64,000 bases of DNA from Escherichia phage KKE7M: the sequence record PQ356295.1; one strand, written 5' to 3'. The translations under genes were made by a program, and so were the position numbers. Shown here piece by piece: positions 1 through 64,000 of the stretch. The notes under the pieces are model-generated. The model did not search any database, was not told the origin of the DNA, and saw only the letters and a program-made list of their open reading frames with translations. Within the stretch, counting starts at the first letter, position 1, and every line of letters starts with the position of its first letter.

Positions 1-1
1 A

Positions 2-145
2 CATAATTATCTTAAAGATGGTCAACCAGCTTTTGAACGTGTAAAAATTAAATTTAAAGTGTTGTCTGCACTAGTTACGGATCAAGAACGTATTGATTTT
101 GTAGAAGATGGTGTAGTAACTCATACAAAGGTTTACAATATCTAA
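2..145 (+). CDS. 3' end of an upstream gene (partial, C-terminal ~47 aa), hypothetical protein
   Basis: Open frame entering the window and ending at TAA 143-145; followed by a GC-rich hairpin. Confidence 0.3.
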   Translation, partial: HNYLKDGQPAFERVKIKFKVLSALVTDQERIDFVEDGVVTHTKVYNI

Positions 146-155
146 CAGAGTCTAA

Positions 156-174
156 GAGGGGGATTATCCCCCTC
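156..174 (+). terminator. GC-rich hairpin (GAGGGGG-ATTAT-CCCCCTC) after upstream gene; no clear U-tract
   Basis: Perfect 7-bp inverted repeat read directly; weak as an intrinsic terminator because the downstream run is not T-rich. Confidence 0.3.
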
Positions 175-237
175 CACTTGCAAAACAGCCTCTTCTGTGT
201 TACAATAAAAGTTCGTTTAACAAAATAGGAGGCAAGT

Positions 238-747
238 TTGTCAATAAAAACCTTTGTCGCAATTGCGTTACTATCCTTAACTGCTTTTACATTTACACCT
301 GTTGTGGCGCAAGCCGAAGCTGCAAACGTAAAAACTGCTAAAGTAGTTCACAAGTGTACAAAGCGTGATAGTAAAGAAAATCTATTAGCTTGTGCAATCT
401 ATGCAGAAAGTCGTAATCAAGGAAAGCGCGGTATGTCTGCTGTTGGTAATGTAGTATTAAATAGGGCGAGAGATTCATATTTCCCTGATACTATAAAAGA
501 AGTTTTGTTTCAAAAAGGACAATTCTCTTACACGAAGACATTCAACGTTATGGAACACGATAAGTGGAAGGAAGCTAAGGCTATAGCAGAACGTCTACTT
601 TATCTCGAAAACCATTTTCCAGAATTACGAATTGCATTAGATATTACAAAAGGAGCATTATACTTTAAAAAATCTACAATAAAAGCACACTGGGAAAAAG
701 ATATGGTTCTAGTGTACCGCTACAAAGAACATCAATTCTATCGCTAA
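238..747 (+). CDS. Secreted cell-wall hydrolase (SleB/Hydrolase_2-like), candidate endolysin
   Basis: TTG start 5 nt after AGGAGG; N-terminal signal-like segment ending AQAEA; motif GNVVLNRARDSYFPDT...QFSY resembles SleB-type hydrolase core. Confidence 0.6.
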   Translation: MSIKTFVAIALLSLTAFTFTPVVAQAEAANVKTAKVVHKCTKRDSKENLLACAIYAESRNQGKRGMSAVGNVVLNRARDSYFPDTIKEVLFQKGQFSYTKTFNVMEHDKWKEAKAIAERLLYLENHFPELRIALDITKGALYFKKSTIKAHWEKDMVLVYRYKEHQFYR

Positions 748-757
748 GGAGATATAG

Positions 758-1036
758 ATGAAAGATGGCGTTATCGTTGCAAGTTATCTTGTTATTGGTC
801 TTACAGAAGAGGATGTACATTACATTAGGAAACATTTAGAACAGTTTGCAATGATGTTCATCGAAGACGAAGACAATGTGGATGTTTATTCAATTGAAAT
901 GATCAATGATAACGTCTATCCTTGTATAGCTTTACGAGTCGATGAAGATGTTTGGGAACGTTTTTCACGTAGTCACGATAATGTTGAATGTTCTATGGTT
1001 ATGTCACAAAACAACATACTGGGAGTGTTACACTGA
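758..1036 (+). CDS. Hypothetical early protein (92 aa, acidic)
   Basis: ORF in track; stop overlaps next start (TGATG). Confidence 0.55.
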   Translation: MKDGVIVASYLVIGLTEEDVHYIRKHLEQFAMMFIEDEDNVDVYSIEMINDNVYPCIALRVDEDVWERFSRSHDNVECSMVMSQNNILGVLH

Positions 1037-1266
1037 TGGCTGATGTTATTGAAGTTAACTTTAAAACAAAAAAGAAAGTTGATAAGTATACAATCTTAAA
1101 AAATATTTGCGTTGTGTGCTTCAATTCTGTAATATATGACTCACGTAAGGGCGAAAATGAAAATGAACCTTACATCCAGATTTCTAAAGGTAAAGGACAG
1201 TGTATCTGCAAAAACTGTGCTGTAGCAATTAAGGAGGTTGTAGATGAAAACCATTGGGATCAATGA
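1036..1266 (+). CDS. Hypothetical Cys-rich (zinc-ribbon-like) protein
   Basis: ATG at 1036 overlapping upstream stop, GGGAG upstream; CVVC...CICKNC motifs; track ORF starts earlier at 988. Confidence 0.5.
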   Translation: MADVIEVNFKTKKKVDKYTILKNICVVCFNSVIYDSRKGENENEPYIQISKGKGQCICKNCAVAIKEVVDENHWDQ

Positions 1267-1438
1267 TACTGGTGAAGTTGTAAAATCTTGGGATGATCTT
1301 AGTGATATCCCTACAGATAAACTGATTAAACTGCGTGATGTTTGTCGTGATCATCTTAATGAAACATATAAAGAGTATATGGAAGCACGAGATCACAGTT
1401 TAGCTATCCAAATGGAACTCGCAAAACGTAATCAATAG
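1244..1438 (+). CDS. Hypothetical protein (64 aa)
   Basis: ATG preceded by AAGGAGG. Confidence 0.55.
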   Translation: MKTIGINDTGEVVKSWDDLSDIPTDKLIKLRDVCRDHLNETYKEYMEARDHSLAIQMELAKRNQ

Positions 1439-1495
1439 GTAAAACCATTTGGACTTTTTAGTCTAAAAATGCTAAAGTAATAATACGGAGGGAGT

Positions 1496-2059
1496 ATGAT
1501 ATTTCACATAACTCCCTATCTTTCTGGAGATATTGGAAAAGGTATCAATGACACAATAAGTGTCTTACCAGAAGATAGTTGGATTTGCCTAAGAGACATT
1601 GATACAATGTTTCTTCTTCCAGAACAACCTGCTTGGTTGGAATCAATAGTCCGTTCAAATCCTGATTTTGATGTTCTTGGTGCATCTTGTAATAGATTGG
1701 GATCAACATATCAATTATTTAATAATGAAAGAAGTGAAGATCCAAATATATTACACCACATTGAGATTGCAAAAAGAGCACATCTAGAATGGGGAAACTC
1801 AATAGAGGAAGTACCTACAGATGCTATCTTAGCAGGATTCTTTCTTCTCTTTCGTAAGAGTCTGTGGAATGAAATCCCTTTTGAGGAAAGATCAATACAG
1901 TTTGATATAATTTTCTCTAAAGCATTACATGCTAATAATAAAAGGCTAGGTTTACTACGTGGGTTATATTTATTTCACACCTACCGTTTAGGTAATGATG
2001 ATCCTAGAAAAGCTGTTTCACACCTTTTACATTGTCAAGACATGAATAAAATTATTTAA
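1496..2059 (+). CDS. Hypothetical protein (187 aa)
   Basis: ATG preceded by GGAGGGAG; compact spacing to neighbours. Confidence 0.6.
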   Translation: MIFHITPYLSGDIGKGINDTISVLPEDSWICLRDIDTMFLLPEQPAWLESIVRSNPDFDVLGASCNRLGSTYQLFNNERSEDPNILHHIEIAKRAHLEWGNSIEEVPTDAILAGFFLLFRKSLWNEIPFEERSIQFDIIFSKALHANNKRLGLLRGLYLFHTYRLGNDDPRKAVSHLLHCQDMNKII

Positions 2060-2068
2060 GGAGTTATT

Positions 2069-2755
2069 TTGGAAAATACAAAAATCGGTGTTGGTGTTAT
2101 TACTGTAGGTAAGCGTCCTCTTAAAGATTATCTTGTGACTGATCCTAATGCTACTTTTGTTGTGCAGTATGATCGGGAACGAAAAGGTGTTGCATATGCT
2201 CGTAATGAACTGATGAAAAAGTTTTATGACGAAGGGTATGACTACTGGTTTATTTTTGATGATGATTGCTATCCTGTTGTTCCAGGTTGGGAAACATATT
2301 TTGTAAAACAGGCGAAGGAAAATGGTTGGGATTTCTTTGGTATGCCTGAATACTTTAAAGATAAAGTAAAAGGTATTGAAGGGGAAGTGGTTATTTGGGA
2401 GCTAGGTATGTGCCAGTTTGGTATGTATTCCCGTGCAGTTATTGAGAAAGCTGGCTATTTCCGCTCATACACCCACGGTTATGGATATGAAGATGCAGAG
2501 TGGATTCAGCGCGTTCCACTGGCAGGTTTGAACCGAGGTATTCAAGGCGTACCATGTCCTATTCGAATTATGGCGTTTATCCATCCTGACGATGTGTTTG
2601 GAGATAATCCTTTACCTTTTGCGAATCTGTCAAAAGAAGAGAAAGAACAGGGGATTGGTGTAAACTGGGAACAATATAAACAATCACTGGAGGATCTTCG
2701 CAATGGTAAAACTTTTATCTCTTATGAGGAGGCTCAAAAATATGGTAAATCCTAA
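2069..2755 (+). CDS. Putative GT-A-fold glycosyltransferase
   Basis: TTG start after AAGGAG; DxD-type motif YWFIFDDDCYP and downstream YGYEDAEW typical of GT-A enzymes; function inferred from motifs only. Confidence 0.45.
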   Translation: MENTKIGVGVITVGKRPLKDYLVTDPNATFVVQYDRERKGVAYARNELMKKFYDEGYDYWFIFDDDCYPVVPGWETYFVKQAKENGWDFFGMPEYFKDKVKGIEGEVVIWELGMCQFGMYSRAVIEKAGYFRSYTHGYGYEDAEWIQRVPLAGLNRGIQGVPCPIRIMAFIHPDDVFGDNPLPFANLSKEEKEQGIGVNWEQYKQSLEDLRNGKTFISYEEAQKYGKS

Positions 2756-3716
2756 TACTCCTGTACTTAAGTGTGATAATAAGTTAGGCAGTGGGTGTGA
2801 TTACCATCGTATTGTAATGCCATTTGCGGGAAATACGTTTAAGCCTAAGAAAGACGTTTTAGTTTTTAATAGAGTGTATTCTCGTGGATCAGACGAGGTT
2901 AAACGCCTGAAGGCACAAGGTGTTAAGATTATTGTTGACTTAGATGACTTTTATTCACTTAACCCTGAACATTATATGGCTGGCGTATTTACTAATCACT
3001 CAAAGACTATTGTAGAGATGGTTAAGTTAGCAGATGTTGTTACTGTAACAACAGAATACCTAGCTTACAAAATTCGTCATTTAAATCGTAATGTTGTCGT
3101 TATTAGAAACGCACTGCCTTACGATGAAGGTCAATTTACTTTAACAAAAGACCGTTATTCTGACACGCCTATTGTTTGGGCTGGAGGAGCAAGCCATGAA
3201 CCTGATTTATCTCTTGTAGCTAATACATTTGATGATACACTATTGACAATTGCAGGGTATGAAGTGTATCCTTCTGCACCTGTTGGAAATAATAGTCAGT
3301 ATCTAACTACTGCGGAGTGGGTTAAAGTAAAACGTAAAATTCCAAATGCACAGTATAAACCTGCTATTAAAAATTTAGGTGAGTATATGTCTGTGTATGA
3401 CGGTCACAGTATTGCAATTGCTCCTCTGGTAGACAATGACTTCAACAACTGTAAAAGCAATTTGAAGATTTTGGAAGCAGGTGCAAAGGGTCTTCCTATT
3501 ATCTGTTCTCCTGTGCTGCCGTACTTCAATCCGGTAGATGCAAAGGCTGTTATTTATGCAGACTCTAAAGCATCTTGGCATTATGAAGTTGTCAAGCTAA
3601 TGAGAAACCCTAGATACACAGAAGATCGTGGTATGATGCTTGCAGAACACGTTCGTCTTAATTATAATCTTGCAGATGCCAATGAACTGCGTCGTCAAGT
3701 TATTGAAAGTCTTTAA
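2742..3716 (+). CDS. Putative GT-B-like glycosyltransferase, paralog 1 of tandem pair
   Basis: ATG 2742 after GAGGAGG (track ORF starts at 2703); C-terminal motif NCKSNLKILEAGAKGLPIICSP; colinear similarity to 3728-4672. Confidence 0.45.
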   Translation: MVNPNTPVLKCDNKLGSGCDYHRIVMPFAGNTFKPKKDVLVFNRVYSRGSDEVKRLKAQGVKIIVDLDDFYSLNPEHYMAGVFTNHSKTIVEMVKLADVVTVTTEYLAYKIRHLNRNVVVIRNALPYDEGQFTLTKDRYSDTPIVWAGGASHEPDLSLVANTFDDTLLTIAGYEVYPSAPVGNNSQYLTTAEWVKVKRKIPNAQYKPAIKNLGEYMSVYDGHSIAIAPLVDNDFNNCKSNLKILEAGAKGLPIICSPVLPYFNPVDAKAVIYADSKASWHYEVVKLMRNPRYTEDRGMMLAEHVRLNYNLADANELRRQVIESL

Positions 3717-3727
3717 TAAGGAGCGGT

Positions 3728-4672
3728 ATGCCTAATATTATTCTTGACACACGCGGAAATGAAAAGTATAGTGTATGTGATTTTCATAGAATCATTTTGC
3801 CATATAAACGCAAACTGACCATTAATCCTAAACATAATATTTTTGTGTTCAATGGAGTACCAACCCGTGGAAAGCCAGGTTTCCTGGCTCTTAAACAACT
3901 TGGGTTTAAATTGGTAATGGATCTGGATGATTCTTTAATTATTCCTGAAGGACATATGCTTGAAGGATTATTTGAAAATCAAATCCGAGATGATCTAAAA
4001 TGGTTCCTTGAAAGAAGCGATCTTGTAACTACAACAACTCCAGCATTAAAGGTTGAATTAAGCCAATACAATGATAATGTACATATTGTGCCTAACGGAC
4101 TACCTTTTGATGAAGGACAGTTTGTTCTTACGAAAGATCGTTATTCTAAAAGTCCACTGGTTTGGGCGGGAAGTGAAACACATAAACATGATTTAGCTAT
4201 TCTTCCTAGTTTTGGTAAAGATTTAACTTTATGTGGATTTCGTAGAGATCACGAAGAGTTAAGTAGTGCTCAATGGTTGCAAATTAAAGAAGATATTCAA
4301 CCAGATTGTGTTTACGAAGGTATTCGTCCTTATGAGTGCTATATGGAAGCATACGATGGTCATCAAATCTCCATAGCTCCATTAGTAAATAATCATTTTA
4401 ATAATGCCAAAAGTAATTTAAAAATTCTTGAAGCTGGTGCTAAAGGTTTGCCACTCGTTTGTTCACCACGAGAGAACTATTATACTGAAGAGTTTAAAGA
4501 TCTAATCTTCTTTGCTGATTCAGTTAAAGAGTGGAAAGATATTGTAGAATACTTAATCGAATCTCCTGATGTTTGTATTGAGAAAGGATTGGCTCTTGCT
4601 AAGTATGTAAGAGATAACTACAATATTGATGATTTAAATGAAACCCGCAGACTGCTTATCGAGGATTTATAA
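3728..4672 (+). CDS. Putative GT-B-like glycosyltransferase, paralog 2 of tandem pair
   Basis: AAGGAG RBS; shares blocks CD[YF]HRI, DLDD, LP[YF]DEGQF[TV]LTKDRYS, NAKSNLKILEAGAKGLP with the upstream gene. Confidence 0.45.
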   Translation: MPNIILDTRGNEKYSVCDFHRIILPYKRKLTINPKHNIFVFNGVPTRGKPGFLALKQLGFKLVMDLDDSLIIPEGHMLEGLFENQIRDDLKWFLERSDLVTTTTPALKVELSQYNDNVHIVPNGLPFDEGQFVLTKDRYSKSPLVWAGSETHKHDLAILPSFGKDLTLCGFRRDHEELSSAQWLQIKEDIQPDCVYEGIRPYECYMEAYDGHQISIAPLVNNHFNNAKSNLKILEAGAKGLPLVCSPRENYYTEEFKDLIFFADSVKEWKDIVEYLIESPDVCIEKGLALAKYVRDNYNIDDLNETRRLLIEDL

Positions 4673-4941
4673 TGAACACTTTTGATTTTGAGTATAAACA
4701 AGATAATAAAGAACCTATTATTGTTGAAGTAGATTACTATTATGAAGAACCTAATCCTTTCTCACGAGAAAGTGATTGGGATTATTATGGTGGTCTTATT
4801 GTTGATGGTATTAGGTTTTATTCTGGTACAAAAGAACTTTTTGATATAGATATTTCCCCATCGGAAATTGTTTACCAATTTAAGAAACATATGGAAGATT
4901 TGGAAATGCAATATATTATGGAGACAAACGAATCATTTTAG
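4672..4941 (+). CDS. Hypothetical acidic protein (89 aa)
   Basis: ATG overlaps upstream stop (TAATG). Confidence 0.55.
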   Translation: MNTFDFEYKQDNKEPIIVEVDYYYEEPNPFSRESDWDYYGGLIVDGIRFYSGTKELFDIDISPSEIVYQFKKHMEDLEMQYIMETNESF

Positions 4942-4953
4942 TAGGAGAATCAT

Positions 4954-6726
4954 GTGTCTTATGTTGTAAATAAATATGGGTATAACATTGATCTAAGTCA
5001 AGAAGGACATACTGGGTGTCCTCGTTGTATGAAAGGAGGACGTGATCGATCACAAAACAATTTAATGGTATATGGCTTAGATGCCGATGAAGACCATCGA
5101 GGCGCACATTGTTTTTCTTGTGGCTTTACTATCCCTGATCAAAAATGGTTAAATACACACGGCGAAGAAATTGAAGAGGAGGATATCTTGGGTAGTGAGT
5201 TTAATCCAGAAGTGCATGATAAGCTAAAAGCCAGCACTGGAACTAATCCAAAAGGTTATCGCGGTATTCGTGAAGATATCTCTAAGCCTTTCGGTGTACG
5301 CTATATGTACGATGAAGCCACTGGCGAAGTAATTTCAACACTATACCCTACAACTAAAGATTACAATATTGCTGGGTATAAACAACGTATTGATCCAAAA
5401 GATTTTTCGCATCCTATCGGTGAAACAGGAAAGGATTGTGATCTTTTTGGTGAGTTTAAATATCGTAACCACAGTGGTACTATTCTAATCGTTGGTGGTG
5501 AACACGATATGCTGGCTGCAACACAGATGCTAAAAGATTATAACAAGGGTGGTAAATACCCTGTTCCTGCTGTAGTATCTGGTACTTGTGGCGAAACATC
5601 TCTGCATAAGCAGCTTCAACATCGTTATAAATTCTTAGATCAATTTAAAAAGATTGTTCTATGTATGGACAATGATGAAGCTGGACGTGCAGCAGTTGAG
5701 AAATGTGTTAAAATCTTACCACGTAATAAAGTTTACGTGATGGAACTAACTGATGTTAAAGATCCTAACCAGGCGTTAGTAGAAGGAAAAATTGATCATT
5801 TTATTGATCGCTTTTTCAAAGCTAAACTGTACACACCTGCTGGTGTTTATGCTTCTAACGTGCTGTACGAAGCAGCCTTGGAATGCCTGGAAGCTAAAAT
5901 GATCACCCTTCCTCCATTCATGCGTGTTGCTTCTAATATGTTAGGTGGAGGCTTGGTAGAAGAAGAAATTACTGTTATACTTGCAAAAACAAGTATCGGT
6001 AAGACACTGTTGGTTAACGAGATTACGAAGCACATTATTCTTGCACACCCAGAACATACTCTTGGTATTTTATCTTTGGAGGCAACGTATAAGAAGTATT
6101 CTCGTAACTTACTGTCTTCATTCTTGCATATCCCTCTTCACCGTAAAACGAAAGAAGAGAAGGAAAAGATTTTAAAAGATAATGAAGAAAAGATTCGTGA
6201 TTTTTACGAACGGGAAGATGGAACACCACGTTTCTATGTTTGTGATGATCGTGGAGCTAACGTAGATGTGATTAAAGAGAAGGTTCTGGAAATGATTATT
6301 TATTTCGGAGTAACCATTCTTGTTATCGACCCTTATTCTGATTTGCTTTCTGGTATGGACGTGTCACAACAAGAGGAACTTGCGACGTGGCTCAAACGCA
6401 TTATGAAAGAGTACGCAATCACCATTGTTGTAATTTCACACGTTAAAAAGTCTTCTAACAATAGCAATGAACATATTGTAGAAGATGATGCAATGGGTAG
6501 TAGCTTCCTTGCTAAAGGTGCTGGTATCACAATTGCGCTGGAGCGTGATAAACAAGCTGAAGATCCTATGGAACGTAACCGCACATATTGCTACATTCTA
6601 AAGAACCGTGAGTTCTCAGAGACTGGTGCAGCAGGTAGTTTCTTCTATGAGATTAAAACAGCTACACTTCACGATTACGATCAATACACAAGTAACCCAG
6701 AGAATATTCCTGCTGGTTCTTATTAA
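4954..6726 (+). CDS. DNA primase/helicase (T7 gp4-like bifunctional)
   Basis: GTG start after AGGAG; zinc finger CPRC...CFSC; Toprim-like CMDNDEAGR; Walker A LAKTSIGKT and Walker B-like VIDPYSD. Confidence 0.9.
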   Translation: MSYVVNKYGYNIDLSQEGHTGCPRCMKGGRDRSQNNLMVYGLDADEDHRGAHCFSCGFTIPDQKWLNTHGEEIEEEDILGSEFNPEVHDKLKASTGTNPKGYRGIREDISKPFGVRYMYDEATGEVISTLYPTTKDYNIAGYKQRIDPKDFSHPIGETGKDCDLFGEFKYRNHSGTILIVGGEHDMLAATQMLKDYNKGGKYPVPAVVSGTCGETSLHKQLQHRYKFLDQFKKIVLCMDNDEAGRAAVEKCVKILPRNKVYVMELTDVKDPNQALVEGKIDHFIDRFFKAKLYTPAGVYASNVLYEAALECLEAKMITLPPFMRVASNMLGGGLVEEEITVILAKTSIGKTLLVNEITKHIILAHPEHTLGILSLEATYKKYSRNLLSSFLHIPLHRKTKEEKEKILKDNEEKIRDFYEREDGTPRFYVCDDRGANVDVIKEKVLEMIIYFGVTILVIDPYSDLLSGMDVSQQEELATWLKRIMKEYAITIVVISHVKKSSNNSNEHIVEDDAMGSSFLAKGAGITIALERDKQAEDPMERNRTYCYILKNREFSETGAAGSFFYEIKTATLHDYDQYTSNPENIPAGSY

Positions 6727-6735
6727 GGAGAAAAT

Positions 6736-7131
6736 ATGAAAGACAACGAAAACATCCTCTATGGGGTATCCCCTTCTGCGTTAGGGTATGATTATACGAA
6801 AACTGTTGCTAAGTTTAAATTTCAAGATGGATCGGAGTTAGAACCATATGGTTATGCTTATGGTGAACATTTGTGGTTTGAGGATGGTTGCCTATACCTT
6901 CTCATTCAAACTACCAGTGGTTTTGTGGGAGAGCTTGTAGATCGTATGCTGAAAAATGTTAGTGATAAAGTTGTTCTTGATATCGCTAGTAAGGATGAAA
7001 ACATTAATAACATTGTTTCCACTTTTAGTGGCTTAACAGGGACAGTTAAAATTGATCGTGTAGGCTTGAGAAATACCAATGGTGTCCCTAATTGCCTTAT
7101 TAAAGTACAATTAAGTGCTGACAATAAATAA
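6736..7131 (+). CDS. Hypothetical protein (131 aa)
   Basis: ATG after AAGGAGAAAAT; followed by hairpin. Confidence 0.6.
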   Translation: MKDNENILYGVSPSALGYDYTKTVAKFKFQDGSELEPYGYAYGEHLWFEDGCLYLLIQTTSGFVGELVDRMLKNVSDKVVLDIASKDENINNIVSTFSGLTGTVKIDRVGLRNTNGVPNCLIKVQLSADNK

Positions 7132-7142
7132 CAAGAAGGGGC

Positions 7143-7160
7143 GAAAGCCCCTTTACAAAA
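7143..7160 (+). terminator. Hairpin AAGGGGC-GAAA-GCCCCTT (GNRA loop), weak U-tract
   Basis: Perfect inverted repeat after stop of 6736-7131; the same hairpin sequence recurs on the minus strand at 17992-18012. Confidence 0.45.
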
Positions 7161-7221
7161 CAATTAATTTATGGTACAGTATTAACAAATTAAGACTTTA
7201 GAAATATTTTAAGGAGGGAGA

Positions 7222-9801
7222 ATGGGAGCTTTTACTTTCGACATTGAAAGTAACAACTTGCTTAATGACGAAAGTGTAGATTACTTGGCAAGTCCATATC
7301 GTTTAAAAGATAGTTTTGCAATGCACTGTATTGTGTGCGAAAGTCATGATACTGGAGAGATTATTGCTTTCCATGATGGTGATAAATATCTTTTCGATGG
7401 TCGTCCGTATGTTGAGACTGACGGAAAGTATGAATACCGACTGGAGGAATATGAGCATTTAGAATATACCCATTTCCCTCTTAAAGATTTTCCTGATTTT
7501 GTAAATGGAACAGGTAAATTTAAAGGTAATTCAAACTATAAAATTACCAAAGTAGTTGGACACAACATCATTAACTTCGACTTACTGGCAATTAAATTAT
7601 TTTTTAAACTCAACTACAGTATTAAGTACAATACTTGGGGTAATAGTAACATTGAAATTTGTGATACTATGATCTTAAGTAAGACACTAAACCCTGATCG
7701 CTTCGGTGGTCATAGTCTGGCAGAGTTATCTAAGAAAGCTGGAGGGGATGTTAAAATTGATTTTAGAAAAAACATCCCTGAAACTGAAAGATTTAAAACA
7801 TTTGCAGCAGATATGCTGTATTACTGTATTTACGATAACAAAGCTAACACCGCAGTGTTCCGTTATTTAATGGAAGAGTGGGGTGATTATAGTAAGTGGT
7901 CTGAACCATTTAACTTAGAACAACGTGTAGCTGATATTATTACACGTCAAGAGCACCGTGGCTTTGCTTTCAATATGAAACAAGCAGAAGATAATATTCG
8001 TGATCTGGATGCTCGAATGGAAGCATGTCGTTTAGAGGCAGAACCTGTACTACCTCCTAAACCTGCTACTAAAGGTTATTTGAAATCATTCATTCCACCT
8101 AAACTACAGTTTAAAAAGAATGGTGAACCTTCAAGTAACATGATAAAGTTTGCAGAGAAACATTCTGGTGAACTTGTACAAAAAGAAGATGGTTGGTGGT
8201 TATTTGCATTAGGTAAAGAGTTTAAACTCCCTATTCCAGCAGAAGAACCTATTTGTGATCCTACAGTACCTGCTACTTTAGACGACACTACACATATTAA
8301 AAATTGGTTGGTTGGTTTAGGTTGGAGTCCATCTGAATATAAAGATAAAGATATCACTCTTAAATCTGGCACTAAGATTAAGAAAGATGAAGCACAAATG
8401 GAGAAAGCTATTCGTGACTATGTTGATCAAACATTAGCATCTAACTTCTGCCAGGATAGATGTGATCATCTGGAGTGCACACCAGAAACTTTGGAATGGA
8501 AACTAAGAGATCGTATTGCTAAAGCTAAAGGTCGTGGTGTTAAAGTGCTTACTAACCCTTCCTTTACAAAAGGGCAAGAGAAGGATATTTGTCCTAACTT
8601 GGAAGCACTAGGTGAAAAGTTTCCTTATGCTACGCAGATTGTGCAGTATCTTACGTATAAACATCGTAGGAACTCTATCCTAGGGGGTGGTGCTGATTGG
8701 GAAGAAGATGAAGAGGATTACGATAAAGGTTATCTGGCGGCAGTAAGGGCTGATGGTCGTATACCAACTCCTGCTGCAACGTGTGATGCAGCTACGTCTC
8801 GTATGAAACATAGATTAGTAGCAAACATTCCACGTGTAACATCTTTGTATGGGTATGAAATGCGTAACTTATTTGGTGTAGAAGTTCCAAAATACTTCCA
8901 GATTGGTTATGACTTCGATTCTCTTGAAGCAAAAATAGAATCACACTACTGTTGGCGGTACGAGCAGGAACCACACGAATATTGTAATGCTCTATTGTTG
9001 GAAAAACCTAATGATGTTCATACAATGATGGCTCGACGTATTTCTGATACTATTGGTCGTAAGTTTGAACGAAGCCCTGCTAAGTCTGTTAAGTATGGTA
9101 TTACTTATGGTGCTCAAGCTGCAAAAGTAGCAAAAACCATTGGTAGTGATATGTATACAGGACAGCTTGTATACGATGCTTTCTGGGAAGCTGCAAAACC
9201 TCTTGCTCTTCTTAAAGAACGTCTGCATGATTTTTGGGTTAAAACAGGTAAGAAATACATTCTTGGTATTGATGGTAGGAAAGTACCTACACGATCTGCA
9301 CACGCAATACTTAACTCTCTGTTCCAGAGTGGTGGTGTTATTTGTGCAAAAAGAGCAATGGTTATCTACGATGATCTTATCGAAGAAGAAGGATTAGCTG
9401 TTGACTTTTTTGTTGATGACTGGAAAAATAAGTCATTCGTTCAACAAATGATTGCATATCACGATGAAGCGCAGCTTGAAGTAACTCGTGATCTGGTGCA
9501 TTTTAAATGGTTCTCTAAAGAATCTTTAGGTTGGACTCAAGTTGATGATCCAGATGAACAAAAGAAAATTGATAAAGAATGTTTGGATAAAGTTAATGCC
9601 TGGAAAGAAGAGGAAGAGAAACGTACTGGCAAGATTTGGGCTAACGTACATGAGTCTCCAAAAGGTGGTTGGTTTACAGCCTACAGTCGTGCTGGAGAAT
9701 TAGCATCTATCGCTGTTAATAAAGCTGGTGAGTATTACAATCTTAATGTACCTCTCACTGCTGGTTACGATGTTGGTAACTCATGGGCGTCTTGTCACTA
9801 G
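7222..9801 (+). CDS. DNA polymerase, family A (Pol I-like with N-terminal exonuclease region)
   Basis: GGAGGGAG RBS; Pol A motifs KSVKYGITYGAQ (motif B-like) and YHDEAQLEV (motif C HDE); 859 aa. Confidence 0.9.
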   Translation: MGAFTFDIESNNLLNDESVDYLASPYRLKDSFAMHCIVCESHDTGEIIAFHDGDKYLFDGRPYVETDGKYEYRLEEYEHLEYTHFPLKDFPDFVNGTGKFKGNSNYKITKVVGHNIINFDLLAIKLFFKLNYSIKYNTWGNSNIEICDTMILSKTLNPDRFGGHSLAELSKKAGGDVKIDFRKNIPETERFKTFAADMLYYCIYDNKANTAVFRYLMEEWGDYSKWSEPFNLEQRVADIITRQEHRGFAFNMKQAEDNIRDLDARMEACRLEAEPVLPPKPATKGYLKSFIPPKLQFKKNGEPSSNMIKFAEKHSGELVQKEDGWWLFALGKEFKLPIPAEEPICDPTVPATLDDTTHIKNWLVGLGWSPSEYKDKDITLKSGTKIKKDEAQMEKAIRDYVDQTLASNFCQDRCDHLECTPETLEWKLRDRIAKAKGRGVKVLTNPSFTKGQEKDICPNLEALGEKFPYATQIVQYLTYKHRRNSILGGGADWEEDEEDYDKGYLAAVRADGRIPTPAATCDAATSRMKHRLVANIPRVTSLYGYEMRNLFGVEVPKYFQIGYDFDSLEAKIESHYCWRYEQEPHEYCNALLLEKPNDVHTMMARRISDTIGRKFERSPAKSVKYGITYGAQAAKVAKTIGSDMYTGQLVYDAFWEAAKPLALLKERLHDFWVKTGKKYILGIDGRKVPTRSAHAILNSLFQSGGVICAKRAMVIYDDLIEEEGLAVDFFVDDWKNKSFVQQMIAYHDEAQLEVTRDLVHFKWFSKESLGWTQVDDPDEQKKIDKECLDKVNAWKEEEEKRTGKIWANVHESPKGGWFTAYSRAGELASIAVNKAGEYYNLNVPLTAGYDVGNSWASCH

Positions 9802-9884
9802 TATCTATTTGATTTTAAAGGAGTTTTTATGTGGGACAACCTATTATTGCCAAGGTTGTTCCGCACTTTTAAACCATTTCATAA

Positions 9885-9904
9885 CTAGATGTTTGAACAT
9901 CTAG
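9885..9904 (+). promoter_or_regulatory. Dyad-symmetric site CTAGATGTT-tg-AACATCTAG upstream of 9939 gene
   Basis: 9-bp perfect inverted repeat read directly; could be an operator or an RNA hairpin. Confidence 0.35.
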
Positions 9905-9938
9905 AATAATGCAAAGACCATAAGAGATAGGAGAAAAT

Positions 9939-10532
9939 ATGAATATTGAAGATCAAAAAGTACGCGCTTTAGAAGTATTACGTATGTGCCAACTGGTAGA
10001 TCCGTTTGCAATTGTAGCTGGCGGCGCTGTACGTGATTGGCGATTAGAGAAACCTGCGCAAGATATTGACATTTACTTGCGTATGCCTAACCACAATACA
10101 CTCGTACTAGTAGAGAAATTTTTGATGTTAGGTGTTGGTGCACGTAATGTGAAACAACTTACTAAGCAAACAGAACATACTTATGCCGAACTACCACATT
10201 TGAAATGGGTATTTGAAGCATACTATAAAGATCTTAAGTTTAACTTTATGATCATGGAAGAAGGTGTACGCAGTGAAATCGTATGGAACTTTGATGTAGC
10301 TATCTGCCTGTGTTACTGGGATGGTCAAAACTATGTATATCATCCAGATTTTGAATTTGCATTGAAGACTAATATTTGCACTATTAATCACCGATACACA
10401 GGTAAAGAAGCACACGTCCGTAAAATGGCAGAACGTTTCCCTATGTTCCGTTTTGTAAAAGACGTTTTCATTCCTAAAGAGCCAGAAGTACGTACACTGG
10501 ATTCATTTAACAATGAAGAATTTAAAATTTAA
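9939..10532 (+). CDS. Minimal nucleotidyltransferase of the CCA-adding / poly(A) polymerase head-domain family
   Basis: Motif IVAGGAVRDWRLEKPAQDIDIYL matches the GGxVRD...DxD signature of class II tRNA nucleotidyltransferases; only 197 aa. Confidence 0.55.
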   Translation: MNIEDQKVRALEVLRMCQLVDPFAIVAGGAVRDWRLEKPAQDIDIYLRMPNHNTLVLVEKFLMLGVGARNVKQLTKQTEHTYAELPHLKWVFEAYYKDLKFNFMIMEEGVRSEIVWNFDVAICLCYWDGQNYVYHPDFEFALKTNICTINHRYTGKEAHVRKMAERFPMFRFVKDVFIPKEPEVRTLDSFNNEEFKI

Positions 10533-10535
10533 GTG

Positions 10536-10565
10536 TTGACAAACATTATAATTATGTGTTATTAT
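10536..10565 (+). promoter_or_regulatory. Sigma70-like promoter: TTGACA -N18- TATTAT with TGn extension
   Basis: Perfect -35 hexamer, 18-nt spacer, TGtTATTAT; only ~10 nt before the ATG at 10576, so a very short leader. Confidence 0.4.
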
Positions 10566-10575
10566 GAGGACTTGA

Positions 10576-10974
10576 ATGACAGATAATCGTTCTAAAATCT
10601 TAGTCGAGACGTTCTACAGTAGAGAAACTAATCGTCTTGAGCTAACCAAAAAAGATGTTGAACCTCAAGATAATACCTTTTTTATTCAAATACTATGTCT
10701 CTTTGGTGGATACAATCGTTTAACAGTGAGAGTAGAAAACAAAGAGATATCTGAAACCACTATCACAAAACGTGAGCTTATGCTACTACAGGATACAATA
10801 CGAGATGTTTTGGATAATCCTGGAAAAGCAAAAGTAATTAATCTTGGTGGAGAAAAGATACAAATTCTCCATTTTGAAAGTGGTGAAATAGGCTTTGGTA
10901 TTGGTCTTGGTAAATACCTGTTGGAAGAAACTGACGCTACTCTTTTACGAGAGTTTTGTGTTAAAGTAATGTAA
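10576..10974 (+). CDS. Hypothetical protein (132 aa)
   Basis: ORF in track with GAGGA upstream. Confidence 0.55.
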   Translation: MTDNRSKILVETFYSRETNRLELTKKDVEPQDNTFFIQILCLFGGYNRLTVRVENKEISETTITKRELMLLQDTIRDVLDNPGKAKVINLGGEKIQILHFESGEIGFGIGLGKYLLEETDATLLREFCVKVM

Positions 10975-10990
10975 TTATAGAGGAGAATTT

Positions 10991-11938
10991 ATGCCAGTAA
11001 TTAATTCTGAAATCGACCGCCGTACTAAAAAAGAAGCATTCTGGGCTGAAGGTATTGTCGAATATGTCAAACTAGATAAGTTTGATGAAATGAAAGTCTC
11101 TTATATTAAGGTTGCAGGTCAGCCAGATAAGAAAATTGAATCAACTCACAAAGCATCTCTGCTTATTAAAGAGAAAGGTGCTGGTGCTGATGATAAAGGA
11201 GTTTGGGTTAGCCTAGGTGAAGTTAAACTGCACCCAGAACATGAAAACCTGCAAGTTAAAGATGGTGATAAGTGGGTTACTATCGAAAAAGGTGTAGAAC
11301 TAACTATGGATGTTAAACCTTCTGAATGGAATGGTAAAACATACTACAATTCCTCTAAAGGTAAAATCACTATTCTTTCAACAGAAGGTGTTCAGCAAGC
11401 ACAATCCTCTTCAAAAGGTGGAAATAAGCCATCTAATAACGACGGTAGCAAGCCTAACTACAAAAAACGTGATACCGTAGGGATTGAAACAGGACACGCT
11501 GTAAACGGCGCTCTGGAGCTTCTACGTGCTGGTGTGAAAGGTGATGCTTTCGACTTGGCTGGTGTGGTACAATCTGCAACTGTTACTCTGAAAGCTGAAA
11601 TTGCTAAAGATCGTGGCGTTGACGTGACTGATTATGATCTTGGTGCTTCAGTTGGACACGCAATTCTTAACGCTTGTCGTGATCATACAGGTAAAACTGT
11701 AACGGCAGAAGAGATTATTGAAGCTGCTCGTGAAGTTCTTGCTTTGTCTGATAAAGTAGCTGCTGCTATCCGTGGAATGTCTACCCCAGTACAAGAAGTT
11801 AAGAAAGAAACTAAGAAAGTAGAGAAGAAAGAGCCAGCACCGAAAGAACCAGAACCTGTTGTTCAAGATTTCGATGATGATATCCCATTTGCTCCTATTG
11901 GTTTGCAATATGGTCGAAACTTCCTGCACTGTTTCTAA
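10991..11938 (+). CDS. ssb: Single-stranded DNA-binding protein (SSB-like)
   Basis: Gly/Ser/Asn-rich linker and acidic C-terminal tail ending DDDIPF as in bacterial SSB; sits in the replication module. Confidence 0.65.
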   Translation: MPVINSEIDRRTKKEAFWAEGIVEYVKLDKFDEMKVSYIKVAGQPDKKIESTHKASLLIKEKGAGADDKGVWVSLGEVKLHPEHENLQVKDGDKWVTIEKGVELTMDVKPSEWNGKTYYNSSKGKITILSTEGVQQAQSSSKGGNKPSNNDGSKPNYKKRDTVGIETGHAVNGALELLRAGVKGDAFDLAGVVQSATVTLKAEIAKDRGVDVTDYDLGASVGHAILNACRDHTGKTVTAEEIIEAAREVLALSDKVAAAIRGMSTPVQEVKKETKKVEKKEPAPKEPEPVVQDFDDDIPFAPIGLQYGRNFLHCF

Positions 11939-11961
11939 TAATTAAATATTGTGTGAATATA

Positions 11962-11986
11962 AGGAGCCTAACGGCTCCTTTTCTTT
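11962..11986 (+). terminator. Hairpin AGGAGCC-TAAC-GGCTCCT followed by TTTCTTTG
   Basis: Perfect 7-bp stem plus T-rich tail after SSB gene; near-identical to the hairpin at 13130. Confidence 0.55.
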
Positions 11987-11998
11987 GAAGGAGATATA

Positions 11999-12730
11999 AT
12001 GAGCGAATTTGTAAACAACACCGCATTAAACTACCTGCAAACCCTCGAAAGCAACAGTGTAGATTTGATTCTTACTGACCCACCATATGCTATTTCTCGT
12101 GACACAAATTTTCAATCTGGAGAGCCTACTGGAAAAGATACGGATAGATTCCGTGTATCTTACAACTTTGGTGACTGGGATGTTGTAGATATTCCTTACT
12201 TTAAAGAAGTATTCAAAGAAGCCTATAGGGTGCTTAGAAAAGGTGGTACTTGCATAGTTTGGTATGATATCTGGAAGATCCAGGAGTTACGTGAAATCCT
12301 CGAACCGCTTGGTTTTCGTATGTTCCGTACTATTGAATGGATTAAAACAAACCCTGTACCCATCAACAGTGGTGTTAACTACCTTAGTAACGCTAAAGAG
12401 ATGGCTATTGTTTGTGTTAAAGGTTCGAAGCCAACCTTCAATGCCTCCTACCACAAGGGTGTGTTTGAGTATCCTATCTATCAAGGAGCAGATCGTTTTC
12501 ATCCAACACAAAAACACTTGACTTTGTTTTGTGACCTTATTAATATACATACCAACGAAGGAGATGTAGTCTTAGACTTCTTCTCTGGAAGTGCAACAAC
12601 ACAAGTTGCGGCACTTTTAACAGGTAGAGAATACTTAGGCTGTGAAGCCGATGTAAATATTTTTAAGCAAGCGGAGGAACGACTAAATGAGTACACTGAA
12701 CAGCAAAATCACCCTGAAGGCACTGATTAA
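11999..12730 (+). CDS. DNA methyltransferase (N6-adenine or N4-cytosine, beta-class motif order)
   Basis: N-terminal catalytic DPPY (LILTDPPYAIS) and C-terminal SAM-binding FFSGSATT. Confidence 0.8.
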   Translation: MSEFVNNTALNYLQTLESNSVDLILTDPPYAISRDTNFQSGEPTGKDTDRFRVSYNFGDWDVVDIPYFKEVFKEAYRVLRKGGTCIVWYDIWKIQELREILEPLGFRMFRTIEWIKTNPVPINSGVNYLSNAKEMAIVCVKGSKPTFNASYHKGVFEYPIYQGADRFHPTQKHLTLFCDLINIHTNEGDVVLDFFSGSATTQVAALLTGREYLGCEADVNIFKQAEERLNEYTEQQNHPEGTD

Positions 12731-13118
12731 CAACGGTATGAACTTGGACTCTGGTCTGTCTCCAAAGATTTCTATGGCACGACTGGAACAAGTTACTGGT
12801 CTTCGTCAAGTAAGTAATGGCGGTAAGATTATTCGTGATGACGCTGTACCTTTTAATAAATTTCAGATTGAACGTCATTACGATCCTGTAACTGCAAGTC
12901 TCACTGGTGTAACTTTCTCCGGTTATCGTACTGCCGGATACCAACGTAAGGTTGTAGCTGAACGTATTAAGAATCGCAAACAGAAAATTGCAACATTGAA
13001 GAAACTAGTAGAGAAAGATGTTTCAGAACTTCTTAACCTGTATGAAACTCTTGAGACAAAAGGTGAAGATCATAAACTCTTCTCTAAAGAAGATGTAAGC
13101 GTAATTTTCACTGACTAA
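12687..13118 (+). CDS. Hypothetical protein (143 aa)
   Basis: ATG after GGAGGA, overlaps MTase 3' end. Confidence 0.5.
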   Translation: MSTLNSKITLKALINNGMNLDSGLSPKISMARLEQVTGLRQVSNGGKIIRDDAVPFNKFQIERHYDPVTASLTGVTFSGYRTAGYQRKVVAERIKNRKQKIATLKKLVEKDVSELLNLYETLETKGEDHKLFSKEDVSVIFTD

Positions 13119-13129
13119 GATAAAAGAAA

Positions 13130-13153
13130 AGGAGCCTAATGGCTCCTTTTTTA
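13130..13153. terminator. Bidirectional intrinsic terminator AGGAGCC-TAAT-GGCTCCT + TTTTTT between convergent genes
   Basis: Perfect stem, T6 run on plus; lies between the plus gene ending 13118 and the minus gene ending 13154. Confidence 0.7.
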
Positions 13154-15973
13154 TTAGTCGTAATATTTCAAACCTGTAATAAAGACTGATCCCCAATCGT
13201 ACAAGCTGGAGTAGTTTATTGTCCAAGTAGATGCCGTACCAGAGAATACGTCACGAACAACGTCCCCGTTGGAATAGTAAACATCCACACCAGTATGTCC
13301 GTTCCTTGGTATAGTGAAGGATACTCCTCCTAAACTTCCAGGATATGTGCAGACATAAGGCGCTCCAGCTTTTGATGTTTCTCCTGTAGGAGCACCTTCA
13401 AGCTGTGGCAACCAAACTGCAAGGTTACTAGTACCATCTCCAGCGAAAATCTCCGCGCCAGTCGCATCCAAGGCAATTATTTCAAAACTTATGGAGGACT
13501 GTTTGGCTATCCCTGTTTTATGCAGAATAGCACGATACCAACCGTTACCCATAGATATAATATTAGCTTCACTTCCTGTGAATGTACCTGCTGCTAAATC
13601 AAAAGTACCCTCATTAACTTCAGTTCCTGCTTTTAATCTTAGTTTGGCCTTAGTAATCCCGTTCGCTTTCAAGAAAACAGAGGCAGACCAGTTACGTCCG
13701 GCATATATGTTATACGCGTTAGTATATGTTGCAGTTAAAATATGACTACCAGATGTTGTAGTCGGAGTTAATTTGAATACATTGGCAGTAGTTCCAGCCG
13801 GAGAGTTATCAGATGAAGCTGTAACAGTTAAGTTGGTCTTTACCCACGGACTTGCACTTGTTAAGGCGTTGTTGACAAAAATTTGTGAAGCTGTGTTAGC
13901 TGTTACACGTCTGCCTACAGGGGTAGTACCAACATACTCCAACGGAGCAACCAAGGTATTAGTGGCTACAAGTGTATCTCCAGAAGTACGAGCAAAAGAG
14001 TTCCCACCATTAACCTTAACATCTGATGGAAGAGTTTCTTGCGTCAAATCATAGTCCATCACGACAGGTTTATCTTCTTCGGTTCCTGCTGTAACGTTAA
14101 CATTAAAACGTACTAAAGGAGATAACACATCATTTGCTTCGTCATAATATGCAACATCAAATATAGTAGTTCCTGCTGCAAAACCATATTGTGCTACTTG
14201 ATCTGCATAGGTAAACGTATAGCTGTTCGTATTAAGTGTTTGTTCAGTTAATACAGATGCTGTTAAGACGTTAATATTACGGAAGTAGTGTTTACTATAA
14301 CCTTGAGCATCCCATGCTAAAATTGTATCTTGATTAGATTGGGAAATAGCTGTTGCTCCAGTTGGAACAGCCATATCAACCCAAACAGGTGACGTTGATG
14401 TTAGGTCTGTACCGTCTGCTGCTGATTTAGCAAGTTTTGTAGCTGCTGTCTGGTATACAGAAGAAATATAATGGGTACGACCATCAATACCTTCTTCATA
14501 AACATAACCACTGTAACGTTCAGCACCATCTACCCAAGAACCAATGATAACATCATCACGTGCCGTAGAGATGGCTCTTTGTACATTTCTGTATTTCTGC
14601 CAATCCACACCATTAACTTCTACACCATATAAATAAGAACGTCCTAGGATCTGCCAAACAATTTTTGCTTGAGAAGCAGGAACTATTGTACGCATCTTAT
14701 CAAAGATAGCTATTGTAGCATCATGGTAACGTGTAGTGTTACTGTATCTACCTGCAACAGTTGAAGATGCTGATACAGCATCATTTTCACCTTGTCCCCA
14801 AATAATTGCTTTAACCTTACTTGCATAAGGTGTGACTTTAGTGATAAAATTAGTTAAGCATGGCCCATCTGCTGTGTTATCCAGATCATACCAGTAGTTG
14901 TCTGGTGTACCTGTTCCAGCTTTATCGTCAGCATATTTATCTGCTGCTGATGATCCAGAAGCTGTATTTAACGGAAGAACTTCAGCATTTGCTAAACCAC
15001 GTTGCGTAGCATATGCATTACGGGCTGTTGTGCTACTGATTGCTGCTTTATTTGCACCAGACAATTCTGTAAAGTGCGCATTTACGTTATCTTGTCCAGC
15101 AAAGACAATAACTTCTTTAATGAACGAATCATCTGTAGCTATTGAGTTATTAAAGATAACAGGTGCTGCTTTGGTGCTCTTAACGCTAATTTTAAGGTAT
15201 GTTGGAGCAAACCCATAAAGAGGAATAGAGTCAGAGATATCAAAGTAAGCATGAGTATTCGTGGTTGTTGTAGTCCACTGAACACTGTTATTACTTAAAT
15301 CTAACACTTCTACAGTATAAGTATCACCATCTAGCGGATCAGCTACATCCCAAGCAACACGAACGTCTCCATAGCTGTTTGCCACGGCTGTTACATTAGA
15401 AATAACAGGAATAGCATTAACACCTAAATAAGAACTATCAGAGGCCACAACTGTTCCTTGATACGTTGCAGTACAACCTATACGGCAATTACCATCTTTA
15501 AGAGCAGTTATTAATCCTGTAGGGCTTACAGTAGCTACTTCTGGATCTGTTGTGGTATACGTAATTACCATATCTGGAAGGTCTTTAGCACCTTCTGGAC
15601 TGATTGTAGCAACCAACTGTTGAGTAGTGCCTACATCCATAGCAGATAGACTTTCAGTGTACACACTTAATTCTGAAGCATAACCACCAGATTGATCAGT
15701 TAAGACAGCACCTAAATTATTTTTAGCTGTCATTATTGCATCAAAACCACCTTCGGCAACAAACTCCATCATACCACTATTATCTATAACCATTTTGGTA
15801 TTATCTGAAGATGAAAAAGCTATATCAAATAACGCACCATCTTCCGGTGAAACTGTGTATGTCAGTTGCTTTTTACTACCAACTATTGCAATACCAATAG
15901 AGGAAGTGGTTATAGATGTAGCTGTTACTACTGAAGCTGATGTTGTTGACATAAATAAAGGAATAGGATACAT
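13154..15973 (-). CDS. Tail fiber / receptor-binding protein with Ig-like region and SGNH/SASA-type esterase-like segment
   Basis: 939 aa, T/S-rich N-terminal repeats; FAGQDNVNAH resembles the GQSN motif of sialate O-acetylesterase-like SGNH hydrolases; last gene of the minus structural block. Confidence 0.55.
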   Translation of the reverse strand: MYPIPLFMSTTSASVVTATSITTSSIGIAIVGSKKQLTYTVSPEDGALFDIAFSSSDNTKMVIDNSGMMEFVAEGGFDAIMTAKNNLGAVLTDQSGGYASELSVYTESLSAMDVGTTQQLVATISPEGAKDLPDMVITYTTTDPEVATVSPTGLITALKDGNCRIGCTATYQGTVVASDSSYLGVNAIPVISNVTAVANSYGDVRVAWDVADPLDGDTYTVEVLDLSNNSVQWTTTTTNTHAYFDISDSIPLYGFAPTYLKISVKSTKAAPVIFNNSIATDDSFIKEVIVFAGQDNVNAHFTELSGANKAAISSTTARNAYATQRGLANAEVLPLNTASGSSAADKYADDKAGTGTPDNYWYDLDNTADGPCLTNFITKVTPYASKVKAIIWGQGENDAVSASSTVAGRYSNTTRYHDATIAIFDKMRTIVPASQAKIVWQILGRSYLYGVEVNGVDWQKYRNVQRAISTARDDVIIGSWVDGAERYSGYVYEEGIDGRTHYISSVYQTAATKLAKSAADGTDLTSTSPVWVDMAVPTGATAISQSNQDTILAWDAQGYSKHYFRNINVLTASVLTEQTLNTNSYTFTYADQVAQYGFAAGTTIFDVAYYDEANDVLSPLVRFNVNVTAGTEEDKPVVMDYDLTQETLPSDVKVNGGNSFARTSGDTLVATNTLVAPLEYVGTTPVGRRVTANTASQIFVNNALTSASPWVKTNLTVTASSDNSPAGTTANVFKLTPTTTSGSHILTATYTNAYNIYAGRNWSASVFLKANGITKAKLRLKAGTEVNEGTFDLAAGTFTGSEANIISMGNGWYRAILHKTGIAKQSSISFEIIALDATGAEIFAGDGTSNLAVWLPQLEGAPTGETSKAGAPYVCTYPGSLGGVSFTIPRNGHTGVDVYYSNGDVVRDVFSGTASTWTINYSSLYDWGSVFITGLKYYD

Positions 15974-15991
15974 TTAATCTCCTTAAATAAT

Positions 15992-16009
15992 AAGCCCCCG
16001 AAGGGGCTT
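15992..16009 (-). terminator. Intergenic hairpin (UUCG loop on minus strand) between tail fiber genes
   Basis: AAGCCCC-CGAA-GGGGCTT inverted repeat; weak U-tract on minus. Confidence 0.35.
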
Positions 16010-16012
16010 TGA

Positions 16013-17974
16013 TTATGTGCGTTTAGCAACAATAGCATCCACGTAATCGCCAACACCACAATATGTTAGTTGTAGTATTGTTACTCCGTTAGGATCTGTA
16101 TTAATATCACTAGAACCAATTACTTTATAAGATGGATCTAAAGTAACAGTACGACCTCCAGTGGCATCTTGGATAAGATAAACTATCGCAGAGAATGGTT
16201 TAGGTTTTGTACTATCTTCGACACCAGGCCATGCTTTTATAGTAGAGTTACCAGTAAGATTCAACACATTCATGTTATGTGTTCCTGGAGGTGTCCAGTC
16301 TCCTGTAACAGAATCGTTGGTATATGCTGTAACCTCTATAAAATTAGTTGTTACTTTTGTTGGAACTATATCTTGACCATCTACAGAACTAGTGAGTTCT
16401 TCCCATGCTCCATCTTTACGAGCATAAGTCTTACCATCACTAGGTGCATCTGTGATACTAGGTAGTGTACCTTGAGAAGTCCAGACAGTTACAGATGTTT
16501 TTAAGAACACCTCACCAGTGGAGATATTAAAGGCATAATCACCTTGTTTACCATCACTAGAGATTGGATCTGTTGTTTTAACAATCCAAGTTGCACCGTC
16601 TGTACCGTTAGTACCAGCGTCACCTTTTTCACCCTTATCACCTTTCAAACTACCCATATCTACATATTCAGCAGTTTGAGTTTGTTCATTATAGGTGTAA
16701 ATGTAAAGATGACCTGTATCTTCCGTCAGATAAGCATCACCGTAATTGGCTGTAGGAGGAAGTGCACTTGCAGACGCAACGTGTCCTTTTGCAGTGATTG
16801 GAGTACCAGCTAAACGACCAACATTTGTCCACTCTGTGGCTCCTTGCAACCAGACCCAAAGTTCATTATTGATCAGATAACCATCACCATCTTCTCCAGT
16901 TTGTGGTAGTTCAGAAGTGTTAGTCAGAATATCAATAATGGTCAACCCTGCGCCAGTTGGCCCCGTCAAGCCTTGTATACCCTGCTCACCTTGATCACCC
17001 TTGTCTCCCTTATCACCTTTTTCTCCTTTCAGAGAGGCAATATATTCGTCAATAGTACCAACGTTACCAGCATTTAACCAGACTTGATAAGCTGAATCAC
17101 CAGTGTTACCCTTATCTCCTTTGTCGCCTTTATCTCCTTTTGGCCCCACTATAGCGCCCATATTGATCCATTCTACACCGTTTGACACGTATAGATATGT
17201 ACCAATACTCCATGCTTGAGATGTGTTTCCATGAGATGCAGAAGGAAGATCTGAAACGGAATTAGCTGCGCCTTGGTAATCAAAACCATTAGCATTGTTA
17301 CCTGGTACACCTTGTGGCCCCTCTGGGCCAGGCTCCCCTTTATCACCTTTAATTGAAGCAAGATAATCTAGTTCTGTACCTTCGTTTCCTGCTGCAAGCC
17401 ATACTTCATAAGCAGATTTACCTTCTGGCCCCTGTGAGTTTACTTTTCTCCAAGCAGTACCATCCCAAGTATACATATTCTCGCCTACAATCCATGCATC
17501 CCCTGCATTGTTTCCAGTTGTAGGTAATTGGTTGGTATTAGATAGCGTCCCTAGTAGCTTTAATGGAGCACCGGGATCACCTTTTAAAGAAGCCAACCAC
17601 TGTGTCTCAGTACCTTGGAAACCATTGTCTACGGCAATCTGGTAAGCTGATTTACCAGCTTCTGGGATGGATTCTCTAAGATCTTCAATTTCAGCTTCAA
17701 TAGCATCTAATTCTGATTCTATTTGAGCAATGTCATCTGCATTACCCACATTTTTCCAAGCTGTATCTGAAATCCCTCCAGTAGATGTAGGAGTAGAATT
17801 AGCAGGTACAACTTTAGGTAGAGAACCTTTCCACTGATAGTAGTTACCGTCAGCTTCAAAGAGCAATGCTTCACGAGCATCTCTTAAGGTAAAACCACTT
17901 GCAAAACTTCTACGCTTTCTATAGCGAGACTCTACCATGTCTGCAATGGCACTATTTGGACGTGTTAAAATCAC
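16013..17974 (-). CDS. Tail fiber protein with collagen-like (Gly-X-Y) repeats
   Basis: GTG start after AAGGAG; runs such as GDKGDKGDKG and GEKGDKGDKGDQGEQGIQG alternating with W-rich motifs; N-terminal motif PKVVPANSTPTSTGG shared with 25056-27125. Confidence 0.7.
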   Translation of the reverse strand: MILTRPNSAIADMVESRYRKRRSFASGFTLRDAREALLFEADGNYYQWKGSLPKVVPANSTPTSTGGISDTAWKNVGNADDIAQIESELDAIEAEIEDLRESIPEAGKSAYQIAVDNGFQGTETQWLASLKGDPGAPLKLLGTLSNTNQLPTTGNNAGDAWIVGENMYTWDGTAWRKVNSQGPEGKSAYEVWLAAGNEGTELDYLASIKGDKGEPGPEGPQGVPGNNANGFDYQGAANSVSDLPSASHGNTSQAWSIGTYLYVSNGVEWINMGAIVGPKGDKGDKGDKGNTGDSAYQVWLNAGNVGTIDEYIASLKGEKGDKGDKGDQGEQGIQGLTGPTGAGLTIIDILTNTSELPQTGEDGDGYLINNELWVWLQGATEWTNVGRLAGTPITAKGHVASASALPPTANYGDAYLTEDTGHLYIYTYNEQTQTAEYVDMGSLKGDKGEKGDAGTNGTDGATWIVKTTDPISSDGKQGDYAFNISTGEVFLKTSVTVWTSQGTLPSITDAPSDGKTYARKDGAWEELTSSVDGQDIVPTKVTTNFIEVTAYTNDSVTGDWTPPGTHNMNVLNLTGNSTIKAWPGVEDSTKPKPFSAIVYLIQDATGGRTVTLDPSYKVIGSSDINTDPNGVTILQLTYCGVGDYVDAIVAKRT

Positions 17975-17991
17975 TTTACTACTCCTTTTAT

Positions 17992-18012
17992 AAAGGGGCT
18001 TTCGCCCCTTTT
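17992..18012 (-). terminator. Hairpin AAAGGGGC-TTTC-GCCCCTTTT (same as plus-strand hairpin at 7143, inverted)
   Basis: Perfect inverted repeat with flanking T/A runs between stop of 18015 gene and start of 16013 gene. Confidence 0.45.
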
Positions 18013-18014
18013 AA

Positions 18015-20429
18015 TTAAGCATTATTGACAGTAACAAAAGTAACAGGGTTCAGAGCTTTAATTTGTGTATTCTCTGCTGTAGGTGTTATAATTGGATCTG
18101 CAATATCTATTGTGTACAAACTATTTGTCACATACGTAGCACGTGCTATAGTTGTCACAAGATCGCCACCATTTGCTCCTGCACCTGGAATAACAATCTT
18201 AGTACCTGCCGCTTTAGCGTAGCCATTACTAGCCCAGTTTAAAGCATTAGACTGTAGATAGGTTTGACCTGTAACAGTTGCTTTTATTTTCTCATTATTA
18301 CTAAAGAAAGCACCACCTACTGTAACAACGTGTTTTTTACCGCTTGCACAATGAATAACTGTTCCAGTAGGGAAGTCACGCCCACCTGGGAATTCATCAT
18401 AATCTGTAAAATATTGTTCAGAAATAGTGGTTAAGACTGGCCCACGATGACCTGTACCATCAACAGCAGTTGGAACACCAAAGTTATTTCCAACCTGATC
18501 GCAACGATCAGTGTAGATTTTAGCAAAAGAAACTGTTGTTTCATCTCCGCTAAGTGCTGTACATCCTACCCACTTCATATACGTGAATTGGCTGCGAGTA
18601 TAGAAACCGCCACCACTTCCTTCTCCGCTTCCGTGTTGACCTATGAAGTCAATACTACGGCAACGAATGTTATTAAAGGTAGAGCTAGATGGTAGTCCAC
18701 GCCATTTAAAAACATTACAATTGATGTTACTAACAATTGTAGAGTTTTCCCAGGCATCTGATCCAGCCGTTGCAATCTCAATTGAAGATTCTGGAATATC
18801 CAAATTCTTAATTGTAAAGTTAATTGGTGGCCCCGCATATCTACCGCTGTTAACACCCCAGTCAATAAAGACCATGCGTGTTGAAACAGACGGATCATTA
18901 AGCAGATAACCAGTTAAACCATCAACTTCAAAATCTTGGCATCCGTATAATGCAACACCACAAGTAGTTAAACCTGTACCTGTTGAAACTGCTGTGTTAG
19001 GATAAACTTCATTATCACGTATTGTGAAGTTTTTACCCATTTCAACGTGTAAACATTGACGGCAATTGTAAACCCTATTCCCAATGATACTGAAATTACG
19101 TACATATTGTGAATCAGGAACATCAACACCATATGGGCCACTACCTGCTACACCAATACCAATACCCCAGTTTGCACCTTGTCCAGAAGCATCTACGTTA
19201 GCAATGTGGTTATTCTCGATAATCAAACCTTCAGTGTAGTGTTTTTGAACTACGTTAAGTTCAATAGCATCACCTTTGATATCGTGAATATAGTTGTTAG
19301 AGTAACGCCCATAGGTCATTACTTCTCCAGTACCTTGTTGCAGGATTGCATATTTACAACCATACATTTCGTTGTAACTGAAGTCCAACGTACCTTCACT
19401 AGTCATTGCTTGCATTAAGAATGCTGCTGTAGATGTTGCGTTGGAGAAGATATTACGATAGAATCGGCAATCCCCACCTAACATCTTAACATAACATTTT
19501 TCAAAGCGAACGTTTTCAATCCAACAGGACACAGTAGAAATCATTGTTCCACCGTTACCAGTGAATGTACCACCATACCAACGAATACCAGACATAGCAA
19601 TTGAGCTTGTGAATCTATAATTCTTATCTGCTCGTACTTGAATGTTATTTGTGTTAGCGAAAGTAATGGTTTTTAAAATTGCTTGAGTATCATCGGTAAC
19701 TCCATCACCAATTGCACCAAACTGCTCAGGCGTTACAAAGTATTGAGCTTGTAACAGGTTGCCTCCAGATGGAAGACCAACCATTGCTGCACCAGTGGTA
19801 GATGACAAAAGGTTTTTCTCTACATAAGAAGTAGAGGCTGTTGTTTTACCAATAAAAGCAAACAATTTGTTAGGTAGACCAGTAGACGGATCTAAACCTA
19901 ATGGTTCTGCCAGAATAATTTTACTATCTTTGATAGTAAATGCTTCACCTTGAATCTGAATTACACCGTTAATGGTGACAATAGCATTATCAAAGATATA
20001 AGGAGGACTGATTTCTGTTTCATATCCTGTAGCACCTTTAAAATACCAAGGATACACATCTGAAGCTAACTGTTCAGTTTTAAGAGCGTACAGAGTCCAG
20101 TTACTGTCTCCTACAGGTGTACCCTGCATAGGTACAGGGTTCGCAGTAGTGGCAGATGGAGCATAGTAGTACCCACTCAAGATACCGTTTTCAAAATAAC
20201 GTAACTGGTTAAATACAGTTTCAGTTGATCCTGCTGACCAAGCAACAGGACTCTTAAAGAAGAAGTTATCAACAAGTGCTTTACGCAGTGTAGGTATTAA
20301 ACCTGTTTCGGTTTCTACAGTTGCTGTAGCATCCCCGTTAATAACATCATGCATCTGGTTAGACGAGAATATAACCAGATCAACACCTTGTTCTAGTGTC
20401 GTCGCAGGATATGTTGGAAAATTCGCCAT
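18015..20429 (-). CDS. Tail spike / fiber protein (804 aa)
   Basis: Large ORF in tail fiber cluster; Gly/Asn-rich repetitive middle region suggests beta-helix-type fold (inference). Confidence 0.5.
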   Translation of the reverse strand: MANFPTYPATTLEQGVDLVIFSSNQMHDVINGDATATVETETGLIPTLRKALVDNFFFKSPVAWSAGSTETVFNQLRYFENGILSGYYYAPSATTANPVPMQGTPVGDSNWTLYALKTEQLASDVYPWYFKGATGYETEISPPYIFDNAIVTINGVIQIQGEAFTIKDSKIILAEPLGLDPSTGLPNKLFAFIGKTTASTSYVEKNLLSSTTGAAMVGLPSGGNLLQAQYFVTPEQFGAIGDGVTDDTQAILKTITFANTNNIQVRADKNYRFTSSIAMSGIRWYGGTFTGNGGTMISTVSCWIENVRFEKCYVKMLGGDCRFYRNIFSNATSTAAFLMQAMTSEGTLDFSYNEMYGCKYAILQQGTGEVMTYGRYSNNYIHDIKGDAIELNVVQKHYTEGLIIENNHIANVDASGQGANWGIGIGVAGSGPYGVDVPDSQYVRNFSIIGNRVYNCRQCLHVEMGKNFTIRDNEVYPNTAVSTGTGLTTCGVALYGCQDFEVDGLTGYLLNDPSVSTRMVFIDWGVNSGRYAGPPINFTIKNLDIPESSIEIATAGSDAWENSTIVSNINCNVFKWRGLPSSSTFNNIRCRSIDFIGQHGSGEGSGGGFYTRSQFTYMKWVGCTALSGDETTVSFAKIYTDRCDQVGNNFGVPTAVDGTGHRGPVLTTISEQYFTDYDEFPGGRDFPTGTVIHCASGKKHVVTVGGAFFSNNEKIKATVTGQTYLQSNALNWASNGYAKAAGTKIVIPGAGANGGDLVTTIARATYVTNSLYTIDIADPIITPTAENTQIKALNPVTFVTVNNA

Positions 20430-20770
20430 TAATTTTTGTCCTTACTTTGTGTGCGCTTCGTAATCTCCTCTAGCATTAATTGAACAGGAGCATTTTTTAA
20501 ATCCATTATTTTTTCAATCTTCTGTTCTAAGGCAGTATTATTTGCCATTAATGTAGAGTTGATCTGGTTAAGCATTTGAGCAAGTTCTGCTTTGGTAGCA
20601 TAAGTGGATTCAACAAACACCAACTTCTTTTCTAGTTCGCGGTACTTGTCTTCCATTTTGTCCAAATCACTTGCCATATCATCTATCTTCTGTTTGAAGA
20701 CCACCCAGATTACGCCAATAAGAGGGATAATCGCCTCTTTAGCGATATCCCATACTTCTGTTAGCTCCAT
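20429..20770 (-). CDS. Hypothetical protein with N-terminal hydrophobic segment and coiled-coil
   Basis: ORF in track; AIIPLIGVIWVVF followed by K/E-rich heptads. Confidence 0.5.
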   Translation of the reverse strand: MELTEVWDIAKEAIIPLIGVIWVVFKQKIDDMASDLDKMEDKYRELEKKLVFVESTYATKAELAQMLNQINSTLMANNTALEQKIEKIMDLKNAPVQLMLEEITKRTQSKDKN

Positions 20771-20779
20771 ACATTACCC

Positions 20780-21331
20780 CTATTTCTTAGGTCTTGTAGG
20801 CCAAGTTATATTAGGTGCATCTTCAACGTTAATTTGAATTAATGTTGCACGATAGAGTTTAACTTTTCCTAACCAATCTTTTTGTTCTTCAGATAAACCT
20901 TGTAATTCCTCTAAATCTTGAATCGCAGACACTTGATTCGTAGCCCAAGTTAACTCCTTTTCTAACTTAAGAGTAGCATCTTCAATAGCAAGACTATTGT
21001 GAGGAACAAATTTACCTTCAACATATTGCCAAGAGCCAATATTACTTTCATCTTCTATTTTATCTGGTGCATTATATGTAACTAAAATAGATTGTCCGGC
21101 AGGGAAATAGGTAGTAACATCTTTAGTAGCACCACGTACAATATTATTATCATCTAAGGTAATAAAATAAGCGTCGGGATATTCAGCCATCAAGGTTTTT
21201 TGAAGTTGATACCAATCATTACCATCCTTGTCTTGCAAAAAACCACCGCCAACAGAAAGATAAAGAATGTTTTCCTCTGTTAATTCCGGTTCGTACAATT
21301 CAAAACCTGTAAAAATAACATCTTTTTTCAT
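20780..21331 (-). CDS. Hypothetical tail-associated protein (183 aa)
   Basis: ORF colinear in tail module. Confidence 0.5.
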   Translation of the reverse strand: MKKDVIFTGFELYEPELTEENILYLSVGGGFLQDKDGNDWYQLQKTLMAEYPDAYFITLDDNNIVRGATKDVTTYFPAGQSILVTYNAPDKIEDESNIGSWQYVEGKFVPHNSLAIEDATLKLEKELTWATNQVSAIQDLEELQGLSEEQKDWLGKVKLYRATLIQINVEDAPNITWPTRPKK

Positions 21332-21340
21332 AGACTCTCC

Positions 21341-22324
21341 TTATGAAACGTTGGTTACTGTTATCCAGCTACCATTAATATAATATTGTAGCGGGGCTGA
21401 CCAATACCAAGCACCACGAAGTTCTTTCTTATCACCAAAGCCCCAACCTGTGATCACGTGACCAGCATAGAAACGAGACTCAGACACACCAGCTTGGATA
21501 CGTGCTCCTAAACGGATAGCAGACACAACAGAAGAAACTCTATTGTTAATGTTATTAATTTGGCCTTGCAAGTTGCTATTAACGTTGTTAATATTATTTT
21601 GCAGTGTACTTTGCAATGAGTTTAGTCTTGAGTTAAGATAATCTAATCTTACAAGAGCATTACCATTGCCAGTATCTTGACCAGAATTAGAACGAGGATT
21701 GTCTATTAAAACATAACCTGCATCATACAAACGGACTCCACAAGATGTTCCTCCAGTAGATGGATTTATTCTATAAATATAGAGTTGACCACCTGCACCT
21801 GGTTCAGAAGACATATTGCCTACTGTTTGTCCGTTATAGTTTCTAAAAAATAATGTTGCAGGATCTGTAGCACTTGTACCACAAGTGTAAATATCACCTG
21901 CATAGATAGCACCACCATTATCACGCTTAACAAGGACATTACCTACAACTTGGTTTGATGTTGCGTCTGTAATGTTAGCTGATAAGTGATTATGACTATT
22001 ATCTACGACTTGAATAGATAATGTTACAGCAGCATTACCATTCCATGTAACTTCACCTGTAGCATCACCTGCCATTGTAATTTTAGTACCGACTATAGGA
22101 AGATATGTAGTAGGCAATGTTGGGAAGAATTCATCTTGCATATAGCGAATCCAAGACCCAATATTGTTTAAAATCCAGTTCATTTCTTCACAAGTCATAA
22201 TCTGACCAAAATCCATACCAACATTACGGATGGTTTCTTTTGGTCTAATCTTGTTTGTGTTTCCCGTTCCTGGGAGGGTTACTGTTTGTGTCGCCCAGTC
22301 AGGGTAGTATTGTGGCTTTGCCAT
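21341..22324 (-). CDS. Tail fiber-like protein (327 aa)
   Basis: Asn/Gln-rich repeats typical of fiber shafts. Confidence 0.5.
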   Translation of the reverse strand: MAKPQYYPDWATQTVTLPGTGNTNKIRPKETIRNVGMDFGQIMTCEEMNWILNNIGSWIRYMQDEFFPTLPTTYLPIVGTKITMAGDATGEVTWNGNAAVTLSIQVVDNSHNHLSANITDATSNQVVGNVLVKRDNGGAIYAGDIYTCGTSATDPATLFFRNYNGQTVGNMSSEPGAGGQLYIYRINPSTGGTSCGVRLYDAGYVLIDNPRSNSGQDTGNGNALVRLDYLNSRLNSLQSTLQNNINNVNSNLQGQINNINNRVSSVVSAIRLGARIQAGVSESRFYAGHVITGWGFGDKKELRGAWYWSAPLQYYINGSWITVTNVS

Positions 22325-22337
22325 TAAGGGTAACTCC

Positions 22338-22967
22338 TTATTCTATTTGAGCTATCAGCATAGTCATTCGCCCTGTATCATCTCCTTCAGCCTCTGTGTA
22401 AAGAGAACCTAAACCACCTATACCATGAGGTGGCTTTGTGGCATAATAGGAAGTGAAACCAAAGGCTGCACCCGCTTTCGCACCTAAGCGATAACTGCTT
22501 AGTATCGGGAAAACGTTAAGTAACTGTGCTACTGCCTGATCGGATTGTAGACACAAATTATAAAAGAATACGTCGAATGTTTTATTTAATCCAACGTATG
22601 TATTAATCGTTTCTTTTTCTGTTCCTGTAAAACGAGCGAACATATCAATGATATCATCTCGCGTACCAGAAGACGCAACACGATAAGCCCTGATTTTTAA
22701 TATTGTACGATACTCTTCATCTGTAGCACCATTTCTTTCCATCCCCATTTCTTCACCAATAAGATCTAAATACTTACCAGTTGCAGTAGAGATTAAGCGG
22801 TGTTTGGCAAGATAGATCATTGCCTGATCTATCTTTTGTTTTTCGCTAGAAATGATATAGAGTAGTTTGACAATGTTCGGAGAAGATTTAAAATCTTCAA
22901 TCAGTAGGTCTTTAACATCTTCATTGATACTATCCCACGTTGTCACATGGTCAACACTCACTGCCAT
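22338..22967 (-). CDS. Hypothetical baseplate/tail protein (209 aa)
   Basis: ORF colinear in tail module. Confidence 0.5.
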   Translation of the reverse strand: MAVSVDHVTTWDSINEDVKDLLIEDFKSSPNIVKLLYIISSEKQKIDQAMIYLAKHRLISTATGKYLDLIGEEMGMERNGATDEEYRTILKIRAYRVASSGTRDDIIDMFARFTGTEKETINTYVGLNKTFDVFFYNLCLQSDQAVAQLLNVFPILSSYRLGAKAGAAFGFTSYYATKPPHGIGGLGSLYTEAEGDDTGRMTMLIAQIE

Positions 22968-22969
22968 TT

Positions 22970-24457
22970 TTAGACTCCGTACTCGTAGGAAATATTATCA
23001 AGGTCAAAGGATGGTACAACATTGTACGCTGGAGTAATATCTCCCTCATTATATTTACTGTCATCCTCAGTATTAAGTTTAACATAAACACGGAGAGAAG
23101 TCAAGCGTCCGAACGCAAGTGCAGAATAAATTACACCTTTTATCTGATCGTTAGTTACTGTTGACCCTAATTCAAAATAAGCCTGTAAGTTTGCAAGAGC
23201 AGAAACAATATTTTCCCTTTCTGTTGTACTTAACACACTACCATTGCCAGTTTGATACACCAGTTTAAGTGAGTATTCCGCATTATCACCAGGAGAAAAA
23301 CGAATTACTTCTTGACCACCATCTTCTGTTATGATAGTAATTGCTGTCGTACCATAAGTTAAGGTGTTAATAGGCTTAGTATTATAAATAACCTGTGCAA
23401 CTTCTTCTGCTGTACCACCATACACAATAGTCTGGAATGTCATAGCTGGAGCATGTTCCTGATCGTGTAGTGTAGGGTTATCATAAATCTTAACCTTTGT
23501 CACGCCATCTGTTAGTAGTAGAGCTTTAACAATAGCAGCACGAGTAGCAGCATTAGCTTCATCCATATTATCATTGAAACGAGAACGGAATTCTGCATCT
23601 GTTTCAACATCTGTACCTGGAGAGAATGGATAGAAGTTACCTGTATCTAAGAAGCCTGTAAACGTTGAAGAAATACCTGTAATACTTTCTGTACCTACTG
23701 GATTATAACCAACGTCTGAACACGTAACTGGAATTTCACTCCATTTTGTACCTATTGCAATAGATGCGTAAAATTTCACTGGTGTTACTAGACCTATTGG
23801 GTTAACATTATCTTCTGGATTATAACCCATATAAACATTACTAGCATCATTCCATACTAAAGCACGATCTGTTGTTGATACGTTAGCTTTAATGAAATTC
23901 GTGAGATCTACAATAAAGTTTGTATTGCTAGGACTTAGTGTTTTACTGTTAAGACCACCATCAATAGCACTTTGAATGTAGAAAGTAATAGAAGTTTCAC
24001 CAGAAGCTGTTGCGTTTGCTTTAGAAATGGTATATGCTCCAATCTTAGCATTCAACATTGTCGGTGCACTGACATAATATGTCAAATCGTTATCGGCATT
24101 AAAATAAACATCTGTGCTTAGTTCATAAGTCCAAGCTGCCTTATTGTTAGATTTAACATAAGCATAACCACTACCAGCAGAAGCAGCTTTACGATAAAAA
24201 CCTCTTTTAGAGAAAATTTCATCAAGGTAAATACCTTCTGCACCATCTAAGGTTTGGGTATTGTAAACACCTTGCATACCTTCCCAAAGGGTGTAATCTG
24301 TATATGCAATAATACGAAACAGTTGACCAAAGACAGTATCTTCAGATGTAGCTGTATCTGCACCGAAAGTGTTTTTCAATGCTGTCATATAATTATTTAA
24401 AATATCATCAAACGTTGGAATTACAAAACCAGCATCTGTTAAACCATAATCTGCCAT
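22970..24457 (-). CDS. Putative baseplate protein (495 aa)
   Basis: Position in tail module, size. Confidence 0.45.
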   Translation of the reverse strand: MADYGLTDAGFVIPTFDDILNNYMTALKNTFGADTATSEDTVFGQLFRIIAYTDYTLWEGMQGVYNTQTLDGAEGIYLDEIFSKRGFYRKAASAGSGYAYVKSNNKAAWTYELSTDVYFNADNDLTYYVSAPTMLNAKIGAYTISKANATASGETSITFYIQSAIDGGLNSKTLSPSNTNFIVDLTNFIKANVSTTDRALVWNDASNVYMGYNPEDNVNPIGLVTPVKFYASIAIGTKWSEIPVTCSDVGYNPVGTESITGISSTFTGFLDTGNFYPFSPGTDVETDAEFRSRFNDNMDEANAATRAAIVKALLLTDGVTKVKIYDNPTLHDQEHAPAMTFQTIVYGGTAEEVAQVIYNTKPINTLTYGTTAITIITEDGGQEVIRFSPGDNAEYSLKLVYQTGNGSVLSTTERENIVSALANLQAYFELGSTVTNDQIKGVIYSALAFGRLTSLRVYVKLNTEDDSKYNEGDITPAYNVVPSFDLDNISYEYGV

Positions 24458-24702
24458 TAATTATCCTCCTTATCAGGGGCAGGTGATCTGCCCCAACGTA
24501 AATCTATTAAATTCTTCATTAGTCTGGATGGTGTGATCATAAAAACAAAAGCCCAGCCCATCCATTCAGGAATTTCTTTATCAATTCCCAAATAAATAAA
24601 CATACTGGACATAACAATCATACCAATAGCATTCCAAACTTTAGTAGAACTGACTTTATTATCAGGATATGTACAGAACATACCTATTAAAAATTTTCTC
24701 AT
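24457..24702 (-). CDS. Small membrane protein with two predicted TM helices and charged C-terminus (holin-like)
   Basis: 81 aa; hydrophobic stretches VWNAIGMIVMSSMFIYLGI and WMGWAFVFMIT; C-terminal RWGRSPAPDKEDN. Confidence 0.4.
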   Translation of the reverse strand: MRKFLIGMFCTYPDNKVSSTKVWNAIGMIVMSSMFIYLGIDKEIPEWMGWAFVFMITPSRLMKNLIDLRWGRSPAPDKEDN

Positions 24703-25007
24703 GATGCGTTCTCATTACTTTTTAAATCACGATATACAGCTAATTCCCCAAGGTCTACAGAACCCGCTGAATGCACAAGTACAGCAGCACTAAGACTAAT
24801 GGCAGTAGTACCTGGGGCAATATCAGCAGGTAGGGAATACGCCCTTTGCGTCTCCTTATCACAGATAACCTTATACCCACCCAAATCCACACCAACTGAG
24901 AAGTAAACAACCTCAGATTGTTTAACTCCAAAGTGACGGGCTACTGCTTGTTTATTGGTTAAGATTCCGGTTGAACCTTTACCACCTTGGGAGAATAACT
25001 CGTTCAT
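24699..25007 (-). CDS. Hypothetical protein (102 aa)
   Basis: ORF overlapping start of the downstream gene by 4 nt. Confidence 0.5.
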   Translation of the reverse strand: MNELFSQGGKGSTGILTNKQAVARHFGVKQSEVVYFSVGVDLGGYKVICDKETQRAYSLPADIAPGTTAISLSAAVLVHSAGSVDLGELAVYRDLKSNENAS

Positions 25008-25030
25008 ATAAACCTCTTTGTTTTTCTAGG

Positions 25031-25052
25031 AAACCCCGCCTAAGCGGGGTTT
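25031..25052. other. Intergenic GC-rich hairpin AAACCCCGC-CTAA-GCGGGGTTT
   Basis: Perfect inverted repeat between minus genes; T-run is on the plus side, so terminator role for minus transcripts is doubtful. Confidence 0.35.
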
Positions 25053-25055
25053 TAC

Positions 25056-27125
25056 TTAAGGTGCCAATCTTGATGCTTTCCATGCAACGGCACGGGTTCC
25101 ACTTATACCGCTAGAAGAATCTCTGATTAAGATGGTAAATGTTGTATCAGTTGCCGCAGTGTATGAAATTGCAACAGGAGAACCAGAATCTATAAGGGTG
25201 AACTCTATAAACTCTGGTGGCCTCGACATGCCATGTGGTATTACTTGGCCGTGTGAGTACGTACCGCTACCAATTGCTTCGGTAATAACCCCTGAGTTAT
25301 TGTTACTTCTGCTTCCTGAGTGGTTAGCCCCAAGAGCAATCACTTTCCGCCCTGTAATCCCGAATCCGAAAGTGTTTCCAGTAATCAAGGTGTCATATAT
25401 GGTCCGTGAATCAGGAAGAGAACCAGATACCGCATTTATCACAACCCCGTACTGCATCTGCCGATCTGTTCTGCGATTGTACATGCTGTTGCCGGTTATA
25501 ACAGTTCCCGTTATAGTCCCAGCCCCTGCACCGGAATTGCTTACCACTACCCCCGCTCTGAATGTATTAGCCACATCAGACGAATCACCAATACCCGTAA
25601 TCTGGTTTCCTGATATTAAATTGTTATCTGGCAGGACAGAGGCGTCATTGCAGGTTATCAGGATCCCAATATCGGTAAAAGCGTCAAAAACGTTATTTGC
25701 CACCACATTACCAGGACCCCATATCTCTACCCCTTTCGGTGTATTTGCACCGTCGCCAAAGAATTTATTCTCAGTAACGATGTTACCAGCACTTCTGATA
25801 AGAATAGCAGGTCTGAACTGTGCAGAAGTCCGTAGGCTGTCATTATACCCGTGGTTATTGGTGATATGTGATTCACTTCCAGCGGCATCAATGCAGCAGT
25901 TACAGGAGTTAATATTATTTCTGTGGATTTGTACGTAGGCGCTCCCCCCATCGTATTTAACGCCGTTCCAGAAATTTAAAATCCCGCAATCCATCAACTG
26001 CCCAGCCTTGGTCAATTTAACTGCATTAAGATTATCCTTAGAGTCATTGATCGCACGGAGATACACATACTGAATACGTCCCGAATCTTCAGTACTCGGG
26101 CTCTCGCCGTTATCAATAGCGTATCTATCCTTCCCAAACGGCCCGTCAAACGTGAAAGTAGTAAATGGAAGATTGTTACCTAGTTGCGCACCTACGTATC
26201 CAGATGCACCAACAATGCTCACTCCAACTGGTTTAATGAGCGTAGCTGTGGCAATTCGTGCGTCGCCAATATGGGTTACGTGACTTTTAGTGTGGTACAG
26301 CGCCAACTGATAGGCGTAATAATCATCAGTTACCCCATCACATTTAGCGCCGTAATTTTTAGCGTTTGTCTCCTTGTATCCATTAAGCAACCCTACACAC
26401 CTCCAATTAGTAGACGTGTATCTTGCTAACGGTTGAGCTGGAGGAACAGTGCCAGCTGGAACGGTTAACGGCGACGAAATAGCGCCTTCATATACCCAAA
26501 ACAAACCAGTGGAATGGTCACGTATGGCTTCGGTATTTGATGTTATGACAACATATTCTGTCGAGTCTCCTGCGTAGCTGTACCCTGATGCCAACCTCTG
26601 AATAGTGACACCATCCTGCGCAGTTAACACGAGCGAAGAACCAAACTTAGAAGCAAGATTACTTCTCAATGAAGAATCACCAACACTAACCCACGCACCT
26701 GTTCCAACACCACCTGTTGATGTAGGGGTTGAGTCAGCGGGAACAGCTTTAGGGAAAGCACCATCCCATGTATAGCACTGTCCACCAGCAATGTGCCAAA
26801 CAGCATCGGTTGAACTATTGGCTGTCGCCCCTTCTTCAAAGCTACCATCAACAAGAGTTAACCCAGCCTCGGCAAGACTACGACGCCACTGTTCACGATC
26901 ATTAAGAAGATTGTTATTCAACTCTTCCTGAACAGTATTACCATTTGAGGATTGTATTAAATCTGCTCCATCTGTATCTTTCAACTGGGTGGCTAAAACC
27001 ACCCCAGTGTCAGTAAGAAAGTTGGAAACTGTGCTTTTAACAGTCTTATCAGGTTGGTCTAAAACCAGGTAATCAGAACCATTAACTTTTGATGTTTCGG
27101 GTAAATTAGTAATTGTAGTTGACAT
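25056..27125 (-). CDS. Tail fiber / tailspike protein sharing an N-terminal module with 16013-17974
   Basis: Motif YTWDGAFPKAVPADSTPTSTGGVGTGAW matches YQWKGSLPKVVPANSTPTSTGGISDTAW in the other fiber; Gly/Asn-rich repetitive C-terminal half. Confidence 0.6.
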   Translation of the reverse strand: MSTTITNLPETSKVNGSDYLVLDQPDKTVKSTVSNFLTDTGVVLATQLKDTDGADLIQSSNGNTVQEELNNNLLNDREQWRRSLAEAGLTLVDGSFEEGATANSSTDAVWHIAGGQCYTWDGAFPKAVPADSTPTSTGGVGTGAWVSVGDSSLRSNLASKFGSSLVLTAQDGVTIQRLASGYSYAGDSTEYVVITSNTEAIRDHSTGLFWVYEGAISSPLTVPAGTVPPAQPLARYTSTNWRCVGLLNGYKETNAKNYGAKCDGVTDDYYAYQLALYHTKSHVTHIGDARIATATLIKPVGVSIVGASGYVGAQLGNNLPFTTFTFDGPFGKDRYAIDNGESPSTEDSGRIQYVYLRAINDSKDNLNAVKLTKAGQLMDCGILNFWNGVKYDGGSAYVQIHRNNINSCNCCIDAAGSESHITNNHGYNDSLRTSAQFRPAILIRSAGNIVTENKFFGDGANTPKGVEIWGPGNVVANNVFDAFTDIGILITCNDASVLPDNNLISGNQITGIGDSSDVANTFRAGVVVSNSGAGAGTITGTVITGNSMYNRRTDRQMQYGVVINAVSGSLPDSRTIYDTLITGNTFGFGITGRKVIALGANHSGSRSNNNSGVITEAIGSGTYSHGQVIPHGMSRPPEFIEFTLIDSGSPVAISYTAATDTTFTILIRDSSSGISGTRAVAWKASRLAP

Positions 27126-27133
27126 TTTTACTC

Positions 27134-29293
27134 CTATATATAAAATTTTTGTGTTGTTACTAAATCTTCTCCAGATTTAGTGGCTAATGTAATTCCACTT
27201 ATGGTGGCAATCTCAACATTTACCTGTTTAAGAGTGATATCTTGCAAGTAGCAATTCAAAGGCACATTACCCATATAAAACACTTGGGATTTTGAATTAA
27301 GAACAGTTATTGAATCATGCATTATTTGTGGGTAAGCCCATATGTATTGATATAAACCAACAAACTTCTGGTCATTCAATACGATATTGCCTATAATCAT
27401 TTTCCACAAATATGTTCTATAGTTTGATTCAGGATCAAAGCCATATAATGGTGCTAGAGTTGCATCTGGAACAAACCCTGCAAGATAATGTATCTTATCG
27501 TAACTAAAACCTAGTTGCTCATTAGGTATTGTGATAGCGTCGAAAGATCTTTCCATCTTACCTTCCAACAACCAATCATAACATTCTGAACAATAAAAGT
27601 CGAAGTTCTCTGGGATATAATAATCTTTAGGGAAGTTAACAAACTCCATCATACCATTACCTAAGATGGATGGTACAAATGGTAACAATGTAACTTTCGC
27701 TCCAGGGTATGCTAATCTGGTATCTGTTGCAAATTTAGCAACACGCAGTCCTAATGTTTTAGATAGGAATGCATAATATTCATCATATGGTGTACCAGTT
27801 TTATAATTTTTAACTGTACCAACATCTTGTGCATACAATCCAGTTTCATTATTAAATGCAACTTTGGTTGTATAATCATAAATACACGGTAGATTGGTAG
27901 CTGTATTATACCACCACCACGGTTCACCAACCTGAATAATAACCGGAAGATCATTAGCAGCGGATATAGAAGCTATCTTATTTATTACACCTTGTAAATA
28001 ATTCATCCCTTCATCAATTGAAGGAGATAAAACATAACTTGGTGGCTCATAACCTGTAGCAGCCAGATCATCATTCCAAGTATGTTGTACCCATTCTACA
28101 GGACACACTGTACTCATAAGTTCAAAACTTAAGGAGTTCATTACTGTGTAGCCCATAGCTTTTGCATTAGCGTGGAAGTTATCAAACCAGGCTTCTGTTG
28201 CTGGGTTTAAATATTCTGTTCTATTCAAAGCCCATTTATTAGATCCAGCATCCCAACTAAATTGATAATAGTGTGACATACCATTATAGTGGTTAATCAT
28301 ATCCCTATAACCTAATCTGTAGGTGTTAGAAATAACTCGCTCTGGGGTAAGGTTATACATATCATCATAAGATGTACACATTCTTATAGTGTGTGCTGGA
28401 ACATTTAAATTACCCATATTCATCATACTATAACCCGTATCAGGTTCCAGTATGGTAAACTTAAAGGAAAGATCCTCATTGTCTACAGGAATAATATCTT
28501 CAATTTCTTGATACCTTGTGGAGATCAAGGAGAAGAACATATTATCTATCTGTGTAGTGTCAACAACAATATCATTTTCTGGCCCAGATTTTAAATTTGA
28601 GAAATCTAATTTTATTGTTGCTGTTTTACCATCCTCTGAAACTTCTTCTGCATAAAAGTTTAGAGATACATAATGAACTGTTTCATCCTTCAGTGTCACT
28701 GTTAAGGATGGCAATAATTTTTCTTCTTTTAATCCAGGAACACCTTGACTAAGTTCCATTTTAAACCAAAGTTTCTCTTTACTTAAGTCAGAATGTTCTT
28801 GGTAGCCTAATCCTTTGTGATCATATTTATCGTAAGTTGACCAAATAATCCCAGCAAGACCAGCCACTGTCCTATTAACCATTCTTGCTGTGAAAGAATC
28901 ACCATTAGAGATAATAGAACAACTTTCTGTTGCTTGAGAATCTATTGTCCAAAACTTAGGATCAAACATTCTAGACTTCACAACAGGCCAAGTTAGCGGG
29001 GTCGTATTCGATTGATTAGTCGTAATAACACAACGAATTTCTTCATTGATCATCATGTTATTTTGACTTATGCTAGTAATCTCAAGAGTAAAATAAAGAT
29101 CTAAAGAGTTTGCCGGACGTTCATATACATCAACCACTACAGTAGCAGAATCTGCATCAGAAGGGAACGTTACTGTTCCCTGTTTAGCTACATAATCTCT
29201 ACCAGCGACCGCCGTTCCATCGACGGTCTTATAGCTGAATGAACTGGCATTTACTCTCGTATTTCGAGTTACAGTAAAAATAGCCTGTTTCAT
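27134..29293 (-). CDS. Large tail/baseplate structural protein (719 aa)
   Basis: ORF colinear in tail module. Confidence 0.5.
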   Translation of the reverse strand: MKQAIFTVTRNTRVNASSFSYKTVDGTAVAGRDYVAKQGTVTFPSDADSATVVVDVYERPANSLDLYFTLEITSISQNNMMINEEIRCVITTNQSNTTPLTWPVVKSRMFDPKFWTIDSQATESCSIISNGDSFTARMVNRTVAGLAGIIWSTYDKYDHKGLGYQEHSDLSKEKLWFKMELSQGVPGLKEEKLLPSLTVTLKDETVHYVSLNFYAEEVSEDGKTATIKLDFSNLKSGPENDIVVDTTQIDNMFFSLISTRYQEIEDIIPVDNEDLSFKFTILEPDTGYSMMNMGNLNVPAHTIRMCTSYDDMYNLTPERVISNTYRLGYRDMINHYNGMSHYYQFSWDAGSNKWALNRTEYLNPATEAWFDNFHANAKAMGYTVMNSLSFELMSTVCPVEWVQHTWNDDLAATGYEPPSYVLSPSIDEGMNYLQGVINKIASISAANDLPVIIQVGEPWWWYNTATNLPCIYDYTTKVAFNNETGLYAQDVGTVKNYKTGTPYDEYYAFLSKTLGLRVAKFATDTRLAYPGAKVTLLPFVPSILGNGMMEFVNFPKDYYIPENFDFYCSECYDWLLEGKMERSFDAITIPNEQLGFSYDKIHYLAGFVPDATLAPLYGFDPESNYRTYLWKMIIGNIVLNDQKFVGLYQYIWAYPQIMHDSITVLNSKSQVFYMGNVPLNCYLQDITLKQVNVEIATISGITLATKSGEDLVTTQKFYI

Positions 29294-29301
29294 TATTTTC
29301 C

Positions 29302-32178
29302 TTATTTGGTTACATCAACACTAATATCATTCATAGTTAGAACAGTTAGTGTTGGTATGTTACTATTATCCAAAATTGGTAAAGCGTTTTGAGGGTTTAG
29401 TTTACGATACAAGGCATATAAACCAAAACCACGTAATAGTTCTCCAGCATGGAAACCAAAGAACATTCCGTTATCTGAATCTGGGCGTGGTGCAACACTC
29501 CAGGAACCATTCATCGGATGGTTAGGGGAAAGCACAATATAGTTTTGCTGAATCAGATCAAAACATCTGTCTGCTACAATACCAATGTTTGGAATTTGTG
29601 AATCATAACCTGCCAAGCCCATGATTGAACAACCCGCCATAAACAGTGCAGACATATGACTAGTAAAGTCATCTATAGGTGCAAGAACTGTACCATCTGG
29701 GTTAAAGATAGTTGGTGTTCTTCCATCATTATTGTCTTGGAACCATTTAAGGTAGTTGATCCAATTTTTACAAACAGTTACTAGTTTTTCAGGAGGTGTT
29801 TCTCCTCTTTGTACAAGTTCGTATACAGCATGACAAGCACAGTAGAATGCACGAGCTTCATAACCATCCCACGCTTTTTCATTCCAGTGTTTCATTGTGA
29901 ACGTATTTGGTTCACCGTATTTTCTTGCATCCCAACGATCCCACACATACGCTTGTGCCATAGGCCCAGGCATCACAGGATCGAATGTGTTATAAAACCA
30001 CATTTGAGAATCATACAAGAAATTTATACTGTTATTTAAACGCGTCCAATCAATATCTCTACCTGCAAAACAGTATAAGGAAGGGTATTGGTATCCTGGG
30101 TATGGAATACCACGCCATCCATCATATAATGCAGTATTTGGGTCACTGATATTAGAGAATGGAATTATTCCTGGCGTGTAATTAAGACTATTTAATTTAT
30201 AGTCAATAATAGTACAATCACCTAACTTAGCAGTATGAGGACTTGAAGCCTGTACAGTAATACGGAAGTACATGGTATAATCATCACCAGAAGATGACGA
30301 ATATCTTTCAGGTACATCGTTAATACAATAGAAATCTATTGTTCCTGTTAAACCATTTACAGGAGCCGTATCAAGAACTAAATTTACCTGATCTACCGCA
30401 GTAAGATTTATTGCTGAAGGTTTAGGATCTGTATCTGGATGGTTAGGCTGGTAAGCACTTAACTTAAAATCAGAAGCTGATAAAGTCTTCGTACTCCATG
30501 CTCCTTGTGTTTTAGGCAGCATAGCCCACCATCTCCAACCTTGAGCATCCGTGATAGTCATGTTAAAATCATCTTCATATGTTCTATATGTAATAGACTT
30601 AACATTAGCTTTTGATGTAGGAGTTAACCAAAAACCAACAGTGATACCACCATCCGTATCCATTGATGCAGTAACAATCTGGTCATTATTAGTTCCAGCA
30701 ATACCTGTTACATACTTAAATTGTACCACAGTATTGTCACCCCAGTCAACAATAATTCGCGGATCTGCGATAATATATGTTCCACCACTAGGAGGGGTAC
30801 TTCTCATAAAGCTGGATAGTGGAATATCCATGCTTGTCATATTAGCTGTACCTAGTGGTAAGCCACAGCGGTAAGTTACTGTGTTATTTTCATCTTTGGT
30901 CTTACTTAATTCCAACTCTGGACGGAAAAGAATACCATGTCCTGCGTCATCTACACCTTGAAACTGGACTCGTAACTTAGAGTTCTGATCAACTTTAAAC
31001 CAAATGGCTTGCTGTTCTAATGTTGTTTGAGCAGCAACATCTTGTCTAATAACAATATAGCCTAAAGTATCTCTTGAATATTTAGGTATTGCTGTAGATG
31101 GATACGAATAATCGTAAGAGATGCCATCTGTAAACGGGATAGTTGCATATGTAGACTTACGGAAGAATTTATCAAACATATCAATGTTTGAGTAATCTTG
31201 ACACACTAACAGTGAAGACTGCCAGCATAGCCAATATTTTCTTTCTCCTGTAATTTGGTACATCAGGTAATTAGCATCACACCACCAAGTTTCAGCATCT
31301 GACGCATTATCCTGAAAGCCCATTTCTACCGGAACGTTAACTGGTCTGTTATGCCACATAGTGTTACGCTCCATTAAATAACCACCGTGTTCAACAGGGT
31401 TACAAGTCGCGTAGTTAAATTTATATGTACCGTTTACAGAAGTATTTTTTAGTTGAACTGTTCCGTATTGAGATGTTGGAAAACCTTCTTCTAAGATATT
31501 TCCATCCCAATCAACTTTACGTCCTAGACGATCAATGATCCAATCAACATCCCATTGATCTCCATTCTTAGACCAATCTGTTGTACCATCTGCATTAACA
31601 GCATATACTGTAGCGTTTACAGAGTTCCATCCTAGATTACCATTAAAAGCAAACCATGCTTTATCAAGGTATTCTCCCCAATGTGGAGCACCATGAGGAA
31701 TAACTGTTCTACCGTTAGTCCACGTCATTAAGCTACCCTTAAAACCTCCGTGTGTAGGGTAGCCATCATCTGTAAGAGGATAGTGTGCAAGACGTGGTTC
31801 TTTACCGTTAATAATCCAGTTAGGGCGATATTTTGCTGGCGGATCTGGGATAGGTTGACCACCAAAGAAGTAATCTATATAGGCTTGCCAATATTTTTTA
31901 GCAGAGTCTAAATACTTTGTATCGCCGGAAGCCAGGTATGCATAAGCGCAACCAAGAATAAGCACGGATTGACCTTCTGTTGTAGCATCCCCGTTTGGTT
32001 GCCCTTCTTGAGCAGTCCAGTTTATAAAGTGTCTGTTATTAGCTAGAACGTTTTGTGGGTTTAATACATAGTGTTGCACTGTAGGATCTACAGTTAAACC
32101 TGTATTACGATCTAAGAACTGAATATGTCCATCGATCAGTTGAAAAACATTGTCAATTCTGTGCTTAATTCTTGACAT
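29302..32178 (-). CDS. Large tail/baseplate structural protein (958 aa)
   Basis: ORF colinear in tail module. Confidence 0.5.
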   Translation of the reverse strand: MSRIKHRIDNVFQLIDGHIQFLDRNTGLTVDPTVQHYVLNPQNVLANNRHFINWTAQEGQPNGDATTEGQSVLILGCAYAYLASGDTKYLDSAKKYWQAYIDYFFGGQPIPDPPAKYRPNWIINGKEPRLAHYPLTDDGYPTHGGFKGSLMTWTNGRTVIPHGAPHWGEYLDKAWFAFNGNLGWNSVNATVYAVNADGTTDWSKNGDQWDVDWIIDRLGRKVDWDGNILEEGFPTSQYGTVQLKNTSVNGTYKFNYATCNPVEHGGYLMERNTMWHNRPVNVPVEMGFQDNASDAETWWCDANYLMYQITGERKYWLCWQSSLLVCQDYSNIDMFDKFFRKSTYATIPFTDGISYDYSYPSTAIPKYSRDTLGYIVIRQDVAAQTTLEQQAIWFKVDQNSKLRVQFQGVDDAGHGILFRPELELSKTKDENNTVTYRCGLPLGTANMTSMDIPLSSFMRSTPPSGGTYIIADPRIIVDWGDNTVVQFKYVTGIAGTNNDQIVTASMDTDGGITVGFWLTPTSKANVKSITYRTYEDDFNMTITDAQGWRWWAMLPKTQGAWSTKTLSASDFKLSAYQPNHPDTDPKPSAINLTAVDQVNLVLDTAPVNGLTGTIDFYCINDVPERYSSSSGDDYTMYFRITVQASSPHTAKLGDCTIIDYKLNSLNYTPGIIPFSNISDPNTALYDGWRGIPYPGYQYPSLYCFAGRDIDWTRLNNSINFLYDSQMWFYNTFDPVMPGPMAQAYVWDRWDARKYGEPNTFTMKHWNEKAWDGYEARAFYCACHAVYELVQRGETPPEKLVTVCKNWINYLKWFQDNNDGRTPTIFNPDGTVLAPIDDFTSHMSALFMAGCSIMGLAGYDSQIPNIGIVADRCFDLIQQNYIVLSPNHPMNGSWSVAPRPDSDNGMFFGFHAGELLRGFGLYALYRKLNPQNALPILDNSNIPTLTVLTMNDISVDVTK

Positions 32179-32651
32179 TAAATCACTCCTGCCATCACTA
32201 AACTACCTATCCAGGTAGCTCCATTATCATAACTAACAAATTCAAAAATATCTGTAGCTCCCTGTTTATAACTCAAAACAGGAGCGCGACCAAAACTCCA
32301 TTTAACAGATTGAGGCCACGTTACTTTATTTGCTCCACTTCCTTGACGTAGGGATAGAGTAAAGTTTTGAACAATGTTAGTTGTAACTGGAACATTACTA
32401 AATGAAATACTGCAAGTTGGACTAGATAAAGTGGCAGAGAAATACTCTGCCGTGCTAATATCTAAAGCTAGGGTATTTGTAACAGTACCCCTTGCAGAAA
32501 GACGATTTCGTGTAACACCAGCACCAGCAAGAAGAACACGTAATGATGTTTTCTTAGTGATGCCTGATTGATCTGTTACAAAATAATCTGTGTCTGAAAC
32601 AGATGTTGTTACAGGTAGATCAGACACCTTGATTGTAGTTAAATCAGCCAT
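32178..32651 (-). CDS. Tail structural protein (157 aa)
   Basis: N-terminal motif IKVSDLPVTTSVSDTDYFVTDQ resembles the N-termini of the fiber proteins. Confidence 0.45.
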   Translation of the reverse strand: MADLTTIKVSDLPVTTSVSDTDYFVTDQSGITKKTSLRVLLAGAGVTRNRLSARGTVTNTLALDISTAEYFSATLSSPTCSISFSNVPVTTNIVQNFTLSLRQGSGANKVTWPQSVKWSFGRAPVLSYKQGATDIFEFVSYDNGATWIGSLVMAGVI

Positions 32652-33279
32652 TATTATTTGTAGCTCCCATTGTTGCTGTTATAGCATAGTTGTAATTGGT
32701 TGCAAGACCTTTATTGGCTTCGTTAACAAGGTATTTTTCAAGCAATGCCTCGTTAGACCACTCATTCCACCAAGTAGAATAAGTATCTTTAGGAAGACCA
32801 ACAATGTTAATAAAGCGATAGAGTCTATTTGCAGATTCAACAATTTCAAATGCTTCACAAGTGATTGCTGCATTATCATCACCAGCTTCTGGATAGATAT
32901 ATTCTTCAGACGGCTGTGTACTGAACAGCGCACTAACAACTTGTTCACCAACTGTAACAGTAACGTTCATTGAGTAATACCTATCATCTCTATCATAAGA
33001 GGATGTATAGGAATTAATATTATCTATATAAACATTACTTGCGATAGTTGATAAGAAAATGCGATCAACAATCTCTTTCTTCTTGGCAACACCAATAATC
33101 TCTTGCAGATATGGAACCCCAAAATTAGAATTGAGGAACCATTCTCCACGGAAAGTTCTAAGCGTTATTCCAAGCGTCTGTGCTGCAATTTCACTTTTAG
33201 TTGTGGTTAGTGTTAAATCACCATCCACCATTACTAAATCGTTAGAACCATCAAGTTTTAAATCAAATGGTATTCCCAT
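32644..33279 (-). CDS. Baseplate-associated protein (211 aa)
   Basis: ORF colinear in tail module. Confidence 0.45.
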   Translation of the reverse strand: MGIPFDLKLDGSNDLVMVDGDLTLTTTKSEIAAQTLGITLRTFRGEWFLNSNFGVPYLQEIIGVAKKKEIVDRIFLSTIASNVYIDNINSYTSSYDRDDRYYSMNVTVTVGEQVVSALFSTQPSEEYIYPEAGDDNAAITCEAFEIVESANRLYRFINIVGLPKDTYSTWWNEWSNEALLEKYLVNEANKGLATNYNYAITATMGATNNNG

Positions 33280-33282
33280 CTG

Positions 33283-34020
33283 TTAACCTCCATTTGGTTT
33301 GTCGGAAGTAACAGTGCTACCACCAGTTTCAACACCGCGTACAGGGTGTGTATGTGTGTGTAAACCAATGCCACCACTATCTTTCATACGACCGTCAGGT
33401 GTGATTGTTAAACCGTTTAAATTTACAGTACCACCTTTATATGTCATAGTCCCACCTTGCAGTGTAAGTTTTCCTCCTCCTGCATCAGTAAGAACGATAC
33501 TGTTTGGTGTCATATCTATTTTCATACCTTGTGTGTTGTACACAGATATATTACCGTTAGGATCAAACGAAGCGTAAGTTTGCTTATTATTTGAGATAAC
33601 AACTTTTTCAGAATCTACTTCTTCTGAAGAATCTGTAGCTGTTGCTATCTTAGGAATAAAACAGGCTGGATACAAACCACAAGGTTGAATTAATGTTCCG
33701 CTGCTGGCTGTATCTCCGTCTGTCTGGAAAGCATTCGACGGATCTCTTTCTGAAAAGACAACAACACCAATATCTCCTGCTTTAATTGGAAATGAAATTC
33801 TACCTGTACCACCACCATTTACCATAAAAGGAACATCGTGGAATGTTGGGTAATCTATTTCATCTTCAGTAGATCTGGTATTTTTTACGATAGATTCTAA
33901 AGTTACTGTCTTAGACCCATAATCTACACCAATTACCCTTACAGGTAAAGATGTATGTACTTCCGCAACTTGTTCGTTGATTAATCCACGGATTGCTGTT
34001 ACAAAATTTAAAGCATCCAT
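33283..34020 (-). CDS. Baseplate/tail protein (245 aa)
   Basis: ORF colinear in tail module. Confidence 0.45.
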   Translation of the reverse strand: MDALNFVTAIRGLINEQVAEVHTSLPVRVIGVDYGSKTVTLESIVKNTRSTEDEIDYPTFHDVPFMVNGGGTGRISFPIKAGDIGVVVFSERDPSNAFQTDGDTASSGTLIQPCGLYPACFIPKIATATDSSEEVDSEKVVISNNKQTYASFDPNGNISVYNTQGMKIDMTPNSIVLTDAGGGKLTLQGGTMTYKGGTVNLNGLTITPDGRMKDSGGIGLHTHTHPVRGVETGGSTVTSDKPNGG

Positions 34021-34022
34021 TT

Positions 34023-35033
34023 CTAGCCCTTCTTAATAATTGCAGATACAGATACAGACTCTACTTCAGTTGTCCAGTCTTTACCTTCCCTATCTCCTGT
34101 ATGAACAACAGACACCACCTTAAAACCACCATCATAGTTATGGCTCTTGAGCCAAACAGTTTTTTCTGGTAAGATAGCACCGTTCATTTCACATCTGAAC
34201 TTAACACCATCTGTAGGCTTTTTAGCTTTCTTAGAAGATTTGGTTACTTTTTGTGTCGGTTTAATATCATTGTGGAAAGGTTCTGGACTACCAATTAAAC
34301 CTGTTTCTGCACTAATATATGCACATCTTGCACTAGACATTTGTGATCTTGGTGTTACGTAAACAGATCCGTCTTGTATTGACACATTATGATCAATACC
34401 TTTACAGATACTTTCTAAGTAATGTGATGTGTTACCACACATAGCTGTTGCAGATGATAAAGTTTTCTCTGTGTCTACGTGAATATTACCTTCTGTAGTA
34501 CCTAAATCTTTAACTAAATCTTTAACAACCTTACTTACTTTTGTACCTTTCGGATAACTTCTGCTTGTCCTTGCTTCGGAGATGTTAATACCACCATCCA
34601 GACAATGTAACACTGTACGTCTGTCTGTATTGTTAAAGGTATCACTCACCCATTGCACCGTTCCCTTAAAGATCATAATTAACTCTTGACCTTCATAACC
34701 TACTGCCAAAGCAACAGCCAAGTTGTTACGAATACCCTTGTTAATATAATTAACAGTATCATCGCTTAGGTTATAAATAGTTATCTCAGCTTGATTAGGA
34801 TCTTTATTATTATCTTTTCTTATTGTGAAAGATATTTGGTGCTCCGTAATAACATACAAATTAGGGGTTGACTTTTTAGCATCCCCTAGTTTAGTATCTA
34901 AGTCTACTGTAGATTTGAAAGAGGAATTTTTTGTCCTTTTTTCTTTAGTATTAGTAGCTGTACCTATTAACAGTTTGTATGCTCTGTTTAGATTGGGTGC
35001 AGGAGCTTTTGTGTACTTTCTTTCTTCTGCCAT
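34023..35033 (-). CDS. Baseplate/tail protein (336 aa)
   Basis: ORF colinear in tail module. Confidence 0.45.
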   Translation of the reverse strand: MAEERKYTKAPAPNLNRAYKLLIGTATNTKEKRTKNSSFKSTVDLDTKLGDAKKSTPNLYVITEHQISFTIRKDNNKDPNQAEITIYNLSDDTVNYINKGIRNNLAVALAVGYEGQELIMIFKGTVQWVSDTFNNTDRRTVLHCLDGGINISEARTSRSYPKGTKVSKVVKDLVKDLGTTEGNIHVDTEKTLSSATAMCGNTSHYLESICKGIDHNVSIQDGSVYVTPRSQMSSARCAYISAETGLIGSPEPFHNDIKPTQKVTKSSKKAKKPTDGVKFRCEMNGAILPEKTVWLKSHNYDGGFKVVSVVHTGDREGKDWTTEVESVSVSAIIKKG

Positions 35034-35049
35034 TTAAAAACTCCTTTTA

Positions 35050-35469
35050 TCATGCTTGATATGGAAGAGCGTCGATATAAACCAAAGCAAATCTTTTATC
35101 TACACCTGTGTCATAGTAATTAGGTCTACCATTTATTTTAACAGTATCTACCAAATAAAGTTGACCATCCGGCACAGATTCTATATACTTATATGGTTCT
35201 AGAAGATCTAAACCATTGGTTACTTTAAAAGTTACACTAGGATTGTCTCCTGATAAGCCTAATTGCATTTGCCACGCTTGATCTCTTGTATTCCATCTCA
35301 AACGTATATCATAATCTACCCCATCGAGAGTTACTGTATATGTTTGATCTGGGTACTGTTCTGTAGGTAAGTACCAAGAAGAATAACCTAACTTTTGATC
35401 AATAAATACCGCGTTATATCCGCTATTTGAAGTGCTTCTACTTACTCTTGAATAAGATGAAATAGCCAA
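35050..35469 (-). CDS. Tail protein (139 aa)
   Basis: ORF colinear in tail module. Confidence 0.45.
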   Translation of the reverse strand: MAISSYSRVSRSTSNSGYNAVFIDQKLGYSSWYLPTEQYPDQTYTVTLDGVDYDIRLRWNTRDQAWQMQLGLSGDNPSVTFKVTNGLDLLEPYKYIESVPDGQLYLVDTVKINGRPNYYDTGVDKRFALVYIDALPYQA

Positions 35470-35483
35470 AATATTACTCCTTA

Positions 35484-36200
35484 TTACTTACCGTCTGGAC
35501 TGTCATTACTCAAATGTTCAGTGCCTGTTGCTTGTCCTGCTCGTTTGTTCAAATCAGCATCTGGTTTGCTACCTGTTGCGTTTGTTTTGTTCTTAACACC
35601 TGTGTTTTTATTTGGTTGAGTCTTAAGTGCAATAGCGTTGGTTTCTCCGTAAGAAACTAATCTTACCTGTTCAAATTCCAAGTCAAATTGCATTGCATAC
35701 TCTGTTTGATATTCATATGATATGCCTTTCAAAATAACATTCTCATAGACCTTATGTTCTGTTATTAAAATGATAGGCTGTCTTTCATCAAATATTTTAT
35801 CTAAGTAAGTAATTGCTTGACTGATACGAGTACCGTTAACTCCAGCACTATATAGCATATCTCGCATTAATCTTACAGGTGTCTCTGTAATCATCCCTGA
35901 TAAAGAGAAAGTATTATTTTTAACTTGAACGTGATCGGACACATTAGCACCATTTTCTACAGGATAGCTAGTAACATCTGCTTGGCGTTTTACACCGATA
36001 TTTGGCACAGCATCAAAAACTATAGCTTGATAGTTTTGAATATATTGATCACTTGCACTATTGTAAACACTTGCTAAAATACAAAAACCATTCTCCCCTT
36101 TCACAGTAGAGGCAGAGTTATTTGTGTTTTTTGTAGAGTTTATATCTTGTTCCGCTTTATAAACCGCTTGAACGTGTTGTTCTGGAGTGTTTGCTGCCAT
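35484..36200 (-). CDS. Tail protein (238 aa), first gene after promoter P5
   Basis: ATG preceded by AAGAGGT; promoter and operator-like dyad immediately upstream. Confidence 0.5.
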   Translation of the reverse strand: MAANTPEQHVQAVYKAEQDINSTKNTNNSASTVKGENGFCILASVYNSASDQYIQNYQAIVFDAVPNIGVKRQADVTSYPVENGANVSDHVQVKNNTFSLSGMITETPVRLMRDMLYSAGVNGTRISQAITYLDKIFDERQPIILITEHKVYENVILKGISYEYQTEYAMQFDLEFEQVRLVSYGETNAIALKTQPNKNTGVKNKTNATGSKPDADLNKRAGQATGTEHLSNDSPDGK

Positions 36201-36218
36201 ATAATTTTACCTCTTAAT

Positions 36219-36245
36219 GTGATAAGAAACATTCTCCCTTATCAC
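36219..36245 (-). promoter_or_regulatory. Operator-like dyad GTGATAAG-N11-CTTATCAC between the -10 and the RBS
   Basis: Perfect 8-bp inverted repeat read directly; overlaps the predicted transcription start of promoter P5. Confidence 0.4.
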
Positions 36246-36247
36246 TC

Positions 36248-36277
36248 ATTTTATCACGAAAAACAACTCTTTGTCAA
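36248..36277 (-). promoter_or_regulatory. Sigma70-like promoter P5: TTGACA -N18- TAAAAT with TGn
   Basis: Perfect -35, extended -10 TGaTAAAAT on minus strand, directly downstream of a strong terminator. Confidence 0.55.
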
Positions 36278-36309
36278 GACAAATAAAAAGCCCCGCCGAA
36301 GCGAGGCTT
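36278..36309 (-). terminator. Intrinsic terminator: 8-bp GC stem with UUCG loop followed by CUUUUUAUUUG
   Basis: Minus-strand AGCCUCGC-UUCG-GCGGGGCU then U-tract, right after the tape measure stop codon. Confidence 0.7.
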
Positions 36310-36315
36310 TATCCA

Positions 36316-38295
36316 TTAACCACCAGTAGAAGATTGTCCACTGCTTAACTGAAGAGTTAAACCTTGTGAGAAGTTACTAAAACTGGTATTCATTGTTGCA
36401 TCTAGATAATTACTAAAACCATAGCCATCTGGAATAACATTAATCTGGAATGCGTTGTCTGGGATAACAACCGTATTCTCTACACTTAACGGTACTGGAA
36501 CACCTTGGCGTGGTGTTAGCATAGATGCTGTTAAATCAGGTCTATTGTAACCGATACTAGAAGCACTTGGGTTTAAGGCACTAGTTAAGAAACTACTATC
36601 AAAGTCACCTAAAGGTTGATTTTCAGGTTTATGTTGATCTCTTCCAATAGGCCAATAAGCCCAAGGATTACCACCAACCTGTGCATCGTAACCATACTGC
36701 GTACCATTATAATATTCTCTTACAGCTTCTTTAGTATTGTTTTTTGGCCCAACCTTATTTGAAAAATCAAGGAAGTATTTCGCAATTTTTGCAAGGCTAC
36801 TTACAATACTACCAGACATTTCACCAAGACCACGAGCAGCTTCCTGGAAAGTTTTCATATTTTCTGCAAAATCTGGTGCAGATTTTAAACCATCCATAAA
36901 ACCTACAAGTAAGTTATTGGTAAAACCTTCTCCTGCTGCACTAATTTGTGCTCTTAGCTTAACAAAATCTTGTGCTGCTTGGATGTTTTCGTCGTTAAGA
37001 GTTGCACCTGAATTACTTAACATTCTCAGGACTTCCATAAACTCTTTACCATTGTCCAAAAACATACGTTGGTAGTGCATTAAGTCATCACCAAGGTTTT
37101 CCATCAGACGACCAATTTGCGCAGAGTTCATTCCTCTTTTTTGACCTTCATTAACAAGTGCTTGAACAAAGTCTAAAGGTCTGTTCTGGAATTTAGCAAC
37201 ATCTTCTTTTGTCCAACCAAATTGGTTCATGATTTCATTAATACCACTATCTCCACCTTTCCATTTCCCTGATTTTTCATCAAACTCAGAGTGGAGTACA
37301 GTATTACCTAAACGTTCACGAACGTCTTTAATGTTATCAATAGCTTTAATAATACTAGCAGAGTCTACACCGTTCATCTCACCCCAAGTACGCATTGTTA
37401 GGATTGCGTTAGGGTTTACCTGTACGTTCTGACCACCTCTACTAACCATATTAACACGCTCTGCCGATGCAGTAATACCTTCGGCAATTTTGCTTATGCC
37501 TTGATATAAACCAGCACCTAAAAGAGCAGCACCAAACATAGCAGGGTTAAGAGCAATAGCAGCATTACCTACACCAGATAGCTTACGTTGTCTATCTCGC
37601 TGTCTTGCTTCTTTTTCTCTTCTTTGCTGACGTTCGAACTCCTTTCTTTCTCTTTCTCTAACACGCTGTCTTCTTTTATCTTCTGCTTCTTGCAGACGGG
37701 CAATTCTACGTCTAGCTCTCTCTTCATCAAGAAGTTGTGCATTCTTCTCTTTATGAGATCTGCGTAGTTCTTCTAACTGTCTAGCCAAAGTATTATTCAT
37801 TTGTTGGCTAGTGATCACACCTTTACGATAAAGTTCAACAGTTTCTTCTACAATCTTTTTAGATTTTTCTAGAATTCTGCTGTCTGCTTTTGTAAAAGGC
37901 ATAGCTTTAAAACTAAAATCGTCTTGCTTCATATTAGCAAGTGCTGCACGTTTAGCGGCGGCTTCTGCGGCTCTTTCCTCTGGTGTCTTACGTCCTCCAG
38001 AAGATCCAGAACCACCTCTACCACTTCCTCCTTTTCCACCACCACTTGAACCTCCGGTTGGTGGGATTGGTGGAGGATTACCGCCGCCAAGACCTGACAT
38101 TTGCTGCCTTATTCTTTTAGCATACTCTTCCATACTTTTAAACTGACGACGCATTTTAGTCATATTTAAAGATGGTTCAATAGATTCTGTAAAAGTTTTA
38201 AGGTTTTTAATTGCGTCTTTAGTATTTTTTAAACTGTCTTTATCTACAGTAAACGTTACTGTATTCTTAATCTTGGAAGTGTTAATTTCTAACAA
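36316..38295 (-). CDS. Tape measure protein (putative)
   Basis: 659 aa; Arg/Glu-rich coiled-coil and Gly-rich stretch; lies downstream of the chaperone frameshift pair and tube/sheath genes. Confidence 0.6.
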   Translation of the reverse strand: MLEINTSKIKNTVTFTVDKDSLKNTKDAIKNLKTFTESIEPSLNMTKMRRQFKSMEEYAKRIRQQMSGLGGGNPPPIPPTGGSSGGGKGGSGRGGSGSSGGRKTPEERAAEAAAKRAALANMKQDDFSFKAMPFTKADSRILEKSKKIVEETVELYRKGVITSQQMNNTLARQLEELRRSHKEKNAQLLDEERARRRIARLQEAEDKRRQRVRERERKEFERQQRREKEARQRDRQRKLSGVGNAAIALNPAMFGAALLGAGLYQGISKIAEGITASAERVNMVSRGGQNVQVNPNAILTMRTWGEMNGVDSASIIKAIDNIKDVRERLGNTVLHSEFDEKSGKWKGGDSGINEIMNQFGWTKEDVAKFQNRPLDFVQALVNEGQKRGMNSAQIGRLMENLGDDLMHYQRMFLDNGKEFMEVLRMLSNSGATLNDENIQAAQDFVKLRAQISAAGEGFTNNLLVGFMDGLKSAPDFAENMKTFQEAARGLGEMSGSIVSSLAKIAKYFLDFSNKVGPKNNTKEAVREYYNGTQYGYDAQVGGNPWAYWPIGRDQHKPENQPLGDFDSSFLTSALNPSASSIGYNRPDLTASMLTPRQGVPVPLSVENTVVIPDNAFQINVIPDGYGFSNYLDATMNTSFSNFSQGLTLQLSSGQSSTGG

Positions 38296-38314
38296 GGGTA
38301 ATCCTCCGTATTAC

Positions 38315-38542
38315 TTATGAATCTGGAATTAATTTTTTCATAGCCGTATCCAGTTCTCTTATTGTTCTCTGTTGACCACGTTTAATATCCGCATCTTTAA
38401 CGTGAAGATCTTGTACATAATCTTCGAATGTTAAATATTCATAAATTTTAAGTAGATAATCTACACCATAATTATCTAACGAGGACAAGGTTTCGGAGGT
38501 ATTCTTAATTACCTTACAAAGAATTACTTCATACCATGTCAA
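38315..38542 (-). CDS. Tail assembly chaperone, -1 frame extension (T part of a G-T fusion)
   Basis: Its reading frame stays open upstream to 38674, overlapping the 3' end of 38590-39072 in the -1 frame; likely expressed only by frameshifting. Confidence 0.5.
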   Translation of the reverse strand: MTWYEVILCKVIKNTSETLSSLDNYGVDYLLKIYEYLTFEDYVQDLHVKDADIKRGQQRTIRELDTAMKKLIPDS

Positions 38543-38589
38543 GCTAAGGGTTTGTGAGGCAATTTCAATTGCTGATTTAATTGCCGGAC

Positions 38590-39072
38590 TTAACTCTTCG
38601 CTAGAGTCTCTATTCCTTGAAATTGGGTCAACAGTTTTCCGAAACCTCGTTTGAAAAAAGGGGCATAGTTCACCTCAAGAACTTTTGCAGCTAAGTCAAC
38701 AACTAATTCTGGGTGAGCAAAAAACAATTCATCAAAATTATCGGAAACACTGTGACCTGCTTCTGTGTAAACTTCATCTAAAATTTTACGTAAGAATGCG
38801 GCTAAGTTTTTTTCTTCCAGACCACTGAATAACTGGATCAGCGCCATAGCAATACGAGCTTCTAGATCTTCATCTGCTGACATAAGAGCAGTATTATACA
38901 TTGTCATAGGAACAGCTAGTACACTACCTAGTTCTGGAATCCTTTCAAAAACTTTAGTTGGACTCCACTTGAGAACTCTAAATTTTACACTGCGTCCTTC
39001 ATCCAGATCAATTTCAACCATTACTTCTGGACGAGCAAATTTTGCAATAGTATTATCTTTTTGTTGTTCCAT
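38590..39072 (-). CDS. Tail assembly chaperone (G-like)
   Basis: 160-aa acidic protein immediately upstream of the tape measure gene with a frameshift-accessible extension. Confidence 0.55.
   Translation of the reverse strand: MEQQKDNTIAKFARPEVMVEIDLDEGRSVKFRVLKWSPTKVFERIPELGSVLAVPMTMYNTALMSADEDLEARIAMALIQLFSGLEEKNLAAFLRKILDEVYTEAGHSVSDNFDELFFAHPELVVDLAAKVLEVNYAPFFKRGFGKLLTQFQGIETLAKS
38653..38659 (-). other. Candidate -1 programmed ribosomal frameshift slippery heptamer T_TTT_TTC
   Basis: Heptamer lies in the 0 frame of the chaperone gene inside the 85-nt overlap with the -1 frame ORF, the canonical position between tube and tape measure genes. Confidence 0.5.
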
Positions 39073-39117
39073 TATTTCCTCTCTCTTTAAAAATAAAGGG
39101 CATTTCTGCCCTTTTTA

Positions 39118-39597
39118 TTACTGAATAGTTAGAGCACTAATAGAGTTAAGTGCGTTAACACCAACACCTACAGTAGAACGAAGTAGGCTTGCATCTTTAA
39201 GACCAATTACCCATTGGTTTTCTTGAATAGTTTCACCAATAGTGTCGTCCGGTTGGCTTTGAATCCAACCAATTGTGCTGATATAATATCCGCGAGGGTC
39301 TTCTAGATATACGCTAAATGCTACTTGACGAGTAGAATACATCGTTTGTGCATAAGCAGCAAGAACTTCGTTTGCTGGGGAAGTACGTTGCAGTGACATT
39401 GTTAGCGTACCTAAACGGTTACGACTAAGCGCCAAGGAAACGTCACCATCAGTACCTGAATATGGGTTGATGATATCGTTAGTTTTGTTAATAACAATTT
39501 TGGTATCTGCGGCGAAACCCCAAGGTTCCCAACCACCCAAAGACAGGATTACTTGAGAAGGATCATAGGCCATTACGCCAGTAAGCATTTTATCCAA
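39118..39597 (-). CDS. Tail tube protein (putative)
   Basis: 159 aa, between sheath and chaperone genes. Confidence 0.55.
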   Translation of the reverse strand: MDKMLTGVMAYDPSQVILSLGGWEPWGFAADTKIVINKTNDIINPYSGTDGDVSLALSRNRLGTLTMSLQRTSPANEVLAAYAQTMYSTRQVAFSVYLEDPRGYYISTIGWIQSQPDDTIGETIQENQWVIGLKDASLLRSTVGVGVNALNSISALTIQ

Positions 39598-39629
39598 AGT
39601 GGATCTCCTTTTATACTACTTTTCATATA

Positions 39630-39647
39630 AGCGGGGTTGCCCCCGCT
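39630..39647 (-). other. Intergenic hairpin AGCGGGG-TTGC-CCCCGCT between sheath and tube genes
   Basis: GC-rich inverted repeat without U-tract on the minus strand; possible processing or attenuation element. Confidence 0.3.
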
Positions 39648-39655
39648 GCTTTTAA

Positions 39656-41062
39656 TTATGAAGATACAGTAGAGCTATTGGAATTCTGGCTATTTGCAGT
39701 GCGGTTCGTCAGAACGTTTACCTGCACTTTAACATAGTGGAAGAATCCAGCATATACGTATTCAATAACCATACCATCAACCAAACGTGCATTGATTTGA
39801 GCATCAGTCATATCTGCACGAGATGGGATATAGATAGTAGGTTTAAGGCTTACCAGAAGTCCTGTTTCCTCTGAAGTTACTACCTCATTGGCAATAGAAC
39901 CATTGTTAATACCTACTTGGATTGGGTTTGCAGTAACAGCCTGACGAATCAAAGCAAGACCAGCAGAAGTTGCTCTAACACCACTACCAAGCATAGATTG
40001 CTGTTTGAATAGAGCAAACAGAGATTCTTCTACGCGAGCTTTGAACCACAGAGCGTGTACCACATAGTCAACATAGAAACCACTAACCATGAAGCCATCA
40101 CGGTAGAACAGAACACCGTGTTCTTTACGGTAAATATTACCATTCTGTTGAACGATAAAGTTTTCTGCTGTCTGACCAAGTTTTTCAATCTCGATACCAA
40201 CAAGGGTTTTACCATGCAGGGTAGTAGTACCTGGTGTTGCAGAGCAGATAGAACCAACTACAGCAGCCTCTGGGAACACTGTATCAGCGTTAGTCATCCA
40301 CAATGCCATACAAGTGTTATTGTAGCCCATATCACCTAAGCGTTCTAGAATGTTATCTTCTTCTTTAGTTAGAACACCTGGTTGCGAGGTAGAGAAGAAA
40401 TACACTTTATCATGCTCTTCTACATAACCTGCTAGATCGATAATATCTTGTTCTGCGTGAGAATCAGATAGTAACCAGAACCAACTGTTTTCATAGTCTG
40501 CAATTTTAGCAATATCCTCTAAGATATCATTTGCATATTCTACTTTAGTTGTGAATCCTGAACTATCCATAGTAGCGTATTTACCTGCAACTGGGGTTAC
40601 AGTGATAACACTACCATCGTTTGACACAGTGAAGAATTCTTTATACACCATGTCTGCGTTGATCATTTCTGTTAAACCAACAACAATCTCTTGCGCAGTT
40701 GCAGTATCATCGGCAACAAACTTGAAGTCCTTGCTTTTTGAATTTGCTTTAATAGTGATAACGTAAGTTGCACTATCTTCAACTACTGGAGTTAGAGTTG
40801 TTTTAGAAACATCACGCTTACCGACGATAACTTGTTCCGGTGCGAACAGACCGTCAAATAGTAGTTTTGCCATTTTATAAGCTGGATCGGCAGTGCCAAA
40901 ACCTGCTTGCAGAAGTGCGTCTGAAGAAGTGAAATAATCTACAAGATTGCCAGTAACGTTATGCCCTGTAAGAATTAGAGGGATATCAAACTGTGTTTCA
41001 CTAATTGAAGTAGCACCGTAGGTAAGGGTTACGGAAACTACCTTATCACGAAAAGTTGCCAT
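39656..41062 (-). CDS. Tail sheath protein (putative)
   Basis: 468 aa directly upstream of the tube gene; implies a contractile tail. Confidence 0.55.
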   Translation of the reverse strand: MATFRDKVVSVTLTYGATSISETQFDIPLILTGHNVTGNLVDYFTSSDALLQAGFGTADPAYKMAKLLFDGLFAPEQVIVGKRDVSKTTLTPVVEDSATYVITIKANSKSKDFKFVADDTATAQEIVVGLTEMINADMVYKEFFTVSNDGSVITVTPVAGKYATMDSSGFTTKVEYANDILEDIAKIADYENSWFWLLSDSHAEQDIIDLAGYVEEHDKVYFFSTSQPGVLTKEEDNILERLGDMGYNNTCMALWMTNADTVFPEAAVVGSICSATPGTTTLHGKTLVGIEIEKLGQTAENFIVQQNGNIYRKEHGVLFYRDGFMVSGFYVDYVVHALWFKARVEESLFALFKQQSMLGSGVRATSAGLALIRQAVTANPIQVGINNGSIANEVVTSEETGLLVSLKPTIYIPSRADMTDAQINARLVDGMVIEYVYAGFFHYVKVQVNVLTNRTANSQNSNSSTVSS

Positions 41063-41082
41063 TTATGCTCCTGTTAGAAACT

Positions 41083-41784
41083 TTATTCCAATGAATTATC
41101 CGTTGGGATATACTTAATTAATGATCCATCATCAGTCGTCGTAAAGTAATAAGTTTTACTTCTGTGAGCAACAATGTAAATCTTATCCAAAGGAAGATCT
41201 ATTGGAGTAGGATCATCGTAATCATCTCTGAACGAATGAATGTTCATATTAATTGCTTCAATTTCGGTAGTTACTAAATCCTCAATAACCATCGTAGTAT
41301 TGAATGTAAGAAATATTCTCGCTCTTTGTTCAGTTTTATCTCCATCCAGAACAGTGTTAGCCTGTGCAACATTTGTTGCAGATAGAAAGCTAATACCTTT
41401 GGAATAAAGATACTGGTATTTTAATTCATCTGCACCACGAAGTGCCGCAAGAACATAACTTAAAAGTGTCATTGGTCTTCCTCTAAAAGCCATAAGTTCT
41501 ATTTCATACTTATTGTCCATTAGATAGGAAAACGCATCTTCACTAAAAGAATATTTTTGTGACCAACCACCTGAATCATCAGATGATACAATACGTAATG
41601 TCAGATATGGGGTTGTTGGTTTAACAAATGGCTTATCCATAACATAAACCGGAAGCCCCACGAGTCTTTGTAAGAACTTAGCGATATTTAATAATATCGT
41701 ATTTTCATACAATTCAATTTGTTCGTAGATATTAGCCAAAATTACCACCCTCCTCAGAATAAGAATAGGTGTTATTCTGGTCAT
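41083..41784 (-). CDS. Hypothetical head-tail joining/tail protein (233 aa)
   Basis: ORF colinear. Confidence 0.45.
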   Translation of the reverse strand: MTRITPILILRRVVILANIYEQIELYENTILLNIAKFLQRLVGLPVYVMDKPFVKPTTPYLTLRIVSSDDSGGWSQKYSFSEDAFSYLMDNKYEIELMAFRGRPMTLLSYVLAALRGADELKYQYLYSKGISFLSATNVAQANTVLDGDKTEQRARIFLTFNTTMVIEDLVTTEIEAINMNIHSFRDDYDDPTPIDLPLDKIYIVAHRSKTYYFTTTDDGSLIKYIPTDNSLE

Positions 41785-42148
41785 CTAGAATAGCAACACA
41801 ATGTGTGTGTATTAAGAAAGATGTTCTTGTCCAGTCTTTCAAAGAATAAATGGAAAACCATTGTCCATCTATTAGTATTTGGTCAGATAATTGATCTGAT
41901 CCTTGCTGGATGCCTCTGATTTCTGTTTTTGTCCAGAAGCTATATTGTGCCTTAGATCTGTATCCTTCTGGCAGTGCTTGAAGTGTTCTACCTGATATTG
42001 GTTGCAAACTTGCAGCCTCTATTGTAAAGTCTTCGTATGCTACTGTATTACCCATATTGGAAATTGGCGAATCAGGATCTTGAACATAAGTTCTTTTACG
42101 ACCCTGATACGTTGTTAGATCAAGGAGAGTAAATTGGTCTAATAGCAT
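41732..42148 (-). CDS. Hypothetical structural protein (138 aa)
   Basis: ORF colinear; overlaps the downstream gene, true start uncertain. Confidence 0.4.
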   Translation of the reverse strand: MLLDQFTLLDLTTYQGRKRTYVQDPDSPISNMGNTVAYEDFTIEAASLQPISGRTLQALPEGYRSKAQYSFWTKTEIRGIQQGSDQLSDQILIDGQWFSIYSLKDWTRTSFLIHTHCVAILDDQNNTYSYSEEGGNFG

Positions 42149-42192
42149 TGTATCTCCTTTTTAGTATACATCAAAAACAGACTTATTGCAAG

Positions 42193-42681
42193 TTATTTTT
42201 TAGAACGACCCTTCTTGATTTCTGATTCAATACTGTTAATTAAGTGTCCAGTATCAATAAGAATATGAGAAGAGTAGTTACCTTTATCTCTACGGATTTT
42301 AATAGTCACAGGAGATAGTGGTCTGTAACGTTGCAAAGCAATCGCTTTAGCAATAGATTCTCGTGAAACTTTTGCAATAGGTTCAAAGGCAGCTAAACCT
42401 CTTCCACGAAGTAAATAATTTCTAAACACTTCATCAAAATGTTTAGGTATCTCTTTGCTGGCGTGGACTGCACCATCCGTTAAAAACGGACGTGCAGGAG
42501 TATTGTTTGTTTCATTACCAAACTGTTGTATGGCAGCAATTGCAGGGATAGTGAGATCTGATTCTGGATGGCGAACAGCAGTAAGAAAACCAGCATCTAT
42601 TTCTATATTATCTAGAGCCAGCATTTTACTAAAGTATTCATCTAACGACATATCATCGCCACGTGTGATCTCACATTTCAT
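42193..42681 (-). CDS. Hypothetical head-tail connector protein (162 aa)
   Basis: ORF colinear. Confidence 0.45.
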   Translation of the reverse strand: MKCEITRGDDMSLDEYFSKMLALDNIEIDAGFLTAVRHPESDLTIPAIAAIQQFGNETNNTPARPFLTDGAVHASKEIPKHFDEVFRNYLLRGRGLAAFEPIAKVSRESIAKAIALQRYRPLSPVTIKIRRDKGNYSSHILIDTGHLINSIESEIKKGRSKK

Positions 42682-43229
42682 TATTTATCCCTTCTGTAGT
42701 AACCAATGGGGCCATAATTTCGGGCATACTTGATATTTCTCGTATGTCGATCTACACTACCAACACCACCTAAACCATTTACTGAATTAGGATCACTGTT
42801 GACACGATCAATTTCACGAGCATCAACACCACCAACTAATACTTTACTTGTTACACCTCTACCAGAAGTACAACCAGGTATCATCATATCACCATCAAGA
42901 TATCCTTTATAGATATTTTCCCAAGGTGAAATGTATTCTGTTTGTCCAGTACCAAAGGTTACTTCAACCTGTATTTCGCCAACTTTCTCTTTTCTAGAAA
43001 GAGCACCACCTGTTTGTGTATTATGATTTAGTACGTCTGTATTCCACAAGTATTCAAGTACAGAGATCAGACTGTTCCACAGTACAGCACATTTATTGGC
43101 ATCATCATTCCCTAACACATCTATCCACGTTTGAATGATTTGTTCAATCATTGCATCAGGAAGTGTTTCTTGTGAAGGGTTAAATACCAATATGCGAATC
43201 ATAGGTACTAGTTCACTAGCTACAAGCAT
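42681..43229 (-). CDS. Hypothetical head completion protein (182 aa)
   Basis: ORF colinear. Confidence 0.45.
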   Translation of the reverse strand: MLVASELVPMIRILVFNPSQETLPDAMIEQIIQTWIDVLGNDDANKCAVLWNSLISVLEYLWNTDVLNHNTQTGGALSRKEKVGEIQVEVTFGTGQTEYISPWENIYKGYLDGDMMIPGCTSGRGVTSKVLVGGVDAREIDRVNSDPNSVNGLGGVGSVDRHTRNIKYARNYGPIGYYRRDK

Positions 43230-43241
43230 GTAAACCTCCCA

Positions 43242-43610
43242 TTACTTTTTAGTGCGCTGTGCACGTTTCTTTGCTGGTGTGTCTACTGCTTTAACTTCAA
43301 TTTTATCTTGCGTTTTTAATTCTACTGGTGCATAATCTTCATAGCTAACGAGATAGTATCCAGGATGTTCTTCACTTCCGAAAGGATGAACCTGAATCCC
43401 TGTCTCTTCACGTAGACGAACTAAGAAGTGAATAAAGTTACCACCAAGGGCTACTCTACCATCTGTAGTATAGAATGACATAGGTGGAGCAACACTAAGT
43501 GTCTTACCTGCATCTAATGCAGGAGATAGTGAAGCAAAATCCATAATCATTTCATGGTAGCTAAAATATGTTTTCAGTACAGCGTTACCCATAATCGTGT
43601 TTCCTCTCAT
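43242..43610 (-). CDS. Hypothetical protein (122 aa)
   Basis: ORF colinear. Confidence 0.45.
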   Translation of the reverse strand: MRGNTIMGNAVLKTYFSYHEMIMDFASLSPALDAGKTLSVAPPMSFYTTDGRVALGGNFIHFLVRLREETGIQVHPFGSEEHPGYYLVSYEDYAPVELKTQDKIEVKAVDTPAKKRAQRTKK

Positions 43611-43625
43611 TGTTAGTGGGATACA

Positions 43626-43658
43626 TAATAAAAAAGCCCACCCGCAAGGGGCAGGCTT
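43626..43658 (-). terminator. Intrinsic terminator after the major capsid gene (9-bp stem, U-tract UUUUUUAUUAU)
   Basis: Minus-strand AGCCUGCCC-CUUGC-GGGUGGGCU with T-run, 20 nt after the capsid stop codon. Confidence 0.6.
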
Positions 43659-43677
43659 TTTAGAATCCCGTTAAGGA

Positions 43678-44679
43678 TTAAGCAGTAGTCAGTTTAACTA
43701 CCAGTTCTGGACGGGTATTAACCGCCAGCAGGGAGAATTCAGACTGTAGCTGTACAGTGCGGTGTTCAGATACCATAAAGGTATACAGATCACGAGCAAC
43801 AGTGTTAGCCAGTTCTGGAGTATCCGCTGGAGCATAGTGTGCCTGGAACATATCTGGGATACCCATTGGCAGAACAAACGCTTCACCAGCAGGGATGTTA
43901 CCGTGGATATCTTCGATGTAGGTTACACCGTTCCATTCGAATACCTGAACATCCATATTACCGCTTAGGCGGTCACGCAGAAGGTTCGGAGTACCTTGGA
44001 AGTATTGATAAGCCTGGCGAACAAACGGAGAGTTAACCAGAGAAGCAAAGAACTCACGAGAGCACAGAGCAACGATACGAGTAGCGGTAGAACCGTCTTG
44101 TTTCTGATCGATGATGTATGCACGAGCTTCTTGCTCAATGGTAGCAGCCGGAGAAACAGTAGTAGAAGCGAAGTCTACAGATACTGATTTCTGGGTAGCA
44201 CCCCATTCGGTGTACCAGTTGTATGCAGAGTTAGCTGCACCACCAACACCATTGTATGCACGACCCATTACTGCTTCTGCAAAGATTTTTTCTTTAGTTT
44301 TTGCAACATCACGCAGGATTTGAGTCATATAGCGGTTAACAACTTCCGCTTCGGTACGCAGGTTATCATTGATGCCACCCATAGCGAAGCTACGGAAGGA
44401 TTGAATATCCTGTGCCTTAATGTTCTTATCCAGAGGGAAGAACGGAATACGGAAGACTTTAACGCTAGGAGCGTCCATAGTCAGGAAGTTACGCTCACCA
44501 CCACGTTCACGTGCTGGGATCAGACCATCTGCAAGTTTCTGTCTGCCAATTTCAACAGCAGTGGTAGCATGGTACTGAACATCAAACAGGTTCAGACTTG
44601 CGATAAGTGTATCAGGAGTTTCTTGTAGCTCAATCATTGGGCTAAAGTCAACAACCTGATCTAAGATAATAGCTGGCAT
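43678..44679 (-). CDS. Major capsid protein (putative)
   Basis: 333 aa; position after scaffold and decoration genes; locally elevated GC (about 50%) with host-preferred codons; strong terminator directly downstream. Confidence 0.55.
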   Translation of the reverse strand: MPAIILDQVVDFSPMIELQETPDTLIASLNLFDVQYHATTAVEIGRQKLADGLIPARERGGERNFLTMDAPSVKVFRIPFFPLDKNIKAQDIQSFRSFAMGGINDNLRTEAEVVNRYMTQILRDVAKTKEKIFAEAVMGRAYNGVGGAANSAYNWYTEWGATQKSVSVDFASTTVSPAATIEQEARAYIIDQKQDGSTATRIVALCSREFFASLVNSPFVRQAYQYFQGTPNLLRDRLSGNMDVQVFEWNGVTYIEDIHGNIPAGEAFVLPMGIPDMFQAHYAPADTPELANTVARDLYTFMVSEHRTVQLQSEFSLLAVNTRPELVVKLTTA

Positions 44680-44700
44680 GTATAAATCTCCTATTAAAAA

Positions 44701-45093
44701 TTAAGAAGTGAAAACAACTTTTTCAGTCAGTTTCAGATCGTGAGTTTCCAGTGCTGCAACGCCAGCGTCATCAATCAGATCACCACTCTTGTAGTAAACT
44801 GCATAGCGGTTGAGAGTCAGGTCACGTACACCAACAACTGCGGTGAAAGTGTCACCTACTGCAACATCATCGATCCCGAACAGTGCGTCAGTCCACAGCA
44901 GAACTTTAACAGCTTCACCAGCAGAAGCAGCTTCTGTGTTGTCAGCTTTCAGTACAGAACCAATTTTCATGGTTGCAGTTTTAACCAGGTTCACTTCACG
45001 AACACAGTGACCTAGGTCAGAACTAAATACTCCACCCAGAACAAGGTGTCCAAATTCCTGGCGGTAGTTTGATAAAGAAATTCCAGTTGCCAT
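44701..45093 (-). CDS. Head decoration protein (putative)
   Basis: 130 aa between scaffold and capsid genes, same codon bias. Confidence 0.45.
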   Translation of the reverse strand: MATGISLSNYRQEFGHLVLGGVFSSDLGHCVREVNLVKTATMKIGSVLKADNTEAASAGEAVKVLLWTDALFGIDDVAVGDTFTAVVGVRDLTLNRYAVYYKSGDLIDDAGVAALETHDLKLTEKVVFTS

Positions 45094-45111
45094 TAATTAA
45101 ATCTCCTTAGA

Positions 45112-46227
45112 TTATTTCTGGGCTTTTTTAAGTTCAGCAGCTTTTTGACGAATCAGTTCAGAAGCAGATTTAGCAACAGGTTCTTTGTTTTCAACATCAA
45201 CACCTACTTCTTTGCCAAATTCTTTCTTAACTGTTTCAACTTCTTCGCGAGCTTTTTCAAATGCAGTAACAACAGTTTCAGCAATTTCTTTGTTATCTAC
45301 TAGGTATTTAACAAGTGCTTCAACTTTGTCTTCTTCAACATAGCCATAAGACTTAATTACATTGGTATAGTCTTCTTCGATACGAGCAATTTCTGCTTTA
45401 CGAAGTTCTTCGGCTTCTGCCTTAGCTTTGTTGATTTCTTCCTGTGCTTTAGCTTCTGCCTCTGCACGAGCTTCAGCAGCAGCTTTTTCTACCGCTTCTG
45501 CAATCTGTGCTTTAATAAGGTCTTGCACCTCAGCAGATTTCAGGAATTCTTCTTTGTTAATATTTTCCAAAGGGGTATCTCCTTTATTTATATCGGTTGT
45601 GTTTGCAGATTCAAGATCTGCTGGATTATCCTCTGCAATCACAGAGTCTTTATTAGTACGAGCTTCGTGAGCTTTTACTAAATAATCTTTTACGTGATCA
45701 AACTTAATTGCGCTCTTAACTAAATCACCTAGAGCATCATCAATCAAGTTATCAAAGAAATCCAGGGAAACTAAAACATCACCGTCTACTACTTCATAGT
45801 CCGTTGTTTGTACCACTGGTTTTGCAACATCACCAACTTCAACAAGAAGTCCGTTAATGGTAAAATCAGTAGAGAACATTCCGTAGTCAGAACAGAAAAT
45901 AACAATGCCATTATCAAAATCGGCATCGACTACATAAACCCAATCCCAACCAGACTCGTATTTTTCACGAACGGCATCAGATAATGATCCCATAAGTTGG
46001 TTCATATATGATTTACGTAATTCAGTAACGTCTTCACCCATTTTTTCTAGAGCTTCTAACTTAGTGAAGCTAATGTCTGGGTTGTCGCCAGATTTAAAAA
46101 GTAGAGGGGTATTAAAGCCAGAAGCAGCACCACCTTGAAAATCGAAGGTGTAAGCAATGTGTGCTCCGCAAGAATCTTCCGTAGCTTTACCCGAAAAGTC
46201 TACGTCAGCTAGATATGTATGTGCCAC
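45112..46227 (-). CDS. Head scaffolding protein (putative)
   Basis: C-terminal Ala/Glu/Lys-rich coiled-coil (AEAVEKAAAEARAEAEAKAQEE...). Confidence 0.5.
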   Translation of the reverse strand: MAHTYLADVDFSGKATEDSCGAHIAYTFDFQGGAASGFNTPLLFKSGDNPDISFTKLEALEKMGEDVTELRKSYMNQLMGSLSDAVREKYESGWDWVYVVDADFDNGIVIFCSDYGMFSTDFTINGLLVEVGDVAKPVVQTTDYEVVDGDVLVSLDFFDNLIDDALGDLVKSAIKFDHVKDYLVKAHEARTNKDSVIAEDNPADLESANTTDINKGDTPLENINKEEFLKSAEVQDLIKAQIAEAVEKAAAEARAEAEAKAQEEINKAKAEAEELRKAEIARIEEDYTNVIKSYGYVEEDKVEALVKYLVDNKEIAETVVTAFEKAREEVETVKKEFGKEVGVDVENKEPVAKSASELIRQKAAELKKAQK

Positions 46228-46229
46228 AA

Positions 46230-62101: not shown

Positions 62102-63034
62102 GTGGCTAAGTTCAACTGTGATGACCTGATTGCAAAAGGTTTAGTGCATAAAAAAGAAGTTAAATCTGGAGAGTATGCTGGTCTTGCTGTACTTAAATAC
62201 AAAAACAATGTATTCTGGGACAATTTGTGGGACGTAGACAAACGCCTTCTAGATTGTCGTGGGTTGGTTGTTGACTCAGAAGACAATGTTGTTATTTGGC
62301 CTTTTACTAAAATCTTTAATCGTTTTGAAAATGGTACAGATCTTCCAGCAGACCAACTTGTAGATGCTGTCCGTAAAGTAAACGGTTTTATGGCATCTGT
62401 AGGTGTGTACAAAGGGAAACTTGTTGTATCAACAACAGGGAGCCTAGAATCAGATTTTGCAATTATGGCAAAGAACCGTATTGTTTCCGAGTGTGACGAC
62501 ATAGAGTATTTCATTAAGTGGACAGAAAGTGCAAAAGCAACTTTTCTTTTTGAAATCTGTGATCCTTCTGATCCACATATTGTCGAAGAAGAACCAGGCG
62601 CGTACTTAATTGGAGCAAGAATTCAAAACCTGGATGGGACAAGTTTCATGTTACCTGAAGGTGTTCTTGATGGGATTGCATCTGTTACAAAGTTTAAACG
62701 TCCTGAAGTTTATCCGATGATTAAATTTTCAGATGTTGTTGAAATGTCTAAACATTGTAGACACGAAGGCTTTGTTGTTCGTGAAACAAACTATCCGTTT
62801 AACTTACTCTTAAAGATTAAGTCACCATACTATCTTGCTAAGAAGTTCCTTATGCGTGGTGGTAATAAGAAGTGGGATATGATTTGGGACAACCCAAACA
62901 ATGCTAAACAAATTGTTGACGAAGAATATTATACTTTGCTAGAATGGCTTCGAAATAATTTTACGAAGGTTCAATGGGCTGCTCTAGATTCACAAGAGCG
63001 ACGTAAAGAAATAGAAAACTTCTTTGGAGGCTAA
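62102..63034 (+). CDS. ATP-dependent RNA ligase (Rnl-type nucleotidyltransferase)
   Basis: GTG start; motif I-like KVNG, motif IV-like EGFVVRE, motif V-like LLKIKSP. Confidence 0.65.
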   Translation: MAKFNCDDLIAKGLVHKKEVKSGEYAGLAVLKYKNNVFWDNLWDVDKRLLDCRGLVVDSEDNVVIWPFTKIFNRFENGTDLPADQLVDAVRKVNGFMASVGVYKGKLVVSTTGSLESDFAIMAKNRIVSECDDIEYFIKWTESAKATFLFEICDPSDPHIVEEEPGAYLIGARIQNLDGTSFMLPEGVLDGIASVTKFKRPEVYPMIKFSDVVEMSKHCRHEGFVVRETNYPFNLLLKIKSPYYLAKKFLMRGGNKKWDMIWDNPNNAKQIVDEEYYTLLEWLRNNFTKVQWAALDSQERRKEIENFFGG

Positions 63035-63439
63035 ATGAAACAACTTATCATTTTACGTGGTGTTTCAGGCGCAGGTAAATCTACAGTAGCAGAAATTATT
63101 TCTGAAGGTTATTGGCCTATCTGTGAGGCAGATCAATATCATTACACAGAAAACGGTGTTTACGATTGGAAGCCAGAAAATGTAGGTAAAGCACACGCAT
63201 GGTGTCAGAGTATTGTTCGTGATGCTATGGCATCTAATATTAAAAAGATTATTGTCTCTAACACTTCAACCACAGAGAAAGAACTTAAACCTTATTTTAC
63301 TCTTGCTGAAGAGTTTGGTTATCAAGTTATCTCTTTAGTTGTTGAAAATAGGCACGGTAACGACTCAATTCATGAGGTTCCACAACATACTCGTGATCAG
63401 CAAGAGAAACGTCTTCGCAGTTCACTTAAGCTACAATAA
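63035..63439 (+). CDS. Polynucleotide 5'-kinase (T4 Pnk kinase-domain-like P-loop protein, no phosphatase domain)
   Basis: Walker A GVSGAGKST; IIVSNTST and LAEEFGYQV blocks parallel the T4 Pnk kinase domain; 134 aa. Confidence 0.65.
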   Translation: MKQLIILRGVSGAGKSTVAEIISEGYWPICEADQYHYTENGVYDWKPENVGKAHAWCQSIVRDAMASNIKKIIVSNTSTTEKELKPYFTLAEEFGYQVISLVVENRHGNDSIHEVPQHTRDQQEKRLRSSLKLQ

Positions 63440-63448
63440 GGAGAGTGT

Positions 63449-63769
63449 ATGGAAATTTATTCTGGTGAAGGTAAGTATTTTACAGTAGTCGATAATGGTG
63501 AAATTATTATTTATCGCTACGGAAGTGAGTGGAGGAACGAGACAGGAGACGGTTATATCTTATCTTTGCTCCATTTGATTAATGATCTTAAGGAAGAACT
63601 TGAAGAAACAAAACGTTCATATGATGACCAAGTAGATTCATTAGAAAACATTATTTCAGATCTAAATGAAGAAGTTTGTTATTTGAGTGGACAAGTTTCA
63701 GAGTTAACACTGGAATGTGAAGATTTAGGTGATGTTATTGCAGATTTAAATGAACGTCTTAAGGATTAA
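63449..63769 (+). CDS. Hypothetical coiled-coil protein (106 aa)
   Basis: ORF with AAGGAG RBS. Confidence 0.5.
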   Translation: MEIYSGEGKYFTVVDNGEIIIYRYGSEWRNETGDGYILSLLHLINDLKEELEETKRSYDDQVDSLENIISDLNEEVCYLSGQVSELTLECEDLGDVIADLNERLKD

Positions 63770-63772
63770 TAT

Positions 63773-63997
63773 ATGAGTACAGCTATCTATGTTAAAGGTG
63801 TAAGCGAAGATCAACAAATGTTATTCTCATTTGGTGAGAATACTGAAATGGAAGATATGTTTAATGATATCCTTGATGCCCTTTCTTCGGAAGGGTTCAC
63901 AATGATTACATACTTTATGGCAACATCTTCTGAATACGTTGATACAGATCTTGAAGACTTGATGGAAGAGATTCAAACTCTTGTGTATAATTGGTAA
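63773..63997 (+). CDS. Hypothetical acidic protein (74 aa)
   Basis: ORF with ATG shortly after upstream stop. Confidence 0.5.
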   Translation: MSTAIYVKGVSEDQQMLFSFGENTEMEDMFNDILDALSSEGFTMITYFMATSSEYVDTDLEDLMEEIQTLVYNW

Positions 63998-64000
63998 GGG

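Follow-up and report, generated by a model that had tools for sequence, protein, structure and literature searches.

We found that the phage DNA analysed here (the window, a stretch of 64,000 nucleotides from Escherichia phage KKE7M, sequence record PQ356295.1) carries a real, previously annotated cluster of four sugar-adding enzymes, which are predicted from their sequences to be soluble and cytoplasmic. Our best explanation, which we hold tentatively, is that this cassette is fed with rhamnose and glycosylates virion proteins, the putative acceptors. This reading draws on the fold and family identity of the enzymes, their predicted solubility, the supply of a donor by phage rml genes, the capsid and packaging genes that neighbour homologous cassettes in other phages, and the evidence that disfavors DNA as the acceptor. 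The window is 99.2% identical to phage JohannJBalmer, a Justusliebigvirus (phi92-like) myovirus, in whose annotation the cassette genes are already called glycosyltransferases.

The four glycosyltransferases are encoded on the plus strand in the order GT187 (1496..2059, 187 aa), GT-A228 (2069..2755, 228 aa), GTB1 (2742..3716, 324 aa from the preferred start), and GTB2 (3728..4672, 314 aa), and are followed on the same strand by the small protein orf89 (4672..4941, 89 aa). The cassette and orf89 form one operon (window 1496-4941), in which neighboring genes overlap or are separated by gaps of at most 12 nt, and each gene is preceded by its own Shine-Dalgarno site. The orf89 start overlaps the GTB2 stop (TAATG). 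The orf89 product is very acidic (pI 4.1), belongs to phrog_4240 (E 8e-35), and is conserved together with the cassette in large myoviruses, where it comes after the GT-B genes in 19 loci. A first-pass annotation had placed the cluster at 2069-4672; the three enzymes that it listed there are real, whereas the fourth, GT187 at 1496-2059, had been missed 9 nt upstream. It had also set the cluster just upstream of the primase-helicase and polymerase genes, which the gene order confirmed (primase-helicase at 4954-6726, DNA polymerase A downstream of it at 7222-9801). No terminator was found between the 1496-4941 operon and the primase-helicase gene. Genes for a PRTase, a HAD protein, and a macrodomain protein lie upstream of the cassette, which adjoins a Ter/PRTase/HAD module. 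Promoter and terminator scans of the sequence gave chance-level results, so the timing of expression is unreadable from it.

GT187, which opens the cassette, is a soluble glycosyltransferase with an R-D-I-D motif of the DxD type, and its ATG is preceded by the ribosome-binding site GGAGGGAG. It matched phrog_14179 ('glycosyltransferase') over its full length (E 5.5e-113), and gave no match in Pfam. Forty-seven homologs, 175-220 aa long, were found, and in unrelated phages the family travels with homologs of GT-A and GT-B. GT-A228 starts with TTG behind an AAGGAG ribosome-binding site and falls in phrog_2456 (E 2e-79). Its predicted GT-A-like character and DDD motif were both borne out: the residues of F-I-F-D64-D65-D66 (DDD at nt 2258-2266) are invariant in 18 homologs, and the AlphaFold2 model (pLDDT 87) is a single Rossmann-like alpha/beta/alpha domain of the GT-A fold. 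In Foldseek searches with this model, STIV A197 was the best match (5e-6), followed by LH3, ColGalT1, WrtF, and TarP, and the fold neighbors among viruses were GT2/GT25-like proteins, including giant-virus GT25-like and megavirus enzymes. The likeness to the collagen-lysine glycosyltransferases LH3 and ColGalT1 raised the idea that GT-A228 acts on the collagen-like tail fiber of the phage; we rejected it because GT-A folds in general give such a match and the TM-scores were 0.36-0.46.

GTB1 and GTB2 are GT-B/GT4-like and, as the first reading of the sequence had it, colinear paralogs of about 320 aa; they share 41% identity over 324 columns (E 5e-83), and both belong to phrog_7162 (E 3.9e-149 for GTB1, 4.2e-145 for GTB2). 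The longest open reading frame of GTB1 runs from 2703 (337 aa, 2703-3716). The start at 2742 is most likely, judging from the sequence, because a GAGGAGG ribosome-binding site lies at 2726-2732 and database cluster P0023, 98.8% identical to GTB1, has 324 aa. GTB2 exceeded the Pfam cut-off for Glyco_trans_1_2 (PF13524, 26.8 bits against 25), and its homolog GTB1 scored 14.7 and 17.9 bits, under the cut-offs. The GT-B-like C-terminal motif noticed earlier agrees with the AlphaFold2 model of GTB2 (pLDDT 94), which shows a two-Rossmann GT-B fold with a C-terminal donor-binding domain. The best PDB fold matches were the GT4 enzymes BshA, GlgM, MshA, PglA, and TreT (E about 5e-10), and the top 50 were GT-B enzymes almost throughout, with GT4 in the majority. 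Within the donor-binding region of GTB2, K228, S229, K232, and E235 are invariant. PDB sequence searches with GTB2, GT-A228, and GT187 returned nothing meaningful, and none of the four enzymes had a match in NCBIfam. The structure and profile matches obtained with AlphaFold2, Foldseek, and PHROG were to glycosyltransferases and not to unrelated folds.

Each GT-B copy has its own orthologs in other genera, 72-81% identical (for GTB1, orthologs in other phages at 62-78%; for GTB2, at 73-81%), compared with about 41% between the two copies. The tandem duplication, described at first as recent, is thus old and predates the split between Justusliebigvirus and Phapecoctavirus. GTB1 and GTB2 have diverged evenly across the two domains, and residues 121-140 and 201-240 form conserved patches. 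The identity profile therefore gives no clear signal of a shared donor with different acceptors.

We found no hydrophobic segment in the four cassette proteins (maximum 19-aa hydropathy about 1.2), and this lack of membrane segments counts against the idea that the cassette remodels the host envelope. According to that idea, a lipid-linked (undecaprenyl) or LPS/ECA-type glycan would be built at the inner membrane face and alter the surface of the infected cell; possible purposes are to exclude superinfecting phages or to keep progeny off debris. The assembly of O-antigen and capsule typically uses GT4 and GT2-like enzymes and rhamnose, PglA, TarP, TarM, and WrtF are among the fold matches, superinfection exclusion would fit expression with early genes, and the phage group, with its many glycosidase tail fibers, is specialized in surface glycans. 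However, the cassette includes no flippase, ligase, polymerase, or initiating phosphoglycosyl transferase. Known surface-conversion systems are those of temperate phages, with expression from the prophage, whereas the present phage is strictly lytic, and in its temperate relatives the glycosyltransferase pair is in the late/structural region and not near the integrase. Modification of a host surface glycan was also the alternative named in the first-pass annotation; we found nothing specific in its favor and consider an envelope acceptor unlikely. The isoelectric points discriminate too weakly between DNA and protein acceptors: GT187, GT-A228, and GTB2 are acidic (5.1-5.6), and GTB1 is mildly basic (8.2-8.9), compared with 9.05 for T4 beta-GT.

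The rml genes for dTDP-L-rhamnose (RmlABCD) are located elsewhere in the genome, outside the cassette. Of these, RmlA, RmlC, and RmlD exceeded the NCBIfam equivalog cut-offs, and RmlB was identified by annotation. A total of 169 phage records carry RmlC and 142 carry the GT-B family, both covering the same Stephanstirmvirinae set, indicating at the sequence level that the rml genes co-occur with the cassette across this subfamily.

Homologous cassettes in other phages also bear on what the acceptor may be. The three families GT-A, GT-B, and GT187 move together in unrelated phages (41-46% identity, E 1e-45 to 1e-75), and, in no fewer than four lineages of unrelated phages, homologs have a capsid, portal, or terminase gene as neighbor. 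In four phages of 62-65% GC (L029, L033, L035, and L120), the three-family cassette comes directly after the major capsid gene, and the three loci that reach far enough (L029, L033, and L035) have the order capsid-[GT-A, GT-B, GT187]-head-tail connector. In nine Pseudomonas prophages and related contigs (L100-L103, L118, L119, L030, L034, and L127), a GT-A/GT-B pair stands ahead of terminase, portal, and capsid genes; it is immediately preceded by a small Big_2 Ig-like protein in L100-L102, L118, and L119, and is downstream of the antiterminator Q in L030. Locus L125 has the triple immediately upstream of terminase and portal, and L097 has two GT187 copies between terminase and portal/capsid, together with a GT2, a polysaccharide deacetylase, and two methyltransferases, with a UDP-galactopyranose mutase about 5 kb upstream of the terminase. 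The cassettes in L097, L101, L118, L119, and L125 adjoin terminase and portal. Among the bacterial homologs found, just one is clearly chromosomal rather than prophage-borne; it comes from Burkholderia dolosa and has an intimin/invasin adhesin as its neighbor, which hints at a protein acceptor. The neighborhoods of the distant homologs P0055 and P0057 were uninformative.

In large myoviruses, the order TelA-TerD-cell-wall hydrolase-GT cassette is kept down to about 50% identity. Together with the PRTase, HAD, and macrodomain genes upstream and with the small acceptors used by BshA, MshA, GlgM, and TreT, this conserved order fits a small molecule as the acceptor, such as a product of the Ter/PRTase/HAD module or a host immune signal that would be inactivated by a sugar. 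Such an acceptor seems quite unlikely to us, since four transferases are many for a single metabolite, Ter genes were absent in all of the small-phage contexts that carry the cassette, and the gene order in myoviruses may merely mirror the synteny of whole genomes. A functional link to the upstream Ter cluster may exist, but it is not needed, given that small phages have the cassette without Ter genes.

The glycosylation of phage DNA bases, by rhamnosylation or with an oligosaccharide, would evade host nucleases in the T-even style, and was proposed for these genes by Olsen 2020 (PMC7552041). The first-pass annotation likewise raised base glycosylation as an anti-restriction measure, arguing from a position in the replication module that is typical of DNA-modification enzymes; the position itself is confirmed, and T4 offers a parallel in beta-gt and gene 42 beside its polymerase and helicase genes. 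The enzyme content also differs among relatives (four, three, or two genes), resembling the arms race of the T-even phages, and in one large environmental group a GT2/GT-B pair lies among DNA methyltransferase genes and also near the terminase, a placement that suits a DNA role equally well. In Pfam, GT-A228 had only sub-threshold matches, of which TAGT (PF20691) scored 23.3 bits against a cut-off of 27.5 (E 6.8e-5), and it had a weak local match to phrog_842, the T6-type second glucosyltransferase. However, the TAGT match is confined to 60 residues surrounding the DxD motif (residues 16-75 on profile positions 37-96 of 205), a tblastn search of the window with T4 beta-GT found only noise, and there were no DNA glycosyltransferases among the top 50 fold matches. 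A hydroxymethylase had not been visible in the window on first reading, and indeed no ThyA-family hydroxymethylase was found, as T4 gp42 gave only noise in the window and in the whole JohannJBalmer genome (E>3); a ThyX-like enzyme is the sole thymidylate synthase in that related genome, and a check of the annotation listed no TET/JBP enzyme.

Published infection data point in the same direction. Maffei 2021 described phi92-like phages, including Bas60-62, as "exceptionally susceptible" to RM systems despite their putative glycosylation machinery (PMC8594841). The phages phiPATM and phiPau, 98.5-98.7% identical to the present phage over the cassette, were restricted by about 7 logs by BREX and were outside the set struck by the modification-dependent BrxU (PMC8565348). 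Because of the missing ThyA-type hydroxymethylase, the susceptibility to RM, and the sensitivity to BREX without attack by BrxU, DNA glycosylation is disfavored, and we regard it as quite improbable. It is very doubtful that a sparse or site-specific rhamnose glycan is placed on DNA without a hydroxymethyl-pyrimidine handle, leaving the phage open to RM and BREX, invisible to BrxU, and protected against some other defense; if true, a common coliphage group would carry DNA modification of a new class.

We return to virion proteins as the preferred acceptors. We infer that the phage would make dTDP-L-rhamnose itself via RmlABCD, and that the four enzymes may work one after another to assemble a short oligosaccharide containing rhamnose on an acceptor other than DNA. 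The likeliest acceptors would be its own structural proteins of the head or fiber, modified in the cytoplasm ahead of assembly. The first sugar would be put on by one enzyme, and the others would extend the chain, with the paralogs GTB1 and GTB2 possibly adding successive sugars or making different linkages. The points counter to a virion acceptor are that the cassette here lies in a replication operon and not in a structural module, that the association with capsid genes is drawn from distant relatives, and that the top GT-B matches in the PDB include enzymes acting on small molecules or lipid-linked sugars. Literature searches found no experiment on the acceptor of the cassette and, in a search outside of which the phi92 genome and proteome paper fell, no report of a glycoprotein in phi92-like virions. 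The same soluble enzymes, predicted to be cytoplasmic and co-expressed with early genes, could instead glycosylate a non-virion protein of host or phage in the cytoplasm for host takeover, like toxin glycosyltransferases or EarP, and the protein-acting GT-B enzymes SdgB and GtfC are among the fold matches. This is very unlikely in our view, as the enzymes do not specifically resemble any known family that targets proteins and the adjacency to capsid genes in other phages would be left unexplained.

The phi92-like phages have host ranges among the broadest of coliphages, feature in the BASEL reference collection, and are therapy candidates. With a rhamnose coat on the virion, if true, they would become the first Gram-negative phage group with documented virion glycosylation; the coat would also explain why a lytic phage encodes a full dTDP-rhamnose pathway, namely a donor independent of host O-antigen genes. 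According to the title of Freeman 2023, as cited in PMC11256854, glycans on mycobacteriophage particles affect immune recognition, so a virion glycan here would matter for how antibodies recognize the phage and how it is cleared during therapy. If the acceptor were DNA, a metabolite, or the host envelope instead, a puzzle flagged in two papers would still be resolved.

STIV A197 (PDB 2c0n), the archaeal-virus GT-A enzyme that was the top solved-structure match of GT-A228, is likewise a small viral DxD enzyme without a known acceptor; the two are 21% identical over 136 columns, and the match adds no functional information. The retaining bacterial GT4 enzymes (BshA, MshA, GlgM, PglA, and TreT) share the conserved donor-site Lys and Glu with the GT-B paralogs, but they are 360-410 aa long against 314-324 aa and only 12-17% identical. 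In contrast to them, the N-terminal domain of the paralogs contains an invariant DLDD motif, and of the two Glu of the EX7E motif the first is absent (Ala227 in GTB2) and the second (E235) invariant.

The T-even DNA glucosyltransferases (T4 alpha-GT, beta-GT, and the T6 TAGT-type enzyme) are, as here, phage GT-B and GT-A enzymes of variable content encoded beside replication genes. The present cassette differs in having no similarity to T4 beta-GT, a TAGT match that is sub-threshold and local, and no hydroxymethyl-pyrimidine pathway that we could find; T-even phages use the UDP-glucose of the host, whereas the present phage encodes its own dTDP-rhamnose pathway. Gtr-type seroconversion depends on the membrane proteins GtrA (a flippase), GtrB, and GtrC of a temperate phage, in contrast to a lytic phage whose cassette proteins lack hydrophobic segments and in which no such proteins are annotated.

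The proposed role can be set beside that of viruses that decorate their own particles. In giant viruses (chlorovirus and mimivirus), a virus-encoded nucleotide-sugar pathway and several soluble transferases glycosylate the particle, as we propose here. The nucleotide-sugar pathways of giant viruses include that of rhamnose. Their hosts are eukaryotic and their glycans characterized, and their enzymes resemble GT-A228 only in fold (10-20% identity). For the mycobacteriophages Che8 and Rita, the account in PMC11256854, citing Freeman 2023, has phage glycosyltransferases adding glycans to capsid proteins from genes far from the structural genes, indicating that such genes need not be in the structural module. 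Homologs of the present cassette adjoin capsid, portal, and terminase genes in several phage lineages, whereas the cassette itself lies in the replication operon. The present phage differs in its Gram-negative host, its myovirus type, and its four enzymes with a complete Rml pathway, and we liken it to the mycobacteriophages by its proposed role and not by enzyme homology.

Region 1400-4950 of the window shared 99.2% identity with Escherichia phage JohannJBalmer (Bas62, MZ501084), a phi92-like member of the genus Justusliebigvirus, and more than 50 further records matched it at 98-99% identity. The whole window was colinear with JohannJBalmer, except for one tail-fibre segment and a small indel. 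GenBank labels in the matching records read "putative glycosyltransferase" (twice) and "putative disaccharide synthase" (twice), and RefSeq names all four cassette genes "glycosyltransferase"; the transferase cluster is real, conserved and was annotated before this analysis. The tail-fibre region 24703-27237 (about 2.5 kb) has no counterpart in JohannJBalmer and is therefore a swapped receptor-binding segment, and about 500 bp of JohannJBalmer are missing from the window near 9.8 kb (9832-9851). Five records named Campylobacter phage A150, A145, C3, A110a and B15 (MG065639, MG065645, MG065656, MG065689, MG065650) shared 98.5% identity with phi92-like phages of E. coli in the cassette region, or 76% (Phapecoctavirus-type); they appear to be coliphages whose genomes were filed with Campylobacter as host.

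The first-pass annotation had described a GT-A-like gene with a DDD motif and two GT-B-like paralogs at 2069-4672, with primase-helicase and polymerase genes directly downstream, and we found this arrangement as described, the polymerase being DNA polymerase A. ORF 2069-2755 (228 aa) carries the motif FIFDDD, whose D64-D66 are invariant in 18 homologs, and its AlphaFold2 model (pLDDT 87) adopts a GT-A fold, with STIV A197 as the top solved-structure match (5e-6), followed by LH3, ColGalT1, WrtF and TarP. Pairwise comparison of ORFs 2703-3716 and 3728-4672 showed 41% identity (E 5e-83), and both belong to phrog_7162. The first paralog, GTB1, most likely begins at 2742 rather than 2703, judging from an upstream GAGGAGG site and a 98.8%-identical database cluster of 324 aa. 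The second, GTB2, was modelled as a GT-B fold (pLDDT 94) whose closest solved structures are the GT4 enzymes BshA, GlgM, MshA, PglA and TreT. A fourth transferase, absent from the earlier list, is GT187 (1496-2059; 187 aa; phrog_14179, E 5.5e-113), 9 nt upstream of the GT-A gene, and an acidic ORF of 89 aa (4672-4941) overlaps the last transferase gene at its stop codon. Since each of these five genes has its own ribosome-binding site, gaps are at most 12 nt or replaced by overlaps, and a terminator scan found no terminator-like site between the cassette and the primase-helicase gene, we read them as a single operon that runs on into the replication genes.

The duplication had been called recent, which does not hold. 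GTB1 and GTB2 are about 41% identical within the phage, below the identities to their orthologs in other phages (62-78% for GTB1 and 73-81% for GTB2). Because each copy has separate orthologs and both occur in Justusliebigvirus and Phapecoctavirus, the duplication is older than these genera, and neither copy has since been lost. Cassette size varies among relatives: this phage and Phapecoctavirus have all four enzymes, three other loci (L016-L018) have three and lack the GT-A gene, and Klebsiella phage FKP3 has two.

Among the neighbouring genes, 238-747 (+) encodes a 169-aa protein that starts with a signal-peptide-like segment and has a Pfam Hydrolase_2 domain (SleB-type cell-wall hydrolase); the endolysin annotated in JohannJBalmer is a different protein. 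The JohannJBalmer sequence that precedes the part matching the window (L001 8700-18750) carries, upstream of the cassette, a tellurite-resistance-type set (TerC, TelA, vWA-TerF-like, TerD) accompanied by HAD phosphatase, phosphoribosyltransferase and macrodomain genes. Large myoviruses keep the order TelA, TerD, cell-wall hydrolase, transferase cassette, primase even where protein identity falls to about 50%. Also outside the window, bas62_0080 (L001 1-2551) is a UvrD/Rep helicase gene with an intein. A cluster of 15 tRNA genes, two tRNA-Met(CAT) included, lies at 52360-55223 (-), and in JohannJBalmer NAD-salvage genes (nicotinamide phosphoribosyltransferase, PRPP synthetase) adjoin it.

From position alone, glycosylation of phage DNA is a reasonable reading, since in T4 beta-gt and gene 42 sit between helicase and polymerase genes. 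The idea is already published: a complete dTDP-rhamnose pathway was reported in these phages, and rhamnosylation of hydroxymethylated nucleotides was proposed (Olsen 2020, PMC7552041). However, the evidence now speaks against DNA. Looking for an enzyme that would give the sugar a handle yielded none: a T4 dCMP hydroxymethylase query matched nothing in the window or in the whole JohannJBalmer genome, whose annotation contains no TET-type enzyme. The one putative thymidylate synthase, bas62_0219 (annotated as such; L004 5762-6733 of JohannJBalmer, outside the window; 323 aa), is a divergent ThyX-like protein that reached 35.8 bits on TIGR02170, where the cut-off is 87.9. The GT-A match to a TET-associated family was below threshold and confined to the DxD region, T4 beta-GT as query showed no similarity here, and no DNA glycosyltransferase was among the top fold matches of the modelled GT-A and GT-B proteins. 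Phages of the phi92-like group were measured to be "exceptionally susceptible" to RM systems, their putative glycosylation machinery notwithstanding (Maffei 2021, PMC8594841), and phiPATM and phiPau are restricted about seven logs by BREX and fall outside the set of phages hit by the modification-dependent enzyme BrxU (Picton 2021, PMC8565348). The records of phiPATM and of phage Paula, which is probably phiPau, are 98.5-98.7% identical across the cluster. These results leave DNA base glycosylation as an anti-restriction device improbable. Near the cassette a single DNA-modifying enzyme was seen, a Dam-like N6-adenine DNA methyltransferase (11999-12730, +) whose gene closes the replication block.

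About 70 kb away and outside the window, RmlA, RmlC and RmlD of JohannJBalmer score above NCBIfam equivalog cut-offs, and RmlB is present by annotation. The Stephanstirmvirinae genomes with RmlC are essentially those that have the GT-B family, a co-occurrence that may partly be a product of shared ancestry. Not every E. coli O-antigen locus carries rml genes, so a broad-host-range phage needing rhamnose would gain from its own pathway. No membrane segment was found in any of the four transferases. It is well supported that they are sequential soluble transferases, probably supplied with phage-made dTDP-rhamnose.

The most informative result is that GT187, the GT-A gene and the first GT-B paralog travel jointly in differently built phages. 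In four related phages of 62-65% GC, homologs of 37-46% identity directly follow the major capsid gene (E values, measured for three of the four, ran from 1e-45 to 1e-75), and three of these phages (L029, L033, L035) share the order terminase, portal, protease, capsid, three transferases, connector, tail genes. A GT-A/GT-B pair in Pseudomonas prophages and related contigs precedes metallopeptidase, terminase, portal and capsid genes, with a small Big_2 Ig-like protein directly 5' of the pair (L100-L102, L118, L119; about 8600-9270 in L101); in one contig of this group the pair lies downstream of antiterminator Q. Elsewhere the triple sits directly upstream of terminase and portal (L125), or terminase and portal/capsid flank two copies of GT187 (L097), which are accompanied by GT2, polysaccharide deacetylase and two methyltransferases, with UDP-galactopyranose mutase about 5 kb upstream of terminase. 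Further distant contexts hold nucleotide-sugar enzymes, among them epimerases, aminotransferases and one of the radical SAM type, and show that phage-encoded glycan building is a recurrent theme. A Burkholderia dolosa chromosomal homolog adjoins an intimin/invasin adhesin (L005 3025-5586), so that the GT-B family stands beside Ig-like domain proteins in two settings, this one and the Big_2 genes of Pseudomonas prophages; a phi92-like tail fibre also carries an annotated intimin-like domain. Ig-like or intimin-like proteins are a possible acceptor class.

We tentatively favour glycosylation of virion proteins over all rivals. Host envelope glycans come next but are an unlikely acceptor, a small molecule and then DNA are quite unlikely ones, and proteins outside the virion appear very unlikely acceptors. 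Two arrangements count against virion proteins: large myoviruses keep the cassette in one place, with the Ter cluster and the cell-wall hydrolase on one side and the primase gene on the other, and in a large environmental group a GT2/GT-B pair lies amid DNA methyltransferases and near terminase. Capsid glycosylation is an established precedent in mycobacteriophages, where transferase genes may be remote from the structural genes too (PMC11256854).

Follow-up and report, generated by a model that had tools for sequence, protein, structure and literature searches.

Class II tRNA nucleotidyltransferases, which include the CCA-adding enzymes, are recognised by a Pol-beta-type head with the motif A signature GGxVRD...DxD, the helix-turn of which binds the NTP triphosphate. 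Two further motifs define nucleotide choice: motif B (RRDxTINA), in which RRD recognises the ribose 2'-OH; and motif D (EDxxR), which serves as an amino-acid template in the choice of CTP and ATP. Poly(A) polymerase I (PAP I) shares motifs B and D with the CCA-adding enzymes and needs an RNA-binding body/C-terminal domain.

A second described system is Gad2 ('Gabija anti-defence 2'), a 400-aa protein of Bacillus phage SPbetaL7 encoded at the locus where other SPbeta-like phages have gad1 (10.1101/2023.05.01.538930). Deletion of gad2 leaves SPbetaL7 fully Gabija-sensitive; the cloned SPbetaL7 gene is toxic, and a homolog carried by a prophage of Brevibacillus laterosporus abolishes Gabija defence (10.1101/2023.05.01.538930). 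A nucleotidyltransferase domain in Gad2 has been predicted by AlphaFold (10.1101/2023.05.01.538930), and as of February 2026 the mechanism of Gad2 was still listed as not elucidated (PMC12904381). The SPbetaL7 GenBank record annotates the gene (ORF_159) as Gad2. Active-site mutants reportedly abolish Gad2 activity, and Gad2 is one of a small number of anti-defence proteins to which an enzymatic mode of action is ascribed.

The nucleotidyltransferase gene and its surroundings in KKE7M

The stretch analysed here, referred to as the window, comprises 64,000 nt of Escherichia phage KKE7M (PQ356295.1), a phi92-like E. coli myovirus (Stephanstirmvirinae, Justusliebigvirus). Its 9000-12000 region is 97.6-98.7% identical to AV123, Eryne, Paula, phi92 and other phages. 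The relevant features are:

About 4953-6725: primase-helicase, a replication-gene neighbour of the nucleotidyltransferase
Between the primase-helicase and PolA: 131-aa ORF
7222-9801: PolA (family-A DNA polymerase), directly 5' of the nucleotidyltransferase ORF
9885..9904, no strand assigned: perfect 9+9 dyad, CTAGATGTT-TG-AACATCTAG, in the intergenic region between PolA and the nucleotidyltransferase
9929..9933, plus strand: Shine-Dalgarno sequence AGGAG, 5 nt before the nucleotidyltransferase ATG, by direct reading of the sequence
9939..10532, plus strand: ORF of a stand-alone nucleotidyltransferase, 197 aa, ATG start; PHROG 1614 at 2e-34; very probably a short form of PF26128 'Gad2'
10576-10974: 132-aa ORF, 3' of the nucleotidyltransferase ORF and 5' of the SSB-like gene
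10991-11938: SSB-like gene
11999-12730: DNA methyltransferase

The ORF at 9939-10532 is the ortholog of phi92 gp158, and its product is 97-100% identical across phi92-like phages. The protein reads ...VAGGAVRDWRLEKPAQDIDIYL..., with G28-G29-A-V-R32-D33 and D42-I-D44-I in the context VAGGAVRDW...QDIDIYL. The class II motif A pattern, GGxVRD...DxD on a Pol-beta-type head, is thereby present. A preliminary description of this DNA had reported a 197-aa protein carrying GGAVRD...DIDI, less than half as long as a bacterial CCA enzyme and encoded among replication genes. The ORF and both motifs are exactly as described; the protein, set against the 412 aa of E. coli Cca, has 48% of the length; and the primase-helicase, PolA and SSB-like genes flank it. 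Public records label the gene variously as 'hypothetical protein', 'nucleotidyltransferase' or 'putative tRNA nucleotidyl transferase/poly(A) polymerase'.

The same description had noted a dyad-symmetric site just upstream, and the dyad with its perfect 9-nt arms does lie 35 nt 5' of the ORF. Folded as RNA, it gives a hairpin of 8 bp and a 4-nt loop (-9 kcal/mol; z = -2.3 versus shuffles). The window contains about 8 distinct perfect hairpins whose arms have 9 nt or more, this one included, compared with 2.8 +/- 2.1 in Markov simulations, a mild enrichment. The outermost C-G pair becomes T.G in four close relatives, and the dyad overlaps a weak -10-like TAGAAT. Two roles were rejected: that of a repeated regulatory motif, as the sequence occurs once in the window; and that of an intrinsic terminator, as no T-run follows and no terminator-like site was called in 9500-11100. 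The terminator annotated in phage Paula sits 3' of the SSB-like gene, not at the dyad. The dyad may be an RNA-processing element, a stability element or an operator.

Active site, fold and family membership

An AlphaFold2 model was built from a 122-sequence family alignment (median length 198 aa), in which the homologs are 24-46% identical to the window protein. The model has a mean pLDDT of 91.7 and a pTM of 0.86, with disorder only at residues 188-197. A Foldseek search with this model places class II enzymes in all of the top 44 matches, bearing out the class II head-domain fold that had been proposed from the sequence; lower scores come from other Pol-beta branches (TENT5 8.1, Pol X 7.5, MenT1 6.5, ANT/Lnu 5.5-7.3). 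MNT-type nucleotidyltransferases had been named beforehand as the competing best match, and class II enzymes proved closest. On fold match, MNT/HEPN-MNT antitoxins and MenT/AbiEii toxins were accordingly rejected as the closest Pol-beta family. The active-site elements and their conservation among the 122 sequences are:

10020..10040, plus strand: motif A, G28-G29-A-V-R32-D33-W34; G28, G29 and W34 invariant, A30 and R32 in 119/122, D33 in 111/122
10062..10070, plus strand: catalytic metal-binding pair D42-I-D44 on strand beta2 (modelled strand 43-48); D42 and D44 in 122/122
10182..10217, plus strand: family-specific Y82 loop (Y82 in 121/122), then strand beta4 with E93 (column E 72, D 13, N 16)
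10242..10244, plus strand: N102 on strand beta5; the column is Gln in 100/122 members
10290..10307, plus strand: F118-D-V-A-I-C123, positional counterpart of motif B without its two arginines; F118 in 104/122, S121 in 84, I122 in 82, C123 in 90
10395..10442, plus strand: helix Y153...H159-x-x-K162-x-x-x-R166-F167-P168 (modelled helix 158-166), counterpart of motif D and the neck without EDxxR; K162 in 118/122, F167 in 106, P168 in 95

Near-invariant positions in the 122 homologs are Q6, A10, A27, A30, R32, D33, Y82 and K162. As GG...DxD is invariant despite divergence to 24-46% identity, its conservation indicates a catalytically active enzyme, with E93 as the candidate third acidic residue; a match to the signature by chance is likewise dismissed.

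Motif A is the only stretch that aligns by sequence to CCA-adding enzymes. When the family profile is aligned by hhalign to an E. coli-type Cca profile, which is shallow (eight sequences, at least 78% identity), only residues 24-70 are covered, at 26% probability. For this reason, motifs B and D were mapped by predicted topology and transitively through Gad2 alignments, together with alignment-free motif counts. The counterpart of RRDxTINA is N117-F118-D119-V-A-I-C123. RRD occurs nowhere in the sequence of any of the 122 family members, and the window protein has N-F-D at the equivalent site. The motif D helix corresponds to Y153...H159-V-R-K162-M-A-E-R166-F167-P168. Here, EDxxR is absent from the equivalent region in all 122 members (5/122 have it anywhere), and the window protein has GKEAHVRKMAERF there.

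The remainder of a CCA-adding enzyme is likewise not found. E. coli Cca relatives bear PF01743 (PolyA_pol) and PF12627; for the neck/body/tail tRNA-binding domains the window protein gives no PF12627 match, and it has 197 aa compared with about 370-450 aa. Its PF01743 score is 19.1 bits, where the gathering cutoff stands at 23, and just 17/122 family members match at E<0.01. NCBIfam CCA models give 14-15 bits against cutoffs of 281-290 (NF009814: 15 versus 290), and the NCBIfam and PADLOC scans returned no useful match. Searched against PDB sequences, the family profile finds CCA enzymes at E 0.004-0.07, over ~40 residues around motif A. Assignment to RlaP (PF10127) was also rejected: there is no PF10127 match, the RNA ligase lies 52 kb away in the window, and RNA-repair markers occur in 3 of 30 lineages. 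As judged from its sequence, then, the protein is not a cut-down tRNA CCA-adding enzyme and belongs to a family of its own. The label 'tRNA nucleotidyltransferase/poly(A) polymerase' is probably misleading, being valid for the fold only.

That family can be placed. The Gad2 sequences used were the verified homolog, nine more that the authors list (their Supplementary Table 10) and one long form found among the loci collected here. The family profile aligns with the verified Gad2 at 94% probability (hhalign, E 1.5e-7, 114 columns) and with a 10-sequence Gad2 profile at 97.7% (E 2.4e-12, 117 columns), pairing window residues 20-151 with Gad2 23-141. BLASTP of the window protein against Gad2 gives E 1e-5. 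A Gad2 HMM built here has the nucleotidyltransferase ORF as its sole match among the 349 ORFs of the window (E 8e-7). PF26128.2 is a precomputed match (E<=1e-5) of a protein cluster 99% identical to the window protein. Gad2 matches PHROG 1614 at 2e-6 and PHROG 4400 at 5e-29; the window protein matches the same two at 2e-34 and 7.5e-4. The Gad2 profile found none of the solved structures. The authors' homolog list itself includes proteins of 214 and 228 aa, as well as a Schlesneria homolog whose AGGSLRDY bridges the motif types of the long and short forms.

Taken together, these matches make it very probable that the window protein represents a short form within the Gad2 family (PF26128), which is a phage-specific offshoot of the class II nucleotidyltransferases. 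With the mechanism of Gad2 itself listed as not elucidated (PMC12904381), homology transfers little mechanism to the short form. Several elements of the assignment are already public: 'nucleotidyltransferase' in GenBank, PHROG 1614 and Pfam PF26128. Literature searches found nothing on short-form Gad2 relatives in Stephanstirmvirinae or on their linkage to a PolA module, and no link between Stephanstirmvirinae and Gabija or Gad2.

Distribution and genomic context

In an exhaustive HMMER search, 997 representatives of clusters made at 50% identity pass E<=1e-3 and 280 pass E<=1e-10; nearly all have 170-230 aa. Phage homologs in a viral structure library have 167-215 aa, examples being those of LKD16, Pectobacterium PP2, Dickeya Ninurta, Caulobacter Cd1, Aeromonas phiAS7 and ICP1 (ORF223). 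The synteny of the window recurs in phAPEC8 (37% identity): PolA, small ORFs, nucleotidyltransferase, 130-aa ORF and SSB-like gene. Elsewhere, the nearby genes include: RNase H-like and HhH2 (FEN-type) genes in a 47-kb Zobellviridae vibriophage; DNA ligase, Prs and NadV in ICP1, where the nucleotidyltransferase gene is truncated or split; nrdB in Aeromonas PhAER-3, where the gene follows directly 3'; and DNA polymerase and RNR alpha/beta in cyanophage PA-SR01, where it lies between them. On metagenomic contigs the neighbours are ThyX with a Toprim primase and PolA, a primase-helicase with GIY-YIG and 5'-3' exonuclease genes, a MazG-like PRA-PH enzyme, or dNMP kinase with thymidine kinase. One phage contig carries a short form with RNR and, 1 kb away, a long-form Gad2 paralog; the presence of both on one contig suggests non-redundant roles.

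Context was counted in 80 IMG/VR loci. Clustering of their nucleotidyltransferases at 50% identity gave 37 clusters, 30 of them with at least 12 kb of sequence, and +/-10 kb was scanned with ARAGORN and a phmmer marker panel. DNA-replication/dNTP markers (PolA, primase-helicase, dNTP synthesis) are present in 23 of the 30 lineages (77%). PolA lies within 3.4 kb of the nucleotidyltransferase in 17/30, and PolA or a primase-helicase within 300 bp in seven. RNA-repair markers occur in 3/30 (10%) and tRNAs in 7/30 (23%), with a panel that is more sensitive for DNA than for RNA-repair genes. The contrast between DNA and RNA contexts is somewhat inflated by the panel; the tight adjacency to PolA/primase-helicase genes is clear. 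In its synteny the short form behaves like a core gene of the replication module, which sets it apart from typical accessory anti-defence genes.

Part of the superfamily may have a tRNA connection, to which a minority of contexts point. RnlA is 376 bp and PseT 1.5 kb away from one short form; another is near 17 tRNAs, RlaP and a kinase; and three more are near RNA ligases. Among long-form Gad2 homologs, that of 4MG is directly 3' of a tRNA array with >20 genes, and that of GAP32 is 1.5-3.3 kb from RnlA and PseT. Such a connection is of note since the OLD nuclease, which is related to GajA, is described as cutting tRNA anticodon arms, whereas Gabija of P. aeruginosa is reported to act at phage genome ends.

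A partner domain for the short form had been raised as a possible need, and no obligatory partner is evident from checks of the 132-aa ORF, of fusions and of co-occurrence. The 132-aa ORF belongs to a PHROG of unknown function, and its comparison with the Gad2 C-terminus revealed no similarity (E 2). The ORF and the SSB-like gene occur beside the nucleotidyltransferase in its own lineage only (10/80 loci). On these grounds, the idea of a split Gad2 with the ORF as partner domain was rejected. Ten longer family members (261-400 aa) have no recognisable extra Pfam domain. Charge is not informative on nucleic-acid binding: the family has a median pI of 6.3, and E. coli Cca is likewise acidic.

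Proposed function and comparison with described enzymes

The structural, sequence and context data can be combined in one reading: a catalytically competent stand-alone nucleotidyltransferase made of a class II head and the first neck helix, which as a short-form Gad2 and component of the replication module would transfer nucleotides to a 3'-OH. Taken whole, this reading is about evenly balanced between right and wrong. In the proposed mechanism: D42 and D44 would hold two Mg2+ ions for nucleotidyl transfer; E93 and/or the N/Q102 position would probably assist catalysis; and an NTP or dNTP would donate one or a few nucleotides to a 3'-OH. The choice between rNTP and dNTP is left open because the ribose-sensing RRD has been lost; that the conserved aromatic F118 at the RRD position might disfavour ribose is speculation. 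The acceptor would most likely be a nucleic-acid end arising from phage DNA replication, or some other acceptor relevant to host defence. As proposed for Gad2, the enzyme would then be an enzymatic counter-defence or an accessory to replication; rebuilding of tRNA CCA ends would not be its task. The functional part by itself, nucleotidyl transfer to a replication-derived end or a defence-relevant acceptor, is tentative and rather doubtful. Counting against the reading are the C-terminal region and motif A sequence in which the short form departs from Gad2, the non-redundant roles suggested for long and short forms, the core-gene behaviour in the replication module and the minority of contexts that point to RNA.

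A more specific form of this proposal has the short forms descend from the CCA-enzyme head and act with the replisome as terminal nucleotidyltransferases. Ends of the phage DNA, or intermediates of replication and priming, would be tailed or capped by them, possibly with dNTPs, and so be hidden from DNA-end-sensing OLD-family defences such as Gabija. We regard this form as unlikely.

The preliminary description had suggested that a minimal CCA-type enzyme may act with a tRNA array and RNA-repair genes, and both of these exist in the window:

52360-55223, minus strand: tRNA array, 15 genes
61549-62100: metallophosphoesterase of the RNA-repair set (weak Metallophos_2 match)
62102-63034: T4 Rnl1-type RNA ligase (RNA_lig_T4_1; 53 bits, above cutoff)
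63035-63439: AAA_33 kinase (40 bits)

They are, however, 42-51 kb from the nucleotidyltransferase ORF, and no conserved partner gene accompanies it. In this account the head, alone or perhaps with a partner, would rebuild CCA ends trimmed or blocked by host defences and so complement the array and repair set. Speaking for it are the class II enzymes as closest solved structures, the class II-like motif A with R32 and D33 included, and the presence of 15 tRNAs, an Rnl1-type ligase and a kinase in the same genome. The minority of family members and the two long-form Gad2 homologs that adjoin tRNA arrays or RnlA/PseT point the same way, as does the fact that tRNA 3' ends are known targets of the MenT and toxSAS toxins. 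Against it, all 15 phage tRNA genes encode the 3' CCA and the host E. coli encodes Cca; CCA synthesis is therefore not needed for maturation of the phage tRNAs, and a repair role alone would remain. With RRD and EDxxR each in 0/122, there is no recognisable templating pocket; body, tail and PF12627 RNA-binding domain are missing, and PF01743 stays below threshold. The family is also present in 41-47 kb records and other small phages, and 23 of 30 lineages have no tRNA within 10 kb. Regeneration of tRNA 3' ends by a minimal CCA enzyme was accordingly not upheld, and we consider it quite improbable. The companion suggestion, that the protein tails other RNAs, fares similarly. In this case a PAP-like activity would add untemplated tails that speed decay of host or phage RNA by PNPase or RNase II, and the released NDPs would feed the neighbouring RNR/dNTP pathway. 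Fold rank and neighbourhood are what speak for it; the protein lacks motifs B and D, common to PAP I and CCA enzymes, as well as the RNA-binding body/C-terminal domain that PAP I requires, and nothing connects the anti-Gabija effect of Gad2 to RNA decay. It survives as a rival of low weight, with a slim chance of being correct.

The acceptor might instead not be a nucleic acid. Here, the enzyme would make a small nucleotide that acts as decoy or inhibitor of a nucleotide-sensing defence such as Gabija, or would AMPylate/NMPylate a host or phage protein. The head-plus-neck architecture without a nucleic-acid-binding domain and the nucleotide-metabolism genes nearby are consistent with this, and GajA is described as nucleotide-sensing. 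Phage nucleotidyltransferases that make competing cyclic nucleotides provide a precedent (10.1101/2025.06.06.658234). The Bcp1-type anti-STING motifs, GS...SDxD and NP-x-hh[DE] (10.1101/2025.06.06.658234), are nevertheless absent from the window protein, and identity with that type was rejected on this difference. Moreover, the longer family members have no fused sensor or effector domain. Class II enzymes are, to our knowledge, RNA 3'-end polymerases without exception, which also weighs against such an acceptor. A non-nucleic-acid acceptor is improbable. Lastly, the protein could be an inert structural or regulatory one that keeps the nucleotidyltransferase fold. The third acidic position is variable (E72/D13/N16) and the ICP1 gene is truncated or split, as such a role would allow; none of the 122 divergent sequences departs from GG or from either aspartate, as is typical of an active enzyme, and inertness is very unlikely indeed.

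The Gad2 placement links a very common phage enzyme of ~190 aa, encoded beside PolA/primase-helicase genes, to an anti-defence protein thought to be enzymatic. The short form is small, apparently self-sufficient and found in easily handled coliphages, which would make it a convenient model for the substrate of Gad2-type enzymes (DNA ends, tRNAs or nucleotides). If tailing or capping of DNA ends is correct, this would be a widespread DNA-end-editing counter-defence (about 1000 sequence clusters) and would show how Gad2 works. If the protein is an ordinary RNA-tailing enzyme, the main value lies in a corrected annotation. Nothing so far would surprise a specialist; the enzyme is common, small and tractable, and could help to show how Gad2-type enzymes work.

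Set beside the described systems, the window protein is closest in sequence to Gad2. Gad2 and the short-form family have in common AGG...DxDxY, a strand that bears Gln ('LQIQLIH' in Gad2) and F-x-x-[ST]-[IV]-C, with the F118-C123 element aligning to FDFTVCM of Gad2; both are confined to phages and prophages. In contrast, the ~400 aa of Gad2 include a C-terminal region, ~250 aa in size, that the short form lacks; Gad2 carries AGGxxTSLF where the short-form family has AGGA[PV]RDW; and it is without the Y82 loop and E93 strand, which fall in a gap of the hhalign alignment. The Gad2 gene is found at an anti-defence locus of SPbeta-like phages, and the gene of the short form in the replication module, of which it is a syntenic member. 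Compared with class II tRNA nucleotidyltransferases and poly(A) polymerase I (PF01743 + PF12627; 1miv, 3h37, 3aql, 4wby), the protein has less than half the length and is without body, tail, motif B RRD and motif D EDxxR. A 191-aa bacterial protein of S. pneumoniae (2la3; NP_344798.1), described as a 'CCA-adding enzyme head domain' protein, also stands alone; it is 9% identical to the window protein and was found neither by the family profile nor by the Gad2 profile. Finally, the Bcp1-type (anti-STING/CBASS) and MNT/MenT-type minimal enzymes are likewise small Pol-beta-superfamily nucleotidyltransferases at work in phage-host conflict.

Sequence features around the nucleotidyltransferase gene

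Upstream of the family-A DNA polymerase gene (PolA), annotation of syntenic records places four glycosyltransferase genes in a row, which are preceded by VWA- and TerD-family genes and followed directly by the primase-helicase. The glycosyltransferases could be a sign of DNA or surface glycan modification. Nearer the 197-aa nucleotidyltransferase gene (NTase; Gad2 family, short form), two further features lie on either side of it:

about 1500-4700: four consecutive glycosyltransferase genes
9829-9888: 19-codon ORF, MWDNLLLPRLFRTFKPFHN, between PolA and NTase, with a strong AAAGGAG ribosome-binding site
10536-10565: near-consensus sigma-70-like promoter with 11/12 matches (TTGACA and a TG-extended TATTAT, separated by an 18-nt spacer)

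The stop codon of the 19-codon ORF overlaps the dyad, the perfect inverted repeat that precedes NTase. In the related phage Eryne, this ORF is cut short by an early stop, and the Eryne record annotates a different ORF, of 31 aa, at the PolA-NTase gap. It is unlikely that the 19-codon ORF is a conserved coding gene.

The promoter sequence occupies the 43-nt gap between NTase and the next ORF, and the ATG at 10576 lies just 10 nt past the end of its -10 element. An RNA begun at this promoter would be almost leaderless and have no GAGG ribosome-binding site.

RNA repair genes and tRNA array

The window also encodes tRNAs and a phage-type set of RNA healing-and-sealing genes:

52360-55223, minus strand: tRNA array, 15 genes, each with its 3' CCA encoded
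61549-63439, plus strand: RNA healing-and-sealing gene set, comprising the next three entries
plus strand: metallophosphoesterase-like gene (weak, 21 bits)
plus strand: T4 Rnl1-type RNA ligase (PF09511, 53 bits)
plus strand: AAA_33 polynucleotide-kinase-like protein (40 bits)

In the close relative phi92, an ATP-dependent DNA ligase comes after the healing-and-sealing set; the phi92 record lists some tRNA genes of the array as 'hypothetical tRNA' or pseudo.

Homologs in other phages

Among public records that match window 9000-12000 and 9939-10529, those labelled 'Campylobacter phage' (e.g. A110a, MG065689.1, with C. jejuni as host) contain NTase at 99% identity, and the phAPEC8-type gene is matched as closely by an 'Acinetobacter phage' record as by Escherichia phAPEC8-like phages. 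Both host labels look doubtful.

More distant family members include both short and long forms:

L007 4959-5535: NTase homolog of Vibrio phage ICP1_2001_A, divided in the annotation between two overlapping ORFs of 137 aa and 60 aa
L014 3899-4975: long-form Gad2-like gene on a metagenomic phage contig, 358 aa, with the motif AGGALTSLF
L014 6001-6564: short-form Gad2-like gene, 187 aa, same contig
L019 7001-8425: long-form Gad2 homolog, 474 aa, Escherichia phage 4MG (KF550303.1)

The ICP1 match is limited to residues 3-126; this homolog is either frameshifted or head-only by nature. The co-occurrence of long and short genes on the L014 contig, only 1 kb apart with a Band_7 gene between them, suggests that the two forms are non-redundant.

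In two phages the long form neighbors RNA-related genes. In 4MG, the homolog sits ~200 bp downstream of the final gene in an array of >20 tRNA genes, on the identical strand and shortly ahead of the terminase region. In the jumbo phage GAP32 (L020), RnlA is 1.5 kb and PseT 3.3 kb away from the long-form homolog.

Follow-up and report, generated by a model that had tools for sequence, protein, structure and literature searches.

A portable tailspike head domain is shared by a collagen-like fiber and an exchangeable tailspike of a phi92-like phage

The window analyzed here, the whole 64,000-nucleotide stretch of DNA from Escherichia phage KKE7M, carries two genes, at the positions initially annotated and both on the minus strand, for tail proteins of 653 aa (P1, 16013–17974) and 689 aa (P2, 25056–27125) that have one short segment in common. 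This segment is an already catalogued domain of about 60 residues, PF18668 (Tail_spike_N). We consider it likely that P1 is a conserved fiber of the phi92 gp151 type, that P2 is a three-module tailspike in a variable slot, and that the block they share is a portable boundary module rather than a common adaptor plug. The finding is an ordinary one, since this head domain is known and portable in the tailspikes of many phages, and tailspike modularity has already been published.

Genomic context

Judged by its sequence, the window comes from a phi92-like myophage (Justusliebigvirus, Stephanstirmvirinae), and the region of P1 and P2 is part of a cluster of genes for multivalent host adsorption. 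Phages PaulScherrer, BME3 and others have 97–98% nucleotide identity to it, and phi92 gp140, gp141, gp142, gp150 and gp151 have 98–100% amino-acid identity to its tail proteins. The phi92 adsorption apparatus, gp140–gp153, was reportedly described by Schwarzer and colleagues in 2012. The order of genes in the cluster is the same in both phages, with a single 939-aa ORF in the window at the place of the shorter phi92 gp152 and gp153. Three fiber sets are visible simultaneously on the phi92 virion (Chen et al., 2026, PMC13450770; PMC8594841), with fiber II joined to fiber I at the latter's base, and in cryo-EM gp151 could not be placed and the placement of gp143 is tentative (PMC13450770).

Identity of the shared block

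Residues 23–89 of P1 and 95–161 of P2 align without gaps at 42% identity over 67 residues (BLASTP, E = 5e-12), so the block noticed in the initial annotation is genuine. PF18668 matches P1 at aa 11–77 (75.9 bits, E 2.7e-21) and P2 at aa 93–150 (78.6 bits, E 3.9e-22), both against a cut-off of 25 bits; we place the block at aa 23–80 of P1 (17735–17908) and aa 93–150 of P2 (26676–26849), on the minus strand like all features below. Six-frame tblastn of the window with either block returned these two copies only (E 6e-14 and 2e-13; next E > 5), and an all-against-all BLASTP of 17 tail proteins gave no further segment in common at E <= 1e-3. The AlphaFold2 models of both blocks have the same succession of elements, five or six short strands and then a helix, at pLDDT values of 75–88 (83–88 in P1 and 82–88 in P2 over the block). 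With Foldseek, both blocks found the same solved heads, those of CBA120 TSP1, TSP3 and TSP4 and of G7C gp63.1 (76 columns, rmsd 4.2 and 42% identity for the P1 block against gp63.1). The PDB sequence matches of the P2 block include these four proteins and 8x8m, and the region matched in CBA120 TSP1 is aa 99–177. CBA120 TSP2, which is without the D2 module (PMC7506556, PMC8825819), was not matched in the PDB searches with the block. By sequence and model, the block matches the second head module (D2) plus the neck of the CBA120 and G7C tailspikes.

The best-conserved stretch of the block, PxxSTPTSTGG, is full of small residues, as would be expected if the similarity were a coincidence of Ser/Thr/Pro/Gly-rich, low-complexity composition. 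However, the BLASTP value given above is composition-adjusted, and this explanation is refuted by the scores of both copies against a curated Pfam family (about 76–79 bits), by the occurrence of the same domain in solved structures and by confident models with matching secondary-structure order; we believe it can practically be dismissed. It is also very improbable that, within this genome, either gene obtained the block from the other by recent duplication or gene conversion. The copies do share a strand, at a distance of 9 kb, and have nine identical residues (STPTSTGG plus flanks), but they have only 51% nucleotide identity, with a longest exact run of 8 nt, and the 33% identity at third codon positions refutes a recent event. 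For each copy, counterparts from other phages are closer than the second copy in the window, the P2 block having up to 84% DNA identity to Kuttervirus and other tailspikes and the P1 block aligning best with PDB 9vvr, and of the two copies phi92 has only that of P1. Their sequences indicate that the two copies are old.

Organization of the collagen-like fiber

P1 is the ortholog of phi92 gp151, to which it is syntenic and 98% identical over its full length. Its ORF starts at a GTG codon preceded by an AAGGAG ribosome-binding site, phrog_15437 ("tail fiber protein") covers aa 1–653, and the PaulScherrer counterpart is annotated as a "lateral tail fiber protein with type I collagen domain." The protein begins with a basic peptide (aa 1–22, LTRPNSAIADMVESRYRKRR; 17909–17974) in which T4–S8, D12, E15 and Y18–R22 are invariant or nearly so in 31 orthologs of 40–98% overall identity, and which we infer to be a candidate docking segment. 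The block follows directly, and after it aa 81–105 (17660–17734) form a predicted long helix (aa 81–102 in the model), either a neck or a coiled coil; for the "central domain" of gp151, the annotation in the phi92 record is likewise a predicted coiled-coil fold.

A shaft of repeat units, composed of SAY..SLKG helix pair, Gly-X-Y run and Trp-rich beta-hairpin, was delimited by regex scan and Pfam at aa 106–504 (16463–17659). The collagen-like runs noted initially are confirmed: there are four, each of 6–9 triplets, at aa 210–227 (17294–17347), 277–294 (17093–17146), 317–343 (16946–17026) and 445–462 (16589–16642), and Pfam Collagen scores 32.3 bits (cut-off 27.2). Their alternation with Trp motifs was likewise borne out, as they interleave with three SAY...SLKG helix motifs and with Trp-containing beta-hairpin motifs (18 Trp in all). 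The pLDDT of the monomer model is below 50 in the collagen runs and 75–87 in the hairpin units, and the shaft DNA contains 9-nt tandem repeats. At aa 505–529 (DAPSDGKTYARKDGAWEEL; 16388–16462) there is a resemblance to foldon, with Pfam Fibritin_C matching aa 493–529 at 20.0 bits, slightly below the cut-off of 21; relatives bear PF07921. The remaining residues (aa 530–653; 16016–16387) are predicted to form a small beta-sandwich tip, presumed to be the receptor-binding end, which matches the C-terminus of phrog_4549 (E 2.3e-38), has 48–50% identity to Vequintavirinae tail-fiber tips and is all-beta in the model (pLDDT 56–87). P1 is presumably a trimer, in which the helix pairs and foldon-like beta-hairpins would hold three chains in register between collagen-like triple-helix segments.

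Organization of the tailspike

By synteny with phi92, PaulScherrer and alia, P2 lies in the slot of the phi92 endosialidase gp143, apparently the one hypervariable slot of the cluster, and we propose that it consists of three nested modules. Its aa 1–54 (26964–27125) have 94% identity to phi92 gp143, no other part being common to both proteins, and are kept in alia, nieznany and PaulScherrer. Because this segment is conserved whatever follows, we take it to be a lineage-specific anchor, which would fix the tailspike on the phi92-type baseplate fiber. In a pairwise comparison, aa 5–42 have 37% identity to gp140 aa 9–46 (E 5e-6). A linker (aa 55–92; 26850–26963) with a long helix (aa 63–86 in the model) leads to the block, and alignments of numerous unrelated tailspikes to P2 start within it, at aa 69–75. 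The block, initially described as an N-terminal module, is internal in P2 (aa 93), behind the anchor and linker helix. Residues 151–170 (26616–26675) contain the neck helix (aa 148–158 in the model) and the main recombination junction, the alignments ending at aa 150–179 in 83 of the 109 homologs that have a different body. The second module would be a portable head-and-neck unit of about aa 70–166 with PF18668 inside it.

The third module, the exchangeable body (aa 171–689; 25059–26615), is most likely a right-handed beta-helix glycan depolymerase, which would bind and probably cleave a surface glycan. P2-like bodies of 63–92% identity are found in proteins P0001–P0011 from uncultivated phages, and homologs bear PF12708 or PF13229. 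Foldseek returned CBA120 TSP3, TSP4 and TSP1, the HK620 tailspike and alginate epimerases, from a low-confidence model (pLDDT 55, TM <0.3). Since the P2 model is poor (mean pLDDT 55, and below 50 in aa 1–71), it is mainly from homologs that the anchor fold and the beta-helix assignment are drawn. The Gly/Asn-rich, repetitive character that had been remarked on is ordinary for a beta-helix tailspike, and the composition of P2 (G 10.9%, N 7.4%) is nearly that of the neighboring colanidase (G 10.6%, N 7.2%). No match to P2 at >=80% coverage was found among 50,697 phage genome records, and its best full-length relative in a set of 5.8 billion proteins is P0004 (79% identity).

Immediately 3' of the P2 stop codon is a G+C-rich, terminator-like hairpin with a T-run (AAACCCCGC-TTAG-GCGGGGTTT; 25031–25052); for Justusliebigvirus, Pas et al. 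(2023, PMC10408124) described a conserved 20-nt terminator motif downstream of the RBP genes. Beyond it, a 102-aa ORF (24699–25007) encodes a D1-type tailspike head domain on its own, with neither D2 nor a body. Its PHROG matches are to aa 1–95 of Kuttervirus-type tailspikes (phrog_18484, E 2.7e-44; phrog_7992, positions 327–420), and among tailspike heads, those of the Ackermannviridae and N4-like types are 80–89% identical to it. This ORF is missing from phi92 and truncated in alia and ALITA, and is probably a leftover of cassette exchange.

Portability of the block

The distal parts of P2 relatives are exchanged while the first 166 residues are retained, at 80–93% identity in dozens of relatives with other bodies. 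Comparison of the P2 gene with the 628 records matching its first 526 nt revealed mosaic boundaries, the match covering nt 1–150/161 only in some relatives and nt 1–450/477 in others, and over nt 357–465 the tailspike genes of numerous other groups of phages have 70–84% DNA identity to it. Among the 120 best P2 homologs, 44 combine the anchor and block with a different body, and in 65 the block stands behind another anchor or none, again with a different body; it begins before residue 40, at 41–160 or beyond 160. The precomputed Pfam lists of the homologs name 14 or more further families, among them beta-helix, GDSL esterase, GDPD, sialidase, pectinesterase and S74 chaperone. The block with a P2-type body is present, at 83–85% identity and each time with its own anchor, in a siphovirus (P0006, 85%, on a contig of ~55 kb with a tape-measure protein) and a T7-like podovirus (P0003, 83%, in the tail-fiber position of the contig, behind a PF03906 anchor).

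These distributions are consistent with the block being a generic structural module at the anchor/distal boundary of myo-, sipho- and podovirus tailspikes, most likely a trimeric spacer or nucleation domain. It is probably also a homologous crossover site for body swapping, given that the DNA encoding it is conserved from one phage group to another. Pas et al. described a conserved motif at the anchor/body boundary and proposed it as a recombination hotspot (PMC10408124); this motif, we infer, falls within the shared block.

Attachment and host range

Two receptor-binding proteins with a common module and unrelated distal parts, as initially proposed, are retained in our interpretation; the further proposal that the module attaches both to one adaptor, as alternative specificities, is not. 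Such a common plug, comparable to the TSP1 and TSP3 heads on the gp10-like XD domains of CBA120, has some arguments for it. The block belongs to the partner-binding tailspike "head" in CBA120 and G7C (PMC7506556, PMC8825819), it is the first folded domain of P1 with many residues invariant across orthologs, the N-terminus of gp151 bears the label "potential capsid binding domain" in the phi92 record, and branching is known in this family, as in the attachment of phi92 fiber II to fiber I. However, the block is not the attachment module of the P2 slot, because three relatives occupy that slot without it: phi92 gp143, alia gp023 and nieznany gp226 all have the anchor, and PF18668 was not found in any of them. 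The segments ahead of the block are unlike, P1 having its own basic peptide in place of a P2-type anchor. Binding data come from CBA120 only, and there D1 of the TSP1 head is the interface (PMC8825819), whereas the block corresponds to D2, the second module of that head. A T4 gp10-like XD domain was not detected by Pfam in any of the window's tail proteins tested, nor by PDB sequence or profile searches in gp141, gp140 and gp150. Finally, phi92 displays its fibers together rather than alternatively (PMC13450770, PMC8594841), and there is no switch in the genes. We therefore regard a common plug as unlikely and favor the portable boundary module, with the reservation that D2 may contribute to docking, especially in P1, where it is strongly conserved, because the whole head of CBA120 TSP1 and TSP3 has been described as partner-binding (PMC7506556).

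The suggestion that these proteins determine host range applies to P2, which is a host-range cassette with swapped bodies. It does not extend to P1: 55 records carry this protein at 95% identity or more, so it does not vary within the genus and is not a strain-level determinant there.

Comparison with known systems

The branched complexes of CBA120 (Kuttervirus; TSP1–4) and G7C (gp63.1/gp66) have a D2-type head and helical neck as in P1 and P2, and share with the window the logic of keeping the N-terminal part conserved while the enzymatic body can be exchanged. Unlike them, P1 and P2 have D2 only, D1 occurring solely as the separate ORF; a gp10-like XD adaptor was not detected (Pfam and PDB searches), the P2 anchor is of the phi92 type, and the distal part of P1 is a collagen-like fiber rather than a beta-helix enzyme. 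In phi92 itself, the endosialidase gp143 has a C-terminal chaperone but not PF18668, whereas in P2 the block is joined to an unrelated body of beta-helix type.

The variable tailspikes of Justusliebigvirus and Phapecoctavirus, like P2, combine a conserved anchor with a receptor-binding body that is exchanged horizontally (Pas et al., 2023, PMC10408124; Maffei et al., 2021, PMC8594841). In these papers aa 1–150 are treated as one "anchor," which we divide into a lineage anchor (aa 1–54) and the portable head unit, and the P2 body differs from the published Justusliebigvirus tailspikes in being absent from the 50,697-record collection. Fibers with PF01391 and PF07921, such as those of Citrobacter phage Tr1 and Serratia phage ChuuTotoro, have Gly-X-Y runs amid SAY..SLKG/beta-hairpin units like those of P1. 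More distant collagen-fiber relatives keep the shaft but are without PF18668 or have other N-termini and other tips, and the combination of modules in P1 is typical of the Stephanstirmvirinae.

Locus and relationship to phi92

The two proteins compared here are a collagen-like fibre (P1, 16013–17974, 653 aa, GTG start with AAGGAG upstream) and a variable tailspike (P2, 25056–27125, 689 aa), both encoded within a 20-kb series of minus-strand tail and baseplate genes. The region from 13000 to 30000 shares 97–98% DNA identity with Justusliebigvirus phages such as PaulScherrer and BME3, with about 10% of it uncovered in the best matches. In a translated comparison with phi92, gp140, gp141, gp142 and the colanidase gp150 were 100, 99.3, 99.2 and 98.9% identical, respectively, to the proteins of the window, and gp151 was 98.0% identical over 653 of 653 residues. 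Based on the latter value P1 is the gp151 ortholog, and its neighbors, colanidase gp150 and a gp152-like gene, are arranged as in phi92. P2 lies at the position held in phi92 by the endosialidase gp143 (slot 143).

Several neighboring genes are relevant to how these proteins might be assembled. The gp142 ortholog (27134–29293, minus strand) is a homolog of the N4 non-contractile tail sheath protein gp65 (PF23845, E = 1.3e-81) that also has PF23844 and an N-terminal Calx-beta domain; its location beside a PF18668 (Gp66-type) tailspike echoes the gp65/gp66 pair of N4-like phages, and gp142 has been connected to the ECA/NGR glycan (Maffei et al., PMC8594841). The adjacent gp141 (29302–32178, minus strand, 958 aa) has no Pfam domain and no relative in the PDB. 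Homologs of 940 aa and ~55% identity (P0257–P0292) occur in Enterobacter, E. coli and Pseudomonas chromosomes, and one longer homolog (P0340, 1557 aa) is fused to NCTSP (gp142-like) domains; there are hints in these sequences that gp141 and gp142 form one fibre. On the other side of P1, a 939-aa ORF with a Big_2 domain (13154–15973, minus strand; "tail carbohydrate esterase" in the ALITA annotation) is represented in phi92 by two shorter ORFs, gp152 (aa 1–198) and gp153 (aa 335–628). Its ~310 C-terminal residues extend beyond their coverage and the full-length form is present in PaulScherrer, so that either the phi92 gene is disrupted or the annotations differ.

P1 is a conserved collagen-like fibre

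The initial annotation was correct in describing P1 as collagen-like. Since a BLAST search of P1 against itself returned no internal repeats, these were mapped with regular expressions, which located four Gly-X-Y runs of 6–9 triplets each; the Pfam Collagen score (PF01391, 32.3 bits versus a cut-off of 27.2) likewise points to collagen repeats. P1 also has three SAY..SLKG motifs, Trp-containing hairpin motifs and, in its model, a beta-sandwich tip. Residues 493–529 scored 20.0 bits for Fibritin_C (PF07921, the T4 fibritin foldon), under the 21-bit cut-off that some P1 orthologs pass in precomputed annotation, and we regard this foldon-like motif as a resemblance only. The collagen-coding runs (16589–17146, minus strand) contain 9-nt and 18-nt tandem repeats encoding GDK-type triplets in 2–4.6 copies. 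A repeat_region is annotated in the orthologous gene of alia, and P1 orthologs range from 622 to 681 aa in length; repeat slippage could alter the length of the fibre.

The first 22 residues of P1 form a basic peptide that hardly varies even among orthologs with 40–60% overall identity. Within the genus, 55 records have the whole protein at 95% identity or more; in Phapecoctavirus it is ~60% identical, and its tip is common to Vequintavirinae fibres. It is P2, rather than P1, to which the proposed role of host-range determinant plausibly applies; the target of P1 is more likely invariant, or its role structural. The 2012 phi92 record describes gp151 as having an [quoted passage not shown], and the collagen domain has already been annotated in PaulScherrer. 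The phi92 paper reported a resemblance of both gp140 and gp151 to one spike of Pa223 (PMC13450770). The Pa223 capsid spike was among the Foldseek matches of P1 (E = 1e-3), and BLASTP found no similarity between the P1 tip and gp140 (E > 9).

P2 is a variable tailspike with no full-length match in the phage collection

P2 had been characterized as Gly/Asn-rich and repetitive, but this reflects the usual composition of beta-helix proteins and does not differ from that of the neighboring colanidase. The P2 body is a candidate right-handed beta-helix depolymerase. No beta-helix Pfam domain was found in P2 itself; PF12708 and PF13229 are present in its homologs P0009 and P0011. The best Foldseek matches to its AlphaFold2 model were CBA120 TSP3, TSP4 and TSP1 and the HK620 tailspike, at TM scores of 0.1–0.25 that are only indicative because the model, built from a 35-sequence alignment, has a mean pLDDT of 55. 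In 50,697 phage genomes no record spans at least 80% of P2, its body is not common to any phage in the annotated collection, and the nearest full-length relative in a set of 5.8 billion proteins (P0004) is 79% identical. The gene is followed by a hairpin (25031–25052), and a terminator motif after the Justusliebigvirus RBP gene has been described (Pas et al., PMC10408124).

Both proteins carry a PF18668 module

The shared block that the initial annotation had noticed is genuine. Residues 23–89 of P1 and 95–161 of P2 align without gaps at 42% identity (BLASTP, E = 5e-12), and the two proteins scored 75.9 and 78.6 bits, respectively, against PF18668 (Tail_spike_N, the TSP1/Gp66 N-terminal domain), for which the curated gathering cut-off is a whole-protein score of 25 bits. 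A six-frame search of the window yielded only these two copies, and a comparison of 17 tail proteins revealed no segment common to any other pair. In a sequence search of the PDB the block matched CBA120 TSP1 (aa 99–177), TSP3 and TSP4dN, G7C gp63.1, and the entries 8x8m, 9d80/9d84 (Shigella phage B2), 9occ, 9vvr and 9lna; CBA120 TSP2 was not matched. The heads of CBA120 TSP1, TSP3 and TSP4 are ~170 residues long and consist of two modules, D1 and D2, with a helical neck after them, while that of TSP2 is D1 only (PMC7506556, PMC8825819). Based on its position and the missing match to TSP2, we assign the block to D2 plus the neck.

That the resemblance might be a low-complexity coincidence without structural similarity had been named as the finding that would undo this observation. 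The BLASTP and PF18668 scores are against it, as are the structural models: in the AlphaFold2 monomer models both blocks are confident (pLDDT 75–88), have the same order of strands and helices, and match the same solved D2 heads, among them CBA120 TSP1, TSP3 and TSP4 and G7C gp63.1, with a Foldseek probability of 1.00 (P1 with 4qnl over 76 columns at an rmsd of 4.2 and with 4oj5 over 72 columns at 4.5; P2 with 9d84 over 95 columns at 5.0), which rules out the coincidence. Recent duplication is ruled out by the nucleotide identity of the two copies, which is 51% overall and 33% at third codon positions; the copies appear to be old, with their likeness maintained at the protein level only. The module can also occur as a tandem duplicate, as a metagenomic tailspike homolog of 976 aa (P0047, 119.6 bits) has two PF18668 stretches in one chain.

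The block is not the anchor of slot 143

While the observation was confirmed, its interpretation, that a common attachment module places alternative receptor-binding proteins on one adaptor, is supported only in part. The block is N-terminal in P1, where it starts 22 residues in, but not in P2. Phi92 gp143 has only residues 1–54 in common with P2 (94% identity); its endosialidase domains follow directly and PF18668 is absent, and in alia and nieznany the slot-143 protein likewise has the first ~50 residues conserved but no PF18668. As the other compared tail proteins of phi92 are 98–100% identical to those of the window, residues 1–54 must, on this comparison, be the element that holds the slot-143 spike on the virion. 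The block would then be dispensable for slot 143 and not its anchor. P1 does not have the phi92-type anchor, but has the basic peptide instead. The word "alternative" is also inappropriate, since phi92 displays three fibre sets simultaneously (PMC13450770, PMC8594841).

The anchor of P2 weakly resembles the N-terminus of gp140, a small tail-fibre protein: P2 residues 5–42 (27000–27113) and gp140 residues 9–46 (32514–32627) are 37% identical over 38 aa (E = 5e-6 pairwise; E = 8e-4 against the 17-protein set) and share the motif [IV]s[dn]LPxTsxVxxsDYxVxDQxxxTxKsT, which may represent a common docking peptide. The colanidase gp150 ortholog (18015–20429, minus strand) matches the solved chain 6e0v over residues 180–804. 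The first 126 residues of gp150 match a "putative tail fiber protein" (PDB 9cuy/9mjn), and residues 123–197 have weak matches to chains of tail fibres and adaptors (23sh, 8es4, 7y22); as these matches differ from those of P1 and P2, so does its attachment module.

An adaptor was sought in Pfam and PDB searches. Pfam found no T4 gp10-like XD domain in 16 tail proteins, phmmer searches of the PDB with gp141, gp140 and gp150 did not match TSP4-N or gp10 (XD domains often need fold comparison), and a gp141 profile of 30 sequences had no gp10-like or TSP4-N match in the PDB; the sole match was a marginal one to a mannanase (E = 0.0023).

The block and body are exchanged as a cassette

Among the best 120 P2 homologs, 44 have the phi92-type anchor and the block with another body, and in a further 65 the block follows a different anchor or none, again with another body. 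The block starts before residue 40, at 41–160 or beyond 160, and in 83 of the 109 homologs with other bodies the alignment to P2 ends at aa 150–179. At least 14 other Pfam families occur in these homologs, including beta-helix, GDSL esterase, GDPD, sialidase, pectinesterase, S74 chaperone and P22 head-binding domains. The block-plus-body cassette itself is found at 85% identity on a ~55-kb contig, assigned to a siphovirus based on its tape-measure protein, and at 83% identity on a T7-like contig, in the tail-fibre position behind a T7 tail-fibre N-terminal domain, while P0011 has a P2-type body without the block.

The gene shows two junctions at the DNA level, as some relatives match only nt 1–150/161 and others nt 1–450/477. 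Its first 526 nt are matched by 628 phage records, and nt 357–465, the block core, are 70–84% identical in tailspike genes of Kuttervirus, Kayfunavirus (including the K1F endosialidase), 9NA-like, N4-like and other phages. Pas et al. (PMC10408124) proposed as recombination hotspots a set of motifs in Justusliebig-, Kutter-, Gamaleya-, Kayfuna-, Kaguna- and Nouzillyviruses, which in kutterviruses occur in every CBA120 RBP but RBP2. By distribution, this fits the D2-coding region. We propose that the block serves as a trimeric spacer or nucleation module where anchor meets body, and that its conserved coding sequence probably also promotes cassette exchange.

Comparison with known tailspike systems

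The shared block, the collagen domain and modular tailspike exchange have all been catalogued or published (PMC10408124), the block domain being a Pfam family with solved structures, and the prevailing view of tailspike modularity is unaltered by our results. Our additions are modest: a P2 allele without a full-length match in the collections searched, natural variants showing that the block is dispensable for slot 143, and the separation, within the nominal anchor of 150 residues, of a true lineage anchor from a portable head unit. The latter refines the rule commonly used in host-range swaps, by which residues 1–150 make up the anchor, and, for phage engineering, indicates two natural splice points in the phi92-like variable tailspike, after aa ~54 and after ~160–170, with a head-plus-body cassette that travels among myo-, sipho- and podoviruses.

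These results also bear on the identity of fibre II and on fibre attachment in the 2026 phi92 structure, in that they exclude the PF18668 block as the anchor of slot 143. It is conceivable, although we think it improbable, that gp151 (P1) is fibre II of phi92-like phages, its basic peptide and D2-only head docking at the base of fibre I, by which we mean a putative gp141/gp142/slot-143 assembly; such docking would be modeled on the TSP1 head on TSP4 in CBA120. If true, the shared PF18668 would mark a family-specific branched assembly without D1 or a recognizable gp10-like adaptor.

The docking tailspikes of CBA120 and G7C have a head of D1 plus D2 in which D1 contacts the adaptor, and the contact measured in CBA120 is that of TSP1 D1, not D2 (PMC8825819). 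Neither protein described here has this two-module head: in P1, D2 is preceded by just 22 residues without a D1, and in P2 the phi92-type anchor and a helix take the place of D1. The only D1 homolog of the window is a separate ORF of 102 aa (24699–25007, minus strand) directly past the putative P2 terminator, a stand-alone D1-type tailspike head with no D2 and no body (phrog_18484 over aa 1–95, E = 2.7e-44). The ORF occurs in PaulScherrer and nieznany and, in a shorter form, in alia and ALITA, whereas phi92 lacks it. Its sequence is 80–89% identical to the N-termini of tailspikes from Kuttervirus and N4-like phages. A tailspike cassette acquired from a phage of the Ackermannviridae or G7C type has probably left it behind as a decaying relic.
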